Program-made: the position numbers and the translations under genes
Notes under the pieces: model-generated
What the model saw: only the letters and a program-made list of their open reading frames with translations
What the model was told of the DNA's origin: nothing
Database searches by the model: none
Assembly (NCBI GenBank): GCA_964187785.1
Contig: OZ076409.1
Location: 45,386,001-45,450,000, forward strand
Length of the DNA: 64,000 bases
DNA from: Amphiscolops sp. MND2022
Taxonomy: Eukaryota
Direction of reading: 5' to 3'
Shown: one piece after another, positions 1 through 64,000 of the stretch
Layout of the letters: the number at the start of each line of letters is the position of its first letter
How positions within the stretch are numbered: position 1 is the stretch's first letter

Positions 1-2676
1 CGTCCGCTTCCCTTAAACACGCAAACAAATCCAAAGATACATTGGATTCATCAACTACTACCGAAATAATATACCGCGGCTATCAGAAAAATTGAGACAA
101 TATTAAGAGCTCCTCAAAACTGAAACACAACTAACAATCACAGAAGAGCTACTGGATGACTACAACACCGCATTAGCAGACGCCTGTGGACTAGCACTTA
201 AACAACCTATCACAGGACGACAATACGTCATCATGGCAGACGCCAGCTTCAGAACATCGGGATACGCACTAATGATAGAAGAACAGGATGAGAAAAAATT
301 AACTTCCAGAAAGAAAACTTTCGCCCCAGTAGCAATTGGTTCAAAAGTATTTTTGCCTGCACAACTCAAAACGTCTATATACTGCAAGGAATTCCTAGCA
401 ATTTACCATGCATTCCTCGAGTATAGCCATATACTATGGGAAACCACCTTACCTACATTAAACATGACGGATAACAGATCAGTCACTGGGTTTTTCCAAA
501 CAAAAGCAATACCACCGACTCTACGAAACGCCTGTGACTACGTCCTCCAATTCAACTTCAGGATCACACACGTAGCAGGAACGCTCAACACGGCAGCAGA
601 TTTCCTGTCCAGACTGGAGCTCACCCCAAAAGAAAAATTGAACTCAGCATCCGAGAAAACATACAAACCATCCCCATACAAATAAACATGCAATCAACCA
701 ATGTAGCAGAAGAAGAACAACAGTTCTTCTTACCGGACGAAACAATAGAAACTGACGAAGAAATCTTATCCAGAAAACAACGTGCCAAAGAGCGCGCACA
801 AGCAGAGGCCCAGGTTCTAATCACAGCGACAATCCAGGAAGCCAATATAATCCCTATCAACACAACGTCCTATGCACTAGGAGCCATTAAAGAAAACGCA
901 CGAATCAGAAACGAACAAGATGCAGACATCATCCTAAAGGCAATCAAAGCTAAATTAGCAAACGAAGAACATGATGAACACTTACTAAAAACCAATCCGA
1001 TAGCACAGAAATTATTCAAACACGAAACCCGAATAATCATCAAAGACGGAGTGCTAATGCGCAAATATTACGGAGAATGTTTCCAAATTACCCACTACCA
1101 AATAACACTACCAACCCGAATCATTCCCGAGCTACTAAAAACCTTACATGGAGCAACAGCCAAACACCCAGGAATCCCAAAGACGATACAGGAGTGCCGA
1201 GCGAAACATTACCATCCAGGGTTAGCCAAACACATCAAAATATGGGTAACAAGCTGCCAGGAATGCATCAAATACAAGAGGATCAACACACGCCAAATAC
1301 GCCCAAAAATGATCAACCCCACAGACTTCTCAATGGGACCAGAAGACATACTCGAGATTGATATACTGCCCAACTTACCAAGCTCAGCAGGATATCAACA
1401 CATCATCACGATGATAGATGTATTCTCACGTTACCTTTTCGCATACCCAACGCAAAACATGACGGCACAAACAGTGGGAAAATGCATCATTGACGTTTTG
1501 ACGAGACACGCCTACCTTCCCAGCACAATAATTTCAGACAAAGGATCGCAGTTCACAGCAGAAGTAGTACAAGAGATAAGCAAGATACTAGACATAGAAA
1601 TTAGACACGCAACCACAAAACATGCGCAAACAATCGGCATCCTCGAAAGGACCCATGCCTCAATCAAAACTGCATTAAAAATCTCAAAAAGAGAAAGAAA
1701 ATCAGTGTGGCACAATTATGTACAAATTGCGGTTATGAATCACAACACAACGTAACACGAAAGCATTGGTTGTGAACCACAAACCGTTTTTCACGGACGC
1801 ATTCCCTACAACGCACTGGATCTCAAATTAGGGATCAAACCACAATGGCAGCATTAACGCAACACAGAGGTGGCAGACCAACTACAGAAACAGCTCAATG
1901 AGATGCAAAATGGAGTCAAGGAAAACCTAATGTTGTCATACATCAAATACGTGCGCTACTACGACAGAAAGGCGGACGCAACCCCTTTGAAGGTCAACGA
2001 GTACTGCTACGTTCTCAATCCAAAAGCAGATAACAAATCCATCAAATTCTCGTTCAACGAATGCATGTGAACGGGTCCTTATGTAATTGTCAAGGTCCTC
2101 TCAAATAACAACTACACTATACGCAAACTGGGCACCAGATACACCCAGACATTACATATAATACGTCTACGAATCTACATGCCAGACCGATGTCTACCTG
2201 ACGTAACAGTCAAGCAAACGGATTACCTACCCGACCCAGATGTACTAGTACAACACAATGAATGGTACGCCAAAGCTTGGGAGTCCAATTTTGAGGACGA
2301 AAACAGAAACATAAGGCCTACAAACCAAACAACCAATAGTCCACAAAATGTTCAAGAAATCACCTCAAACGACAATCATTGCAAAATCGACGAATACATA
2401 ACGTCCATCCCGGATTTTTCTAATCTGACTACAGACGCAGGTGAAAACCCTTTCATAACTAGCCCCCCGCCAATAGACGACCTAGACTACCAAGACGAAT
2501 CATCCCCTATTTCAGTAGGATTTAATCCAAGAAAAGTCACAGACTATAATTTAAGGCCAAACCATATGCCTAAAATGAAACCTAACTTTCGAAGACTAGA
2601 AGCTATCGACTTGACTCAGATTATAGAACAAACATCAGAGTCCAGACCGAACCAGCCTGACGAGTTTCAATTATAA
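1..2676 (+). pseudogene. pol: E1 pol (RT connection, RNase H, integrase), disrupted
   Basis: DASFRTSGY...KEFLAI...TDNRS (RNase H); HPG..C..C zinc motif; D-D-E core (EIDIL/ISDKG/ILERTH); GPY region; YNLRP tail. Frameshift near 650-690 and stops at 1753, 1855 and 2068. Confidence 0.9.
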
Positions 2677-2863
2677 ATAACTCAACTCAAAATCAATTTA
2701 AAATAAAAGTTCCAGTCCAAACTTCAAGACAAACTAACCTAACCATGGCAAACATACAATGCAACAATCAACAATAATAGTAATAAAAGTCAATCAATTG
2801 GCAGGAAACCTTTGACGACCTAGAACCGCCCTGCGACTTGGATTCACCTTTCGAGCCAGCGTG

Positions 2864-5800
2864 TCATCTACCTCCACAACCTCCACAACCAAAAACTGAC
2901 TTCACAAACGCCCCTCCATCATCATTCGAGGCTTGAGGCTTGCCAACAGACTTTGTAGACACAACGGACGACGTACCAACTGACAATTGTGTTGTCCCGA
3001 ATTTAACAATTGGGGAAGCAACAAGAACTTGGCAATTAGCAATGTTAGCTGTTTTATAATATGATTCAGCACTCTTCACCTGTTCCTGCAAACAAGAGGT
3101 GTAAGCACCATCCAAACAGCGAAACAAATTAACAAAATCTCCAGTGCACACGCCTTCCCAAGGGTTAAAATCAGTTTTCTCCATAAAAGCATCAGCACTG
3201 CCCAATGCCTGCCGGACTCTATCGATTGTAGTTGAGGAGAAGAACGAAGACTGGTCGTAACTTGAAGAGCTCACAAAGGACTGCACGCTTCTCAAACACG
3301 ACGTCAGCAACCCAGGACGAACAGCACACTCGCTAAAATCGAAATCGATAAATGCCGGAGCAACATCCTGGCTCTCAATAAATAAGCAACACAACTGGAA
3401 CACCCGCATGAGACAATGACGAGACTGAAAAACATATTGACGCATCAGATACGTCACCACATTTTTGACATCGATGGAAATAGTCCCACCAGACACATGC
3501 CATTGCCGAGCTTCCACTACGTAGGACAAGAATTCTGCCTTGCTCTCAGTAACTTCACCTGAGGACCACAATCCACAGCGACCAAGACTGCCCACATGTT
3601 TTGCGAATAAGTCAAAAACAACGACGTCATCGCCGGCAAGCAACAATTCTGGGCAAAAACAATACAAGCCCTGAGAGACTGGTGATGAACAAAAGACAGT
3701 CTGACGAATCTTGTCCACAAGGCGATCAAGAAAGCAACGACAGTCCAAACGAAACTCTCGGGCACCACTCATCTTGGCTGCCAACAGAATCTCTCCAAAG
3801 TACTGATTAACTAAAAACAAGTCGTCAGGAATAGGGCTCATCTTCTTCACAGACTCTGGCGTCATATATCCCTCCCACTGATGGATACTAGGCAAGCTAC
3901 CCAGAGCACGAGTCTTCCCCAGCAGACAAAAAACAAAGTGACACAGCTCGTTATAACAATGGAAGCCATAATTGTCACGTCGCTGCGACCATTTCTTGAA
4001 ATTCAGGTGAACTGAAAAACACACGTGCTTTCGGCGAACATACCAAATAACGCATTACCAGCACAGGAAGAACAACAGATAACAATCGGAGCCAGTCTAA
4101 CAAATACAGTAAATTACCAAACAAGAGTAAACAGAAACAACCACAATCGCATCCCAGAATACAAACAGGAATACTCACACAACTCGAGGACCTTCTGCAA
4201 GAGTCCGAGTCTAACAGGAATTAACTTGTCGGGAAAGATCAGCCAATCAGTTCCCCGGGTCTGAAACAAACACATAACAATACAAAGCAAAAACCATACA
4301 AACCACCGCAAACTAAACAGATGACAATATTACGTCGACATAATACTCACATCGTCCTTTTTCTCCTTGATATGCGCCGGACCAGTATAGCGCACAAAAT
4401 GCTGAATGGGCTGCCACAGTGACACTAGATCCTCGACAACAGCAGGCAAATCTTCAAAGGACACCCGCCCCGCACGCACACAACACCGGAGGACAACATG
4501 ACCATCAAGCCATTCTTCTTGGAGAGCAGTACGCAGTAGCGACATCAGATGATCAACTACTGTCACGATGTCAATCATTCCGAAGATGTCCTGGTGAGCT
4601 TGTTGAACACACTTCATCAATACAACAGGTCTAAAAGGCCGATAGGGCACAAACGTCATTCCATCGTCGCGCACAGCAATCAAACAGTTAATCAATGACG
4701 AAGTGCCACTGACAACAGCCACAGGGAATTTTGAGCCTCCCACACTACTGGCAATGCAACTCAGGCATGACAACTCAGCGCGAGGTAGTCGTGTATCAAG
4801 GTCCTCCACAAGAACACACACCCGTTTCAGCCGTAGTTCATCCCATGTCCGCACATAGCAATAGATGCCATCTCTTTCTTCCTTGAACTCCACACTGTAG
4901 TCTTTGAAACGTTCAACAGCAGTAAACACAGAGGGAAGAACACGCGGATACATCGCGTCACAGATGAGCGCCTACAAATACGAACACACCCAATAAATCT
5001 ATGTGTATACTGTCAGTCAACAAAAAAAACTAAAACATCGAGACTGAAACAAAAATGGTAAGAGTCCTCATCACACAACTTAACGCAAAACTTACCAAAG
5101 TCTCTGGCTTACTCCAGACGATGTGGTAAACTGGATCCGACTCAGACAAGGAAGCCCAAAAGAAACCCCACAAACGGCGTAACATGCTAATTGATCATCA
5201 GTGAGAGTAACAGCCTGACGCAACTGATTGTAAACTGGCAACCCATTGTGGACGCGATAAGTCACGTCGCGCTCCCAATGTCGATCCGAAGCAAAATGAT
5301 GATTGATCTCTCCTGACGAACAACTCTCTATTGAAACATCTCGTTCACACATTGGACAAAAGAAGCTAGTCGACTTCCCATTTTTGGACCCAGAAACAAA
5401 TTCGGACAAAATGTCGTTGCCAGCAACCATGTCCTTACGAAGATGATTCCGAGAGTTTTATTTCCTTTTCTTCTTGGGCGTAGTAACCAATTTGTCCAGC
5501 GAGTCACCAATTTTAGCAGCAAAATCAGCGAGTCCTTTAACAACAGACATATGCCCGACTGACCTTTCAGAGTAGCCTTGAGTACAGGAAACACACTACA
5601 CAACCCTATCCTACTCTACAAATACACATACGCCCAAAAAACCAACCTGAAACTAATGGATCCACAGCAGTAGATTCAACCTCTGAGGCAATATGGCGAC
5701 CCAAACTCATCACTTGTGCAGACGTCATCGTCACGGGCGTCCCACCAAGGAAATCGCTATCATCAGCTCCTACAATACCAAAAGTCGGAAAACTTGAGAA

Positions 5801-6636
5801 AAGAAAACCTTTTTACCGACAACAAAGCTGACGGGATTTGAAATCACAACTAACTGTCGAAACGTTTCCGAATACACTCAGCTGAATATGAAGTTGACAG
5901 GGACGACACCCGTGAACGTCCTGGGGGAGTTTTCGGAAAGGATAACACAATGTCATTGTCATCGTCATCACTTTCAGTACCACTGTGCTGACTAGAGGCA
6001 TGTACTGTTGACAAACCTTGGAACACCCCCAGCAATAAAACCACAAAAACAATAACAACAAAAAGTGCAAACAAAAGGAAAACAAAACTTGACCAAAAAA
6101 ACTTACTACGTCTTGTCTTGCGTGTCTTGCCAGAGTTCGTAGGGAAGCTCAGTTTTTCCTGGTTAGTAACTTCCACGGAACCCTCATTTGCGGTCGCACA
6201 TCCAGTAAGTTACTCTCCTCGCTCTTCCTCGGTCGCTTCCCGGCGGAAATCTGAATCACCCGTGGGGGACAACTCCTCGCGGGACCGAGTAGATTCAATT
6301 TGTCCAGGTCTTGACGGAGTAGCGTCGAGAGGAACGCGTGGGGAGGAACAAGAGGTAAGCCCAGAGACCACAGCAGGGACTGGAAAGAAAGAATTGAAAA
6401 GTCAAAACTGACTAACTAGTCAACACGTATAAGTAATTGACCTGATCAATCAATGAAAATACGATGTTGGGGCTAGATGGAATTCTCAAAATAGAACTAA
6501 CCAAGACGAACAGATGGATCGGTTTTTCCCCCACACTAAGGAAGATGTCGCCCTCAGAAAAACGGTATTGGGTCTCCTCCCCACTAGTCACATCAGATTG
6601 CACTGGCATAAACGAAGCAGTCTGCGCCTCAGACAT
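2864..6636 (-). CDS. E1 antisense spliced gene: ZnF plus degenerate hAT-transposase-like protein (this copy has an indel in the ZnF exon)
   Basis: Predicted GT-AG introns 4972-5095, 4261-4350 and 4012-4178 join ORFs in frame (WSKPETL|ALICDAM; KKDD|TRGT; VLEL|FHLNF). ZnF is CPMC..EINHHFASDRH. The upstream exons (ATG at 6636, MSEAQ) are less certain. Confidence 0.7.
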
Positions 6637-6900
6637 CAGAATACAACAAAACTCTAAAAAGAAAAACATCAACTGCCAAACAATTAACGAGCCAATGTCA
6701 AGCTCACGTCAAACAATCTGATAACGAATTAACATCCAATAAAATTCACCGAAACTCCGAATTAAATAAAAGAAGGAAAAGAAAAGGAACAGCCAATCAA
6801 ATTTGGGGATTTGCTCCGAAGAAAAGGAAACAACATTACTTCCTTCAGTACGCAATGAACCAAATCCAAGTAGAGCTGCTACTCCTAACGCTAAATAACA

Positions 6901-7599
6901 ATGGAGGTCGTAGAACTGATTAAATTGATCTCTCCTTGTAAATCCGATTCCAACTCACAAGCTGCAAGTACCCCCGTGCCCAAAACGAAAGGCACAAGAA
7001 GAAAACAAACATTAAACTTACCTTCTGCCTCCCTTGAAGAAAAAATCAGCGACGACGACGAACTTGAATCGTCAATAGAGATGATACAAGAAAAATACAA
7101 GAGGATGAGACTAGAAAGCGATAAAAATAGTTTCATCTCCTTACTTTCAGAGAAAGGCTACCCCCAATCAAATCCTGAAAGTCCCTCTTCTCAATCTGGA
7201 TTCATGGAGGAAGGACAGGGAACTAATTCTTCGGACTACGAAGAAGGAAGCGTAATGGACACTGGCCTGGCAGCGAGAGAAAACTCGAACAAAGAAAACC
7301 ACTCACCTTATTTCATCAGCCCACCGGGACCACTAAAACAACTAGAAGTAAGAGTAAAGAGCTCCCTAAACGATCTGATCAGCCCGCAAGTGTCAATGTC
7401 ACCACAACGATCACAACGAGAAGCAGTCTACCAAGCCTACAAGCAGTCCTCACCCGCTTGCCAGCCATTCGCGAGGCAGTTTCGACCCATGACAGTGGCC
7501 CTGTCACACTCCGCTCCAGGACTGGCATGTTACTGCCGAAAAACACAGTTTGGAAGAAGGCATGGTTGTCTAATGTCAGCTAAGTACTGTTGGAAATAA
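6901..7599 (+). CDS. E1 sense 3' accessory ORF, 232 aa, acidic/Ser-rich with Cys-rich C-terminus
   Basis: Open frame directly before or overlapping the presumed 3' LTR; same position as the E3 352-aa ORF. Confidence 0.55.
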   Translation: MEVVELIKLISPCKSDSNSQAASTPVPKTKGTRRKQTLNLPSASLEEKISDDDELESSIEMIQEKYKRMRLESDKNSFISLLSEKGYPQSNPESPSSQSGFMEEGQGTNSSDYEEGSVMDTGLAARENSNKENHSPYFISPPGPLKQLEVRVKSSLNDLISPQVSMSPQRSQREAVYQAYKQSSPACQPFARQFRPMTVALSHSAPGLACYCRKTQFGRRHGCLMSAKYCWK

Positions 7600-9642
7600 A
7601 ACAATCCTAACTCAATAACAATGGAACAAACTGTGACTAAGAAAAGCGCGTTCATCGAGGAAAAATATTCCGCCTATTAAAAGAAAACAACATAAAAAAC
7701 TTTAGATGACTCGAACTTTTTCAATAACCTCGGATGACCACGTGTCGTAAGCTTATCGCTGAGAAATTAAACCTAAAATGTAACACTAAAAGTGATTATG
7801 CTACCTTTCTAATAAACAAAACCGATTCCAAGTAGAGTTACATTCAACCACTACGTTGGAAAAAAGAGTGTGACTTGTAATCCAAACGTTTTCTATTAGC
7901 AATAAAACATCCATCAAGTAAAGTCAATTTAACTACAATGCTATCGCAACTTATTAGGACGCATTTAACGACACGCTTATACCGCGAGATACTCGCAATT
8001 ACTACACTAAGCGAACGTGTGGCCTACTGAGCTTAATTGAGATGACCATTAAACAACGTCGCACTTACGTCACTCATTCAACTAGTACGAAGGATTAGCT
8101 AACGTCGCTCTTACGTCATACCAGTGCTGTGCACTCAAAAAGTTTGAACTAATAGCTTACGTCGCAACTACGTCAAAAGTGTACTAACTAAACCTTGACA
8201 TGCTACGTCAGCGCTACGTCAAGCGAAAATTTGTATTTACTATTGAGTCTCAGCAATCGATGCGTACGCTCATTTCTGAGTAGGTAATTGACTATTTCCT
8301 AAGATCACAAACCACTATGGGATTTTTTCGAAAAATCTAACTCCTATAGTTCACAATACGATCAAGGTCACAGTTCAACGATAATTAATACCCCAGAACT
8401 CAATACCCCAACCATTTCTAATAACTTAGAAACCCAATCGTCAGTTTGAAGTTCAATGTTTGTTAAATTGATGTTATGTTAGATTTATAACTGTTGCACT
8501 GAATTTTCCTGAGACGTTGATCTGTTATAGAGAGACGTCTCATCAACGTTGCTATATTAATGAAGCTCAAGATAATTTGCACGTCATACGTGCGTCAAAA
8601 CGATGCTTTGTTTCATATTCCTTGAGTAATCTCCATCATCAGCATGTATTTTAATGTTCAGATTTATTCACCAAAATGGGAATCCTTATTTTCTCCTAGC
8701 ATCAATCCAAAAGATATTAACATACGGGAACTTTTTCCATCAATTTTCAAGGATACTTTCCTGCCACAAGTATTGGCCACTTTCTTCTCGCAGTTTTGAT
8801 TCTTTCCCGTCATTTGACGATCAAGTTGGGTTGTTTCAGTGACAATGAAATCTAAGATGAATCACATTTCCGGTTTAGCCATTTTTTCCCGCTAATAACC
8901 ATCTTTTTAAGGAATTTCTTGAATCCATGACAGAAACATTGTTGATTTCATGACGCTACTCGTGACATGTTCCGAGATCAGGCTTATTTTTCCCGGATGT
9001 GACGATATTCGAGCGTTCCCCGAGGGACGCCCGCATGAACGAATGATGCTAGGAAGGTATATATAAGTGTAAAATAGAGGAGTTGATAAATTAATTCCCC
9101 GTCTTTGAATAATTTGTTAAAAGTTTATTCTAACTTGCTGTAATTGCCTATCCTGAATTTCTTGACTTGTATTCTGCTATTTTCGAGAACCTCGAATTAA
9201 TCAATAAATTTTTGATCAACAACGTTCCCCGAAATTTCCTGGGTACCCATGTCTACTAGAGCCCAGATGAGAAGAGCAGTATGCCAAGAGGAAGAAGTAC
9301 AAGAGTACATAGACCCATCACTACCTAGGGTCCTTAGCTCTGAGTTTAGGGGAGTTGTTGATAACGTCCCATCTACGTCAGTAGGTGAAAGAATGTCACA
9401 AGGCTTGAATGAACTTGAAAGCTTGAAATCCTCCTTGAGAAAAAAGATTACAGAAGAAATAAAAGCTTCAGTTGCCGAGTCTCAAAATGGAATCATACAA
9501 GCCCGCAGGCCTGTTAACAGAGACGACACTGAATCAGGTGATCTAGACCCAGAAACTACGCCAGTTAGAATACGTCCCTCTCTAAGTAAAATTTTGCGGT
9601 TCAACGATGCCCAAATTCTCGAGCCAGATTGTTCTGGTACCA
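7502..9642 (+). repeat. Putative 3' LTR of E1 (boundaries approximate)
   Basis: Begins TGTCAC like E2-type LTRs, contains a CGTC-N7-CGTC array, a TATATA box near 9058 and a gag-N-terminus-like ORF at 9249. No partner copy or TSD is available to confirm it. Confidence 0.4.
8057..8600 (+). promoter_or_regulatory. E1 dyad array CGTC-N7-CGTC
   Basis: acgtcgcacttacgtca, acgtcgctcttacgtca, acgtcgcaactacgtca, acgtcagcgctacgtca, acgtcatacgtgcgtca. Confidence 0.6.
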
Positions 9643-9656
9643 CCTATAACTCCTGA
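9249..9656 (+). CDS. LTR-borne gag N-terminus-like ORF (truncated)
   Basis: Downstream of a TATA box. Basic start plus a coiled-coil-like segment (LESLKSSLRKKITEEIK) parallels the LTR-encoded gag starts of E2 and E3. Confidence 0.45.
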   Translation: MSTRAQMRRAVCQEEEVQEYIDPSLPRVLSSEFRGVVDNVPSTSVGERMSQGLNELESLKSSLRKKITEEIKASVAESQNGIIQARRPVNRDDTESGDLDPETTPVRIRPSLSKILRFNDAQILEPDCSGTTYNS

Positions 9657-9787
9657 GATTGTTGACGACAATGTGTCTCAGCTGAGAGAAAAATAAACAA
9701 AAAAACTACAGGAAAAAGATCATGGAGAAAAGTTGTGAAAGAATCTGGAAGAGTTTTTTCCAAGGTGAAAGTTTCTGGGATAGCTAC

Positions 9788-9910
9788 AAGAACGTATTTA
9801 CAACCAGAACACACGACGTTAGTCTCAAACGCAATGACAAACGAAACGTATTTAGAAGAACGTACTTACAACCAGAACACACGACGTTAGTCTCGAACGC
9901 AATGACAAAA
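9788..9910. repeat. Tandem duplication, about 69-bp unit x2
   Basis: agaacgta.ttacaaccagaacacacgacgttagtctc.aacgcaatgacaaa occurs twice. Confidence 0.8.
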
Positions 9911-10975
9911 GAAAACTCTTTTATGACAGAACAATTCCATGAAACGTTTCAAAAGGCATTTTCGAAAACAACCTTTGATGAATAGTAACTAGAGGTTGTC
10001 GAAAAAGTGATCCAAATATTGCCAATGAATAATAAACTTTAATATGGGTATTGAAATGATCTGTTGACAATCAATATCTTAGCCAAACACCCTATTTCCA
10101 TCAATACAAACAAAACATTAGACTTTGACGGACTGCATTTGAGCAACACTGAACGACTTAGTCGGAAAGGCCCAATTTGCGTGCTCGCGATATGTAACTT
10201 CTGCTGCCAAATTGATGCTTTGCCATGGAACGAGTCAGGCGTTGATTTTATCTGAAACACTTAATGAAGAATAAAATGATGATTCTTTTTTGTATTGCCC
10301 TCTTCCATAACTGTGACAAAATCGCGCCATTTTAGTAGAGTTCTTGTAAAAAATGCTTGCTCCCAAAAATTTAAAGAAAAACTTCGATTGAAAAAGATCA
10401 TCAGAGATGACTAAGAAAATTTTTTGACTAAATTCAACACTGTGCGCTCGTTTTAGGCACTTTTTGAGCATTTCTGGAACTGTCGGGGTTCGAAAAGTCA
10501 ACTTGGTTGCTGTTATTTTGTCTCCGACTGAATCATGCATCTTGAGGTTCTCCTTGATACAAGTATTACGTCCGTAGCCCATGTTCAGCGGTTACTCGGT
10601 GAACTGTCGAACCATGTATCAGTTATAATGCGGTTGAGACATAGATGGTGATCAGATATTATAACTTTGACGTCCAGCACAAGGAGCATATGCTAGAGCT
10701 GGGAAAATGCGATAGTTGCCTGGAGAATATACCAAGTATTTCTAAGAGCCTGTAGTCAGTTTTTTATAAGAATGTTTTTTGGCGAACTCTTTTAGCGTCG
10801 AGAAAACTCTTCAGTTTTTGAATCCGAGTGACGTGCTGGCACGCCCAAATTCCGGACACGTTCAAAAAGGACGTTCAAACGGTTCACGTTTCGATTTTCC
10901 TAACACGTTTCTTAATACCGTACCTACGCCTGGAAATAAATCGGCAGTCTCTGGAGGACATAACGAGAATGCTAT

Positions 10976-13159
10976 TGTCATGCCAGCATGATGGAAATGT
11001 AATCTACTTAATATCTGTAATGTAAATATTATGTCTTATGTACTTAGATATGGGCAATATGATGTCGTATAATAAGGGCCATGGTTGTGAGCAACCCTAC
11101 GTTACTTGTACTTTAATCCCTTCCCCTTTTGAGTGTGAGTTATATATATTTACTTAATACTGAGCGCTCTAGTTCCGGTGTCCGCATAAATGATCTTGCC
11201 AGAATCTAGCCTTGAAAGTGCTATATTTCATAAATATTGGTTTGTCACGACAAGGGAGAGAAGTTTTCCGGTCAGACTGGACCGAGGAATATTGGAAGTA
11301 ATGGAAAATATAACTTCTACTAACTCCCCGCCTCAGAGTATGTAGTTGTGACAAATTCCATTAAATTCATCACAAATTCATCGTCGAATTTGATGACAAT
11401 TTTGATCTGATCAGAAATTTCACTTGGATCCATCAGCGGGTTCAACGGTGTTTTTAACCAAAGTTCATCGCAATCCCATCCTTAAAGTTTGCGAGTGAAC
11501 AAAACATGGGACTTTAAACTGACTTTCATCAGAAATCCATCAACGGATTTTATGGGACTTATTCTAGTAAAACTCATCTTTAATTCATCGTGATTATTTC
11601 ATTTAGTAATTCCTGAATGTGCTTCTCATTTCTAAAGAACAGTAGTCCATCCTTTATTCATCGCGTTCACTAGTACGGAAGAGAAATGAGAAAGTACATC
11701 CTTAATTCATCCTAAAAAAGAGTGAAAGTGCTGGTTATCTGATTTGTTTAGTAAACCCATCCTCAATTCATCTTGATTTCGTTTGTGCTGAAAATTAACC
11801 ATTTAAGCGGGTGAGTTCATCCTAAACTCATCGCCAATTTGTACTGCTTTGGTATTTGCTGTTTTAACTGACAAGTTCATCCTAAACTCATCGCCAAAAT
11901 TCTCCTGTACTAGAATTAGCGTTTATCGACTGAATTCATCCCTAATTCATCGTCATTTGAATCTGTGCTGGAAATTGGCAAATTATGCATGGAGTTCATC
12001 CTTTTGTCATCGTCAGTTTGAATTGTGTTGATTTCCGAGCGAGAAAGACTATCATTCATCGCATTTTCATCCAGAGCAAAACTAGACTTGGAAATCAGCA
12101 AATATTCTTACAAGTTCATCGCATTTCCATCTTCAAGTTTTAAATCATTGATTTTGGCGCTAAAATCAGCGGAAAACATCGTTTTCCCAGTCCAAAGTGT
12201 GCTTCACCTTAAATTTGATTGAAATTAGTGCGTTATTGAATGATTTGAGTCCATTTTAGTTGCTATAGAAACCATGATGTTATGTGCAGGCAATTGCGAC
12301 ATTGTAAATTGATGACTAAACACCATTAACACATGTAAATGTACCATGGTGCGTGGCCACTTTGCGGCAGTTCACAACACTGGTCACGTGACTTACCATT
12401 TTAACACCAGCTGGTAACAGCCAATGAGAGAAGGTTGGTAAGAGATTTAGCGTCTTATCAACCGAAAAGACACGTGAACTGCTGTAATTTGGACCGCCAT
12501 TAAATATTACTCAGCCCGAATTGCGACAAGCTACCGACCAGTTGGATATTTTAACACGCAAAAGTCAGAAAACACATCTCTATTTCATCTTCAGAAATTG
12601 AGAAATTTAAACTGAGTAATTTCTTGGTACATCTACGACTGCGATGAACATTGGATGAACTTCTTCTGAATAACTTGCTAGTTTTCTTTTCCTTATATAA
12701 CTGCTTACTTATTTGTACGACTACTTTCTAAAACATCTCAGTTCAAATTAGTGAATTTTGGGATCGAACTTTCAGTTAAATCAGCAAGATACATCGAAAA
12801 CACATCTCAGATAATTCAGTCTTCACTCATAATTCTTTTCTCTCGAATACATGAATCCGGACCAAGGCACTGAACTTAGAAGCGGTAGAGTTATACATTC
12901 CTCGTCAGGAACATCTTCTCCAATAGATCCAGACATGGCTCAATCGTCCGCCAATGACTCTGACAATAACGAACCTTCAGATATCTCGTCCCAATTGTCT
13001 GAAATAAAAGAGAACTATGAGAAGAAGATAAATGAGTTACAAAGCGAATTTAGTCAACTGAAGAACTTATTGATGGCAGTTATTAGTAAAAATGATGAAA
13101 ATAACTACCTTCAACATCGCAAAGTTCTTCAAAGCCGACCCACAGAGTTGGGTTCGACA
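10976..13159 (+). repeat. E2 5' LTR (2184 bp)
   Basis: TGTCATGCC...TCGACA; about 99% identical by eye to 27476-29660. Confidence 0.95.
11366..12130 (+). promoter_or_regulatory. E2 LTR dyad array CATC-N7-CATC (duplicated at 27866-28630)
   Basis: About 12 dyads, e.g. catcctaaactcatc, catccctaattcatc, catccttttgtcatc, catcgcattttcatc. Confidence 0.75.
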
Positions 13160-14355
13160 TGGTGACAGGAGTTACAGAAACCCGCTCCACCCGCCCGACA
13201 TCCAGCTTCACAAACTTCAGGCGATACCAGGAAGACGACTCGGACGAAGAAGGTGAATCAACTCCTAGAAGCAATGAGGAACGACTACTCAATGCAATCG
13301 AGACGATCCCCCAACGAATCAAAAGCACCACCACCAACACAAAATTACTACAGACACACGTCCCAAATTTCAGAGGCCAAAAAGACAAATTCGTGGAATT
13401 CGAGCACCTTCTCCTCAACCACCTTAGCCCGCTCGCCAACAAAATCACCGAAGAGAACAAACTCCACTTCTTTCAAAGCCTTTTGAGAGATGATGCAATA
13501 GAGTACTGGCAATCCATCCAGATAACGCCACTAACAACACTGAAAGATGTGCTCGACCTCTTCAGGAAAGAATTCGCGAAAGAGGACCTTAAAGAAGTAG
13601 CTCGCTACAAATGGGATCAAGCCCGTTACGATCCCACCACAGAAACATTCAGCGACTTCCTCAAAAACTTGAAAAAGACTGCGAAACAAGCATTTGGGGA
13701 AGAAGCGGATAAAATCATCAAAATGTTCTTGTTCGGTAAACTCCCAGTCGAAATACAACAAGAACTTACGATGGCCAATAAGGAGGAGAGCTCACCAGAA
13801 GAAATCAAGACATACTTGATGAGAAAGTACCAGTACCAACAGTACGTTGCGCCACCTACGACAATTCAACCATTTAACGCGGTCACCTCCTCGGTCCCAA
13901 CGACCAACACAACGATTAAACCAGCAACAACGACGACAACACAACCGACAGAACGAAAACGATTTGAGGGACAATGCTTGTACTGCGGAAAGACAGGTCA
14001 CCGCAAAACAGAATGCCGCGCCCGACAACGTGACGAAGCAAACGGCATTAAGAAAGAAGATGCAATTCCGATGAAGAAAACAACCGACACAGACAAACCG
14101 AAGTACAATCCCAAGCTGGTTTGCCAGATTTGTGGATACACCGGCCACTCTGCAAGAGACTGCAGGCGACGCATTCCCAAGGAAAGCAGCTCTGCATATG
14201 GAAAGATTCCATACACAACAAATTCACAGGACGACAACAAGGCTAGACGACAAGATTTAAAACGACAGCAAAAGCCGATGAATCCAATGCAAGCAAATAC
14301 TGAGGACGACGAACAACTAAGCTACTCTGATGAAGACATTAACCAGGGTTTTTGA
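12851..14355 (+). CDS. gag: E2 gag; starts inside the LTR; 1-bp deletion near 13105 in this LTR copy
   Basis: The 3' LTR version (29351-29660) reads in frame ...HRVGLD into MVTG. Capsid-like region; two CCHC knuckles (CLYCGKTGHRKTEC, CQICGYTGHSARDC). Confidence 0.9.
13160..13171 (+). other. E2 primer-binding site TGGTGACAGGAG (tRNA-Leu-like)
   Basis: Abuts the LTR end, starts with TGG, identical to the E3 PBS; one mismatch from a typical tRNA-Leu(CAG) PBS (TGGTGTCAGGAG). Confidence 0.8.
14346..14352 (+). other. -1 ribosomal frameshift slippery site G GGT TTT
   Basis: XXXYYYZ heptamer directly before the gag stop; pol is in the -1 frame. Confidence 0.8.
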
Positions 14356-17300
14356 TTCAGCCACGATTTCCGCCCGCTAGAAATACAACGCGCGACAAAC
14401 GACTTTCGACTCAACCGACTACACACAACCGTCCAATGAAGAAATGGCAGCCTTCACTGGACAAACGACCAAAAGCTGACGACGTCTATCAGCGAAGACT
14501 TTCCAACGATGAAAAAGCGATGGGAATTGCACGTCAACGCAACGGCAGCCGCTTTTCTCCACTCGCTGAAATCAACGATGAACAAACGATGAACTGGCAA
14601 CAAAACACCATGAGGCAGGTGGAAGATGCCAAAGAGATGGAAACCAACCATCTTGACGACGACTCGACTTTACACTCAACAATCGACAAACGGCTTAGTA
14701 TTAAAAAACATGCAAAACAGAGTAGTATTAACGTTTCAAAAGCTAAAAAACATGCAACTAAAACAGAAATTCACGTTCTCAGTCCCACTTTACACTTAAA
14801 CAAGAAAGATAAAATGCTTTACGTCCCTCTTCAGTTTGACAAATATGAAAACAGCGCACTTTTAGATACAGGCGCAATTCAAAGTGCAATGTCTGAAGCA
14901 GAATTGCGAAAAATAACAACGGCTCATCCAGAAGCCATCCTTCAAGAACTCCCCCCTCCGAATTTCAAAATTCAAATAGCAAACGGGAACTTAGTCCCAG
15001 TACGTAAGCAAGTCTTACTTAGATTTTACGTTGCTGGAAAAGTCTTTGAAGAAACGTTCCTAATCCTTCCAACAATGGGCACAATTTTAATTGGAATGTC
15101 ATTCTTTGAAAAGTACTCAGTCAATTTAGACATAAAAAACCACCTTGTCCACTTCCCTAATCACATGATGTCCATGCAAGTTAGACAGCAAAAGAACAAC
15201 AGATTCAAAACTGGTTTAATTGATTTGTGTTCCAGTACCAGAACAGTGATCCCTCCTCTCCATCAAGTGATGATACAGGTCCACAGTGACGCGGACATCT
15301 CACTTACAACTGGTACAGTTGAGGGCTCACCTGGATTCATGCGAAAGACGTGTTTGCTTGTTTCTCCAGCTTTGGTTGACCTAGACGAGGGCAAGACGAC
15401 AATCCAGGTCACCAACCCGAACAACCACACGTTCACACTTGATGCCAACACCACTCTGGCACACTTTCGCATACCGACACCACATCAGGCGGCAAACATC
15501 ACACCCATGCCAGTCGAACACTTGAACCTGATCACCAAGTACCCAGATGAGGCGGAAGCAGTGATCAACCAACTGTTCGTGAACCCTGAAATGAAGTCAA
15601 CTAAGTGGTACCCAACTCCCGAGACGTGCAGTGAGCCAGACAAACTCAACGCAATTGAGCGACGAATCTATGATGAGATTCTGGCACTACGAGAGCTCGA
15701 GAAGCTTGACCCGTCCCAATCCGATGAACAACGGATGAACTTCCTGAAGAACTTCAACTGGGACGACTCGCTTCTTACTCCGTCTCAACGGTTACAGGTA
15801 GAGGAGTTGCTGGTAAAGTACAACTCCATTTTTGCTAGACATCGTTTTGATATTGGCATGAACACTGATTTTAAAGTTAAGCTAACACCCCAACATGAAG
15901 AACCTGTTTATTCACAAAGTCTCCCTACTCCGACAAATTTGAAGGACGATTTGCTCGTGGAGTTAGCTTTAATGCAAGAGTACGGGATCATAACTACTTT
16001 GCCTCATAGCAAATACTCATCTCCGATATTTGCTCAACGTAAACCAAATGGTAAATTGAGGATTTTAGTTGACTTGAGAAGAATAAACCACTTGATCAAA
16101 AACGATTACGGTGAACACAACCATCCCGTAACAACAATTGCTGACGCTGCCCAACACATGGCCGGGAAAAAGTATTTCTGTAAACTTGATTGTTCCCAGG
16201 CCTACCATTGCATTCCAATGGCCGATGAGCAGTCTGTCCAACTGTTATCGTTTAATTTTGGTTCTAGAACTTTTGCCTTTTTACGTCTAGCCCAAGGTCT
16301 TAACCGTTCTTTGTCAGCATTCACAAGTGTAGTCCGTGAGTATTTGGACCCCTTGGTCAAAGCGGACCGATGTGCTCAATATGTTGATGACATTGGAATT
16401 GCAGCACACACCCCTGACGAACTGATTAATAACCTTGAACTTGTTTTTCAGCAGCTGAACAAAGCCGGTCTTAAACTTAGCATGAGTAAATGTGAATTTG
16501 GGCAAAAACAAATTGAGTACTTGGGAAAAACCATTTCTAGCACCGGTATTGCTCCCATTGAGAAACGAGTAACTGACTATCTGACCAAATTGAAACCCCC
16601 CAACTCAGTGAAAGCATTGCAACGTTATCTTGGTTTTGTAAACTTTTACAGGTCTTATATTCCCCGACTAGCTGATAAAACTTGTTGTTTACAGGAATTG
16701 ATCAAGAAGGACGTCCCTTTCAAACTGAATCAACAACATAAAGATGCTATTTTTGAAATCAATGAAAGTTTGTTAAAAGCAACAAAAGTGTCTCTGAAAT
16801 TGCCATTACCTGATAAACAATTGGTAATCATGTGTGACGCCAGCGAACACGCTGCCGGCTATGTTTTGTTAATTGAGGATTATGCTGACCCGTCAGTCAA
16901 ACAAACATACGCCCCTGTTGCATTTGGCTCTAAGAAATTTCAGGGCGGCCAGATGTCTCTAACAATGTATGCCAAAGAGTTTTTAGCTATGCACTTTGCC
17001 TTCGATGAATTTGGCCACATTCTGTGAGGTGCGAAAAAACCCATCATTGTTATGACTGACAATAAGGCCTTGACTAGATTTTTTCAGGCGAAGCATATCC
17101 CGCCTTCACTTCGGAATTTTTGCGATCAAACCCTTCAGTTCAATTTTTTATTAGCACATGTTCCAGGAGTTGAAAATCCCGCAGCGGACTACTTATCTCG
17201 GCTTGAGATTAGACCTGAAGACCGTGTACATTTAAAATTGACTGATACTTTTCCAATTCACAGGATCGAGATCGACATCGCCTCCCGTACACCAAAACAG

Positions 17301-19445
17301 GAGGAAGACGAGCCTGATTACTTTCCCACGAGCGAACCACTCAGATGCAAACGCCAGAAGGATGTCAAAGAGATGAAATTGGCAACTGGCACTGACGTGG
17401 CTCATGACGATGGGAAAGGGATGAAGTTCACCAACTGTGAGAGAACAGCGGCCTCAGATGACTTCGCGACTGACAACCATCTGACGTACCGCCTCACAGA
17501 CGTGGACGAGCCAATTCAACTCTCGCAATTCATCCGTAAAGTATCATTATCACACCCGGTAATGAGTCAGGTTAGCCCCGTTGAGGGGATCGATCTAATT
17601 CAGGTCCAGAAAAATAACTGGGTTATTCAAAAAATGATTAGATTTTTAGAAGGTACTGAAATTTTGCAACACCCAGTTAATATGCAAGATCAGTTTTTTC
17701 AAAAGTTGCACAAAAATCGAAAACGCCTACAAGTTGTAAACGGTGTCATGTACAGACAGTTTTTTGATCACACGGGACTGGAGTCTCACAAGCAGTTAGT
17801 TGTTCCTGAAGACTGTATTTTGAAAATAATTAGGACTCTACATAACAGCCCGGTACAAGGACACCCTGGTTTAAAGAAAATGTTGTACGAACTTCGTAAA
17901 AGATATTACTCTCCTAACTTAGCCTGTAAAGTTCAAAAAGTCCTTGACGGATGTGAAAACTGCATGAAATCTAAAAGTGTAAAAGAAACGCAACTACGTC
18001 CACCGTTACAAAAAACCTACGACCCGTGCGACGGACCAGAAGACCTGTTAGAAATAGACATCGTTGGTCCACTCCCGGCGTCGAACGGTTTTACACACAT
18101 TCTGACGGCTGTTGACGTTTTTTCACGCTACCTGTTCGCCGTTCCGCTGAAAAGACCTGATACACATTCCGTAGTCAGAGGATTACTGTCGATCTTCACG
18201 AAACACGCGTATGTGCCCAAGCACATTCTGACGGACAAGGGCACGGCGTTCACGGCTGAACTTCTGTCTGAAATCGCGAAAGCGGCTGATATTCACATCT
18301 CCCATGCCACGATAAAGCACGCACAGACAATAGGCAGGGTGGAGAGAACGCACGCGAAACTGAAAAAGATCCTTAAAATTAGTGTAAACGCAGACCGACC
18401 ACAATGGGACCGCTATGTCGACATAGCAATCATGGCCCATAACACAACGTATCATGATTCACTGAAATGTTCACCAACTGAAATTTTCCACGGAAGAACA
18501 CCATACAACCCACTAGATCTGCAATTCCGAAACGCAAACAAACCGGCTGAAACAAAGTGCAAGGACGTGAACGAAGTTCTAGACAAAATGAACTTCATCT
18601 TCAGAGACAATCTAGATAACATCATTTCCGCCTATCATAAGTACAAAACGTACTATGATAGAAAAGCACGAGCACAGCCACTGAAGGTGAATGAATTTGT
18701 GTTCCTACTAGATCCTAAGTACGATTCTCAGAGAAGCAAAGAAGAGTTTAAAACGTTCCATTGGAAAGGACCGTACAAGGTGATCAAAGTGCTATCCGAT
18801 AGCAACTACATCATCCGCAAAGTAGGCACACACCAAACTCAGTGCGTACACAGAATGCGACTGAGGTTGTTCAAACCGGAATTTCCGATTGATGACATCA
18901 ACGTGTCCAAACATCTCTACCCAGACACTGAAAGGGTTGAAGACACGGACATTTTCGACTCGAATATTCCGACGACCGACGAAGTAGATCAGAATGAGAA
19001 TGACAATCTAGATCAAAACTTAGTCGAAGAAGAGCCTTCAGAAGAAATAATTCCACAGGTACAAGAACGACACAGTCCACAAGTAATTCCTCCAGAAATA
19101 ACCACGAGAATAGATTATCAGCAAGTAGAAACTGACCACAACAACTTTAGACCACCTACAGTTAGATTTGGAACGCAAGAGGAAATTATTCTACCGCCCC
19201 CCCGCGATGAAAGTAGGATAAGAGTACCTCTGAGAGACGAACAACACGAAAATCAGTCACAACAGACAAACACGCAAAGTGAAGATGAGGAAAGGATGAG
19301 TTCTAGACCTTCTAGAAACAATCAAAGTAGGTACAGGTTACGCGAAAACCCTACACCGAAAAAATATCCTGACTTCCTTATTCATGAGATTACATCAGCC
19401 AGAAACTCTCTGAGAAAGACCAACAAAGTAAACGTAACGAGTTAG
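14352..19445 (+). CDS. pol: E2 pol: protease, dUTPase-like insert, RT, RNase H, integrase; one in-frame TGA at 17025-17027
   Basis: LLDTGA; YVDD; CDASEHAAG/KEFLA; HPG..CENC; EIDIV/LTDKG/VERTH; WKGPY. Confidence 0.95.
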
Positions 19446-19473
19446 CCAAGAAAAACAACATTTCAAAACACAC

Positions 19474-21325
19474 GATGTGTTAAAGATGAACAATTCACAA
19501 AAACGAGTCAATTACATGCAATTTCAATTTAAAATGAACATGAAGATGTAAAATGGATGAAAAGTTACTAAAAATCACATGAAAAACGCATAAAAACAAA
19601 ACACGATGTAAAACGGATGAAAAACGACCAAAAAACCAGAAAAAACAACACACAAAAATTTGAGATGAAAAAAGGATGAAATCACATGAAAATTTAGCTC
19701 AGACACACGAGAGATGAAAAAGTGATGAACTCAGTCAAAAATTCGACCAATCAACATGCAATATTTACTAGCGATGCATTTGAGATGGAAAATACCATCA
19801 GAATGCGAACGCACTCACGTTCATGCTGTCATAATACTCTAGCTCGGCTAGAGGATGAAATAGCGATGAATTCGATCCAATTATTCAGAAATTACATGAA
19901 ATCAATTAACGAGATGAATTTGTGATGGACACTACCATCAAATCGTGACCGAATTTATCGTTAACCTGACACAATACTCTAGCTTCGCTGGAGGATGTCA
20001 AAACGATGAATTTAGTCTAAATGGAAGTTCGAAAATATTAAATGACTTACCAAAACCTCCTTGCGATGGGAAACACCATCAACATAACATCACAATAAAT
20101 CAGCTAACTCTCAAACAACATGTAACTCCACGAAACGATAAAAAACAACCGACTTTATTTCGAATCATGCAAACAGAATTATGCGACACAAAAATGAAAT
20201 GATCAATACATGTAAAGTTCAAAGACCTGCCAAATCAATGACGTCACGAAAGAAATTGAAAAATCCAAACTACATGCAATACAAATGAGTAACACACGGA
20301 AATATACATGTACCGTTTAAAAACGAACGAGATAATATATGCAATTCACACCAAAGGCATCCAAACCTAGACGAATAAAAATGAAACAAACAATCGAAAA
20401 TACATGAAGCCTAATAACTTACATGCAAAATATAAGAACTGACGAAACACCTACAAAACGAATAAAGGAGTGAGCACCCCCCAGCAAACATCAGTTCATA
20501 ACAAGCAAAACACCCCTATCGAGAAGCCAAAAACATTCCTTCGTGCTGGCTGGCATTTCTCTGAAAAGAGTGCTGGTTAGTTGAGGCGGGGAGCTCACAA
20601 CCATATTCGGATGAAGCTTGCTGCGTTGGTTATCCAGCGGCTAGTAGATTCTCAGTTAGTTTTGTAGGGGCTTTGAGACGACAAAGCCCTGTCCAAATTG
20701 ACGAACAAAATCAAGAAATAACCAACATGCAAATAATGGGGTAACCCATTAAAAGATTACATTATGAAAATACCACGAACACCAAAACGACATGTAAAAT
20801 TAAAAAGAGAATGAAAATCATACTGAGACAGTATAAAATGAGTAAAACATGCACATACCATATGAAAAGTACATTCCCGAAAACGTCAGAGTCACATAGC
20901 CACGAAAACGCACAAAATTACAAAATTTCAAAATTACGATGAAAAGAAGATGAACTATACCGCAAAACGAGCAAAAAACTTGCCAAGTCAAACTTGCGAA
21001 GCAAAAACGATGAATTACACCAAAAAACTAGCAAAAATGCAAAAATTAAAAGGCAAGATGAAAAAACGATGAACTATGTAGAAAAATCACATGTAACAAA
21101 CATGCAATGAATCGCATATAACAAACGATGTAAAAAAGATGAGAAATCAGTTTTCGCAACGTCGCTCGGTCGACCGAGGAAAACGTGATGAAAATGAGAT
21201 GAGAAATCAAAAATGAAACGCTACCGAATCACCTACACTCCCACGAGATGTAATAACGATGATTACCGCAAAAAGACTAGCTGAGAATTGTGACAACGCA
21301 AAAACGATGTGAAAACGATGCTAAT
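19474..21325 (-). promoter_or_regulatory. E2 internal dyad arrays (GATG-N7-GATG on +)
   Basis: Clusters at about 19474-20010 and 20938-21320 (e.g. 21057, 21127, 21187, 21247, 21306). Confidence 0.7.
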
Positions 21326-21628
21326 TGAAATTTGGAACTCTGAATGACGTGACCTAACAGCAGAAACTAATGATCCGCAAACCTAACCTGCCTACGACCT
21401 CAATCACTAACTAGTATCTCAAGAGAAAAACAATTCGGGTGCCACATCATTTAACTTGTAAATACAAGCTACCGAACTTTCCGACGTAGCCTTTTAATTT
21501 TCCCCCCTCCCAGTATTCTCATTTCTCTTGGCAACCCATTATGATAACAAAATACTAACTATAATATAAAATCAAGCAAAGCAATACAAAAGTTTCAAAC
21601 AACGGAGTTTACAGTTGGATCTCAAACA

Positions 21629-24600
21629 TTAATTGCCGATCTCCGGACTGGCAGCTCGTTCCCCACTAAGCGTGTATCCTAGCTTCGCATACAATTGGAG
21701 ACGATAATCTTCTCCGGCCACAATTCCGATGTCGTCCCACAACATACCCTCGTCCAGCTTCGCCAAATTGACCAATCGTCGATGTGACTCAGTCACTTCC
21801 TCTAACAAAGGGCCGCTCACACTGTCATAACTTTGGATATGATTAGCAGACAAATAGGCCAAAATCACAGCACAAACACAACTCGTGACATCGCTTCTTA
21901 ACTGCCCAAATCCATCGCAGCAAAGACTGCTTCTGCTCTGAACTCCTCCATCTAGGCATAAAACACTGCGAACCAGATTCTGAGCGCCACCACTAGAACA
22001 ATGGCGAAGAAGATCGATGACAGAACAACCCTCTGTACGTCCTGCTAGTCCCGGGTCACGTCAGATATTGACAAGGAAATCCAGAAAGCCACGTTCCATC
22101 CGACCCTGCTCCGCACGGGTGATCCGACCCAGATCCACAAGCACATCAGTGAAAATCCTGATCTCGTCTAATAGGACGTCCTCTGCAACAAAACTCAGAC
22201 AGGGCATACTGAAAACACTGCGCACAAACGACAGATCGTCTCGCACACCTGGGAGATTAATAACAGTCTTCACAACGGTTAGAATGAAAACCGGAACAAG
22301 TGACAAATCCTCTTCATATAGAGCGGCATTCGAGCCTTGATCGTCCACACAACGAAATCCGTCCAGCAACACCTGATGTTTCACTTCTGAGATTTCATAG
22401 CTTTCCACATTCAGAAAGAGCCATCCACGAATGTCCAATTCCGATGGTAGCTTTTCTTCCTCTACTAGCATCATCATCAGTGACTTCACAAAGGCAGCAC
22501 TCTCAATTGCCCAGTAGCACGCGCGCAACGTCGAAGACCCAAAACTCTTCTCGTAGGAGCTGATCACTGAAAAACACGAATCACAATTATCACAAGAAAC
22601 AACCAGGTTTAACATTACACCCACAACCGTAAAACTTCCAACTCGATCTCAACAAAAAAACCAAAACCCCCCCGTAACTTACAGAACTAAAGTATTACTA
22701 ACAAGCACGGTACACAAGACCAAGAACACGGAGTCTAATCGGAATGCCGATCTCAGCACGTAGTGTCAAGTCTAAGGCATCCAAAGGCCCTTCACCACTA
22801 GCGAAGCGTAGCAAGCATAAGATGTCAGACCAGTTCGTCCGTAACTCCTCGCACACATCGGCCAGGGTCCAAATGTACACCTCGCCGGTAAGAATCGCCT
22901 AAAATGTAAATAATACCATCCCAATCAATTCGATAAAATCAAACAATTACATCACGCCTACACACTTGCACAACACTAAAATTATTACATCATCCAATTC
23001 TCTAATATACTACGTACTTGCAGAAGTTGAGGGCATCCTAGCAACAGAGGATCTTTCACGTATCCTTTGAGACGTTTCTGTAAATGGTTCAGTACCACGT
23101 GAATGTCTGTACCCCCCAGCACTGATCCGGCCACATCCACAATTGCCCGACTGACATCTGACAGTCCCAGAGACTTCACGTCCAATGATCCGACTCCTGT
23201 GCTGCTTCGAAAGAGCCCACCCAGCTGCGGCAACTCATCGCAACACAGTCCAAGTGGGACTGGCTCACCGAGCATACAGCACCACATGTTCACTAGCCAT
23301 GTGATTACCCTGCTTTCCCAGTCTCGAACCACACTGAAGCTAAACACACAGTAGTGCTTGACCCCGTCTAACACACACACTGTAACAGTCCCTGTCACGC
23401 GCCCTCCCACAACTGACAAATGGAAGCTACTGTAAGTGCTATCGGTCCAGACAGCGATCAGTCGCCGCATCACGTACGGCCACAGCCCTAATACGATCAC
23501 GCTCTAAAACAAAAACGCTGTGAATAAAACATAAAAAAAGCATCCACCCTACCCCCCACCCACTACTAAAACTAGAAGAACACATAATGGCCAAAAGTAT
23601 GACTAAAAAACATACGAGTAGACGCTTACCATGACATCGTTCAATCCGCATTGCGCCCCAAACAAGACCGCATGTTGGGGATCGGAAGCCACCAACACTT
23701 CCCACAGGTTCGTGACACTGGCAAACTGACAATCACGATATAGGGCGTCCACAACAAAGCAAATAAACAGACGAACAGTTCGCTCTGGCCAGTCTTCCCC
23801 TTCCTCTTCGTCGCCCCACACAGGTCGTCCAGCACCCTCCAACTCGAAAACTTCCACCACATTAAGTGATGGACAGGTCTCTATGAAAGGCACGGACACC
23901 CCCTCCAGGTTCACACGGCATTCTGCACTTTCGTCACTTGTCATGAGAGTTCCATCACGTCGCCGCAACGGTAGCCCTCGGTGCAGCCGTACCACACAAT
24001 CCAGCCGATGATGGCCTAGGCCTCGGCAGTGCTCCATAAAGGTGGTAATGCCTCGGCTGCCCACCTTAACATCTCTCTTGCACATTAGACATCGCACATA
24101 CGACATGCGCGACTCGTGATTGCGTGCATATCCTAGCGCCAGCCCGCAGTATGGATGATCAAACCATCCAGACTTGATCACTTTCTTTCCTGATAATCAC
24201 AACCACACAATATAGCAAAAGTAATACCATTACAAACCATCATAGACAACGACTAAAATCATCTGTTACACATCAGAAAAATTCGAAAAATGCAAAAGTC
24301 ACAAGTAAAAACCAAAAAAGTTCACCCGGAGTGATGAAAACATGATGTAAAATAATATTTTCATTGGAAATATAAGCGAAAAACGAAGAAAAAACAAAAA
24401 GATGAAAAAGAGATGTGTTTGCACACCACCAGAATGAAAAATGGAAACTTTAAAGAATGAAAAACTCGAACGATGGAAAACAGATGAATAGAACGACTTT
24501 GAACCAAAATTGAGATATTTTAGAGCGAAAACAACTTAACGATGAAAAAGAGATGTAAACTGAAAAGAAAACACTGAAAAATAGCGAAAACCGAAACGAG

Positions 24601-26301
24601 GAATTTTAAAGATGTAAAAGAGATGGAAAGTTCTAAAAAAGGACCAGAGAGCGAAAAGACTATTGTTCAAAACTTTTGACGATGAGAAAGTGATGGAAAA
24701 TGGAAAACTGCAGAAAACCATATAGTGAAAACAGAGAAACGATGGAAAAAGGATAGAAAAGAAGAAAAACGTGAAAAATGCTAGTGAAAGTAAAAACGAA
24801 GAAGGAAATGAATGAAAATCTACTGATCAGATACTTCACCGGTTTAAAGCTGTTTAGTTAACCTGGCAGACGAGATGCAATGGGCTCGTCATCGGAGTCC
24901 AACAGGCTGGGTCCCATTGGAGACGTCTCGATGTCAGCAGTAGCCACATTGGACGCAACACTCCCTGGAGCAGACACGCCAGACGGAGGACTACGAAATG
25001 AGAAATCGTCAGGGATTTCCAGTAGGGTCTCGGTGGTGCCAGCTGAGGGAACTTCGGACGGGGCAACGTCAACGTCAACTGCCCCAGGAACATCAGCAAT
25101 CGGTGGAGGAGGAGAAGACGGTGGAGTAATCGCTGGAGGATCATAGCAGGTAGCAGCATCTCCAGTTTCAGTGACAGCTTGGACAGTTTGATCTGCAACG
25201 CCCACACAGGCATTGATGGCCATGTCTCTACAATCGACAACAGCATTTACAGCAGCGTCGAGAGTAATACGAGCAGGAGGAGGACTAGCAACGGTGAAAG
25301 ATCGCCTTAACACTGGCGACAGTACAGACACTGGCGCCTGCCTGACAGGAGAACTCACTCCAGTTAGCGACAGTTCATTGAGGAACGAGGAGAGGTTGAG
25401 TTGAGGAGGCCCTCCTTGTGTGCTGACGTCAACGCTGCCATCACCGAAGTCACTGGTCCCGATCCCGATAGAATAGGTGATGGGACGCGGTCTCGGGGCA
25501 TGGATAGACGTTGGACCTGAAAGAAGGAAACAGAAATCAGACGACGACGAATGAAGAAGAAAGTGCGCGTACGCCGCGCGAAGAAAGAAGACAGGAGAAG
25601 AATTCATCTCAAATCCATCCTCAAAATGGAATTCGCAACGAATCAGCCATGAAAACTGTGGATATTCATGATACATCCTAAATTCATCCAAAAAAAAAAG
25701 AATTTTATGAGGTAACCGACCGCGAAGGGCACTACATGCAGATGAGATGTTTACATCGGAATTACATCGGAGTGTCCGGACGATGCTTTAGTACAGGAGG
25801 AAAGTAAAATGGAGTCAACTCACTAAATTGATGGATGCTATCTCGTAGCATGTCCCGCATGTGGCGATCATACCACCCGAAGGTGATGCTAACGAGGGAG
25901 GCATACCAGGGATAGTGATCTAAACAGTAACGGAAAGAGTCAGCGTCTGAATGGATCGGGGATGAGAAAAGAAGAGATTGTAGACTGAGATGATGATCTG
26001 AAAGGAAAGAACTTACACTGCGGAAGATACGGGACGTTAGGGGCCTGTTCAATTTGCTGCTCAGGTTGATACTGAGGTGCGTGAGATGCTGCATGGATTG
26101 GAGCCTCTTGAGGCGGAACTGTCTGCAACGTAGTCAGCTCGGAAATGATGCCGACAGAGTGAACGGAGTCCGCTAAAACCAAGACACGCCTTCAGTTCCT
26201 AAATATTCCCTAACCCGTTTGTGAAGAAGAGAAAAAATAGTGCACTTACTTTCTGTGGCCTCGGTCTCCGGTAACGAATAGACGGAGTGGATATCCGACA
26301 T
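21629..26301 (-). CDS. E2 antisense spliced gene: Ser/Pro-rich N-terminus, ZnF, degenerate hAT-transposase-like body; premature TGA at 22061-22063
   Basis: Introns 23504-23629, 22899-23017 and 22567-22702 join ORFs in frame; probable introns 24190-24862 and 26173-26249. ZnF is CLMC..FMEHCRGLGH. Confidence 0.75.
24333..24760 (-). repeat. About 70-bp-period GATG-N7-GATG array inside a predicted intron
   Basis: Dyads at 24333, 24401, 24472, 24541, 24611, 24681 and (24741). Confidence 0.75.
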
Positions 26302-27469
26302 CGTGAAGAATTGCAAAACAATCTGAAAAGGAACGGAAGAGAGTGAAGAAAGGAACGAAATCGAAGAATCTGAGGACAAGAACTTGATCAGTAATTAAAT
26401 GGCCTGATCAACCATGATTGCGAGATTACAAATTCACGAAAAACTTTAAAGAGCGCGAATGCTGCTTGAGCGACAGGACAAACCAAATACTTGAAATTCA
26501 GAAGATGAAAAATCGATGAAAACTCTCCGATTTCAATGACTCTCTACACTTTTCTTCCCCGTTTCAACCAACTTAGCAATTTTCTCTGAAAATGAATCGC
26601 CCCCCAGAATTTGACTACAAAAGCTTCAAGTATTTGATTTTGATGACAGCTGCCAGTCTCAGATCAATGCCGACGAAGTTGAGCGGAAACGCGCAAAGGA
26701 AATCGTGGCGATTTTCAAAACCGACTTGACGGAAGATGATTCACGGATGAGAATGTTTGTTAACAACCGGTTGAGTTTCCTCCAGTTCAGAAAATTCAGT
26801 TTTCCGCCAATCAGAATTTAGCAGCAGTTGCTATGGCGACGATTTCATCTCTTTCTCACCGCTGAGAAAATCAGACAGCGGAAGCGACAGTGACGGTTGC
26901 TATGACAACAAAATCATCTCTTTCCTATCGCGGAGATTGACAGAGCGGCGGCGCCAGCCGTCTGTTAAGTCAACATCGATGTCTCGCTGAGTAAACAATT
27001 CATCGTTCATTCATCCCGGGAAACTTCGGCAGACAAGAAATGGCGCCGATTTACTGCCAAATTGTCAACGAAACTAGCAGAATGTTTACTTAGCGTAGGC
27101 GGCCTGAGGAAATCTTTTCACCAGGAAATCGAGATTTCCACCGAAACAATCGACAGACCGAGCTCCCACCAAAAGCATGACAACCAATAAAATGCAGATC
27201 AGCGGACATTCGATGGGCCAAGAATTAGAGTTGCCGCGTCGAAATTTTTAACCGAAATCACCCAGAATGAAGCCAGACATGACGATTGCCGATAGTCCTC
27301 TTCTCAGAGAAGATACACACAGGACAGAACAAACGAAGGAAATGCCAATTCAGAACGAACGAAGGACCAATTTTCTCCCTAACCAAACGAAGGAACCAGT
27401 CGAAGCCAACGCCGAGACAACCATCCTCTGCACATTTGGCCCCTGCACTCTCAATCCAAATCCCGCCCC

Positions 27470-27475
27470 GGGGAG
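27470..27475 (+). other. E2 short polypurine tract (GGGGAG)
   Basis: Purines abutting the 3' LTR start; unusually short. Confidence 0.5.
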
Positions 27476-29660
27476 TGTCATGCCAGCATGATGGAAATGT
27501 AATCTACTTAATATCTGTAATGTAAATATTATGTCTTATGTACTTAGATATGGGCAATATGATGTCATATAATAAGGGCCATGGTTGTGAGCAACCCTAC
27601 GTTACTTGTACTTTAATCCCTTCCCCTTTTGAGTGTGAGTTATATATATTTACTTAATACTGAGCGCTCTAGTTCCGGTGTCCGCATAAATGATCTTGCC
27701 AGAATCTAGCCTTGAAAGTGCTATATTTCATAAATATTGGTTTGTCACGACAAGGGAGAGAAGTTTTCCGGTCAGACTGGACCGAGGAATATTGCAAGTA
27801 ATGGAAAATATAACTTCTACTAACTCCCCGCCTCAGAGTATGTAGTTGTGTCAAATTCCATTAAATTCATCACAAATTCATCGTCGAATTTGATGACAAT
27901 TTTGATCTGATCAGAAATTTCACTTGGATCCATCAGCGGGTTCAACGGTGTTTTTAACCAAAGTTCATCGCAATCCCATCCTTAAAGTTTGCGAGTGAAC
28001 AAAACATGGGACTTTAAACTGACTTTCATCAGAAATCCATCAACGGATTTTATGGGACTTATTCTAGTAAAACTCATCTTCAATTCATCGTGATTATTTC
28101 ATTTAGTAATTCCTGAATGTGCTTCTCATTTCTAAAGAACAGTAGTCCATCCTTTATTCATCGCGTTCACTAGTACAGAAGAGAAATGAGAAAGTATATC
28201 CTTAATTCATCCTAAAAAAGAGTGAAAGTGCTGGTTATCTGATTTGTTTAGTAAACCCATCCTCAATTCATCTTGATTTCGTTTGTGCTGAAAATTAACC
28301 ATTTAAGCGGGTGAGTTCATCCTAAACTCATCGCCAATTTGTACTGCTTTGGTATTTGCTGTTTTAACTGACAAGTTCATCCTAAACTCATCGCCAAAAT
28401 TCTCCTGTACTAGAATTAGCGTTTATCGACTGAATTCATCCCTAATTCATCGTCATTTGAATCTGTGCTGGAAATTGGCAAATTATGCATGGAGTTCATC
28501 CTTTTGTCATCGTCAGTTTGAATTGTGTTGATTTCTGAGCGAGAAAGACTATCATTCATCGCATTTTCATCCAGAGCAAAACTAGACTTGGAAATCAGCA
28601 AATATTCTTACAAGTTCATCGCATTTCCATCTTCAAGTTTTAAATCATTGATTTTGGCGCTTAAATCAGCGGAAAACATCGTTTTCCCATCCCAAAGTGT
28701 GCTTCACCTTAAATTTGATTGAAATTAGTGCGTTATTGAATGATTTGAGTCCATTTTAGTTGCTATAGAAACCATGATGTTATGTGCAGGCAATTGCGAC
28801 ATTGTAAATTGATGACTAAACACCATTAACACATGTAAATGTACCATGGTGCGTGGCCACTTTGCGGCAGTTCACAACACTGGTCACGTGACTTACCATT
28901 TTAACACCAGCTGGTAACAGCCAATGAGAGAAGGTTGGTAAGAGATTTAGCGTCTTACCAACCGAAAAGACACGTGAACTGCTGTAATTTGGACCGCCAT
29001 TAAATATTACTCAGCCCGAATTGCGACAAGCTACCGACCAGTTGGATATTTTAACACGCAAAAGTCAGAAAACACATCTCTATTTCATCTTCAGAAATTG
29101 AGAAATTTCAACTGAGTGATTTCTTGGTACATCTACGACTGCGATGAACATTGGATGAACTTCTTCTGAATAACTTGCTAGTTTTCTTTTCCTTATATAA
29201 CTGCTTACTTATTTGTACGACTACTTTCTAAAACATCTCAGTTCAAATTAGTGAATTTTGGGATCGAACATTCAGTTAAATCAGCAAGATACATCGAAAA
29301 CACATCTCAGATAATTCAGTCCTCACTCATAATTCTTTTCTCTCGAATACATGAATCCGGACCAAGGCACTGAACTTAGAAGCGGTAGAGTTATACATTC
29401 CTCGTCAGGAACATCTTCTCCAATAGATCCAGACATGGCTCAATCGTCCGCCAATGACTCTGACAATAACGAACCTTCAGATATCTCGTCCCAATTGTCT
29501 GAAATAAAAGAGAACTATGAGAAGAAGATAAATGAGTTACAAAGCGAATTTAGTCAACTGAAGAACTTATTGATGGCAGTTATTAGTAAAAATGATGAAA
29601 ATAACTTACCTTCAACATCGCAAAGTTCTTCAAAGCCGACCCACAGAGTGGGGCTCGACA
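27476..29660 (+). repeat. E2 3' LTR (2185 bp), containing an intact copy of the gag N-terminus (29351-29660)
   Basis: Direct repeat of 10976-13159, followed by TSD GCTAT. Confidence 0.95.
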
Positions 29661-29781
29661 GCTATTGAAGTTAAATTAAATGACCCTTCTAAGTTTTGAT
29701 AACCCTTGATACAACTGAAACCGAAAAAAAAGATATTAGTAACGGGAAACAGTTTCTGATGTGAATATATACATGTAGTTG

Positions 29782-32440
29782 TCATAAAAACAAGCATAGT
29801 GGGAAAATTTCAACAATCTCCGGGCGCATTTCTCTGAAGCACACATGTGGACTACTGCCAACAGTCGAGGAACTCTTTGTAAGGCAATCCACTATTTGGT
29901 TCTTTGAATCAGTCCGCGCAACAAGTAGTATATCCCCTTGATCCATAAGTGCGCGAAAATGTCCACACGAAGTCAATTATTCAAAATAGTCTTTGTTTGT
30001 TTAACCGCTAATACCAAAGACTTGCATTTGGACTAACAAACTGTTGGTGTTCTAGAGAACCCAACAGATCTCAGAATCCAACAGAAATGCTGAGAGGGCT
30101 CCATCTATACATGCAATGGTTCCGCAGCACGGGTGCTACGCACTATGCTACGATAGTTTCTAGATTGCCGGGCCACTGCTTATGGGCAACTAATGTGATT
30201 TGAAGACAAGTGTATAAAGTAAATTTGCCGTAAGAGGCCAAAGAGGCTCTTTTTCGTCGAAGAAGCATCCGAATACAACTGTAATGTTCAAGCCTCAACA
30301 GCACTGGAGCTTTTGAAGCGAGAGCTGAATTCCTGCAACTTTTTCAGGATTCGGATAAACGTTTTGATAGATAGAGCATCGGCCAGAGTCGCTGTCGGAA
30401 TCTTCTCACAAAGCGACGACAACGTAAAACACAACATGGTATCGTGTTGTATTGCTAGTCGTTTCAGCTCCACTAATCCGTTTCTGAGATAGTTACTTTT
30501 CCAAGTAGTAAGCCACTTGTATTATCTTTTTGTCCGGTTTCACTGAATAGGATCATCCATCAGCTTATTTCCGACAGAATATGCCAAATCTACTCTGATT
30601 TCACGTCTATTGCGCCTAATGCTGAAACCATTGGAGTGACAGGAAATGCTTTTCATAACCTCTGAATACAAAATTTTAACAGTTTGTTCGGAATCTCCTA
30701 AGGAAAGCGCTACTCAGAAATCATCTGTGTGAAAATAGTCTATCGGAACAGTGCTCTTTGCAGAAAGAGAAACAGCTATCTGCACCTGAGGATTTGCAAC
30801 CAAATGACAGGAGTTCCTTTTCCAACCGCAAGAACCAATGTCAAGTCACATCCATTAAGACGTTCACACAAGTGTTCAACTTTCACAGCGGTTCGGGTTG
30901 ACCAAATTCCTTAAGAGACATCAAGTATACTTCTCGAGTTAACCCCTCCCTTTGAAGAAAGGCAGTTTTGATGTCAATAACTTTTGAAAAGCACTTGGAA
31001 AAGAATACAAAAACCAAAAAAAAACAGTCTGAGGGATTGTTTTCTGCAAGCTGCAGAGTCGGTTTACTCGACGTCGTCTTTTGTCGAGCTTTTTGTCTCT
31101 TTAATTCATAACATATAGGATCTAACGTGTGGTGACACGTTGTTCAGCTGTATCGGGAACGACCTGGAAATTGTTTTGCTTTCAATTTAGTCAATTTTAG
31201 CAGGAGAAAGTTCATCATGATTCGTCTACCAGCGAAACATTTCCTGCATGTTTCACAACATACGTTCGATTCTCAGTCCCATGAAAAACTTCGGAGACGT
31301 GCCAAGTGTCTGCGGCCCGTTTTTTATACAAAACGTGTTGAACGTTTACAAAACGACCCCTATAAAGCAGAGTCTTGCTCTTCAACGCCTGTTCAAGTCG
31401 GTCACTACAATCGGATGCTAGATACTGCAGTCCCCAAGAACTACTGGCAAGAAGTTTTAGATAAGTCTCAGTTACGTATCATTGGGTCGTTTACAAATGC
31501 CGTTCCACGAAGATCTGTTGGCTGCAGTACATTTGATAAGAAGCCAAAATCTTTGGTCTTTGACACTAAGTCCGATTTATCAAATTTCCGTCCGTTGTCT
31601 GTCACCGTGGAATCAGGAACGCCAGCAAGCGAGACCCAGTCATAAATGAAGCTTTCACTTACAGAATCGGGTTTCTTGTTGTTGAGATCTATTACCCTGC
31701 TCTACCCTGAAATGGTCCATGATATGAGATATAACTCCCCGTCACTCAACTGATGCAGGTCCGTTGCTACTGCCCCGTTGAATCTGATTGACAAGAGCAG
31801 ACATGTTGCAGGCTTGGTGAATTGTGGTCTGGAACTGCATACATGTCTAACAGTCCTTTCATATTTTCAATAATCAACTCAACAACTTAGGAAACAATTG
31901 GTTGAAAGTTTCTCTGAAAACATCGAAAGTTATCGCCCGAGCATTGAGCAAAATGGCGATGCAACTATAAAAGTTTTTTTCGCTGATGCTCAAAGTGTCA
32001 GCGGTGCTCAGAAAGGTATGCAATCAGATAGAAACAATGGCTCGACTTAATGTAGCTGGTAACCCGCTTTGGCTTGACCTTAGTTGAACAAGTTTTATAC
32101 GTTTGCCGGTGTCCATAATCTGAATTTTGGCAAAATGAATATCACGAACGGCATGCAAGGTTTCTAACGACTTGACACTAATCAACAGTCGTAGGCTTCC
32201 CGATAAGCCTTCAACTACAATGAACTAACCAGAGGCTTCTCCGAAAATTGGGATAACACACACTTCGGTACTCAGGATACGCACGCAATCACCTAATTTA
32301 ATTGACGCTCCTGTCGTCTTAGAGCAAACCATTTTCTGCGCTTGTGAAGGCAAAAGAGTGTAAAATGGAGCGAAATCAATATCTCCGGCATCAGTTTTAG
32401 TTCACCCGGTATCAACGATTCGCACATAAGCAGCCTCCAC
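29782..32440 (-). mobile_element. Highly decayed Ty1/Copia (GalEa-like) pol remnant
   Basis: In minus-strand order: protease-like IVDTG*TKT (about 32400), integrase-like FNGAVATDL (about 31770), RT remnants, RNase H LYSDAS (about 30270) and NQIVDCLTK (about 29890). PR-IN-RT-RH order is diagnostic of Copia. Confidence 0.65.
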
Positions 32441-32519
32441 TCGTTAAAACTGGACGGCAAAAGGGAACTTCAAACAAAATTGCTTTTTTAATTAAATAAA
32501 ATCATTAGGCTTGACTCCC

Positions 32520-33400
32520 AAAGTAGTTTTCACGACCCTCCCTTTCGTAGGGATTTGGGTTTGGGTTTTCGGGCTCGGATCTGGTTTGTCAAAGATTTTG
32601 GATTCTGGCTTTCGGTTCGGGCTTCGAGTCGATAGAAGTTCGGGACCTGCTTCTGATTCGGGTTTACATGAACTTGGAGTTCGGGCTTTCTGGTTTTTGC
32701 ATTTCGATTTGGGTAATGTCTAGTAGGTTCAATTCCACTAATGTTTATGACCAATGGGCAAAGAGACAGAGTTTTAGTTCCAAAATTGGAAATAAAAAGT
32801 ACGATGAAGGTTCATTTCATTGAAAAAAAATTTGTTTGAGAAGAAAATGACTATAGACAATTCGTGAAAAGACTTGAAAGAATGTCTAGCCAACACAGAC
32901 ACGTTGATTAATGCCAACTTCAGGAAGCTGCTCCAGCTGCGACTCAGCATGGAATACAACAATTTTGGCAAAAAATCAGCCCGGTTCGATGAACAAGTGC
33001 AAATTTTCCACTTTGATAACATTCCTATAACGAAGGGAAGTAATTCGCCTAATTTCAAATCATGGTCTCGTGCGTCAAGATTTTCTGTTTCTACGTATGG
33101 AGACCTGAACGGCGAAGGTTTAAATGGTATGTCTTTCCACAGAGTTTAGATTATTTGCAAACAAGTGCAAAATAAGGATGGTCATTGCATTTGTTAAGTG
33201 CACTAATAAGCACCAAGATGAAATTGATGGAGTGTTTGTGTACGAAAATAGGTGCAAGATGTTTCTCGATTCAATCAATTTTATGCGGAGACGACAGCGC
33301 ACGTGTCCGAGCTTCTCAAATACTTACACATAAAGTAAAATAAACTACTGTGCCCAATGACTGACAGTGGATCAGTTTTGGTGAAACTTGACACAATTAT
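32520..33400 (+). mobile_element. hAT DNA transposon remnant (5' part)
   Basis: TCGGGT-like subterminal repeats at 32555-32715. QIFHFDNIPITKGSNS matches QIFPLDNLPITKVCNS in the 58.5-59.8 kb hAT copy. Confidence 0.6.
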
Positions 33401-33412
33401 TAAATTAGCGCA

Positions 33413-34900
33413 TGTGATAATCCTCTATTAAGTCTGCGTCAGATTCTTCGTCTGAGCGTATTGTTACATCTATATCCGATTCAGCTCGAAACATAGGCTT
33501 AGCAGGATGTCTCAAGTCTTTCATTTTAGAAGCTCTTAGAGGATGATCTTCATTTTCTGAGTCTGAATTTTCGTTTAAAGATGCGTGAACTCCTATAGAC
33601 TTATCTCTGGATCCCGACGGCTGAGTATTTTGTGTTTCATTTGTTTCCGATCTTGGATTTGTGATTGTAGATTCATTTTTGTTAGTTTTGATTTCTTTTA
33701 AGATCGCTTCAAACTTGCTATCGATTTCTTCTCTCATTTTCCCTATTCTGTCGTTGTTTCTTTTCTCCATTTCTTGTGTCCAAACTTGAATCTCATTACT
33801 GATTAGACTGGGTTCAGTTAATTGATTTTCCAAGATGTTAGGACCTAAATTTTCTTGATCAACTAAGTTAGAATTAGTTAAAGTCGTATTACCTGGGTTT
33901 GGAGTCTCTACATTCTCCTCTCTGCTTGGAGAAGGAGTTTCCAACCTTCTAGACCTTCTACTTCTCTTGTTTCCCATTCTGCTCAAGTGAAAATGTATTT
34001 CGGTTGCTGGGGAAGAATTTCAATTATCTTTCGGTATCTCAAATCCAAAGAAGGATCAATATAGTCAAGAGAAAAGTTTCGCAAAAGACAGAAAGGTTTA
34101 CAGCAACTGTTTTGCACAAGGTAGAAATGATGAATGACTGATTCCCAACACTAGAAACTCCAGAAAATTAAAAGCATGACACCCCTTTTTATCGCAATCA
34201 TCATCAGAAAAATATAAAAATAGAATTTCATCATCATGACATCAGGTTATATATATCTCAGTTACATGACTTTCAGAAGAATAAACAGGACCCTAGAAGG
34301 CCTGGAAACAGCACAAAATGACGTATGAAGTTGTGTTAGTGGTTGGAATTCTCAATACATTGAAATGATATAATGAATGAACAATTAAAGCGAAAAACGT
34401 ACAGTAACGAGTATACGCTACTTCTCGAACCGCGTAATGCCGCATAGTAAAAAGTGCATAGTGACGAGTATACATTATGCTTTAATCCGTAGGATGCCGC
34501 ATAATCCAATTACGAAAGACGCATACTTGCGAGTAGTCAACATATCTCAAAACGCATAATGACGTATAGTCATTAGCACATATGATCATCTGATGACGTC
34601 ATATCTTAAAAGCAATATCAAATGGAAGCCAATTAGTCATTCAATGTGATTTTTGGGTATAAATCTCTAAGTTTTGGCTACGTATGACTCTCCTATCGCT
34701 CGCAAACAACTTCATTTATGAAAAGCATCATTAAAAATATTTGCATGACTATGGCAAATTAACAAATAAAGTTTTGCAAGGTGTTTGTTCAAGTTCTTCA
34801 AAGTCTATTTACGATGATTTCTGGGTGTTGATATTGTCGCTGCTCGCATTCATCTCTCATTGCTGCACCACGGGTCCAGTACAGCTGTATGGCTGGAACA
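33413..34900 (-). repeat. E3 3' LTR (1488 bp), carrying a duplicate gag N-terminus
   Basis: About 99% identical by eye to 47821-49308. Confidence 0.95.
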
Positions 34901-35915
34901 GTCCCGCTCTTTTGAAGATGAATAGGGCAGCTTCAAAACCATCTATGAACGCTCTAGAGCGGACTCCACGGTCTCTAACGGTTTCACCGTCATAAGCTGT
35001 AGCTGCGAGATATTCTCCAAGGGTCTCCAACGCTATCTGGTCGTAAGTTTTGTTGCAATACTCGCATATTCCGGCCACATTAGGCATGACTGTTGGGAAC
35101 AGCCTAGAGTTGTCTCTTTCATTGATTGGCATGTATAGCACGTTAGTACTGTGTGCTACAGCAAAGGGAAATCCGACTTGTACCATTGGATGTATTGGGA
35201 CTGGTACCGTAGGTAGTATGTCCGGAACTCCACGTGGAGGAAGTTGAACCACTAAGGGGGTTGTGTTTGACACATGTGCCCTCTGGATCTCATTGTAATT
35301 GGGTAGGATTAGCACACTCGCTTGACCCTCATCTTGGCCTGCATTCTGTGTGATGTTTTGCCCATTGTTTACACTCCTGTCCCAATGGTGAAAATCTGAG
35401 GAATCGGGATGATGGTTTGGTGGGTAGGTTGGGATTATTTGACTCGCGGCGTCAGACTGGTGTTCAGCATTTCTTGGGGTAGGTAAGATTGCTGCAGCCG
35501 GACGACCATAGCTATTCAACCTGATATTAATATCAGGGTTTGGATTGCTTGAGGGTTCATTTTCCAGTTCCAGATCGCTATCAATAAATGAAGGGAGCGA
35601 TAACGGAGTTGACGGCAGATCTTCTTCAACTAAGTCCATTAGTTCCCTTTCAATTCTCGTTCCTCGGACGTCTATTGTATCCTGAGTAGACATTTCGTTT
35701 TCTCCCGTGGGGAACAATAATGCTGTGGTAGCCCCCATAAATGCAGTCATGGAGTCTTCTTCTGTCGTATTCACCCTGAACCTGTCCAGCAATTGAGGAA
35801 CATTTCCAGGTTCGACGATGAATTCGCTATCTGAATTGCTTGAAATATCGATAACGTCGGGTGACAGAGGCGAGTACAGGGTATCTTCTTCTATGGCAAA
35901 TTGCAAGTGATTCAT
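34857..35915 (-). CDS. E3 sense 3' accessory ORF, 352 aa; crosses the PPT and ends 44 nt inside the LTR
   Basis: Intact ATG-to-stop frame; acidic/Pro-rich N-terminus; C-terminal CEYC plus helical domain. Confidence 0.75.
   Translation of the reverse strand: MNHLQFAIEEDTLYSPLSPDVIDISSNSDSEFIVEPGNVPQLLDRFRVNTTEEDSMTAFMGATTALLFPTGENEMSTQDTIDVRGTRIERELMDLVEEDLPSTPLSLPSFIDSDLELENEPSSNPNPDINIRLNSYGRPAAAILPTPRNAEHQSDAASQIIPTYPPNHHPDSSDFHHWDRSVNNGQNITQNAGQDEGQASVLILPNYNEIQRAHVSNTTPLVVQLPPRGVPDILPTVPVPIHPMVQVGFPFAVAHSTNVLYMPINERDNSRLFPTVMPNVAGICEYCNKTYDQIALETLGEYLAATAYDGETVRDRGVRSRAFIDGFEAALFIFKRAGLFQPYSCTGPVVQQ
34901..34913 (-). other. E3 polypurine tract (AAAAGAGCGGGAC)
   Basis: Purine-rich run directly upstream of the 3' LTR on the element strand. 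Confidence 0.6.
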
Positions 35916-36749
35916 CTTGTGGATTCTCGAGAAGTTTCAATTTGGAATATTATTTGCAAGTTTGAAAATCTGTGTTTTCAGACGACTGATTTGTGAGTTT
36001 GTGGAGACCAAATGGTGTCGGTTATTTCGCTTTCTTCTTTCCAAGGCAAGGAAAACCCGCGAAAAAATTGCTTGTCATGGTCTGATCTCCCAAATCCCCT
36101 TATAAGGGTTTCTTTCAGGCTTCTGATCATGAGACACGTGGATGATATTTCGTAAACAAATTCCTTTTTAGGTGTTCCAGTTTTCTACATCACCTTATTT
36201 CCTCTCATCAGCGTCTTCCACACCGTTTCATCGGAGTTTTAAATGATACGTAAACAAATTTAACCTAACATCAAAGTAGAAAGAACGAAAATGTGATTTA
36301 CAAGATGTGCCTAGTTTCTGAATCTAAAATATATTTATCTGGAATTGCATGACTGGAAGCAAAGAAGATACAAATCATTAAAAAAGGGGTTCATATTAGT
36401 CAAATCATGTTCTAAAAAAAGCTTTAGCTGTAAGAAGCGTTTTGTTTTGTTTTAGTCCCGCACTTGAAAAGTGCGTATGGTTCTGTTTTTCCATATGATT
36501 TCAATGGAACAAGTGAAATTTAGGATAAAATTACATAAAAGAGTTTCTGACTGAGATATCACATTGATGTCCCAATGGCACCTTAAATCTCGTTCGAAAA
36601 AAGCAATGAATGCATACATTCTATGCATATTAATAACATCAGAAGTTCATTTGTGATAATTAACACGTAGTTTCTTTAGTTTGTTACGTAATAATGATTC
36701 ATTCACACAATATTAACATTGGTTCATCTCTGTGGACACATACAGCGAG

Positions 36750-36905
36750 AACCGCAGGGTGGCGAGTATACGTCATTGCTCAATCCGTATAATGCCGCAT
36801 AGTATTCAGCTGGCAATTCCGCGTACTGCCGCATACTCATCACTGCAATTCCGCATACTGCCGTATGCTCGTCTCCAGTCGATCCGCATACTGCCGCATG
36901 CTCTC
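36750..36905. promoter_or_regulatory. E3 CGCATA-N4-CGCATA array (about 33-bp period) between divergent genes
   Basis: ccgtataatgccgcata, ccgcgtactgccgcata, ccgcatactgccgtatg, ccgcatactgccgcatg; CCAAT at about 37020. Confidence 0.65.
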
Positions 36906-37308
36906 GCTTACTAAATCGTTCCAATCAGCATAGAAACGATGAGAATGAATACACATTGCTTTCAGATGTCATAATGAGTCAATCAATCACGCTGGCAGAC
37001 GTAATTGACGTATGGACAGCCAATCAAATTGCAGTATTCTCCACGCATATTTGCGCTCAATCATTTCATTTGCTCTTTTGCCTTCTTTTGTTACATTAAC
37101 GCCACGCCTTTATTGCATTTTATCAATTGAATTGTTTCATTTGTCAGAATAGTCTTACTAGTCAAAATTGGTTTTGTTGCAGATCAAACTCCTCATCTTT
37201 CCTCTTTAGCTCTTAGTTTTCTTCGTCGCTTTCAGTGCAGACCCACGCCCTTATCTTCATTCTGATTCCCTTTAACAAGATCTTTCTTCATTTGCAAATT
37301 TATATGAG

Positions 37309-40300
37309 ATGGACCCAACTCAGAAGACAGAATTATCTGGGAAACGGAGGACGCGAAAAGACCAAGTTCCCGATTTTCGAGGCGGAGCTAGAGATTACAA
37401 TCCTTCCTTCCGATACAACACAGGTTGGTTCGATTTGTTTCTCAGAATTTAACTCGATAAGTTTCATTCAGAGTGAATTTTTGATCCCTGTCAAGCTGGC
37501 CAGGCTTGCAGCTGAAAGTGATCTAGATATTCAGACCAGATTCAGAATTTTTTCGAAACGTTTCCGTTTCTAATTTCTAAGTGACTTCCGCTTTCTCTAT
37601 TCATTTCCTGTCCCCGCGTCCGGATTCAGTCAATTTTTAACTTCCGTCACTTGACATAGTTTTTATTTTTTCTTGTTTATCAACAAGGTAGCGTGTTTTA
37701 GATGAACCAGAAGCTCCAGAAACTTCTCCAGCTAAATCGCCTGCCAAATTTTATACTTCGTTGGTGTCCACTTCTCCAGCCACACCACGAGTCCGTCCCG
37801 GGACAAAAACACCCAGTACCCCAGGTCTTCAAATCGACGAGGGGATAAGAGTAGAGGTTGATCGCAGCTCAAATTATTCCTGAGGCCTCTCCACCAAAAT
37901 CAACAAGTTCCCGATCTCGTTCAGGAAAGGATTCCTCAAATTCAAGGCCCACAAGTCCACAACCACCCACGACTCCTACCCGCAACATGGATAGTTCAGT
38001 CCATATGTTAGACCACGAGGTATACAGGGGGTTTGAGATGCCAGGTACCTCACGAGTTGAGCCGACCCACTTTGATCAGTTTCTTGGGCAAGCTGTAGAC
38101 GAGATTCCCAATCAAATCATTTCCTCGACTGTTGAACACTGTAATTCGCAAGACATCGACCTAGTAGAGGTCACCCATGAAGCTGTTGCAGCAGGTAGTT
38201 ACCCCGACACGTCTCAACCCAGCCTTAGCATTACGAGGCAAGAGATTCTCACTTTGACGAGTGTCTTGGAGCGTATCCCCCAAACTTACCTGGTAGGGGA
38301 AGAGGTTGATCCCAACCGGTCTTTGTCTCTCATGATTGTAGACGAAAACGCCTTACCCCCATTGATAGCTTCTTCAAGCCAAGATGACACTCCTGCGCAG
38401 GCTACCTCCGAAGTAGCACAAGTTGTTGTCAATACCGGGAATCCCATAGCAAGTGGGAAAAGACGTAGGCCCAATTATTCCCTTACAGGGTCAATGTTCA
38501 GGAAACACCCTGTATTGAAATTTTCAGCCACTGGCCCCTTGGACCGGGACAAGACACCTTACAAGTGGTGGTGTAGGGTGTGTAAGAGTGAACTCTCTTT
38601 GATGAGTCGGGGAAGCCTCGAATTAATGTCCCATTATCGTTCAGAGTCGCACCTAGTCAAAGAACATCGCATCCGTATGGAGGTGCCTGGAATGTCTTTA
38701 TTTGACAAGGACGAAAAAGAACTGCTTGGACTTTCTTTGCAAGAGGCCAAAAAGAAAGCTAAGGATACGTATCCCATTGCACCACAATTGGATCCTTGCC
38801 GCCCATTAGTCGGACAAGACTCAGTGCCTGACTTCAGCGCAGCCAGTAGTCCCACTGCCAAAATTCTTTCTCAAATTACCGTTCTTGAATTTGGACTTCG
38901 CCATGGAGGGCACATAAACAGTCTCACTGGCATTTACGATGAACTTGTGAGGTTCAATTCTATGAGTCACTTGAGTACCCAGAATTGGAGCCAGGAGCGT
39001 CTTTTCGTTAGTATTTGTCATTGTTGCGTATTTCTTTTTCTTTCGACTTTGGGACATACTTAATTGATGTTCTTGTTCTAGGGGATAGTGGTACACCTGT
39101 TCCGTGAACTGATGGCCTACTGTGTGACAATGGTTAATTCTTCGGGATTTTACTCATTAGCATTACAACACACTCCTACAGCCTCTTTCATAATCTTGAA
39201 TTTCTGGTCGGGCAATGTGTTCCACAGAGTCTGCCTTGGTAGCACTCCACGAGGGATGTTACTCCCCCATAGGATCCTAAATTTCATTTCATCCTTCTTG
39301 TGTCTTTTTGAAACCTTCCCGACATGTGTCGCTGTTATCAATGTTGGAGACAAATTGGGCGACTGCTTATCTACCTGTCTCCCTGGAAAACAACAGCCTG
39401 CTAACATTCGAACCTTCAACCCAGAGGAGTTTGAGCGAAGCCTTTCAGTCCCCACCGCCCAAATCATAGAGCGACATGATTTCCGGACTATCCTAGATTT
39501 CTTGTTAATGAAATTGCGCACTGCTCTTGACAAGGATTGGCTGAAAAAACTACCCCTTCTTCACCAGGTAGACCTCATATTGTTTCTTTCAAGTAATCGT
39601 ATAGAGTAGTTATCCCATTCTATTTCCTTTAGAGTGTAATTCGCTTGGAGTATTCTCTCGAGGAAGCATCTTCCATCATCGAAATCTTGTCAAACAGTTG
39701 GGACCATGTCAAGGACCATTTGAACAGAGTCGCCCGGCTTCCGGTCTACCGATTCCATATGCGAGAGGTTATACCACATCCCAAAATTCTTTCTATTGAA
39801 TCAGGCTCCGGGTATTCCGGTTCTCCCTTTTCATCATGATCTTTTCGTTTCAGCCAAACACTTTGGATGAGTGTTTTCGACTCGACACTGCCTACTTGGC
39901 ACGACTCTTCGTTATAAGATGTGTCATCGATCACTGTTAGTTGTTTTCTTTGTTGCTATCAACATAACATTTCGACAGGTTTCGGTATTCTACCTCCTTT
40001 TCCATACAGTACCTCTTGTACTTATCCCCCTGATCTGTATAGTACTTCTCACACACATGTGTTGCTTGAACACTCATGTAAATGTCCGATTATGCTAATT
40101 CCGCACAATGACGTATGATCAGTACGTCTTGTTTCGTATAGTGACGCATAGTTATCCCCACTACTAGTGGTGGTAAAATATATACTTAATCATGCTAATT
40201 CCGCATAGTGACGTATAGTCACCACAGCTTGTTCCGCATAGTGACGCATAGTCGCCACAGCTTGTTCCGCATAGTGACGCATAGTCGCCACAGATTGTTC

Positions 40301-41577
40301 CGCTCGATCACGTATAAGTTCAAATCTTTCGAGGTGAGAACTTATATCACTAATGCATTTCTGCACGTGACGCGTATTGTAACTTTTACCAAAAGTTAAC
40401 ATTCACTTGTTCTGATTTATTCATTTATACTAATGGTAACAAACATCATTTTGTTTGGTGTGTTTTAGACAATTCTGCATTCTCTGAAGTCCAGTCAAAT
40501 GTCGAGGGCGGCTTCCGATTATTCAATCAATTTTCGGTATTCATTTATAGCCAGCTCCAGAGTATCTTGCCTGATGCTACACTAGGCAGCGTTTCTGATT
40601 GGGATGGGTTCCTACAGTTGGATTTGAACCAGCCAGAACTCCCTTTCAAATCAGCAGATGAGTATGTCCTAAATGAGGATTTTCACCGACTTGTTGTCGC
40701 AAGCAAACTGCCGCGCCCAAGCAAATTTGTAGACCAGTCCATCGCGTTCGGGAAGGCCTTGTGTAAACAATTGATGGAACATGAGATCGTCAATTCTGGT
40801 CTCGTTAAGGGTTTGTCTGCCTTCGATCCTGCGGTAATTCTTGATGGACCCGAAAGCCACTACATCACTGCCATAGAGAAATTGTCTAGTCATTTCGTTT
40901 CTATGAAGCTGATTACTTCGAGTGACAAAGCGAAGGTGACAAGTCAATACCGTTCCTTTGCCATTAAACTGCGGTCCGAAGCAATCCCGGCTTATAGTGA
41001 TTGGATTCACTTCCTTTCAGCTCATCACGAGATCCAATGTCGACCTGAGTTGTTTCGTCTATATAAGCTCTCCTGTCTATGTTTGCCCCCTCTTGTAGAC
41101 ATACCTCCGGAATTCACTGTCCCAATGCCCAAGTTAGCTGTTGATGCGGAGATGTTTGATTCATGCCTTAGAAGTCTCCAAATGTCATATTCAACAGTTC
41201 CTCACGTGTCCAGTTTATACAAGGATCCGAAGTCCGTGTGCAGAGTCTTCCGCCTGTTGGGTCGTGGATCCGATCTACTAGTGGACAAAAAGTTTTCCGT
41301 CTGGAACTTCTTAAAAGGAAGTGGTCCTCGTCGGACTGCAATGTTGGGAAAAATGGAGGCTGAATACCGAAAGGCAGTTCTACATTACGACAGGCCAGTG
41401 GTCACTTCAAACACTACTACTCCCAGTGTTAGCCGGGCAAGTAGCACACACAGCACTCCATCTCCTGATTTGTCTTTGGGCAGAGTTAATGTGTCGCTTA
41501 GTCGCTGTGCTAATGTATCCCCAGAGGGTACTGTGAAGAAAAACAATACCAAAATTGTGAAGGGCAAGAAAAACTAG
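37309..41577 (+). CDS. E3 antisense spliced gene: Ser/Pro-rich N-terminus, ZnF, degenerate hAT-transposase-like body
   Basis: Introns 39007-39081, 39568-39632, 39768-39853 and 39936-40468 join ORFs in frame. ZnF is WWCRVC..LMSHYRSESH; C-terminus has W..F....RPELFRLYKLSCLCLP. The 5' exons (37309-37423, 37702 onward) are tentative, with a frame break near 37855. Confidence 0.8.
40201..40303. repeat. 33-bp tandem repeat x3 carrying the E3 dyad, inside an intron
   Basis: ccgcatagtgacgcatagtcgccacagcttgtt repeated. Confidence 0.9.
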
Positions 41578-41800
41578 TCCTTTGTTGTTGTTTGTATCTT
41601 CTTAAACTGTCTTTATTACTTCTTTGTTTGTATAATCCTTTGATGTTTGGTTGTATTTATTCTAGCATTATTTATTCTGTTAGCAGAAAAAGAGAAGTCC
41701 AAAAACTATGCGTTATAACGCATGACTAAGAAGGAAGATAAAAAGATTTCTCTGCAAGTGTTTTCTAGTATGTGATTGAGTTGAAGTTTAGAAGTTGTTT

Positions 41801-44800
41801 TTAATATCTGTATGTGTCAGAGTAGTTTGGGTTGGGATTAGGGCGTAAGTTGTACTTTTCACCACGGGTATTTATGGGTTCTTCTTGCGATGGGGTATTT
41901 TGGGTATTTTCTGGGGTTTTCTGAATATCATTGTCTGTTGAAGTATTTGTATCTTTTTGGGTTTTTTGGGTATTATTATCATTTTCTTCATTTACTTGTT
42001 GTGGAGTTTCGTCATCATGATTTTCATGGTTTTGATCTTGTTCAGTGGTCTGTTCCACTGGGCTCCCCCCACTATTTTTTGAAATTTCGAGGGAGGGAGG
42101 GTGGTTATTTTCGGGTGCTGTAATGGGCAGGTATTCAATATCTTCGATATTTTGTGAGTACTCTGGAGGGTTGTCCTCAAACGGGTTGGGGCCGAAATTT
42201 GTATTCCAAGATTGAGCATATAGATCATCTTGCGTTATCGGCAGTTGGTCATCTTTCTGCCAATCAGTTTCTCGTACGAAAATGTCTGCGAGGGGAGCTT
42301 GGGGGGTAAACTTCCTCAAGCGAATTCGATGCAGAAGTTGCGTCTTGTTAGTTCCTAAGCGTCTAACTATGTAGTTATTGTTAGGGAGGACTTTTTCAAC
42401 TTTATATGGACCTTGCCATCTAAATTCTCGAAAAGGTATCTTTGTTGCCTGGGTATCCGCCTTCGGGTTTAGGACGTAACAATAATCCGTTGTTTCAAGT
42501 GGTGATGCCTTTGCTTTCCTATCATAATATGCTTTGTATTTGAGATAGGATTGCATTATGTTCTTTTTGGTTTGGTCAAGCAGTATTTTCATTCTTCTTT
42601 GTACTTCCTCTGCTACATCTGTATGTGGTAGGTATTTTGGGTTAGGGTTGTATCCAAGCTTGTAATCGAGTATGTTATGGGGTAATCGCCCATGAAATAC
42701 TCGTGAAGGCTCACAACCCAGTGTTGCATGGTAAGTAGTGTTGTGGTTTAAGACTGCTAGCGGGAGAAACCTATGCCAATTGTTTCGAAATTCCCCCGTG
42801 GCAGCTTTAAGATGCGTTTTCACTGATGCATGAGTTCTCTCTAGGATTCCAATGGTTTGAGCGTGTTTCATCGTTGCATGCTTGAGCTCAATTCCTAGAA
42901 CTGCGGCTACTTCATGTGTGACTTGGGCATTAAATTGGGTGCCCAAATCCGTAATGATTGTGGTTGGTAGATATGTGTGTTTGCAGAGGATATCCATTAT
43001 TACTCGGGCTACAGCAGAAGCTGTAATGCGTGTTACTGGGTATGCAAACAAATATCTTGAAAAAACGTCTATCGCTGTGATTATGTGGTCATAGCCTCCA
43101 CTTGGAGGGAGATTGGGTAGGATGTCCATTTGAAGAATGTCTTCTGGACCAAGGTCCCATTCTGGACAGTTGAGAAGTTCAGTTCTGAGAAGATCATTGT
43201 TGATCCGTTTGGTTTGTATGCAAGTTTGGCAATTGGTGACCCATTTTTTGATGTATTTAGCGATACATGGGTAATAGTACTTTTGTCGGGCTTCTTGAAT
43301 CATCTTCGTAATACCTGGATGGTTTGAGTTGTGACCATGTAGGGCTTGAAGAAATTCTTCTAGAAGTTGAGCCGGAAGTAGTATCTGGTAATGTGAGGTG
43401 GTCCCCGTGTCGGTATAGTACCTGCGGGTGAGAACTTCTTGTTTGATTTCAATTCTAGCAATATTTTGAAGATAATGGTGGTATCTATAGTCAGATGCCA
43501 ACTCGTGTTCATCAAAAGGATGTCCTTCTATTTTTGCTCGTAAATTTCTGAGTACAATATCGTTGTTTTGTTCTAAACGAATCTTCGCATTGTCTCGGAA
43601 GTGACCTTCCGAACAAGTGTTTAAACCAGAAGTAGGTTTATGGAATTGTTGGAGTTCGGTTATGTTATTTTCTGGTTCATTGTGTGTCTCGTTTTGAGCT
43701 TGGTCTCGGATGTTCTGCTTCTCTTGCCATAATTGGTTTTCATCTAGTTCATCATCGGGGAGGATGTAAATCTGCTCTTCTTCTACGATCCCTGATGATT
43801 GTATGTTGACTTCAATTGCTTTGGTGTTGATGTCATTTCGAATTGTCAGTTCAAGTTTTTCAACTGGATTGACTTCGGTGCGTGAGAGGAAGTCAGCTGC
43901 AGTGTTCATTGATCCCGCAACGTGGGCGATTACAAAATTATATTGTAAAACATAATCGCATGCATTCCAAAGTGCCGGTGGGATAAGTTTTGCTTGAAAA
44001 AATCGGGTTACTGATCTGTTATCGGTGAACACAATTACAGGGAATGTGCTTCCCTACATGAGGTGTCCAAATTCAACAAAGGCAAAATATATGGAAAGGA
44101 ATTCCTTGGCATATATAGACATTTTTGTTTGTGTCGGGTTAAAAGTTTTGGAACCAAATGCTATGGGAGCGTATGTTTTGCGTTTTGATTGCAGTTTTTG
44201 GTTCGGGTCGTCTTCTATCATAATGGCATATCCCGCAGCAGTAAAGCTGGCATCGGACATGATTATGAGCTGTTTGTCTTTGAGGGGTTGTTTCAATGCC
44301 AATTGGCATGAATTTTCGAGGAGTTTATTGAGGTTGATGAAATCCTCTACTAAGTTTGTTGGCACATAGAATTTGGATGTTTCCTTGAGAAGTTTAAAGA
44401 ACGGAGACAGCCGTTCTGAGAGTCGTGGAATGTAGTTGCGATAGTAGTTTAGGAAACCTATATATCGCTGGAGGGCTTTTTTGGATTTAGGAAATCTGAG
44501 TTTAGACAGAAAGTTTTTGACTTTTTCTGCTTGCGGGGCGACTCCTTCAGGTGTGATTGTGCGTCCCAAGAAGTCAACTTGTTTGACGCCAAAGTGGCAT
44601 TTGGACATCGTAAGTTTGAGGCCAGCATTTCTGATGCATTCGAACACTGTTCTGATGTTGGCGCATAGTTGCTGGGCATTATTTGCAGCGATGCCAATGT
44701 CATCCACGTATTGGGCGCACTGGTCTGCTTTGATTGCTTTATCTAGGTACTCTCTCATGAAACTAGAAAATGCTGAGAGAGATCTGCTTAGGCCTTGCGC

Positions 44801-46708
44801 TAGTCGCCTATAAGCGAAGGTTCGGCTGGCAAAGTTAAAAGCGAGCATTTGTATGGATTGGTAGTCCGCCATTTGTAGGCAGTGGTAAGCCTGTGAGCAG
44901 TCCAATTTGCAGAAAAGCTTTTTCCCTGCCATATGTTGCGCTGCGTTGGACAATGTGCTTACCGGGTGGTTGTTATTTGTATAGTCTTCGGTTATCAAAT
45001 TGTTGATTTTCCTGAGGTCAACAAGAAGTCTAAGGCGTCCATTTGGTTTGCGTTGAGCAAAAATTGGACTAGCATATTTGGAGAAGGGTAATGTTGTTAT
45101 GATGCCGTATTTGTGTAGAAGGGCAAGTTCTACTGTAATGTCGTCTTTAAGGTTGATTGGAGTTGGCAGACTTTGGCTGTACGCTGGTCTGTCATCATTG
45201 GGTGTGAGTTTTACCTTGAATTCCCGATTTGTGCAAATGTCGAAGCGATGACGAGCAAAAATGTCATGGAAGTCAATGAGAATTTCTTCAATATGCTGAC
45301 GTTCTGCTTGGCTGAGTGTCGTATCGGACCAGTCAAAATTGGAAAGGAATGTTTTACGCGATTCTTCATTGTCTTGGGGGTTCAACTTTTCAAGTCGTTG
45401 CAACTCGAGTAGTTCGTCATATATTCGTTGTTGAATTGGGGTGTAGGTTGTAGGATCGCCTGGCTCCTCTGGAGTTGGGAACCAGTAGGTTTCTTGTTCT
45501 TGATTCTGTGGAGGAACTTTCAAGAGTTCATGTAAGTAGATTTCCGATGTATCGTCATGTTGCATCATGAACGATAGTATGGTTGGGTCTACTGGTTGTA
45601 TGTATTTGATTTGTTCTGGCGTCAGTATTTTGAAGTCCGCCAGGTGAGTGTCAAGGGGAATTGTGTATGGTAGTTCAGAAAAATTAATGATTTGGTACCC
45701 GATAGCATTATTGTTAACCGTGCTGAGTGACGATGTGATGAAGATGCTATCGTGTTGTTCAAATTGTTGGGATGGGGTTACAACTCCTGTTGCATCATGG
45801 TCCATGAGGTGAGGCATTCTGCTGGCTATGGCGAGGGTTTCGCCAGGTTGTAGAGTATAAGTGTTTTCTGCTAACAGTGGAGTTGCCTGACGCATAGTTA
45901 TTTGCGTATCAGGTTTAAGTTGCATTGAAAGATATGGAAATGTCAGGATGCCTTGAGTGACATCGAAGATGGCATTGTTCCGACGTAGGAAACAAAGGCC
46001 AATTAATGGGTTCGGTAAATTTTTCATGATGATGAAATTTTCTCTTAGCATAAAGTCAGCCACTTCGAATTCTAGTAAGACAGTGCCAATTGGGACTTCT
46101 AATTGTCCGTTGGCCACCATGATTTGAAAATTTGGCGGTGGGCCAGTTTCTCGGATTGCATCATTTGCTAACAATTTAATTTTGTTGAGATCCTGTTCGG
46201 AAATTGCACTCGTTAGGGCTCCTGTGTCTATGAGTCCGTCGAGAGTTAATTTTTCGAAGTCCATAGGCATGTAGTACATGTGGCGTTTACGCTTTAGTGT
46301 AAGAGAGGTTGATATTGGAAGGTATGATAGGTTTCGTTCCTTATCGAACTGTATATGTTCGGTGAGGTCATCATCAAGAAGAGGTTGCTTTTGTTCGTTG
46401 CAAGAAGAAATCGGTGGTTGTGGTTGTATCGTGGTGGTTTTATGTTGGGTTTGTGATGTTGGGTCGATTTGGGGTTGGTTTTGTGGTGTGGGTTGTTCGA
46501 AGTAGTTATCTGGTGCATCTCTCAAGAGTTCATAGTATTGATCTGGAGAGGTGTTCGGAGTTTCAGATGGTTCAGGAGTTGGAGGAGTAGAGTCAGGTTC
46601 AGTAGTTAGTCGTTTGAGTTGAATGTCTATGGTTTCCACTTGATGCTGCCAGTCATCTTGTGGTTTTATTGCGGCGTTGTTGTTAAGGCGTGGCGTTTCT
46701 AGTTTAAA
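41801..46708 (-). CDS. pol: E3 pol: protease, dUTPase-like insert, RT, RNase H, integrase; one in-frame TAG at 44054-44056
   Basis: LIDTGA; YVDD; SDASFTAAG; HPG..CQTC; QMDIL/ITDLG/LERTH; WQGPY; YNLRPNP. Confidence 0.95.
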
Positions 46709-48385
46709 TCCTTCGATGAGGATTGTTGGAGTCGTTCCATTTTGGGTTTGATGTGCTTTTTGGCTTGTTTGTAGTTCTCAATAATCTTTTTCTGGGCTTC
46801 TGTGAGGTTCCATTTAGGTGGGCGATTTTCCATGTTTTCGCCAAAATAGCAATTTTCTTCAGTGTGTCCTGGTGTGTTACAATTTTCACATTTGTCCGCT
46901 TCCGGATCTTCCTGAAGTTTGCGTCGCTTGGCTAGTTTTGGGCAATCGTTCATCATATGGCCCTCTTCTTTGCAATAACGACATTGGGTGTCTTTAAGGG
47001 TCTTGTTTGGGACTGATTTTGGCGTTTGTGTTTTGAGTTTATCAGGTTGTTTTTTTGTTGGTTTTTTCTGTCTTTTGTTCTTTTTTGGTTGCGGTCATCT
47101 GTGTTTTGACCATGGATTCATCGGATTCCAATCCGTTTAGTTCCATCTCTCGTTCGAGATGTTTGACGATTTGGTTATAGGTGCCATTTTCAAGGTATGC
47201 TTGATTAATGGACTTTTTGAGGTGGGGGGGCATCTTAGCATAAAGTAAATTCTCTATCATTTGATGCGCATTAACCCCAAACGCTTTTTCGGCACTTTCT
47301 TCGAGTTCTTCGAGGAAATCTGGGAGTTTTTGGTTTTCGGGGTCAAAGATGAGTCTATTGAATCTGTGTTTGGCAGATGCGCTGGACTCCGGTTTTACGT
47401 ATTTTCGTCGGAAAACTTTGAGAATGTCTTCTAATGTTGTTGTGGGCGTTCTTTGTATGTTTTTGAACGTTTTCAGTGCCAGGCCTCTCAGGTGGGCGTG
47501 GAAATGATTGATTTTCATGTCTTCTGTAAGATTCGGTTGCATTCTGAGTGTTGTGTGGAACAAGTCCTCAAAATACTCAAATTTTTCATTTTTCTCGTTT
47601 TTTCCATTAAATGTGAGTGTGTTTTTTGGGTGGAAGAATGTTTGTGATTCGTTTTTGTTTGCTAATTTTTCTATTGCCAGGGCAATTTGATTGACTGGGT
47701 CAAGGGGTGTTGCAGATGAAGTTGTTGTGTTCTGGGCTGCGTGGGATCCTGTTGTGTCGTTTAAAGACTGTGGGTTTTGCGAACTCTGTCTATGGAGTTG
47801 TCGGTTAGCTCCTGTCACCATGTGATAATCCTCTATTAAGTCTGCGTCAGATTCTTCGTCTGAGTGTATTGTTACATCTACATCTGATTCAGCCCGAAAC
47901 ATAGGTTTAGCAGGATGTCTCAAGTCTTTCATTTTAGAAGCTCTTAGAGGATGATCTTCATTTTCTGAATCTGAATTTTCGTTTAAAGATGCGTGAACTC
48001 CTATAGACCTATCTCCGGATCCCGACGGCTGAGTGTTCTGTGTTTCATTTGTTTCCGATCTTGGATTTGTGATTGTAGATGTGTTTTTGTTGGTTTTGAT
48101 TTCTTTTAAGATCGCTTCAAACTTGCTATCGATTTCTTCTCTCATTTTTCCTATTCTGTCGTTGTTTCTTTTCTCCATTTCTTGTGTCCAAACATGAATC
48201 TCATTACTGATTAGACTGGGTTCAGTTAATTGATTTTCCAAGATGTTAGGACCTAAATTTTCTTGATCAACTAAGTTAGAATTAGTTAAAGTCGTATTAC
48301 CTGGGTTTGGAGTCTCTACATTCTCCTCTCTGCTTGGAGAAGGAGTTTCCAACCTTCTAGACCTTCTACTTCTCTTGTTTCCCAT
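46699..48385 (-). CDS. gag: E3 gag; starts inside the LTR (MGNKRS); 1-bp frameshift in the homopolymer near 47050
   Basis: Reads through the LTR end and PBS (EDYH-MVTG); capsid-like region; knuckles CRYCKEEGHMMNDC and CENCNTPGHTEENC. Confidence 0.9.
46702..46708 (-). other. -1 frameshift slippery site T TTA AAC
   Basis: Directly before the gag TAG; the -1 frame is open into pol. Confidence 0.85.
47809..47820 (-). other. E3 primer-binding site TGGTGACAGGAG
   Basis: Abuts the 5' LTR; identical to the E2 PBS. Confidence 0.85.
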
Positions 48386-49308
48386 TCTGCTCAAGTGAAA
48401 ATGTATTTCGGTTGCTGGGGAAGAATTTCAATTATCTTTCGGTATCTCAAACCCAAAGAAGGATCAATATAGTCAAGAGAAAAGTTTCGCAAAAGACAGA
48501 AAGGTTTACAGCAACTGTTTTGCACAAGGTAGAATTGATGAATGACTGATTCCCAACACTAGAAACTCCAGAAAATTAAAAGCATGACACCCCTTTTTAT
48601 CGCAATCATCATCAGAAAAATATAAAGATAGAATTTCATCATCATGACATCAGGTTATATATATCTCAGTTACATGACTTTCAGAAGAATAAACAGGACC
48701 CTAGAAGGCCTGGAAACAGCACAAAATGACGTATGAAGTTGTGTTAGTGGTTGGAATTCTCAATACATTGAAATGATATAATGAATGAACAATTAAAGCG
48801 AAAAACGTACAGTAACGAGTATACGCTACTTCTCGAACCGCGTAATGCCGCATAGTAAAAAGTGCATAGTGACGAGTATACATTATGCTTTAATCCGTAG
48901 GATGCCGCATAATCCAATTACGAAAAACGCATACTTGCGAGTAGTCAACATATCTCAAAACGCATAATGACGTATAGTCATTAGCACATATGATCATCTG
49001 ATGACGTCATATCTTAAAAGCAATATCAAATGGAAGCCAATTAGTCATTCAATGTGATTTTTGGGTATAAATCTCTAAGTTTTGGCTACGTATGACTCTC
49101 CTATCGCTCGCAAACAACTTCATTTATGAAAAGCATCATTAAAAATATTTGCATGACTATGGCAAATTAACAAATAAAGTTTTGCAAGGTGTTTGTTCAA
49201 GTTCTTCAAAGTCTATTTACGATGATTTCTGGGTGTTGATATTGTCGCTGCTCACATTCATCTCTCATTGCTGCACCACGGGTCCAGTACAGCTGTATGG
49301 CTGGAACA
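47821..49308 (-). repeat. E3 5' LTR (1488 bp)
   Basis: Direct repeat of 33413-34900; TATA-like run at about 48656; CG-dyad cluster at about 48800-48980. Confidence 0.95.
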
Positions 49309-52300
49309 ATGCATTTCAAACTTTTCACGCTAATTGAAATGTTTTTAAGATGAACCAAACATTTAATAATACTATAATAGTTGCTACAACTCTAGAAAAG
49401 GCACTTTTATAACTAGTTCAGTTTTTAAGGCCGAAATTCAATGTTTTATTCACAAATGAGTTCGAGTCCCAACTTTCTAAGGTTTTTTTGAAGAAAGTTT
49501 TACGTCTCGTCATGTTAATGGAAGTCACAGCGTGGCAAATCATTTCAAGGAAGTAACGGATTCTCTGAAACACAATAAACGATAATTAGTCATTGCCATT
49601 TTTTGACGAATTTTTCCTAAAATTTTGCAGTTTGAAGAAATAATCCTACCCAATTTGTGTCATTGACTTATGTAAAAAGACTTACACTATCTATGTTAAT
49701 GTCAACACCCTAACTAACGTACTGTAGATAATGAGTCATTAGAGTTAGTTTCAAAAATGTCGGATTTTTTGAACTGTAAATGCTGAAAACTTTTTTCCTC
49801 AATTTTGAGAACGAATTTTTAGTGTTTTCTGATATTATGATTCAAATTTTTAATTGAAGTTGGTGAACTGATTGATACCTACCGAAAATACAAATGAGAG
49901 ACCTCTGAATAGTTGCAGAAATTCAGGGGATTGATCACGTACATGCAGGAAATAAAAGCTTTTCAGAAATTTGGTAATCGGGTTCGATAATAATTATCTT
50001 CATTTTAAAATTTTTTCACACATTATCATTGTTAGTTTGAACGAAGTTTAAGCACTCACGTTGTTGAAAAAAAAGTTATTCTCTTATTTTGGATGAACAG
50101 ATTCGTTTTCCACAACAGAATGTCTTTTGATGCAGACCTGTTTTTCGGTCTATGGAAGAGCTTCAGTTGAAATTTATTTCGTTGAAACTTTTATTTTGAC
50201 ATTTCAATTTAAACATTCTAAGGATGAAAGGCTATTTTAAAACGAATAACTATGAAGTTATCAATACTAAGTTTGGATAGTCGCCTTAATGTTTTTTCGT
50301 AAACTTTACCTTGCTATGGCATTTTGATCATTTTGGGATTACAAGTTTTGACGGTTTTCTAACGGTTTGTTACCTAATTTTTACAAAAATTTGGATGAAA
50401 TATGATTTGTTTCGAAATCAATTGTTTTAATATCAAGGAACTGAAAGTTGTAGTTCAGGTTCTTGTCCTGTTGTGATTCCGTGCTAATTTTGTGGAACAT
50501 TTATGACGGAACTTTTTGCATATATTCTGGAAATCCTGGCATACACGTTTTCTGTTTCGTTCCCTAATGAGTATTTACTTCATTTTTTGTTGCTGAACTC
50601 AGTGGTACCACTTTAAATTTTTTGTTCTCCTAAAAATAACAGATCAATCCCCTAACGATTGAGGGATCTTCGTTTATTTGGAAGTATCTGGTCTTGGCGG
50701 AGTAGCATTCGTTATTTCCATTGTCTTTGAACAGAATCATGTAACCCAACAATGTGAAGAAATCCACTCGAGTCTTTTGAATTGAGCGGATGCAGTCGAA
50801 TGTTGAAGTCTGGAAAGTTTGGGCTGAAACATTACGTTACAATTAAGTTGTTATTTTGACATACCTCATTGAGTAAAACAAAATCCCCACAAACAGTTGA
50901 AAACAAAAACCGCTGTATTGAACATTATTGTTTCCATAAAACCGAATCATAGTTATCAGAGGGCAGCAATTTTACATGAAGACTACTACAATTTCAGTGA
51001 GACTGCGGGAGACGCATGTTATACCTGCCGTCATATTTTTAAAATTTTGTGCTTCTCGAGCCTTAGTTATAGCGCAGACATTCCGTTTTTTCTCAAACTA
51101 CCCAAGAAAGACTGTCATTGATTGCCCCTGTAGTTGGAGTGCTGCTTACCATGTGAATTATCATGAGATTTATCGGAACTTGTTCGAATCACACCAACAA
51201 GGAGAACACCTGGTATGCTGTAACCATATTCAGCAGGACATCTTCGTCGACCTGAAAAGTTAGCATAATGTTAGCACCAAGATATAAAACGTAGATTCTT
51301 TGATCTCAAACTACTGATTGTAAATGTTTGACCTCATGTGGTTCTTCAAAATGTATACCATGGTGCCAAAAAGCTGAACCCAGCTAAAACCACAAGCGAA
51401 AGTTATGAAAGCGCATTTGACGAAAAGTCTCATAAACAAAACTTTCAACATTTTACAACAACATTATTTGTATGGAAATCCGATAAGAATTTGAACAAGA
51501 CGCCCGCTGAGCAGCGAGATAATTTCAGCTTCTAACTGTTCTACAACTACATAATTTTGAGGCTCAAGAATGCCCTATAAAAACGCAAGAACTATTAAAG
51601 TAGTTCAAAGAAAAGAGCTTTGATTCATCTTAGTCCATTTTTTTAGGAAACACCTAATGATTCATTTCTGCGATAACAGGCCACTTTTCGTTCTGTTTCG
51701 ACACTATGCGACTTACCGAGTAAAGAGAAACTTTTCAGAAATTTTTTTCGAAAAAGATTTTTTAGAAACACTTTCTGCAACATTTAGTTTTCGAGGTTTT
51801 CTGTAAAAGAAATACGTTTCCCCGAGTCTTGAGGTGACTTCTATGTTACTTTTGATCATGTGGAACTGATAAGTTTTTTATTCGATTTGTGGAAAAAAAA
51901 ACCTCACTTCAATTTTTTTTCGGCTCTGTGCGTCTTTCAGAAACTTTCATTTGGTCGAAGGGTACGCCCTTACTTTCATAGCTGATTTCGGTTTGAGAAA
52001 AGTAGTTTTGTGAGCTGATCTTTGTTTCGCCATCATATACTTTTTTGGAGAAAAGTTTCACAAACTTTGATTTTTTTGTGATTCCTGTTGGGTAAACAGT
52101 GGTTTCCGAGCCTCAGGAGTATTTCTTGTGGTAATTTCTAGCACTGAGAAAATTAGGTCCTTTGCAAGCTCAAGAAACTTGCGGGGTCTCGGTATGTTAT
52201 ATTATTGCACATAGTTTCACCAGAAATGTCAAAAATTAGACATGTTTTTGACAACTTTGGGGTAAATTTGAGAAACTTTTCGTACATGATTCTACAGACG

Positions 52301-54549
52301 TCTCTTCAAAAATAAGCTTATTGGATACCGAGTTTAGTTGTTGTTGAATGTTTACACCATTCTAACCTACGAAGTTGCTCGAAAAATTTTCCTTTAGAAT
52401 GTGTACTCCATATCTAATGATTTTGCTTGGAGCTTATTGAATTTTGAAGAATTGACAAATAAGGTCAACATTTACGTTTTCAAGTTAAGTTTTTGAAAGA
52501 TGTGCAAACAAACTTGTTAGATTTTCTTCCAAAAACTACCCGTAGCTAAACGTTTCAATGCCGAACCTATGTGGTTTCTGACTCAAGTGAATTTCCGAAA
52601 AGTGTGCAAAATTGGGACTATGTTGTCGGGAAATGGGAAATTCGGAAGTTTTGACACCTTTGTTGCAAACTCGATGAACTTCATTCCACCTCTTCCTAAT
52701 TTCGTTTTGACTACCCTTTTGTTTCAACGCTCAGGTCAATGGAAGTTCTATTTTATAGAAACTTTCGTGGTTTGAACAAAAATTGGGTTCTATTTGTCAA
52801 AAAACCTGCTGTTTTGTCTAATGGATTTTGGGGTGTTTTTGAGGCCAATTCCAACAAACAAAAGCCGTTATGTCTTTGAAATCGCTACCGGATACCAGAA
52901 TTAGTCATTGGTGAATTGTTTAAAACATTGTTTGACAGGAAGTAGTTCAAAACATGTTTAAAATCTGCCTAAAATGTAAAAAAGTTAGAACATCTGCGTT
53001 TTTGCTTAATTTCGGTAATTCTGAGGAAATTTTCTTCAATAAAATAAGCAAGTTTCTCTTTCAAAAACGTGCTGTGGACCTAGGGCTATAATCTGGAGCT
53101 TTTCGATTTTTTTATCTTACCGAAATGTTTCATTTCAAATAAAATTGCACTGAAAATGTCAGAAATCAGCAAAACTTTTGACATTTTTGACTTTTTGCGG
53201 TCAATTTGAAGTCAATTTGAATAATTGGCACATAAGATCCATATAAACGAAGGTGTAGAAATTTTTCGTTTCATTTCAAGTCATTCTGAATTGTTTGAAG
53301 CAAACGCTCTCTTCAAAAAATATACTGCATAGCTCGCTCTTTCGTTTTTGATTGTGTTTGAATTTAGAACGAAATCTCTCGGAAAATACAGAAATTGCAT
53401 CAAACGACAAAACAAAAATTTTTTGACATTTCCAGGGTGAATTTGAGGCATTTTTCTTTCACTCTCTCTCAAATCTTGACGAAAGCTCACCGAATCAACA
53501 AGTTTTCTCATTGTTTAAGGGGTTTTAACATTCTCGTCCACAAAGTCATAAAAGCCTAGAGGAAACGAATTTGAAGCCATGTTCAACGTTTTCAACGTTC
53601 TAATCCAATCCACAAAGTCTATCGCAAAATTGATAAAAGTTGCATGAAATCGTTGAAATCTTGAAAATTTCGGGGTTTTGTCATTTTCGGTGTTATTTTG
53701 AGATGTTTTTCATTTGGAAAACAGCATTTATCTCTTGATAAAAGCCTACTGTACAACAAATTTGTGCCTTGTTGTAAGTTTCCAACATTCTAATCCACGA
53801 TAACTATCGAAAAATTGACAAAAACTGCATCGAAACGTCAAAAATGGCAAATTTGTGCAAGTTTTCTCATTTTTAGGTCATTCTGGTGTCCTTGGGGTCA
53901 ATTTGAAAAGTCCAGAAATATCCACAAATACATATCGCACGAAGCTAAATTTATGTGAGTTGAATTCTATGGGTAACGCCCTTAAAGTTTAAAATAAATT
54001 TGGTGCTTGGTAAATTTTGTAAAAACCCGTTTGCTTTAAATACTTTCCTTTCCCATATGGATTATAAACGGAAAATAAAAAGGATCCATATGATTTTTCG
54101 ATGAAATTTAGAAATTTTTACACATTTTTGCGATATCTCAAAAACTACTGATCGGAAAAGCCCCCCTCAATCATTTGTGTAGTGTAAGACTTTCAGAGAG
54201 TAAAAATTGAAGAATGACCAATTAATAATTCATACAATAATTGACCAATAATGTATTAACATTTGAAGAAGAAACGCGAAGCTGACCATTACTCCGCAAT
54301 ACTCCAAAACAGAATGGTATCACCTCCTTGTATCAAATCGAGTGCTTTTTTTCACAAGTAACAAACCATCGCGATTTACGCGTCCCAGATCGTTATGCTT
54401 TCCAGTGAACAGGTGTGCACCATCCTCCAGTAAGACTAAGGGATATCCATTTTCTGTCAACCACCCTATCAAAAGCATGTAGAACTCCATCTCCTAACCG
54501 CCAGTCGCATCGAATAGGCCTTTTTGAGAGAGCCAACATCGAGCGCTTT

Positions 54550-55609
54550 GAACATTATTGATGAATTTCGCTACTACGACAAGTCTTTCCGAAACATCAT
54601 TAGATGTTAGATACTCTCGAGCCTACTTCGAGGCTGCTTTGAAGTGCGTTGTGAACTACTTGCTGGGCTATCTTCATTAGACTTACTAATAAAAGCCATC
54701 ATAAGGTCCCTCAGTTGACTAAGTTCTGATGCAATCACTTAAAAATTCATCCAAATTTGGCACAGGTTGGGTTCACGATGATTAAAGGATGGACTTCCTC
54801 CCACATTTGCTATTCCCAGCAAAATTCTAAACTGACGATGAAATATTGATGTATTTGTACCAATATAAGTAAATCCAGCTCAATCGCTCTTTTATTGATG
54901 AAATTAAGACGTACATTCCCATTTTCTCAGTGTTGTCTAGCACGGCGATGAATTACTGATGCGTTTTATGTTCAAAAAAATAGATGTATAATGGTTCGAA
55001 TTGTCAGGTCGATTAATAGTACATCAAACGAGCCCGCTGATGAACTTGCGATGTATTCCCTTGTATAAAGCATCAAATTACTACTAGCGATGATTTTATG
55101 ATGAATTTGGTATAACTTTAAGTTACGCGAAATCCGCCGGTGGAGTTGCGATGAGATTAAGTAGTCAAGTCCCGCATATGAATTAATTGCAAACCCGCTG
55201 ATGGGTTTACCATGAACTCCAACATTTAAGATGGAGATTCGTCACGACGGTCGCTCAGAGGCGGGAGCTTACGAAGTATCCTTGAAGTCTACCTTCTCTC
55301 TGTCCTTCGGTCCAGTCTGACCGGAAAAACTTGGCTCCATTGTCGTGACAAACTACTATTTTATATAGCATTTTTTTGCTGTAAGCATGATCATATTTGC
55401 GGACACCGGAACTAGAGTGCTCAATATTAGTTAAATACGTAGCTCAAACTTAAGAAGGGGGTGATGAGATTAAGTACAAGTAACGTAGAGTTGCGCACAA
55501 CTATAGCTTTTATTATATGACTTCATATTGCCCGTAAATAAGTACATAAGACATACCATTTACATTACAGATATTTAGTAGATTTTATTTCCATCATGTT
55601 GGCATGACA
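54550..55609 (-). repeat. Diverged partial LTR of an E2-related family
   Basis: Reverse complement begins TGTCATGCCAACATGATGGAAAT and follows the E2 LTR start. It retains GATG-N7-GATG dyads (54777, 54837, 54947, 55039, 55089). Left end unclear. Confidence 0.8.
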
Positions 55610-56104
55610 GATACCCAGCGAGTAAAATTAGATAATTGGAACTGCGTCCATAAATCAACCAAATTTTGTCAAGTTGACTGCGGATTCTGCTCATGTTAGA
55701 ACCGCTGCCAGTAACAAACACCAACCATGTTGACTGCGAAATTTTTGCGGGCCTTTTTTATTTGCTAATGTACAACTTCGCTCACACTGTCGGCAGTAGG
55801 TGGAGCTACTGTAGTATCAATACTATCAATGACGTAGTCTTGCTTGTTTCTGAGAAATGAGCAAGCGACGAGATGTGAATTGTTTTTATCAGATCAATCA
55901 TCGATTTTTTTAACGTTGGTGACACCTTTGGCAATGTTTTGTAGTTCGGTGCAAACGTAAACCAACAAGATCAACATTTACAATTTAACCACGTTTGTCC
56001 GACTGTCACTTCCTACCATTTTGAAAGCAAAGCTTGTGCCATAAAGAAACTATGAAACAGCTCGATCAACGTCTTTGGTTTTCTGTCCGGTATGTTTTGA
56101 TTAC

Positions 56105-56304
56105 NNNNNNNNNNNNNNNNNNNNNNNNNNNNNNNNNNNNNNNNNNNNNNNNNNNNNNNNNNNNNNNNNNNNNNNNNNNNNNNNNNNNNNNNNNNNNNNN
56201 NNNNNNNNNNNNNNNNNNNNNNNNNNNNNNNNNNNNNNNNNNNNNNNNNNNNNNNNNNNNNNNNNNNNNNNNNNNNNNNNNNNNNNNNNNNNNNNNNNNN
56301 NNNN
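56105..56304. other. Assembly gap (200 N)
   Basis: Run of N. Confidence 1.
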
Positions 56305-56388
56305 GTATAATATATATATAAATATGTATATATATAATTACAAAAAAAACTATAAACACAATCTCTACCATACGTTCAAATCATGAGG

Positions 56389-56520
56389 AGTTATTTCACG
56401 TATGATGATTGTTGGTAGTTCTAGTCCTTGAGGCATTGACCTATGTGGCCTAGAAGTTATTTTATGTATGATGATTTTTGGTAGTTCTAGTCCTTGAGGC
56501 ATTGACCTATGTGGCCTAGA
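56389..56520. repeat. 66-bp tandem duplication
   Basis: tatgatgatt.ttggtagttctagtccttgaggcattgacctatgtggcctaga occurs twice. Confidence 0.85.
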
Positions 56521-56639
56521 TTGAATCCAATTTTATCCGAGCTTTTGAAACACTGATGACTGCATGTATTCGAACACTAGCACTTTTCTGAGCTAAACGA
56601 TTCCTGATAGGTGGCTCAATTTTATATAAATTTTGAGAT

Positions 56640-56804
56640 ATGTATGTAAACTCAACATATATGAATATATAAATCACGTAGGGTTGCTCACAACCATGTC
56701 ACTTATCATATGGCTTCATATTGCCCATAATTAGGTGTATATGACCTATATGTGTTCTTTATAAACTTTCCATAGATATATATTACCATCATGCGGGCGT
56801 GACA
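56640..56804 (-). repeat. 5' end fragment of another E2-related LTR
   Basis: Reverse complement begins TGTCACGCCCGCATGATGG and shares ATGGGCAATATGA and CATGGTTGTGAGCAACCCTACGT with the E2 LTR. Confidence 0.7.
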
Positions 56805-57399
56805 ATGACAAACTTTTGAAAGTTTCCAACACTCATCAGGGCAAATTCGTGTCTCAGTGGTTGAACATTCCTTCTTGCAAGAACCTTGGCCTGAAATTTG
56901 ATGACCAGCAGCTTCGTCTACGACTCGGAGCCAACATCAGTGTTGCGCATAGGTTGCACTGTGAAAAAAGTCAAACGGGACAGTTTACCCGGTCTTTCTT
57001 GCAACAAAGGTGCTGGTCGCTTCCCACGAAAGCAACAAAATGAGGAAACATTATACCAGTTACTGTCCCAGTAGCCTAGTAGAGCCTTTTATAGCTGTTT
57101 TTTAAACATGTGTATCATCGCTGTCTTAAAAAATTTGTTTCTACCGGTCAACATGATTAGCGCTGGTATGTGTAGTTTGTTGGTTGTTTTTTTTTGTTGC
57201 TACTGGGATAGTAGCTGGTATGTGTTTACTCCTTTGTTTGAAGACCACGTGTGCATGTCTTTTCCCGCAACATGATGACACACATGGCACTTGAATAATG
57301 ACGATTGCGGGAAAAGTAATGGTAGACATTTTGAAAAACTTTTCGTTCTTGAAAATTTTGTTAAATTTTCAGTTTTATCCTTTAGCTTGAAGATGTTTT

Positions 57400-60075
57400 T
57401 AGTCACTGCTTGAGTTAGAATGGACTTGGCTCTGTGGTCTTGTGGCTTAAAAATTTCGAGTCAAAGGATTCTAGGAAACATTGAGGCAAGTGACTATGGG
57501 CCGCGACTTGCAGCGATATTGATTCTCTGCCTGGTAGCGTCCCGTTTGATGCTAATAGTTACTTAAAAAGTATCGACGTTACGAGAGAGCTGACTATCAA
57601 AAAATGATTGTCCTTATGAGTACACGTCATTTCAGTCCAGTTTGTCACACAAACATCGACAATGTGTATTCTGAATTGTGTCAAAACACTGAAAATTTAA
57701 TTGGCAGTGTGTTCCGCTGAAAACGAGACATCGGCAAGAAATGCTTCCTTGAATAATTCCAAGTACATCGAATCTCATAAACAAATTGAATTTCAGAAAA
57801 TAGTGCTTCTAGAAAGACCTACTGCATACCGAAGAAATAACGTATCTAGACCACAAAACGTGGTATTAGAGAACTGTGAAGTCGATCGTTTGAATTACTA
57901 AGAAGAACTTCTTAGCTCACATAAAACCGAAAAAATTTTCAAGCACTTGGGCTCTCTCAACAAAGCGAACTGCACTCCTAAAGTTATGTTCAAAGGCGAT
58001 TAGGCCAGTCGTTCAAAAACAAAACAGCTCGCTTCTTCAACGTGTTCTTTCATTCGGTTCACTCTCCAAAAAAGCATACACACTACAAAACATTCGAAAC
58101 GGAAGATCGGTGCTGACAAACTTTGACATTTCAAGGTACAAAATTCGAAGTGTTTTAACAGACCTAGTCATAACCAAATCCAGAGGCTCAAACAAACTTC
58201 CCCCAGTATTTTTCAAAAAAACAGCTATTGAAATGAGTACTACCCTGATCAAACTATTCAAGATTGTTATAAGGCTACGAAAACTTCCTAGATGTTGAAA
58301 AGCTGCTACTATCGTGCCTGTCTACAAGAAAGGCGATGAACCATTGGTAAAGAACTACAGACCAGTGTCGCTTCTCAATATTGACAGCAAAGTTTTCGAA
58401 AAGTGCTTGTATGACCCTCTCTGTCTTCGTTTCTCTTTCTTTCTCTCCAGAAACCAGCATGGATTTGTTCATGGAAGATCAGTTCAATCAAACATGTTGA
58501 AATTCTTGAAAGACATACATGAAGCCTTGGATAGAATTTCTAGTGATAGAGTAGTCGTTTTTTGGGTTCGGTTCTGGTCGGGATTTTTGAGTATTCGAGA
58601 ATTTTCGGGCTTTCGGATCGAGTTCGGTAACGTAAAAATTTCGGGTTCAGGTTTCGGGTATCAACTTTTACCGGTTCGGGTTCGGGTATTAGGGTCTGTC
58701 TGCCTGCTTTTTCATTCTGTTTTTTTTCACATTTTACTTTTTGTATTTCGCATTTTCATTTGCAACTCCTTAGGTTATTCTAATATAATGTTTGTTGCCG
58801 TCAAATTGTCTGTTTTCAGATATCATGAAAGAAGAGTGGCAACCCTTTGAAACCAAAAACGCATCACTAAAGAGAAAGTTTCTGTGTGGCTACATTGATA
58901 AAAAGGACAAATTGTGAAAATGCATAAAACGAGGACACAGCTTAACGTGTGCCAAGGGCAATACATCAGTAATGACACGTCACCTTGACAACTGCGTCCT
59001 CCGCCGGAGGTTGAAGAAAATCAAAATAGCGTTGGCGTTCAAGAATTCATGAAGAGAGACACTGAAAAATACGAATTTCAGTCGCAAATATTTCCTTTGG
59101 ATAACCTTCCAATCACCAAAGTGTGCAACTCTCAAGGGTTCAAAAACTCCTCAAGAGAGCTGGATATCTTGCGCCTAACTACGATGATCTTAACAATAGT
59201 CTAAACGCACAATATAAAAATCGAGTTGAACAGGTGAAGCAGTATCCGAACAAGGACAGCAAACTTAATATTGCGTTGGACAAATGGACATGAACATTAC
59301 GAGAAGAACATTGGTCAAAAAGAGGAGAAAATTCGTGCGATTATACGTTCAATTCCTTCATCCAACGCAGACACAGAGAGAGCCTCCAGCTTTGTAAAGT
59401 ATTTGAAAACGGTTATTCAATCTCGACTTGATACTGAAATTTTCACACGAAACGTTTTTCTGAAGCTTACAGAAGAAATTAAAATAATGCTGGAACCTAA
59501 GGTCTAATTGGATTCAAGTCACTTTGCTCATATGTTGTTTGTGAGCAGCCTTTTGTTCCTCTTTTGTTATAATATCGCTAAATTCTAAAACCTAAACTTT
59601 GTTATTAATCAACATGTGATTTTGATTAGAAACATCCAATTCCTCATCATTGTTGCTTTTGGAAATTTTCGGGTTTCGTTCGGTTATTTGAAAAAAAGTT
59701 CGGGCTTCGGGTTCGGGTTCTTCAAAAATGTCGGGTTCGGATAATTGCAATTCTGGTAGTTGGGTTTCGGGTATTGAGAATGTCGGGTACCCGGAATGCC
59801 TGTTGAACCGCTAAAGAAATGCCGTGCGATTGGCGTTGGAGGCTGTTTTCTCGATATTCTTGATCCCTACTTGGAATGACGAACCCAGCTCGTTAGAGTT
59901 AAGAGCACTATTTCTCACCAGTTAGATATTACAGATGGAGTGCCCCAAGGATCTCCCGTTGGTCCCTTTTGTCTTGGGTCCCTTAACCCAGAGGTTATTC
60001 TGTATTTTCATAAACGACCTTCCCGAGTCACTGAAATTTAGTGATCCTTACATATTTGCAGATGATCTGAAAATA
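57400..60075 (+). mobile_element. Decayed LINE ORF2 (RT), interrupted by a hAT insertion
   Basis: NYRPVSLLNIDSKVFEK and QHGFVHGRS before 58550; GVPQGS, FINDLP and FADDLK after 59780. Confidence 0.8.
58549..59775 (+). mobile_element. Internally deleted hAT transposon
   Basis: TCGGGT repeats at both ends; BED-finger remnant (KC...GNTSVMTRHL); dimerisation motif SIPSSNADTERASS. Confidence 0.75.
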
Positions 60076-60076
60076 T

Positions 60077-61275
60077 GGAGTGTACGCCTTTGATCTAATT
60101 GCTTGGGTCTAATGGAATTAGATCTAACTGTTAGGTCTAATTTTCAGATCTAATTTTATCTAAAACATTTAGGTCTAACCCCTTTATGGTCTAATATGTG
60201 TTCTGAAAGCGAAAATATAATGTGGGGCATATGCGATGTATGCACGCTCGCCCTCACCGTCGCAAAGACCAGCTCTCAGTACGATCGCTTCGCGATCTCG
60301 GTTCCCGCTAGGTTATTGCTCCTGTTCGACCTCGCTTAGCAAGATGGGAATATAAGCGGCCCCAAGGGGCCGCGGGCGAGGGGTGGCTGTAAAGAGGTCG
60401 AATTTTTCTGGTCGAAAGGACAGAGGTGGAACGTTTTGATCGAATTGCAGGGATCGAATGGAATGCGGCCGAATTTTATCGTATTTGTTGTATGGCTCGG
60501 TCGCTTCGCTCCTTTCGCCAAGTAGGAACATTGAGGCATGGCCAAATGGCACGTCGCTCCGCTTCGCTCCTGCATTCAGGGCACTAGGAGTATATGAACA
60601 TATCTGACTACGTTATAAAAATTTCGATCCGAGATATTTCGATCCCATTCAAAAATTTGGTATGTCGACCTGAGGACTAACTCTGATTTTCGACCCTGTT
60701 CCTTCGACCTACTTCCGCCCACCCGCCGCGGGGCACTAGAGGAAATGGGTCAGGGACATTTCGTCACCATCCATTTGGGCGACAATATGGCGTCGGTTTA
60801 CATGGGCGACAAAAGTGTCGACCAAATGGGTTGATCAAATTGATCAATTAACTGATATATTTGACGAGGTTAGCATATTTGTTGTATGGCTCGGTCGCTT
60901 CGCTCCCTTCGCCATGTAGCAACATTGAGGCGTGGCCATATGGCACGTCGCTCCGCTTCGCTTCGCTCCTGAATTTAGGGCACTAGGGGTATGTGAACAT
61001 ATTTGGCCATTTAGTCTACGGGACATTTGGGCGACAATATTGTCGCCGAAATGTGCTGAAATTTTTGTCGCCCAAATGGCTGATAACGAAACGTCCTTGC
61101 CCCAGAGGAAATGGGGACATATCCGAGGCACGTTTTATACTTTATATCACTTTTTAGTTTTAGATCCTAATTGACTGATTTTTTTCTCAAATTAGATCAA
61201 ATTAAAAGAGATTTTTAGACCTGATTATTTAGATCAATTTATTTAGATCTCTGTTTTGTCTTTAGCCTAATTGTT
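60077..61275. mobile_element. Nested non-autonomous MITE-like elements
   Basis: Inverted subterminal arrays G(A/G)TCTAA (60090-60195) and TTAGA(T/C) (61160-61270); inner TCGA-rich and GGCGACAA arrays; about 125-bp block duplicated at 60483 and 60877. Confidence 0.55.
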
Positions 61276-61369
61276 GTGATAAACTTATTAAATAGTTTCA
61301 GAAGCTTTGATTAACATTGGTAACTGGACTGGGTCAGGCAACAACTACTCAACTGACGTTTCTTAGACA

Positions 61370-64000
61370 ATGTCTAGCTCCAAGAGGGCGAATCGAAACA
61401 ACTCCAGTTCGAAAAAAGGACAGGGTGTGGTCAAAGATCAATGTTGCTCTTGTTACAAAGGTGATGAAGTGGGCGACGACTGGATTCAGTGTGACTTATG
61501 TGACGGCTGGTATCATGAAAACTGTTCAGGATTACCGGAAGTTATCATCAGTCAACTATCACAAGCTAAGTTTTTGTTGTTCAGATGTTCTCTTTGTTTG
61601 GATAACAAAAAATTGAGGAAACAATAGAAAAGTTATAAAAGATACCATTCAAGAAATGCTACCTTCCAGAATGAAAAGTGCATTGGAACAACTTAACTTG
61701 GGTGAGTTGTCAAGGACAGTTACGGAACTAAAGGGTGAAGTTAAGTCATTGAAACATGACCGAATTAATGACAAACCTCGTGAAACGTTCTCCGAAGCTG
61801 TAAACTCGAATGATCCAGGTCCAAAAACTTTTAGTGCTCATGTTCTTCAAACTCAAAGATTAGACACTGTTTTTAATGACAACTCATTGGTCTCTAGTTC
61901 GAAGCCAGTTCGCAAGAAACGTGAAGTAAAAATTGGGACAGGTGAAATTGAAACTTTCAATGGTGTTGAGAAGCCCCCCCTCGAAAACATATTTACATTG
62001 GGCGAGTATCTACGCAACATGATATCGAAACAGTTCGTGACTACTGCAATGAAAAACAAATGGGGTTGCTCCATTTAAGAAAAATCTCGAGTGAAGAGTC
62101 CAGATATCATGCTTGTGAGATCCATCCTTGTGGCCCAAAAATGTTGTCATTGGAAGGTATCGCCTGAATGATTCATCCCGGGAATGGTTGAAAACTTTAC
62201 CAAAAAATTGACAACCAAAAGTTAAGCCAGAGTTTTTAAAATGCTCGGTCTATAATGCTAGATCAGTGAGAAACAAGACGATGGAAATTAACTCTGCTAT
62301 TCTATCCTCTCAGTCACAACTGATTACTATTACTGAAAGTTGGATCCAAACAAACGATAACGATGATTTTCTCATAAAAGAATGTTTGCCTGAAAATTAT
62401 ATTCAGTTTCCCTTTCCCACGGAGTTTTCGACTGGTGGTGGTATTCTTCTCATACATAGAAAAGATGTTTCTATTTCTGTTATTCTAAATCAATGCAACC
62501 AAGACTTCGAAATTGTTACTTGTCGAGTACTTTCCTTGAATTGTCCCATCATTTTTATCTGCTGCTGTCGTCCACCTTCTGGAAACTTGCAACTCTTTCT
62601 TAAAGAGTTTCATGGGGTACTTGTGAAACTTTCGCCTGAATACAGCTTGTGTTGTCGCGATTTCAATATTCACGTTAATCGAATATGTCCAGCTTCGACT
62701 GATTTTAAAGATATTCTCGATGAGTTTGGACTGGTACAGTCAGTTGAACTACCTACTCATAAAAATGGTAACACACTTGATCTTGTCATTGGACCACAAA
62801 AGTTTGAAATATGTCTTGTTAGTGTCTCCACATCGGATCTCAATTGGTTATATTTCGACTGCCTAAAACATCTTCTGGAAAAACGTGAAAGATCCGTTGT
62901 CAAATTCAGAAATTGGAAAAGTGTTAACCTTGTAGATTTCAATGAAGATTGTTTTTATCACCTCTGGTCTATCGAAGGGTCACCTCTGATTGACAGTTTC
63001 TTGGAAACCCTTCAATCAATAAGTGACAAACATGCTCCAGAAATGGAAAGAGTTATTTCGAAACACGATTGCCCTTTTTCCGATAATGAACTGAGAGCAT
63101 GTAAGAGGAAACGGCGTCAATTGGAAAGATTGTTCAGAAAAACGCGGTCCACCATCGATAGACTATATATGCAAATTGCGACAGAAAACTACTTCAAGCT
63201 TTTTCATAAAAAACGTTCGAGGTTTTTGGAGATGAAACGTAATGATGCTGATACGTCGAAACTGAAATTAACGGCTATTGAAACCCTCCTTGGATCTAAG
63301 AAGAAGCAAACTCTACCTTCGGTCTTTCCTCGTGTGAAATTAGCAAACAATTTTAATGATTTTTTCTTATCCAAAATTCAGAATATTCTTAAAAACATTC
63401 CGCCAGTTTTAGTAGACTTGAAATTCCCGGCCTCTGGAGACTTCTGGAAACCTTTGAAAATGTTGATAACTTATATGTAGTGCTTGTTGGCAATCAAGTG
63501 TTGTCGAAATCTCAACCTAGTCAAAATGTGCCTTCCAAAATTCTGAAGAAGTTGTCATTTTTCTATAACCAGATGTCTAAATTATCAATGAGTCTTTCCT
63601 TAATGCCGTCTTCCCCACTGCCTTCAAACATGGGATAGTTACACCAATTTTTTAAAGCGGTGACATTGAAGAAATATCAAACTACAGACCAATCACGAAT
63701 TTTCATTTCGGTTCCAAAGTTATTGAAAAAGTCATTGCTCTGCAACTCAAACGCTTTTTGGATAAACATACAGTAATTGACGAGCATCAATCTGCTTATA
63801 GGAAATATCATTCAACAGAGACAGCGTTATCAGACCTAACTTCAAATCTTCTATGGGGCCTGAACAACAGCGTTCGACACCGTGGATCATGAAATTCTTC
63901 TGTCATTTTTATTTCAAATTGGGATTATTGGTCAGGCGCATTCCTCGACAAAATCCTACCTGAATGGTCGAACACAATGTGTCCTTATTGATGGAAGCTA
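61370..64000 (+). mobile_element. Decayed CR1/L2-like LINE: PHD-finger ORF1 and APE-RT ORF2 (runs off window)
   Basis: C4HC3 PHD (WIQCDLCDGWYHENC); endonuclease motifs (NARS, ITESW, DFNIH, GNTLDLV); RT start (NYRPIT, QSAYRKYHSTETAL). Stops and frameshifts present. Confidence 0.85.

Follow-up and report, generated by a model that had tools for sequence, protein, structure and literature searches.

In the literature consulted, the element-encoded, motif-specific self-regulators described, VANC and TnpA, belong to plant DNA transposons; the candidate considered here belongs to a retrotransposon. In the Arabidopsis MULEs known as VANDALs, the element-encoded VANC protein is paired with dense, same-orientation arrays of family-specific motifs in introns, intergenic and terminal regions; tandem duplication enlarges the arrays, the protein diversifies together with its motif, and the effect of VANC is DNA hypomethylation (available part of PMC5735166). 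TnpA of Spm (KAKUSEI) is a transposase-derived, non-catalytic and sequence-specific regulator, has family-specific clustered motifs and activates cognate copies; it has not left its DNA-transposon superfamily, works through HTH domains and binds at termini, and the main text of the preprint, as available, contains none of the whole words 'LTR', 'retrotransposon' or 'BED' (bioRxiv 10.64898/2026.08.24.746577). The BED domain carried by Hermes transposase reads a 4-mer with AT-rich flanks, cooperatively, phase-sensitively and as a multimer, with base-reading residues at the eight positions before the first zinc His, in loop and helix (available part of PMC10368747).

Plant Retand elements carry an antisense ORF (PMC11963269, PMC7264820). 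In the accessible text, the Retand/Tat protein has a TRP28 domain and is restricted to plants, and no link between protein and arrays is drawn (PMC11963269); the function of LTR-retrotransposon antisense ORFs is stated there to be unknown (PMC7264820, PMC11963269). Coe1 of beet places a CACTA transposase within putative LTRs and, in the portion available, reads as a single locus, not a clade (PMC2426827). Foamy virus Tas, as far as the sources at hand describe it, is a functional analogue, a retroelement-encoded activator of its own LTR and internal promoter; it differs in being an unrelated protein encoded by a sense gene. Tas binds DNA directly; to our knowledge it has few response elements and no phased arrays.

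The window analysed here, a stretch of 64,000 nt at 45386001-45450000 in a eukaryotic genome of 1.07 Gb, contains three related Ty3/gypsy elements, designated E1, E2 and E3:

10976-29660, + strand: E2, complete Ty3/gypsy element with 2.18-kb LTRs (99.2% identity), gag and PR-RT-RH-IN
10971..10975 and 29661-29665: E2 target-site duplication (TSD), GCTAT (5 bp)
10976..13159, + strand: E2 5' LTR, with TG...CA ends; the gag frame opens inside it
13160..13177, + strand: putative E2 primer-binding site, TGG... directly after the LTR
13105..14355, + strand: E2 gag, with a CCHC knuckle; in this copy it is out of frame with the upstream portion encoded in the LTR
14343..19445, + strand: E2 pol, with PR, RT, RNase H and IN in Ty3/gypsy order; in-frame stop at 17025-17027
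27476..29660, + strand: E2 3' LTR, with 13 dyads at 27868-28691
33411-49308, - strand: E3, with LTRs of 1.49 kb (98.6% identity) and an imperfect TSD
E1: only the 3' part of this third Ty3/gypsy element is in the window; LTR about 7502-9670, its end inferred

E2 thus has TG...CA LTRs, a TSD in the 4-6-bp range (GCTAT) and gag followed by PR-RT-RH-IN, as expected of Ty3/gypsy. In each of the three elements, a multi-exon gene antisense to gag-pol lies between pol and the 3' LTR. Like VANDALs, E2 carries family-specific motif arrays in its own non-coding regions; unlike them, as far as the available descriptions go, it is a retrotransposon whose sites are paired and phased, whose protein resembles a transposase and in which CpG methylation leaves little signal. 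Homology of the antisense protein to VANC was not found: the host element is Ty3/gypsy, and no Pfam family scores above cut-off. As described, Hermes is catalytic, with a CCHC finger and a palindromic cooperative pair near the TIRs; here the finger is CCHH, direct repeats serve as sites throughout an LTR element, and no conserved DDE was seen. The elements are built like Retand elements and encode an unrelated protein: PF04195 (TRP28) gave 0 matches at E <= 0.1 in 12 accessory ORFs and 15 homologs. The system would function like VANC/VANDAL and TnpA/Spm and be a member of neither. No description of such a system was found in a comparison that took in the largely open-access literature.

Some features of the coding regions may be recorded here. 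The gag start lies inside the LTR in both E2 (12833-13165) and E3 (47819-48427), and the frame reads through the LTR end and the primer-binding site; both primer-binding sites begin TGGTGACAGGAG. An in-frame stop occupies the same place in RNase H in E2 (17025-17027) and E3 (44054-44056) and is absent in E1. In E2 it is probably private decay of this copy; programmed read-through is unsupported, only this copy having reached E <= 1e-33 among 150 scored candidates. A weak dUTPase-like Pfam match (E 0.04) falls between the E2 protease and RT, at 15220-15470. A second conserved ORF, sense to gag-pol and entering the start of the 3' LTR, is present in E3 (34857-35936, - strand) and E1 (6895-7599, + strand); the two match neither each other nor any Pfam family, and each has homologs across its own clade. 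No homologs were seen in E2-clade loci (0 matches), and because these loci carry the densest arrays, the sense ORF was set aside as the binder of the sites.

The arrays themselves are distributed as follows:

11368..12131, + strand: E2 5' LTR array, 13 dyads, mostly 59-61 bp apart
14059..19298, - strand: E2 gag-pol dyads, starting at 14059, 14508, 14577, 14625, 15723, 17361, 17409 and 19284
19474..20008, - strand: E2 post-pol array, 9 dyads, spacings 49-81
20938..21320, - strand: E2 array downstream of the antisense gene, 6 dyads
24333..24695, - strand: E2 antisense-gene intron array, 6 dyads, 68-71 bp apart
25605..25768, + strand: 3 E2 dyads oriented the other way, in the antisense gene's upstream portion
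26504..27015: 3 scattered E2 dyads upstream of the antisense gene, 2 on the - and 1 on the + strand
54777..55609 (span 54600-55609), - strand: diverged E2-like LTR fragment, 80% like the E2 LTR over 300 bp, 5 dyads remaining in an array that has diverged elsewhere
8057..8220, + strand: E1 LTR array, 4 CGTC-N7-CGTC dyads, 46/57/46 bp apart
36784..36903: E3 period-10 array, units 32-34 bp apart
about 34430-34580 (LTR) and 40090-40303 (intron): further E3 period-10 arrays

The first-pass annotation had proposed dozens of CATC-N7-CATC dyads in E2, to be judged against composition-matched background and genome-wide, and the excess is real. E2 minus its 3' LTR contains 54, against a shuffle mean of 0.62 and maximum of 4; the interval 11366-12135 alone contains 13 such direct repeats, against a mean of 0.075 and a maximum of 1 in 200 dinucleotide shuffles, and 26 of its 27 CATC words sit in these 13 dyads, two to each. 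When gaps of 0-25 were scanned across the window, gap 7 gave 39 + 39 matches and every other gap 0-5. Three dyads at exact 60-bp spacing gave 4,793 matches in the genome, mostly copies of one clade and so not independent, against 0 for a reversed-pattern control. In E2 the two halves of a site are repeated directly and do not form a palindrome; each half extends beyond CATC, to about WWWYY-CATC-N-Y, and has AT-rich flanks.

Arrays occupy the E2 LTR, the region after pol, the region after the antisense gene and the introns of that gene, in both orientations. The LTR array fills the 5' half of the LTR, upstream of CACGTG (12385, 12471) and CCAAT (12421) elements. Dyads, described earlier as concentrated in non-coding parts, are not confined to them, 9 of the 54 lying in gag-pol; a supposed array near 26.5-26.7 kb comes down to two dyads, with one more at 27001. 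Within gag-pol, gap 7 yields eight same-strand dyads, gap 13 yields 2, and gaps 3-6 and 8-12 yield 0; six of the eight fall outside Pfam-matched domains, and internal spacings are 69, 48 and 48. The CATC word turns up in parts of E2 that are not homologous to one another, facing either way, and also in its coding sequence.

Of 35 spacings between adjacent E2 dyads, 33 measure 48-49, 59-61, 68-73 or 80-81 bp. Phase coherence over these 35 spacings, which are partly dependent (units duplicate), is R = 0.80, against a maximum of 0.59 in 1000 uniform draws; leaving out the 60-bp class gives R = 0.73, reached in 0 of 1000 draws. The best-fit phase period is about 10.2, a value that is not precise. 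Cores have been kept and their flanks have diverged. Core identity is 0.83-1.00 against 0.52-0.90 in the flanks in 19 of 21 orthologous array alignments (E2 against 7 relatives with finger exons 61-78% identical in DNA), a comparison in which repeated anchors may favour the cores; the other two, both introns, were lower (0.67 and 0.73). Paralogous E2 units have the cores in common, with flank identity of just 0.31-0.34, and the E2 arrays go uncalled by TRF. A plain minisatellite was rejected on these near-random paralogous flanks, the shared cores and the missing TRF call. The pattern looks like selection on word and spacing, not like a decaying satellite.

The motifs attributed to the other two elements fared differently. 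CGTC-N7-CGTC in E1 is real and sparse (7 against 0.5 expected). For E3, the literal form CGCATA-N4-CGCATA occurs only twice, both times in a 33-bp tandem repeat at 40.2 kb; what stands is the period of 10, the site being degenerate, TAT[G/A]CG at period 10, with 12 sites. All sites in the mapped E3 and E1a loci have one orientation. The idea of a spacing of one helical turn survives as about one turn, periods being 10, 11 or 12 according to lineage.

These lineages were compared over 70 loci: 55 hand-picked from 450 listed matches to span identity classes, 8 from 150, 2 from 64 and 2 from 54, plus E1-E3. In a blind dyad scan, CATC at period 11 came first in all 19 E2-clade loci, a period-10 word in 14 of 16 E3-clade loci and a period-11 word in 18 of 23 E1-lineage loci; period 11 was also first in both SKG-type E1-lineage loci, and lineage 4, with few sites per locus, had period 12 on top de novo in only 3 of 8. 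Six finger classes go with six direct repeats, GATG/11, GACG/11, ACGGA/11, TATGCG/10, GGACG/12 and CAGGCC/12, modelled as GATG[AT][AG] /11, [TC]GACG[TC] /11, [AT]ACG[GA]A /11, TAT[GA]CG /10, GG[TA]C[GA] /12 and CAGGCC /12. Leave-one-out site models matched the finger class in 68 of 70 loci; held-out loci had close relatives in training, and the classes were drawn after the blind-scan results. The cross-matrix of models is near diagonal between lineages, and sub-groups within the E1 lineage overlap. Spacing between dyads is lineage-specific as well, with six values (60, 45-46, 50-53, 58, 32-33, 38-39).

Recognition segments are near-fixed within lineages and differ between them: SRGITTFME, xRG[A/S]xE..R, A[H/Q/D]GSGEF and SKG[S/A]AEF, and further SRG[S/P]LE..S, S[R/K]GEPEIWR and SRG[P/A]RGIWR; SRGITTF[M/W]E is fixed in 7 of 7 E2-clade rows. 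On a finger tree of 41 rows, some near-copies omitted, five labels need 4 changes, the smallest number possible. Loss of the Arg accompanies a drop in G from 38-59% to 17-23% just before ACG, in a single clade, the H/Q/K-for-R sub-clade being one event. A prediction fixed beforehand, that the SRGPRGIWR type carries another word, held in 2 of 2 loci: both have 0 matches to ten earlier models and carry dispersed CAGGCC dyads, sharply at period 12 (4 and 7 sites). The expected loss of cytosine from that word did not occur. The two held-out misses, L182 and L183, with Glu-bearing, Lys-type fingers, have 2-3 CAGGCC-model sites, and L185 has 1; such sites in three Lys-type lineage-4 loci blur the advance prediction. 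A fixed code in which Glu reads C is only partly borne out. A dense TGAA/period-16 signal near the L124 finger exon (29 against 1.3 expected) is presumably a repeat with no relation to these words. That each family has its own motif to go with its own finger, as suggested at the outset from three elements, is supported more widely by these six classes, six motifs and the advance prediction. Motif and finger are co-inherited; concordance with the tree is expected of any family trait, there are only about five independent switches, and co-inheritance explains part of the match.

The protein that would read these words is encoded antisense to gag-pol:

23603..24196, - strand: E2 zinc-finger exon, C-x2-C-x16-H-x5-H, predicted recognition segment SRGITTFMEH
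22985..23503, - strand: E2 middle exon, RNase-H-like strand pattern by eye; no conserved acidic residue where the first Asp would be expected
21629..22648, - strand: E2 C-terminal helical exon, broken here by a stop near 22061; uninterrupted in relatives, e.g. L091
2864..5457, - strand: E1 antisense gene, with C-terminal, middle and zinc-finger exons, homologous to E2 and E3
37855..41577, + strand: E3 antisense gene (E3 itself is on the - strand)

E1 and E3 have homologous finger, middle and C-terminal exons. Pairwise search of E2 against other lineages matched only the finger exon, and homology of the E2 middle and C-terminal exons rests on position and multiple alignment; the splice position after the finger exon is common to all three elements. 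A lineage that occurs in this genome too has the three exons in one frame of about 880 aa, which confirms that they form one protein. Each finger query against the genome gave 3,028-6,779 first-look candidates, which are not copy numbers; a profile search gave 1,133 clusters at E <= 0.001, of which the 10 looked up had no informative name. The finger is under purifying selection, pN/pS being 0.06-0.18 for 9 of the 10 pairs compared and 0.40 for the remaining one, whose members are nearly identical. Longer homologs were sought with the E2 finger exon and not found, and two JGI metagenome scans gave no confirmed locus.

In lineage 4 (L178-L185, L188, L189), the part from finger to C-terminus is intronless, and E1-E3 share intron positions; there has been intron loss or gain within the antisense gene, whose introns would survive reverse transcription of sense RNA. 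Four homologs on short contigs (P0123, P0202, P0203 and P0013) are 44-52% identical to the closest compared and may be those of other species; P0123 carries an SRGEIEIWR segment.

The affinities of this protein point to hAT transposases, each match being below significance and the argument lying in agreement among searches. The C2H2 ligands are invariant in 36 of 36 finger sequences, and the finger model has two strands and then a helix, with pLDDT 86-96 over the finger. Foldseek placed the Hermes transposase first for the finger-exon model at E 0.76, with Hermes and ZBED1/2/3 spanning E 0.76-5.6; VIA placed Hermes 370-609 first of 48,161 chains for the C-terminal model (Z 4.2, rmsd 5.8, 174 aligned), a rank tied with unrelated rows. 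In the Atlas, residues 50-480 scored 0.90-0.92 to clusters that are mostly hAT-derived FAM200/ZBED5/EPM2AIP1/DUF4371, and the whole protein 0.79-0.82. At E <= 0.001, Foldseek matched neither the finger nor the C-terminal model, the latter having no match at all; a wide VIA search with the finger model did not list Hermes (best Z 5.1); Pfam gave nothing above cut-off, and no BED match, in accessory ORFs or full-length homologs; and PDB sequence searches with three profiles gave nothing meaningful. On this agreement, the antisense protein is probably of hAT transposase origin. The link, noted earlier for the finger, has become stronger, as the whole protein looks transposase-derived, if by matches that are each weak. 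The gene does not look like an autonomous or nested hAT DNA transposon: it has the same place, orientation and splice position in E1, E2 and E3, and inverted repeats of at least 100 nt were not found inside E2.

Across 25 middle exons, the part following the first predicted strands has no conserved acidic residue, and a single invariant acidic column comes later; among 30 C-terminal exons there is no invariant D/E, with five columns at 77-90%. With none at the expected first Asp and none invariant C-terminally, we infer loss of catalysis, the positions being judged from conservation.

One way to understand these observations together is that a captured, probably dead hAT transposase binds the phased direct repeats of its own family as a multimer, promoting or protecting transcription; this is the account we favour, with some reserve. 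The multimer would place a pair of fingers on each direct repeat, separated by about one turn, and the 10-11-bp ladder between dyads would keep successive sites on one face of the DNA. In each lineage, recognition helix and word would have drifted to forms of their own, with the word multiplying through the LTR, the introns and the 3' region and reaching even gag-pol; the protein would then recognize its own family only, and most likely promote or protect its transcription. One word at one period, kept or gained in several unrelated parts of each element, in coding sequence and on both strands, goes beyond what linkage explains and argues for a family-specific selector acting in trans. Direct binding of the dyads by the element's finger protein is, on these sequence patterns, probable; an activating or anti-silencing role is evenly poised. 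The anti-silencing role proposed in the first-pass annotation gained no direct support. CpG o/e is 0.91-0.97 and CpG transitions run at only about 1.1-1.75 times CpC/CpT rates, which suggests little germline 5mC and therefore makes DNA demethylation in the manner of VANC doubtful; any silencing that is opposed would more likely be histone- or small-RNA-based. A broader scenario, in which a class II transposase has been domesticated by a class I element as a private, sequence-specific chromatin regulator, the clade splitting into non-cross-reacting protein-site pairs, a natural code for BED-type fingers that thousands of copies in a single genome would spell out, and self-activation enabling it to fill much of the genome, is conceivable and tentatively put, at slightly less than balance.

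A second perspective supposes that the arrays are enhancers for host transcription factors, tandem-expanded in each lineage from whichever host site it happened to have, and that the antisense protein does something else. The position of the E2 LTR array upstream of CCAAT and CACGTG elements fits this, as do the signs of unit duplication (the 32-33-bp repeats of E3, the shared 22-mers of E2). The E1 site contains TGACGT, which we take to be a CRE/bZIP-like word. However, six words in the same 10-12-bp direct-repeat geometry would need a new host factor each, always switching with the finger, and sites are also found in introns, the 3' region and gag-pol; the perspective is unlikely. Equally unlikely is that the protein does bind and serves as an autorepressor or a control on copy number, as an insulator, or as scaffolding by which element DNA (cDNA, intasome) is looped or tethered. 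The sites extend through the entire element and are not limited to promoters, there is little sign of DNA methylation to counter, the arrangement can be likened to hAT octamers gathering subterminal repeats, and rigid phasing suits an architectural multimer (available part of PMC10368747). Against it, sites are packed most densely in the LTR's 5' half, upstream of promoter-like elements, and the closest tested systems, VANC and TnpA, activate, as far as the available reports describe.

Two further readings deserve very little weight. The words might act in RNA, as sites for an RNA-binding finger, Gag or splicing factors, or by pairing of LTR CAUC with internal GAUG. A turn of A-form helix is 11, equal to the E2 period; E2 LTR and internal arrays are mostly in opposite orientation, and the finger region weakly matches TUT4/TUT1 (VIA Z 4.5, rmsd 3.4, 63 aligned; Z 3.8, 1.9, 45). 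Yet the mapped E3 and E1a loci, with a single orientation, have no partner arrays, other lineages have periods of 10 and 12, and both orientations occur within the E2 antisense transcript. Alternatively, the arrays would be neutral minisatellite relics or generic nucleosome-positioning sequence, inherited by lineage: linkage alone gives lineage specificity, and the AT-rich 11-bp periodicity reaches into the flanks. Conservation of cores beside near-random flanks already largely refutes this, and the same word and period recur in unrelated contexts and coding sequence.

The favoured account, binding of its own family's repeats by the captured transposase, is directly testable with the named proteins, predicted sites and non-cognate controls, as a 6 x 6 binding matrix. 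If true, it would be a case in which a gene captured from another transposon class benefits the element and not the host, and would provide fingers matched to their sites from which a BED recognition code could be worked out.

Elsewhere in the window, the stretch at 57-64 kb, with 0 CATC/11 dyads, serves as an incidental negative control; LINE-like RT and endonuclease fragments were seen there by eye at 57894-58850 and 62212-63480. The LTR relative at 54600-55609 (- strand) keeps its CATC dyads though only the first 300 bp align, and a short second LTR-end fragment lies at 56668-56806, beyond an assembly gap (56105-56304).

Follow-up and report, generated by a model that had tools for sequence, protein, structure and literature searches.

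How did a gene with introns come to lie, in opposite orientation to gag-pol, within three divergent lineages of Ty3/Gypsy elements, and what might it contribute to them? The stretch of 64,000 nucleotides analysed here (the window) contains one element of each lineage, E1, E2 and E3, and each carries, in the interval from pol to the 3' LTR, a cargo gene of about 1,000 codons that runs antisense to gag-pol. Such a gene, antisense and multi-exon, had been claimed for all three elements, and the analysis bore out its position, its orientation and its homologues.

E2 is a full-length Ty3/Gypsy element of 18.7 kb, with ends TG..CA and a 5-bp target duplication (GCTAT, at 10971-10975 and 29661-29665). 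Its 5' LTR (10976..13159, + strand), which holds the start of the gag frame, and its 3' LTR (27476..29660, +) are 99.2% identical. The gag frame (13105..14355, +), with zinc knuckles according to Pfam, includes the primer-binding site TGGTGACAGGAG at 13160 and is followed by pol (14343..19445, +), in which Pfam identified protease, reverse transcriptase, RNase H and integrase along with a weak dUTPase-like match; the domain order, gag and then PR-RT-RH-IN, marks a Ty3/Gypsy carrier. The present copy of pol has an in-frame stop at 17025-17027, and a spacer (19446..21628) separates the convergent stop codons of pol and cargo. E3 is a Ty3/Gypsy element of 15.9 kb with gag-pol at 41801..48427 (-, Pfam) and a 3' LTR (33413..34900, -) that carries CGCATA-type repeats and shares 98.6% identity with the 5' LTR near 47821-49308; just three of the five bases of its target duplication match. 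It also contains a second accessory ORF (34857..35936, -; 359 aa), which is sense to gag-pol, has at least 117 matches in the genome and was assigned to no family by Pfam. E1 is a partial element with a frame-broken pol in the window copy, and relatedness between the sense ORFs of E1 and E3 was undetectable.

The E2 cargo can be read on the - strand as an exon chain from an ATG at 26301 to a stop at 21629, in which seven exons with GT/AG sites and matching phases encode 1013 amino acids, with one further, optional exon of 96 nt. We infer splicing from the conservation of the splice sites (AG in 53/54, GT in 52/54) and not from reads. The putative exon 1 with the ATG (26250..26301, -), the peptide of which recurs in the diverged copy L196, would be joined to exon 2 (26017..26172, -), to the optional, phase-symmetric and uncertain exon (25824..25919, -) and to an N-terminal exon rich in Ser and Pro (24863..25516, -). 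A long intron with GATG(A/T)AA repeats (24190..24862, -) precedes exon Z (23630..24189, -), which encodes a CCHH BED-like zinc finger. Exon M (23018..23503, -) encodes a beta-strand block that is probably, on weak evidence, a degenerate RNase H-like core; exon X (22703..22898, -) corresponds to X1 plus X2 of E3 and is conserved in 7/7 E2-family loci examined; and exon C (21629..22566, -) is helical, with homology to both the insertion domain and the C-terminal region of hAT-like transposases. In the present copy exon C is interrupted by an in-frame stop at 22063-22061, a site at which 16 of the 25 listed siblings (identity of at least 96%) have a 339-aa open frame.

The same parts recur in the other two elements, and intron positions and phases are common to all three. 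In E1, exon C (2864..4011, -) and exon X (4179..4260, -; with 82 nt of the same length as X2 of E3) are accompanied by an exon M that includes the X1 part (4351..4971, -) and by a finger frame (5092..5457, -) that is broken after about residue 93 in the window copy. In E3, the Ser/Pro region and finger (37855..39006, +; 5' boundary not fixed) are followed by exons M (39082..39567, +), X1 (39633..39767, +) and X2 (39854..39935, +), an intron (39936..40468, +) in which CGCATA-type repeats accompany a 33-bp tandem array, and exon C (40469..41577, +). The original prediction had described the finger as CxxC-x(~16)-H-x5-H, and it is present as CxxC-x16-H-x5-H; the motifs GL..F.P and RPELFRLYKL, in contrast, are not found in E2 and belong to E1 and E3, the proteins of which end in a basic tail.

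The degree of divergence differs between the parts of the protein. BLASTP related exon C of E1 to that of E3 (E 3e-15) and the E2 finger exon to E1 (E 8e-7), whereas pairwise BLAST did not match exons M and C of E2 to E1 or E3, and profile comparison was required to relate them (exon C: probability 93.6, E 2e-7, 255 columns; exon M: E 2e-4). Of all residues, the metal ligands of the finger are kept best in the three lineages, and within the E2 family the finger exon is conserved at 57-87%, compared with 41-65% for exon C. All 79 cargo rows formed one clade in a tree that was built on two pre-aligned blocks and is thus biased towards monophyly. The gene is abundant, with at least 102, 107 and 150 genome matches for the three lineages. 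Among its distant homologues, the 10 checked of 150 were all unnamed ENA proteins, and a weak search of 2,568 candidates turned up no homologue of E3 exon C that was longer (spliced).

The origin of the protein emerged from profile comparisons. In hhalign, exon C aligned with a donor family, A11, over 279 columns (probability 97.6, E 4.6e-12), and HMM searches at E<0.01 matched 115 of 123 donor-family proteins and none of the 123 reversed sequences. The finger HMM matched 55/123 against 0/123 reversed, and hhalign related the finger to the BED-like finger of the donors (E 4e-4). The finger also matched that of L073, one among six Ac/Tam-like hAT transposases of this genome (E 1.5e-4). The mapping on the donor is collinear, with the finger at 24-60, exon M at about 178-385 and exon C at 437-735. 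These comparisons show that a hAT-like DDE transposase family gave rise to the finger and the C-terminal half of the cargo protein. A hAT-like origin, as had been proposed, is thus backed by profile homology of exon C and the finger and by a weak top structural match, while the proposed kinship with ZNF862/ZMYM-type proteins is not: the nearest relatives form an unnamed family from invertebrates and fish that ends in LSHGQAxVERGFS. Nor are Ac-like proteins the nearest relatives; exons C and M had no HMM match to the six Ac/Tam-like genome transposases.

The remaining parts of the protein are less clearly connected with the donor. Exon M reached a profile E of 0.024 (0.002-0.005 with E1/E3 rows only), to be gauged against a reversed control of another cargo piece that reached E 0.018, and its HMM matched 0/123 donor-family proteins. 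Neither exon X of E2 nor the second half of exon Z, after the finger, where hAT transposases have an intertwined dimerisation domain, matched the donor family. The A11 family itself lies at a distance from named hATs: its alignment with Pfam-positive hATs from this genome had a probability of 82.8 (E 9e-6; CxxH, RW and ERxFS aligned), none of 63 scanned members scored above the cut-off of hAT Pfam models, and one UniRef name mentions a hAT dimerisation domain. Sampled donors such as L141 consist of a single open frame without introns. The genome holds 58 matches to remnants of the donor family, and the donor motif, taken as a DNA pattern, gave a single hit in the genome, which contained a stop.

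Could the likeness to hAT transposases have arisen by chance, the cargo being a captured host gene or an unrelated helical protein? The lack of matches to the six Ac-like transposases would be in line with this. Pfam found nothing above cut-off in cargo frames and alignments (zf-BED on the finger stayed under it at E 0.13; PF05699 was absent in 93 cargo rows, and DUF4371 had no match in cargo frames), and PDB sequence searches with A1, A5, A7, A10 and A11 gave nothing significant; sequence searches therefore do not lead to Hermes, not even when started with the donor family. Nothing significant came from the exon C model either, in Foldseek searches of PDB and of viral libraries or in the VIA run. 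However, the profile E of 5e-12 with clean reversed controls and the collinearity of finger and exon C refute chance, and Hermes ranked at the top as predicted beforehand, so that this explanation is very improbable. The immediate donor might nevertheless have been a host gene derived by domestication from this hAT-like family.

The structural likeness to Hermes rests on the model of E1 exon C (pLDDT 90.5). Among 48,161 chains, Hermes 8edg_A ranked first, though weakly (Z 5.1, tied with short helical bundles; rmsd 5.3 over 179 residues), and residues 1-253 of the model superpose on Hermes 368-609. The exon M model was poor (pLDDT 57), with a three-strand sheet predicted at pLDDT of about 60; its fold search had no match, and Hermes 2bw3, which came in at rank 47 (E 1.0), was disregarded. 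The best ESM Atlas values, 0.80 and 0.90, were at noise level.

Apparently the cargo enzyme has been deprived of the residues that cut DNA and has retained the finger that binds it. The donors retain D, D, C, H, R and W in 87/87 rows and E in 86/87, whereas in the cargo D1, CxxH and E are not kept at mappable positions, in agreement with the catalytic loss originally predicted: the D1 column contains K/Q/A/G/T (E in 3 of 44 rows), the E column P/Y/S/L, and the CxxH columns F/L and S/A/E (posterior 0.75). It should be noted that posteriors at the mapped catalytic sites range from 0.2 to 0.8 and that the mapping is of low confidence for D2 (posterior 0.19) and RW, which was unaligned in most runs, one permissive run placing an invariant W there (posterior 0.4). 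One Asp in exon M is invariant among the rows that cover its position.

These losses also bear on another view of the locus, namely that the retrotransposon merely houses a nested hAT-like transposon of the ordinary kind, either catalytic to this day or decaying as a passenger. Donor-family sequences do occur in the genome, and some cargo copies are broken, including those of E1 and E2 in the window. Yet pol adjoins the cargo, downstream and on the opposite strand, in 60/60 fetched E1/E3-type loci, many cargo frames with saturated synonymous sites are open, and the catalytic positions are not kept. Moreover, no convincing TIRs were found around the cargo gene among the 25 longest of 90 inverted pairs in E2 and the 25 longest of 80 in E3, the pairs being short, imperfect and different between the two elements. 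This explanation is largely refuted and retains hardly any probability. A dN/dS check had been suggested, and ratios of 0.04-0.29 in 23 of 24 unsaturated pairs indicate purifying selection. A single hAT-like insertion before the split of E1, E2 and E3 is instead a very probable origin.

A feature that the original prediction had not mentioned is that the cargo gene behaves as a cassette that is exchangeable between elements, because near-identical integrase DNA (97%) adjoins cargo alleles that are only 38-59% identical to that of E2. The cargo alleles predate the adjoining pol genes. Retroviruses exchange env, which offers a parallel. Discrete old alleles on near-identical pol, and adjoining near-identical second ORFs, would be expected if the protein, of the same origin, were a counter-defence or competition factor that works by protein contact: its variable helical domain would bind or decoy a host restriction or silencing protein, or poison related hAT transposases, and exchange would keep old alleles under frequency-dependent selection. 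The fastest divergence of exon C and the 58 donor-family matches in the genome are likewise consistent with such a role. On the other hand, the finger metal ligands as best-kept residues point to DNA binding, and the dN/dS values are purifying, not diversifying. This role is rather unlikely as the sole explanation, and it can be true together with the regulatory one that we prefer.

Repeats within the elements provide candidate targets for the finger. With motifs chosen by eye from the same sequences, GATG(A/T)AA-type repeats reach 6.0 per kb in the E2 spacer, against a background of 0.4, and 8.9 per kb in the long E2 intron, while the E3 intron has 17 CGCATA-type repeats per kb over 39939-40468. 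The E3 motif persists across cargo alleles that are only 68-72% alike; diversity of the target thus does not explain the diversity of the alleles. The repeats also occur in the LTR, and together with the basic tail of the E1 and E3 proteins and the nuclear plant antisense ORF products for which such a role has been proposed (PMC7264820, available part), this would suit a protein of the same origin that steers integration or nuclear entry by binding cDNA ends or LTR repeats and tethering the integration complex to chosen chromatin. But the repeats are mostly internal rather than terminal, and one integrase type pairs freely with cargo despite an allele divergence of 38-99%, which leaves this role improbable.

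Our best explanation, to which we give about an even chance, is that the retroelement domesticated a nested hAT-like insertion and uses it for the sequence-specific, DNA-binding regulation of copies of itself. Before E1, E2 and E3 diverged, an ancestral element would have received, once and in head-on orientation, a hAT-like DNA transposon in the interval from pol to its 3' LTR; the insert would have lost its ends and its active site and been retained. The introns would outlast retrotransposition since splicing does not remove them from the packaged RNA, which represents the other strand, and cassettes could be exchanged via template switching among co-packaged RNAs. The protein may serve as a DNA-binding accessory factor, and that it is a spliced nuclear protein with its finger on its own repeats is an evenly balanced proposition. 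The BED-like finger would bind the short family-specific repeats in introns, spacer and LTR, the protein, in the manner of Spm TnpA or VANDAL VANC, would activate the copies that encode it or shield them from silencing, and the fast-changing helical domain could be the surface that contacts host chromatin or silencing factors. The full combination, a spliced anti-silencing regulator of its own repeats with an ancient pool of exchangeable alleles kept under host pressure, is more tentative.

Several known systems resemble parts of this arrangement. Plant Ty3/gypsy elements contain antisense extra ORFs (Grande gene23, RIRE2, Retand TRP28; available parts of PMC7264820 and PMC11963269), and the cargo shares with the Grande/Retand type the antisense orientation, the interval from pol to the 3' LTR, the occurrence in most copies and the repeats in the region (PMC7264820). 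A nuclear DNA-binding regulator has been proposed for the plant ORFs (PMC7264820) and is predicted for the cargo. The plant ORFs are dissimilar to other TEs, and hence the 2020 review, in its available part, finds a nested-TE origin unsupported (PMC7264820); in contrast to these ORFs without traced origin, the cargo has a traced hAT-like origin, at least six inferred introns in E2 and exchanged alleles. With hAT transposases (Hermes, PDB 8EDG; PMC10368747, PMC4763223, in part) and A11 it shares the order of BED-like finger, beta block, and helical insertion and C-terminal region, and the Hermes BED domain binds short subterminal repeats (PMC10368747); it differs in the loss of D1, CxxH and E, the location inside an LTR element, the long Ser/Pro N-terminus, the introns and the lack of TIRs among the pairs inspected. 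According to the available part of bioRxiv 10.64898/2026.08.24.746577, transposases can activate cognate copies, Spm TnpA evolved from a transposase, and catalytic loss is recurrent in domesticated transposases. The cargo is likewise transposase-derived and element-encoded, but TnpA serves its source DNA transposon, whereas the cargo would have crossed from class II to class I; that part of the preprint mentions neither LTR, Gypsy, Ty3 nor retrotransposon. VANDAL VANC, the targets of which are tandem repeats that differ among related elements (PMC5735166, available part), offers a possible working model of a family-specific protein with family-specific repeats inside the element; VANC activity is demonstrated and that of the cargo only predicted, and no homology is claimed. 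Finally, E2 and E3 resemble Burro and Ogre as large Gypsy elements with accessory coding capacity, their 16-19 kb overlapping the 16-25 kb of Ogre, while Burro exceeds 30 kb and has its extras in the sense polyprotein or in accessory ORFs, the available part of that source describing no transposase-derived antisense gene (PMC6431247). Within the literature covered, largely outside the subscription journals and Repbase, nothing listed described an LTR element with an antisense gene derived from a hAT transposon.

On the open question of how the antisense extra ORFs of LTR retrotransposons arose and what they do, the cargo contributes a traceable case of a nested-transposon origin. The conversion of a transposase into a regulator by catalytic loss, known from host genomes and DNA transposons, would now have a retroelement as domesticator, and introns appear able to persist in a retroelement if they are antisense. 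Specificity and anti-silencing can be tested directly with the natural series of alleles on near-constant pol and the repeats characteristic of each family. It is suggested that one genomic parasite made the enzyme of another its own regulator; if true, this would be an exaptation from class II to class I with a cassette system, and would have contributed to the very large expansion that this genome has seen.

The window, which is part of a 1.07-Gb eukaryote assembly, holds three Ty3/Gypsy elements, with Pfam matches to gag, RT, RNase H and integrase: E2 (10976-29660; 2.2-kb LTRs, 99.2% identical; target duplication GCTAT), E3 (~33413-49308, minus strand; LTRs 98.6% identical) and E1, which is incomplete and truncated by the left window edge. 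Between pol and the 3' LTR, each carries an antisense chain of frames that runs from a Ser/Pro-rich region through a zinc-finger exon (Z), a beta-block exon (M) and one or more small exons (X) to a helical C-terminal exon (C). The antisense multi-exon gene of the original prediction (the cargo; in E2, minus strand, 26301 to 21629) is real, with the same exon order, many genome copies and conserved splice sites. Exon C has at least 102 (E3), 107 (E1) and 150 (E2) genome matches, scored only among the best of 6,856, 6,700 and 939 candidates, respectively, and pol lies downstream on the opposite strand at all 60 E1- or E3-type loci fetched. Of 54 loci in which exon M is almost fully covered and has no more than one stop, many of them close siblings, 53 have AG directly before the exon and 52 have GT directly after it (control positions: 0 and 25 of 324).

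In each of the three gene models the exons can be joined in phase, with no frameshift, and the cargo is predicted to be spliced. E1, E2 and E3 share the Z/M (phase 0) and X/C (phase 1) introns; the M/X1 intron is found in E2 and E3 and the X1/X2 intron in E1 and E3, so that only E3 has both of the latter; intron sequences are unlike between cargo subfamilies. Packaged retroelement RNA is the strand opposite to the cargo gene, which would explain the persistence of the introns. Among stop-free copies, a sample biased toward active lineages, synonymous sites are saturated in 74 of 98 pairs; dN/dS is 0.04-0.29 in 23 of the 24 unsaturated pairs (0.75 in the remaining one), i.e. not near 1 and in line with the prediction of a retained gene. 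The other five reading frames contain stops in every pair. Selection on the cargo gene is therefore well supported. The E2 copy itself has an in-frame stop (22063-22061), and an open 339-aa frame is listed for 16 of its 25 close siblings. One element contains a ~3.3-kb tandem duplication of E3-type cargo exons (L004/L005; G000:C6:9975662-9980165). The exon C profile matches 787 clusters at 50% identity, of which the 10 checked are ENA proteins without a name.

The cargo gave no match in Pfam, the PDB (by sequence), Foldseek or Atlas. E1 exon C was modelled with AlphaFold (93 sequences, pLDDT 90.5), and a comparison of the model with 48,161 chains placed the Hermes transposase on top (Z 5.1, rmsd 5.3, 179 residues, Hermes 368-609), a score tied with short helical bundles, Hermes being the only top row that spans most of the domain. 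Compared with six Ac-like, Pfam-positive transposases from the same genome, the cargo showed a match in the finger only. The invertebrate transposase-like family ending in LSHGQAxVERGFS, which we take to be the candidate donor family, was retrieved by pattern from metagenome contigs (79 loci listed, motif in frame in 77); the C profile matched 21 of 77 at E<0.01 and, reversed, 1 of 77, many loci being short fragments. In an enlarged set of 123 proteins (120 further relatives and 3 genome frames), the C profile matched 115, the finger profile 55 and the M profile none, with no reversed match for C or finger. Profile-profile comparison with 87 donor rows gave a probability of 97.6 and E 4.6e-12 for C, E 4e-4 for the finger and E 0.024 over 185 columns for M (0.002 with E1/E3 rows only); the M match falls in the gap between the finger and C matches on the donor and is weak alone, as a reversed control of another piece reached E 0.018 and the structural model of M is poor.

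Among the relatives of the donor family, those with a name come from animals, and the donor transposases sampled are single open frames. All 87 rows of the family retain D, D, CxxH and RW, and 86 of them also the E; the family aligns with Pfam-positive hATs (probability 82.8, E 9e-6), and none of the 63 members scanned passed a hAT Pfam cut-off. A tree was built from 79 cargo rows and 45 of the 87 donor rows (rows >25% gapped removed; blocks pre-aligned, favouring monophyly); in it, all cargo forms one clade with E1, E2 and E3 subclades. The predicted hAT likeness is borne out by the C and finger matches with their clean reversed controls and by Hermes as top, though weak, structural match, and descent of the cargo from a hAT-like transposase is well supported; derivation from an unrelated or host-gene source appears very improbable. 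Donor-family fragments occur in the same genome (58 matches), for example G000:C11:28844433-28845434 (L198) and G000:C12:25138008-25139144 (L197), the latter retaining FDE, SMDGP, GSCGLH and HRW.

The predicted loss of catalytic residues is supported at the three sites that could be mapped: the cargo columns aligned to the first catalytic D have mostly K/Q/A/G, those aligned to CxxH F/L and S/A, and that aligned to the catalytic E mostly P/Y/S/L; the second D and RW have no reliable mapping. In the hAT protein Kat1, DDE mutants are described as losing cleavage and joining, and a CxxH mutant as losing hairpin formation (PMC4763223), so that, by analogy, the cargo protein is unlikely to be an active transposase. 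Among the 25 longest inverted pairs listed for each of E2 and E3, no convincing terminal repeats were found around the cargo gene. The cargo is therefore a hAT-like descendant that falls outside the hAT transposases, and a plain nested transposon is the least probable reading of all. A hAT-like element probably inserted head-on into the retroelement and was then kept. Giant Gypsy elements are already known (PMC6431247). Antisense extra ORFs as such are also known, from plant and fungal Gypsy elements, for which no origin has been traced (PMC7264820; PMC11963269); no hAT-derived antisense gene in an LTR element was found in the literature searched, which excluded Repbase, most subscription journals and supplements.

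The carriers have further features of their own. E2 belongs to an abundant and very young pol family (the best 108 of 30,075 first-look integrase candidates are all 98-100% identical), with many copies as 1703-aa open frames. The gag coding region starts within the LTR in both E2 and E3 (12833-13171, 29333-29668, 33405-34019, 47042-48427), and both share the primer-binding site TGGTGACAGGAG, which a single open frame crosses in E3 and at which two overlapping frames meet in E2. A weak dUTPase-like match in E2 (14343-17027; Pfam E 0.04, below cut-off) lies between protease and RT, the position described for Burro. E3 has a second accessory ORF (34857-35936, minus strand; 359 aa), which shares the orientation of gag-pol and lies head-to-head to the cargo gene. 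Its product is acidic, rich in Pro and carries a C-terminal CxxC; the ORF has at least 117 matches in the genome, the majority of them open frames, and no Pfam family. A Ser/Pro-rich sense ORF of 234 aa occupies the equivalent position in E1 (6895-7599, plus strand), with no detectable relatedness to that of E3; E2 has no ORF of at least 100 aa there. Inverted relatives of the E2 LTR (70-88% identical; 55303-55613, 54636-54726 and 56661-56748) probably represent a solo LTR that has diverged, or a remnant. The assembly has a gap of N at 56105-56304, and there are non-LTR retrotransposon-like fragments at 57894-58850 and 61311-63480, with a weak endonuclease match (62212-63477; Pfam E 0.049).

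Beyond the original prediction, the cargo is exchanged as a cassette between elements. For at least 36 of the best 108 E2-integrase matches, an opposite-strand cargo match is listed 3.7-4.7 kb from integrase, with an identity to the E2 cargo of at least 96% in 7, 57-62% in 25 and 36-38% in 4. At G000:C4:69856473-69861613 (L199, L069) and G000:C2:95388074-95393281 (L200, L064), the integrase DNA has 35 and 40 differences from E2 in 1143 positions, and the protein identity of the linked cargo piece to that of E2 is 38% and 59%; cargo exons of such loci are saturated at synonymous sites (pS 0.76-0.78 versus locus L061). Synonymous saturation of cargo beside 3%-diverged pol cannot result from fast protein evolution, and therefore old alleles move between close relatives. 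In the E1 and E3 lineages, pairs at an integrase fourfold-site divergence of 0.21-0.35 show a cargo divergence of 0.68-0.82. On the other flank, 64-65% cargo accompanies 8 of 15 copies whose E3 sense ORF is at 91% or more (28 of at least 117 sense-ORF and 28 of at least 102 cargo matches compared, the cargo set chosen by eye). Across 13 representative loci, integrase and cargo divergence correlate (Spearman 0.79, pairs not independent). As read from these sequence comparisons, old cargo alleles are swapped among close relatives and remain within deep lineages, possibly through template switching. Compared with 24216-27226, L196 and L062 show a mosaic inside a single cargo, with upstream DNA and long intron ~90% identical to E2, and protein identities of 87% (finger exon), 78% (M) and 65% (C).

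The retained finger suggests that the cargo protein may bind DNA. Short repeats are enriched over a background of 0.4-0.6/kb: GATG(A/T)AA in the E2 spacer and intron (6-9/kb), CGCATA/CGTATA in E3 (17/kb in the intron, 4-5/kb upstream and in the LTR) and GACGT(A/T) upstream in E1 (3.6/kb), and also in the E3 intron (5.7/kb). The M-to-C interval holds 7-15 copies of the E3 motif in 9 of 9 E3-type loci and 0-1 in 11 of 11 others, where the interval is shorter. Because the motifs were chosen by eye, these repeats are only suggestive of family-specific motifs. Hermes BED domains are described as recognising short subterminal repeats (PMC10368747), and VANC proteins as using family-specific repeats (PMC5735166). 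A bound protein might also steer integration, which we regard as rather unlikely, and a counter-defence factor acting through protein contact is somewhat less doubtful. Transposases are reported to activate cognate copies, and TnpA to have evolved from a transposase (bioRxiv 10.64898/2026.08.24.746577). By analogy with such systems, there is an even chance that the captured hAT-like protein would serve its retroelement family as a self-regulator or anti-silencer.

Follow-up and report, generated by a model that had tools for sequence, protein, structure and literature searches.

An old antisense gene with conserved predicted introns in Ty3/Gypsy retrotransposons: introns probably kept by their orientation and lost singly

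Three Ty3/Gypsy retrotransposons, E1, E2, and E3, lie in the window, a stretch of 64,000 nucleotides from a contig of a 1.07-Gb eukaryotic assembly, and each carries what we read as an intron-bearing gene on the strand opposite its gag-pol. That this is a spliced gene kept by selection we regard as nearly certain, although splicing itself is deduced from the DNA. The account that fits best, and that we consider somewhat more likely than not, is that of an old, selected antisense gene that would owe the survival of its introns to their orientation, would lose them by way of cDNA, would descend from a hAT transposase, and would act as a regulator of its own element.

The Elements and Their Antisense Gene

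The elements were classified in the window from the Pfam order of protease, RT, RNase H, and integrase; further Ty3/Gypsy features are a PBS-like TGG start in E2 and E3 and, in part, an LTR pair in E1. In all three, reading frames opposite to the gag-pol strand occupy the interval between integrase and the 3′ LTR. E3 is oriented on the minus strand, and its parts are as follows.

33413..34900, minus strand: E3 3′ LTR, about 1.49 kb, 98.6% identical to 47821-49308; carries copies of the CGCATA motif
34860..35936, minus strand: additional ORF of 359 aa in sense orientation, arranged head to head with the antisense gene
37309..37423, plus strand: predicted first coding exon of the antisense gene, basic and KRR-rich (prediction only)
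37424..37701, plus strand: predicted 5′ intron, 278 nt, phase 1, GT..AG; less tested than introns A to D
37702..39006, plus strand: exon with an S/T/P-rich linker and a BED-like C2H2 finger
39007..39081, plus strand: intron A, 75 nt, phase 0
39082..39567, plus strand: exon A-B, 486 nt; an RNase H-like fold is predicted for the homologous E1-type exon
39568..39632, plus strand: intron B, 65 nt, phase 0
39633..39767, plus strand: exon B-C, 135 nt
39768..39853, plus strand: intron C, 86 nt, phase 0
39854..39935, plus strand: exon C-D, 82 nt
39936..40468, plus strand: intron D, 533 nt, phase 1
40469..41577, plus strand: last exon, with a helical domain and a low-complexity basic tail
41804..48427, minus strand: gag-pol with breaks (Pfam capsid, protease, RT, RNase H, and integrase, in Ty3/Gypsy order)
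47821..49308, minus strand: E3 5′ LTR, followed by the PBS-like TGG start common to E2; the outer flanks match at 3 of 5 bases

When introns A, B, C, and D are removed from E3, 782 stop-free codons run from the finger onward; there is a frame break near 37,880, in the finger exon of the window copy. Peptides like the predicted first coding exon are present upstream in all five of the E3-type loci viewed. The predicted 5′ intron that follows this exon (37424..37701) was missing from the list of the first-pass annotation. Intron D holds an array with a period of about 33 bp (about 40089-40310), which is conserved in E3-type copies, and repeats of the CGCATA type are found in the E3 LTRs, in the upstream region, and in intron D. 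The 359-aa sense ORF has no Pfam match.

E2 is a complete element that has LTRs 99.2% identical, a 5-bp target duplication, and all its introns.

10976..13159, plus strand: E2 5′ LTR, 99.2% identical to 27476-29660; 5-bp target duplication
13105..19442, plus strand: gag-pol (Pfam)
21629..22566, minus strand: last exon, with an in-frame stop at 22063-22061 in the window copy
22567..22702, minus strand: intron D, 136 nt, phase 1
22899..23017, minus strand: intron B, 119 nt, phase 0
23504..23629, minus strand: intron A, 126 nt, phase 0
23630..24196, minus strand: zinc-finger exon, 5′ boundary approximate
27476..29660, plus strand: E2 3′ LTR

The spliced E2 frame has 728 codons with one stop, and site C is without an intron. 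The decayed E1 extends past the left end of the window.

107..2673, plus strand: decayed RNase H and integrase of E1, whose RT is upstream of the window
2864..4011, minus strand: last exon
4012..4178, minus strand: intron D, 167 nt, phase 1
4261..4350, minus strand: intron C, 90 nt, phase 0
4351..4971, minus strand: exon A-C, 621 nt, uninterrupted at site B
4972..5095, minus strand: intron A, 124 nt, phase 0
5096..5457, minus strand: zinc-finger exon; the window copy has a deletion and a frame break near 5135
7502..7801, plus strand: probable E1 3′ LTR, about 300 nt, with 91% identity to sequence found 3.4 kb upstream of the window start; borders approximate

The intron coordinates of the first-pass annotation were right throughout, with GT..AG borders and phases of 0, 0, 0, and 1 for A, B, C, and D. 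Intron A is in all three elements in phase 0 (E1 5095-4972, minus; E2 23629-23504, minus; E3 39007-39081, plus); B, also in phase 0, is in E2 and E3 only and absent in E1; C, again in phase 0, is in E1 and E3 only and absent in E2.

Splice Signals

A further 59 loci of the gene were fetched, one of which (L057) was dropped, and each was aligned to its family guide by a spliced aligner that was blind to the intron positions. Across 61 copies, 200 of the 204 expected introns were placed at the exact site and in the exact phase. Their lengths vary widely and fall in all three frames, and 197 of the 200 would break the reading frame if retained. Since the aligner favors splice signals, controls were run on the 50 copies that are not near-identical to a guide. 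A splice-blind alignment recovered 163 of 167 gaps, and 115 of these 163 had GT..AG exactly at the edges, for which the expectation is 1 in 256 per gap. Given bare GT..AG as the signal, the aligner placed 162 of 167 exactly, and GT(A/T)AGT arose as the donor consensus without any weighting. The signal CT..AC, that of an intron on the strand of the genomic RNA, fits one gap of 167, and TG..GA fits seven. With E1 as the sole guide, the aligner located introns B and D and the C acceptor of E3 exactly. The marks of U2-type introns are present, that is, GT..AG borders, the donor consensus, a pyrimidine tract, and a frame restored by removal.

Relatives that read through a site have a sequence equal to the predicted spliced product and therefore give natural support to junctions B, C, and D. 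It could be argued that nothing is spliced here, the gaps being decayed spacers between separate ORFs and the shared positions artefacts of aligning proteins with just 15–23% identity across families. The splice-blind and opposite-strand controls, the donor and acceptor consensus, the fixed exon lengths, and the read-through relatives all speak against this reading, and we consider it very improbable.

Intron Positions Across the Families

The antisense proteins of the three elements are homologous by hhalign (E1/E3, E 1.5e-39; E1/E2, 1.4e-17; E2/E3, 4.4e-6). The exon lengths agree in a manner that needs no alignment, as follows. Exon A-B is 486 nt in both E2 and E3, and exon C-D is 82 nt in both E1 and E3. 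The interval from A to C, 621 nt in E1, equals 486 plus 135 in E3.

The first-pass annotation had proposed aligning the spliced proteins and mapping the intron sites on them. In a MAFFT alignment of 26 spliced rows and two database proteins, each site falls in a single column in three of four modes, L-INS-i, G-INS-i, and E-INS-i (A, 26 of 26; B, 16 of 16; C, 18 of 18; D, 24 of 24), but C and the D of E2 shift elsewhere. The fast mode splits site C by 4 columns, and a 50-row alignment staggers it by 10 columns, E1 versus E3, through gap placement. By hhalign, site A is exact for E1/E2 and E1/E3 and 5 off for E2/E3 (posterior 0.06), site B is exact, and site C is 3 residues off (0.33). Site D is exact for E1/E3 (0.997), and in E2 it is 4 off against the two others (0.90 and 0.56), whereas the 50-row and the accurate MAFFT alignments place it in exact register. 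The shift for E1/E2 needs two compensating gaps of 4 residues, one helical turn; the ungapped register has a conserved Arg 11 residues before the site and a conserved Phe 26 after it in both E1 and E2.

For three exact matches out of three among about 2160 sites, the chance is about 2e-9; allowing 5 codons on each side raises it to 2e-4. The observation of shared intron sites is confirmed as real and far beyond chance. From the alignments, the sharing of site A, of site B, and of D between E1 and E3 is firm; that of C, and of D in E2, is probable.

Precise Intron Losses

Intron patterns were scored over 81 spliced rows with a tolerance of 9 codons. All 26 E3 rows have ABCD and all 21 E2 rows have ABD. 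The E1-type rows are more varied: 25 have ACD, 8 have AC, and 1 has CD; the CD row is incomplete and one AC row is a decayed copy. The other seven AC rows (L123-L125 and L126-L129) run straight through site D with zero codons added or missing. It was a database protein, P0083, which reads through C and D, that led to these D-less copies. Intron D had been claimed for all three families, and it is indeed in E1, E2, and E3 of the window, but two E1-type subfamilies are without it. These two are 42% identical to each other and 55–61% identical to different D-bearing sisters. They stand apart in both the antisense and the pol trees, and a tree that unites them is rejected by the AU test (p 4e-5). 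It follows that D was lost at least twice. A search for further losses among 16 more loci chosen for long open frames (13 E3-type, 3 E2-type) found none.

The precise absences are of B in the E1 type, of C in the E2 type, and of D in two E1-type subfamilies. The first-pass annotation had spoken of intron gain or loss inside a mobile element. Repeated, exact loss is borne out, but gain is required by no pattern: as the sequences stand, losses from an ancestor with four introns would fit every one of them. We read repeated loss as the main process. In the RT tree, E1, E2, and E3 form three clades with no fixed order among them, and since the root is not fixed, C may be a gain in E1 and E3 or a loss in E2. 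This leaves room for a different account, in which the differences arose by gain, of C in the ancestor of E1 and E3, or by exact genomic deletion, with no cDNA intermediate. Such an account is helped by the lack of C in both E2 and P0083 and by the fact that each loss takes a single intron while neighbors 82–621 nt away stay. It is countered by the loss of D twice, to the same base, in lineages that branch within D-bearing groups, by exon sums that match to the nucleotide, and by the element's inherent capacity for reverse transcription and template switching (PMC5131818). On balance, we think it unlikely. Loss mediated by cDNA we hold to be fairly probable.

Why the Introns Persist

In genomic RNA, an intron of an antisense gene appears as CT..AC, a pair of borders that the spliceosome ignores. 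The first-pass annotation had reasoned that the introns survive reverse transcription because they are antisense to that RNA, and the data agree with it. The gene lies opposite integrase in 76 of the 78 fetched copies, which were selected via the gene itself, and the other two have no integrase in range. E2 has intact introns, and two near-identical E2 siblings (L071 and L072) have all of theirs. The young LTRs of E2 together with these siblings indicate that the introns passed through reverse transcription. Antisense orientation is thus supported as a sufficient explanation for intron survival.

Selection, Exchange, and Inheritance

The joined antisense frame is under purifying selection, with dN/dS of 0.05–0.16 in pairs that have measurable silent sites and are not near-identical. 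Near-identical pairs give 0.36–2.0 on few changes, as expected after insertion. The tree of the antisense gene has three clades that match the pol clades, which supports long co-descent. Within the clades the picture is different. One locus (L046) differs from the E3 of the window by dS 0.02 in RT and 0.04 in integrase, yet their antisense proteins are 71% identical with silent sites saturated. Two loci (L079 and L090) likewise have near-identical pol and a diverged antisense gene in comparison with E2, and among E2 subfamilies, identity is 47–75% for the antisense protein versus 94–100% for RT. These discordances indicate that the antisense gene has been exchanged, within lineages, between elements with near-identical pol. 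The comparison of the gene tree with the RT tree, which the first-pass annotation had proposed, therefore gives three matching clades with swaps inside them. Its picture of an old, vertically inherited gene holds for age, homology, and descent among the three deep lineages, but not within lineages, where the gene has been swapped.

The Protein and Its Possible Origin

The CxxC..H..H pattern of the finger is conserved, and zf-BED matches 3 of 28 rows, with E 0.0017 at best. The order in hAT transposases is a finger, a linker, an RNase H fold, and a helical insertion. Hermes alone aligns over the whole model of exon A-C, and two exons that were folded separately map in order onto consecutive segments of Hermes. 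It is tempting to propose that the gene descends from a hAT transposase and is now without the catalytic residues, and on the predicted structures we think this likely. With catalytic sites placed from the predicted structure and the DDE triad, 26 rows were examined for conserved acidic residues; none was found where strands 1 and 4 end, nor around the segment that aligns with Hermes 573. PF05699, the hAT dimerisation domain, has no match with E up to 1 in any of the 38 last-exon rows, and no terminal inverted repeats of at least 60 nt were found near the gene.

Alternatively, the gene may come from a host zinc-finger gene or from another protein with an RNase H fold, in which case the likeness to Hermes is a generic fold match. 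For the model of exon A-C, VIA places many unrelated folds of the RNase H-like type ahead of Hermes, and no match to hAT was found at the level of sequence. The alignment over the whole model, the consecutive order of the two exons, and the hAT-like order of domains, this last from general knowledge, argue the other way, and a non-hAT origin seems to us improbable.

We suggest that an intron-bearing gene of a hAT transposon entered the ancestral element as DNA, through nested insertion or recombination, and that its catalytic residues were then lost and the BED-like finger kept. Capture of a sense mRNA would strip the introns, so entry was most likely as DNA or as unspliced opposite-strand sequence. 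The promoter would likely be internal and lie toward the 3′ side, and splicing would be by the host spliceosome. The introns would cross the RNA stage unspliced thanks to their antisense orientation. A spliced antisense message may at times be copied into cDNA and recombine into an element, so that introns are lost one at a time, and template switching between co-packaged genomes may account for the gene swaps. Vectors built on Tnt1 lose an intron that is oriented like the element transcript on cDNA synthesis (PMC2923131), and in LTR elements template switching onto co-packaged mRNA yields LTR-mediated retrocopies (PMC5131818).

As to function, the protein may bind DNA in the nucleus and so regulate the element that carries it, possibly at the CGCATA-type repeats. 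We put this role forward tentatively, at a little under an even balance. Another proposal keeps the same gene structure and has the protein counter host silencing, or aid integration, through protein contacts and not through DNA binding, with divergence and swapping as signs of an arms race with the host. The antisense protein does diverge far faster than pol, as the E2 subfamilies show, the gene is exchanged as a cassette, and the protein body is conserved along with the finger. The residues that vary least, though, cluster in the zinc finger, and pairwise dN/dS lies well below 1 in pairs with measurable silent sites that are not near-identical; we give this proposal a small share of the probability and keep to self-regulation as the working idea. 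The full scenario, in which this clade tamed an intron-bearing DNA-transposon gene as a DNA-binding regulator, preserves the introns over successive RNA cycles by their antisense placement, trades the gene as a cassette, and strips its introns with its own reverse transcriptase, is more doubtful still. A nested DNA transposon is in any event a possible origin for an antisense accessory gene.

Comparison with Known Systems

A literature search, mostly of non-subscription papers, turned up no LTR retrotransposon that carries an antisense gene with several introns. DAYSLEEPER and other domesticated hAT genes are kept by the host, whereas the gene described here is kept by another mobile element. 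The predicted protein would resemble the hAT transposases (Hermes; PDB 8sjd, 4d1q, 8edg) in the order of a BED-like finger, a predicted RNase H-like core, and a predicted helical region, and differs from them in being without conserved catalytic acids, PF05699, and, at the 60-nt threshold, TIRs. The giant-transposon review PMC6431247, in the portion searched for intron, antisense, and opposite, contains nothing similar.

The HBZ gene of HTLV-1 and its relatives APH-2/3/4 are spliced antisense genes (PMC10186651, in part). They are like the present gene in being spliced antisense, here by prediction, in a genome that is reverse transcribed, and their protein regulates transcription of the element itself. 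They are retroviral, however, with a promoter in the 3′ LTR, variants that differ only near the 5′ end, and a bZIP-type protein. The present gene has several coding introns, a protein of about 1000 aa, and a predicted internal promoter, and homology is not expected.

A similar layout is seen in the antisense ORFs (aORF-3R) that Ty3/Gypsy elements of plants and fungi carry between pol and the 3′ LTR, namely Grande gene23, RIRE2, Retand TRP28, PvRetro13, and Boty (PMC7264820; PMC11963269). The Grande antisense product is nuclear and has its own promoter, and TRP28 is predicted to bind DNA, according to the same two papers. PMC7264820 gives the origin and function of aORF-3R as unknown, with no likeness to other TEs, and recommends that spliced antisense transcripts be sought; the word intron has no matches in the main text of PMC11963269. 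The aORF-3R and the present gene share place and orientation, are kept in most copies (here, of those fetched through the gene), and are old. In the parts of those papers used here, the aORF-3R are described as ORFs, whereas the present gene has at least four conserved introns, precise losses, and a predicted fold like that of Hermes. It gave no match to PF04195, the domain of Retand TRP28. Annotation by ORFs only breaks such a gene into unnamed fragments, as has happened in the database entries for this one.

Retroelements are expected to shed introns, and the clade described here keeps a multi-intron gene while its silent sites saturate. Dated, repeated, codon-exact losses here adjoin the enzyme thought to cause intron loss generally. 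If the proposal is true, the hundreds of copies in this one genome would be a natural series of intron losses driven by reverse transcriptase, with an order and steps readable from trees and from particle RNA. Retrocopies (PMC5131818) and Tnt1 vectors (PMC2923131) share with the present case template switching and the removal of introns through cDNA, the mechanism proposed here for loss. There, a single round removes introns oriented like the transcript; here, the opposite-strand introns persist by default and are lost rarely and singly.

Exchange of the antisense gene between elements

At four further gene loci of the same genome (L046, L079, L089 and L090), the silent divergence of the integrase from that of E3 or E2 in the window is 0.02–0.07, and identity in the antisense gene is just 47–71%. 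The combination of a low integrase silent divergence with a dissimilar antisense gene indicates cassette exchange.

A second extra ORF

E3 carries an additional ORF on its sense strand, which has no match in Pfam and faces the antisense gene head to head, and E1 perhaps also has one, as follows.

34860–35936, minus strand, E3 sense-strand extra ORF of 359 aa, in the interval that separates the antisense gene from the 3′ LTR
6895–7596, plus strand, E1 candidate counterpart of 234 aa, in the equivalent interval

Anatomy of E2 and E3

An identical PBS-like sequence lies 3′ of the 5′ LTR in E2 (13160–13172) and in E3 (47808–47820), despite an RT identity of only 65% between the two elements.

47045–48427, minus strand, E3 gag frame, with its start inside the LTR

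Given the position of this start, the first part of the gag frame is duplicated in the 3′ LTR (33408–34019). In the E2 ORF at 14343–17024 (plus strand), residues 294–374, positioned between the protease and the RT, give a weak Pfam match to dUTPase that is below the cut-off (E 0.04).

In the right-hand part of the window, short inverted segments that match the beginning of the E2 LTR at about 80% identity are located at 55307–55609 and 56668–56806, flanking an N gap (56105–56304). ORFs within 57894–58847 and 61617–63477 (plus strand) resemble, by eye, fragments of a non-LTR (LINE) RT and endonuclease.

A repeated motif in E3 intron D

The CGCATA/GACGTATAGT motif recurs within E3, as follows.

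40089–40310, array with a period of about 33 bp, in intron D
36733–36902, upstream of the antisense gene
34378–34570 and 48786–48980, in both LTRs

TCCGCATA is found within intron D in 18 of the 20 E3-type copies and is kept despite a variation in intron length from 371 to 672 nt. The array may be the reason that intron D is long in this lineage, and it may also account for the finding of no D loss among the E3-type copies.

The antisense gene elsewhere

At three loci of the same genome (G000), tandem copies, either of the antisense gene or of its last exon, lie within a few kb.

C6, 9974390–9979991, tandem locus
C3, 32523322–32531387, tandem locus
C7, 2717199–2720276, tandem locus

In the databases, the last exon is matched by 981 protein clusters (clustered at 50% identity), including P0083, P0138, P0071 and P0035. 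Since many of these clusters have only 25–50% identity to the families of G000, and many are located on short ENA contigs, the sequence comparison suggests that the antisense gene is present in other hosts too.
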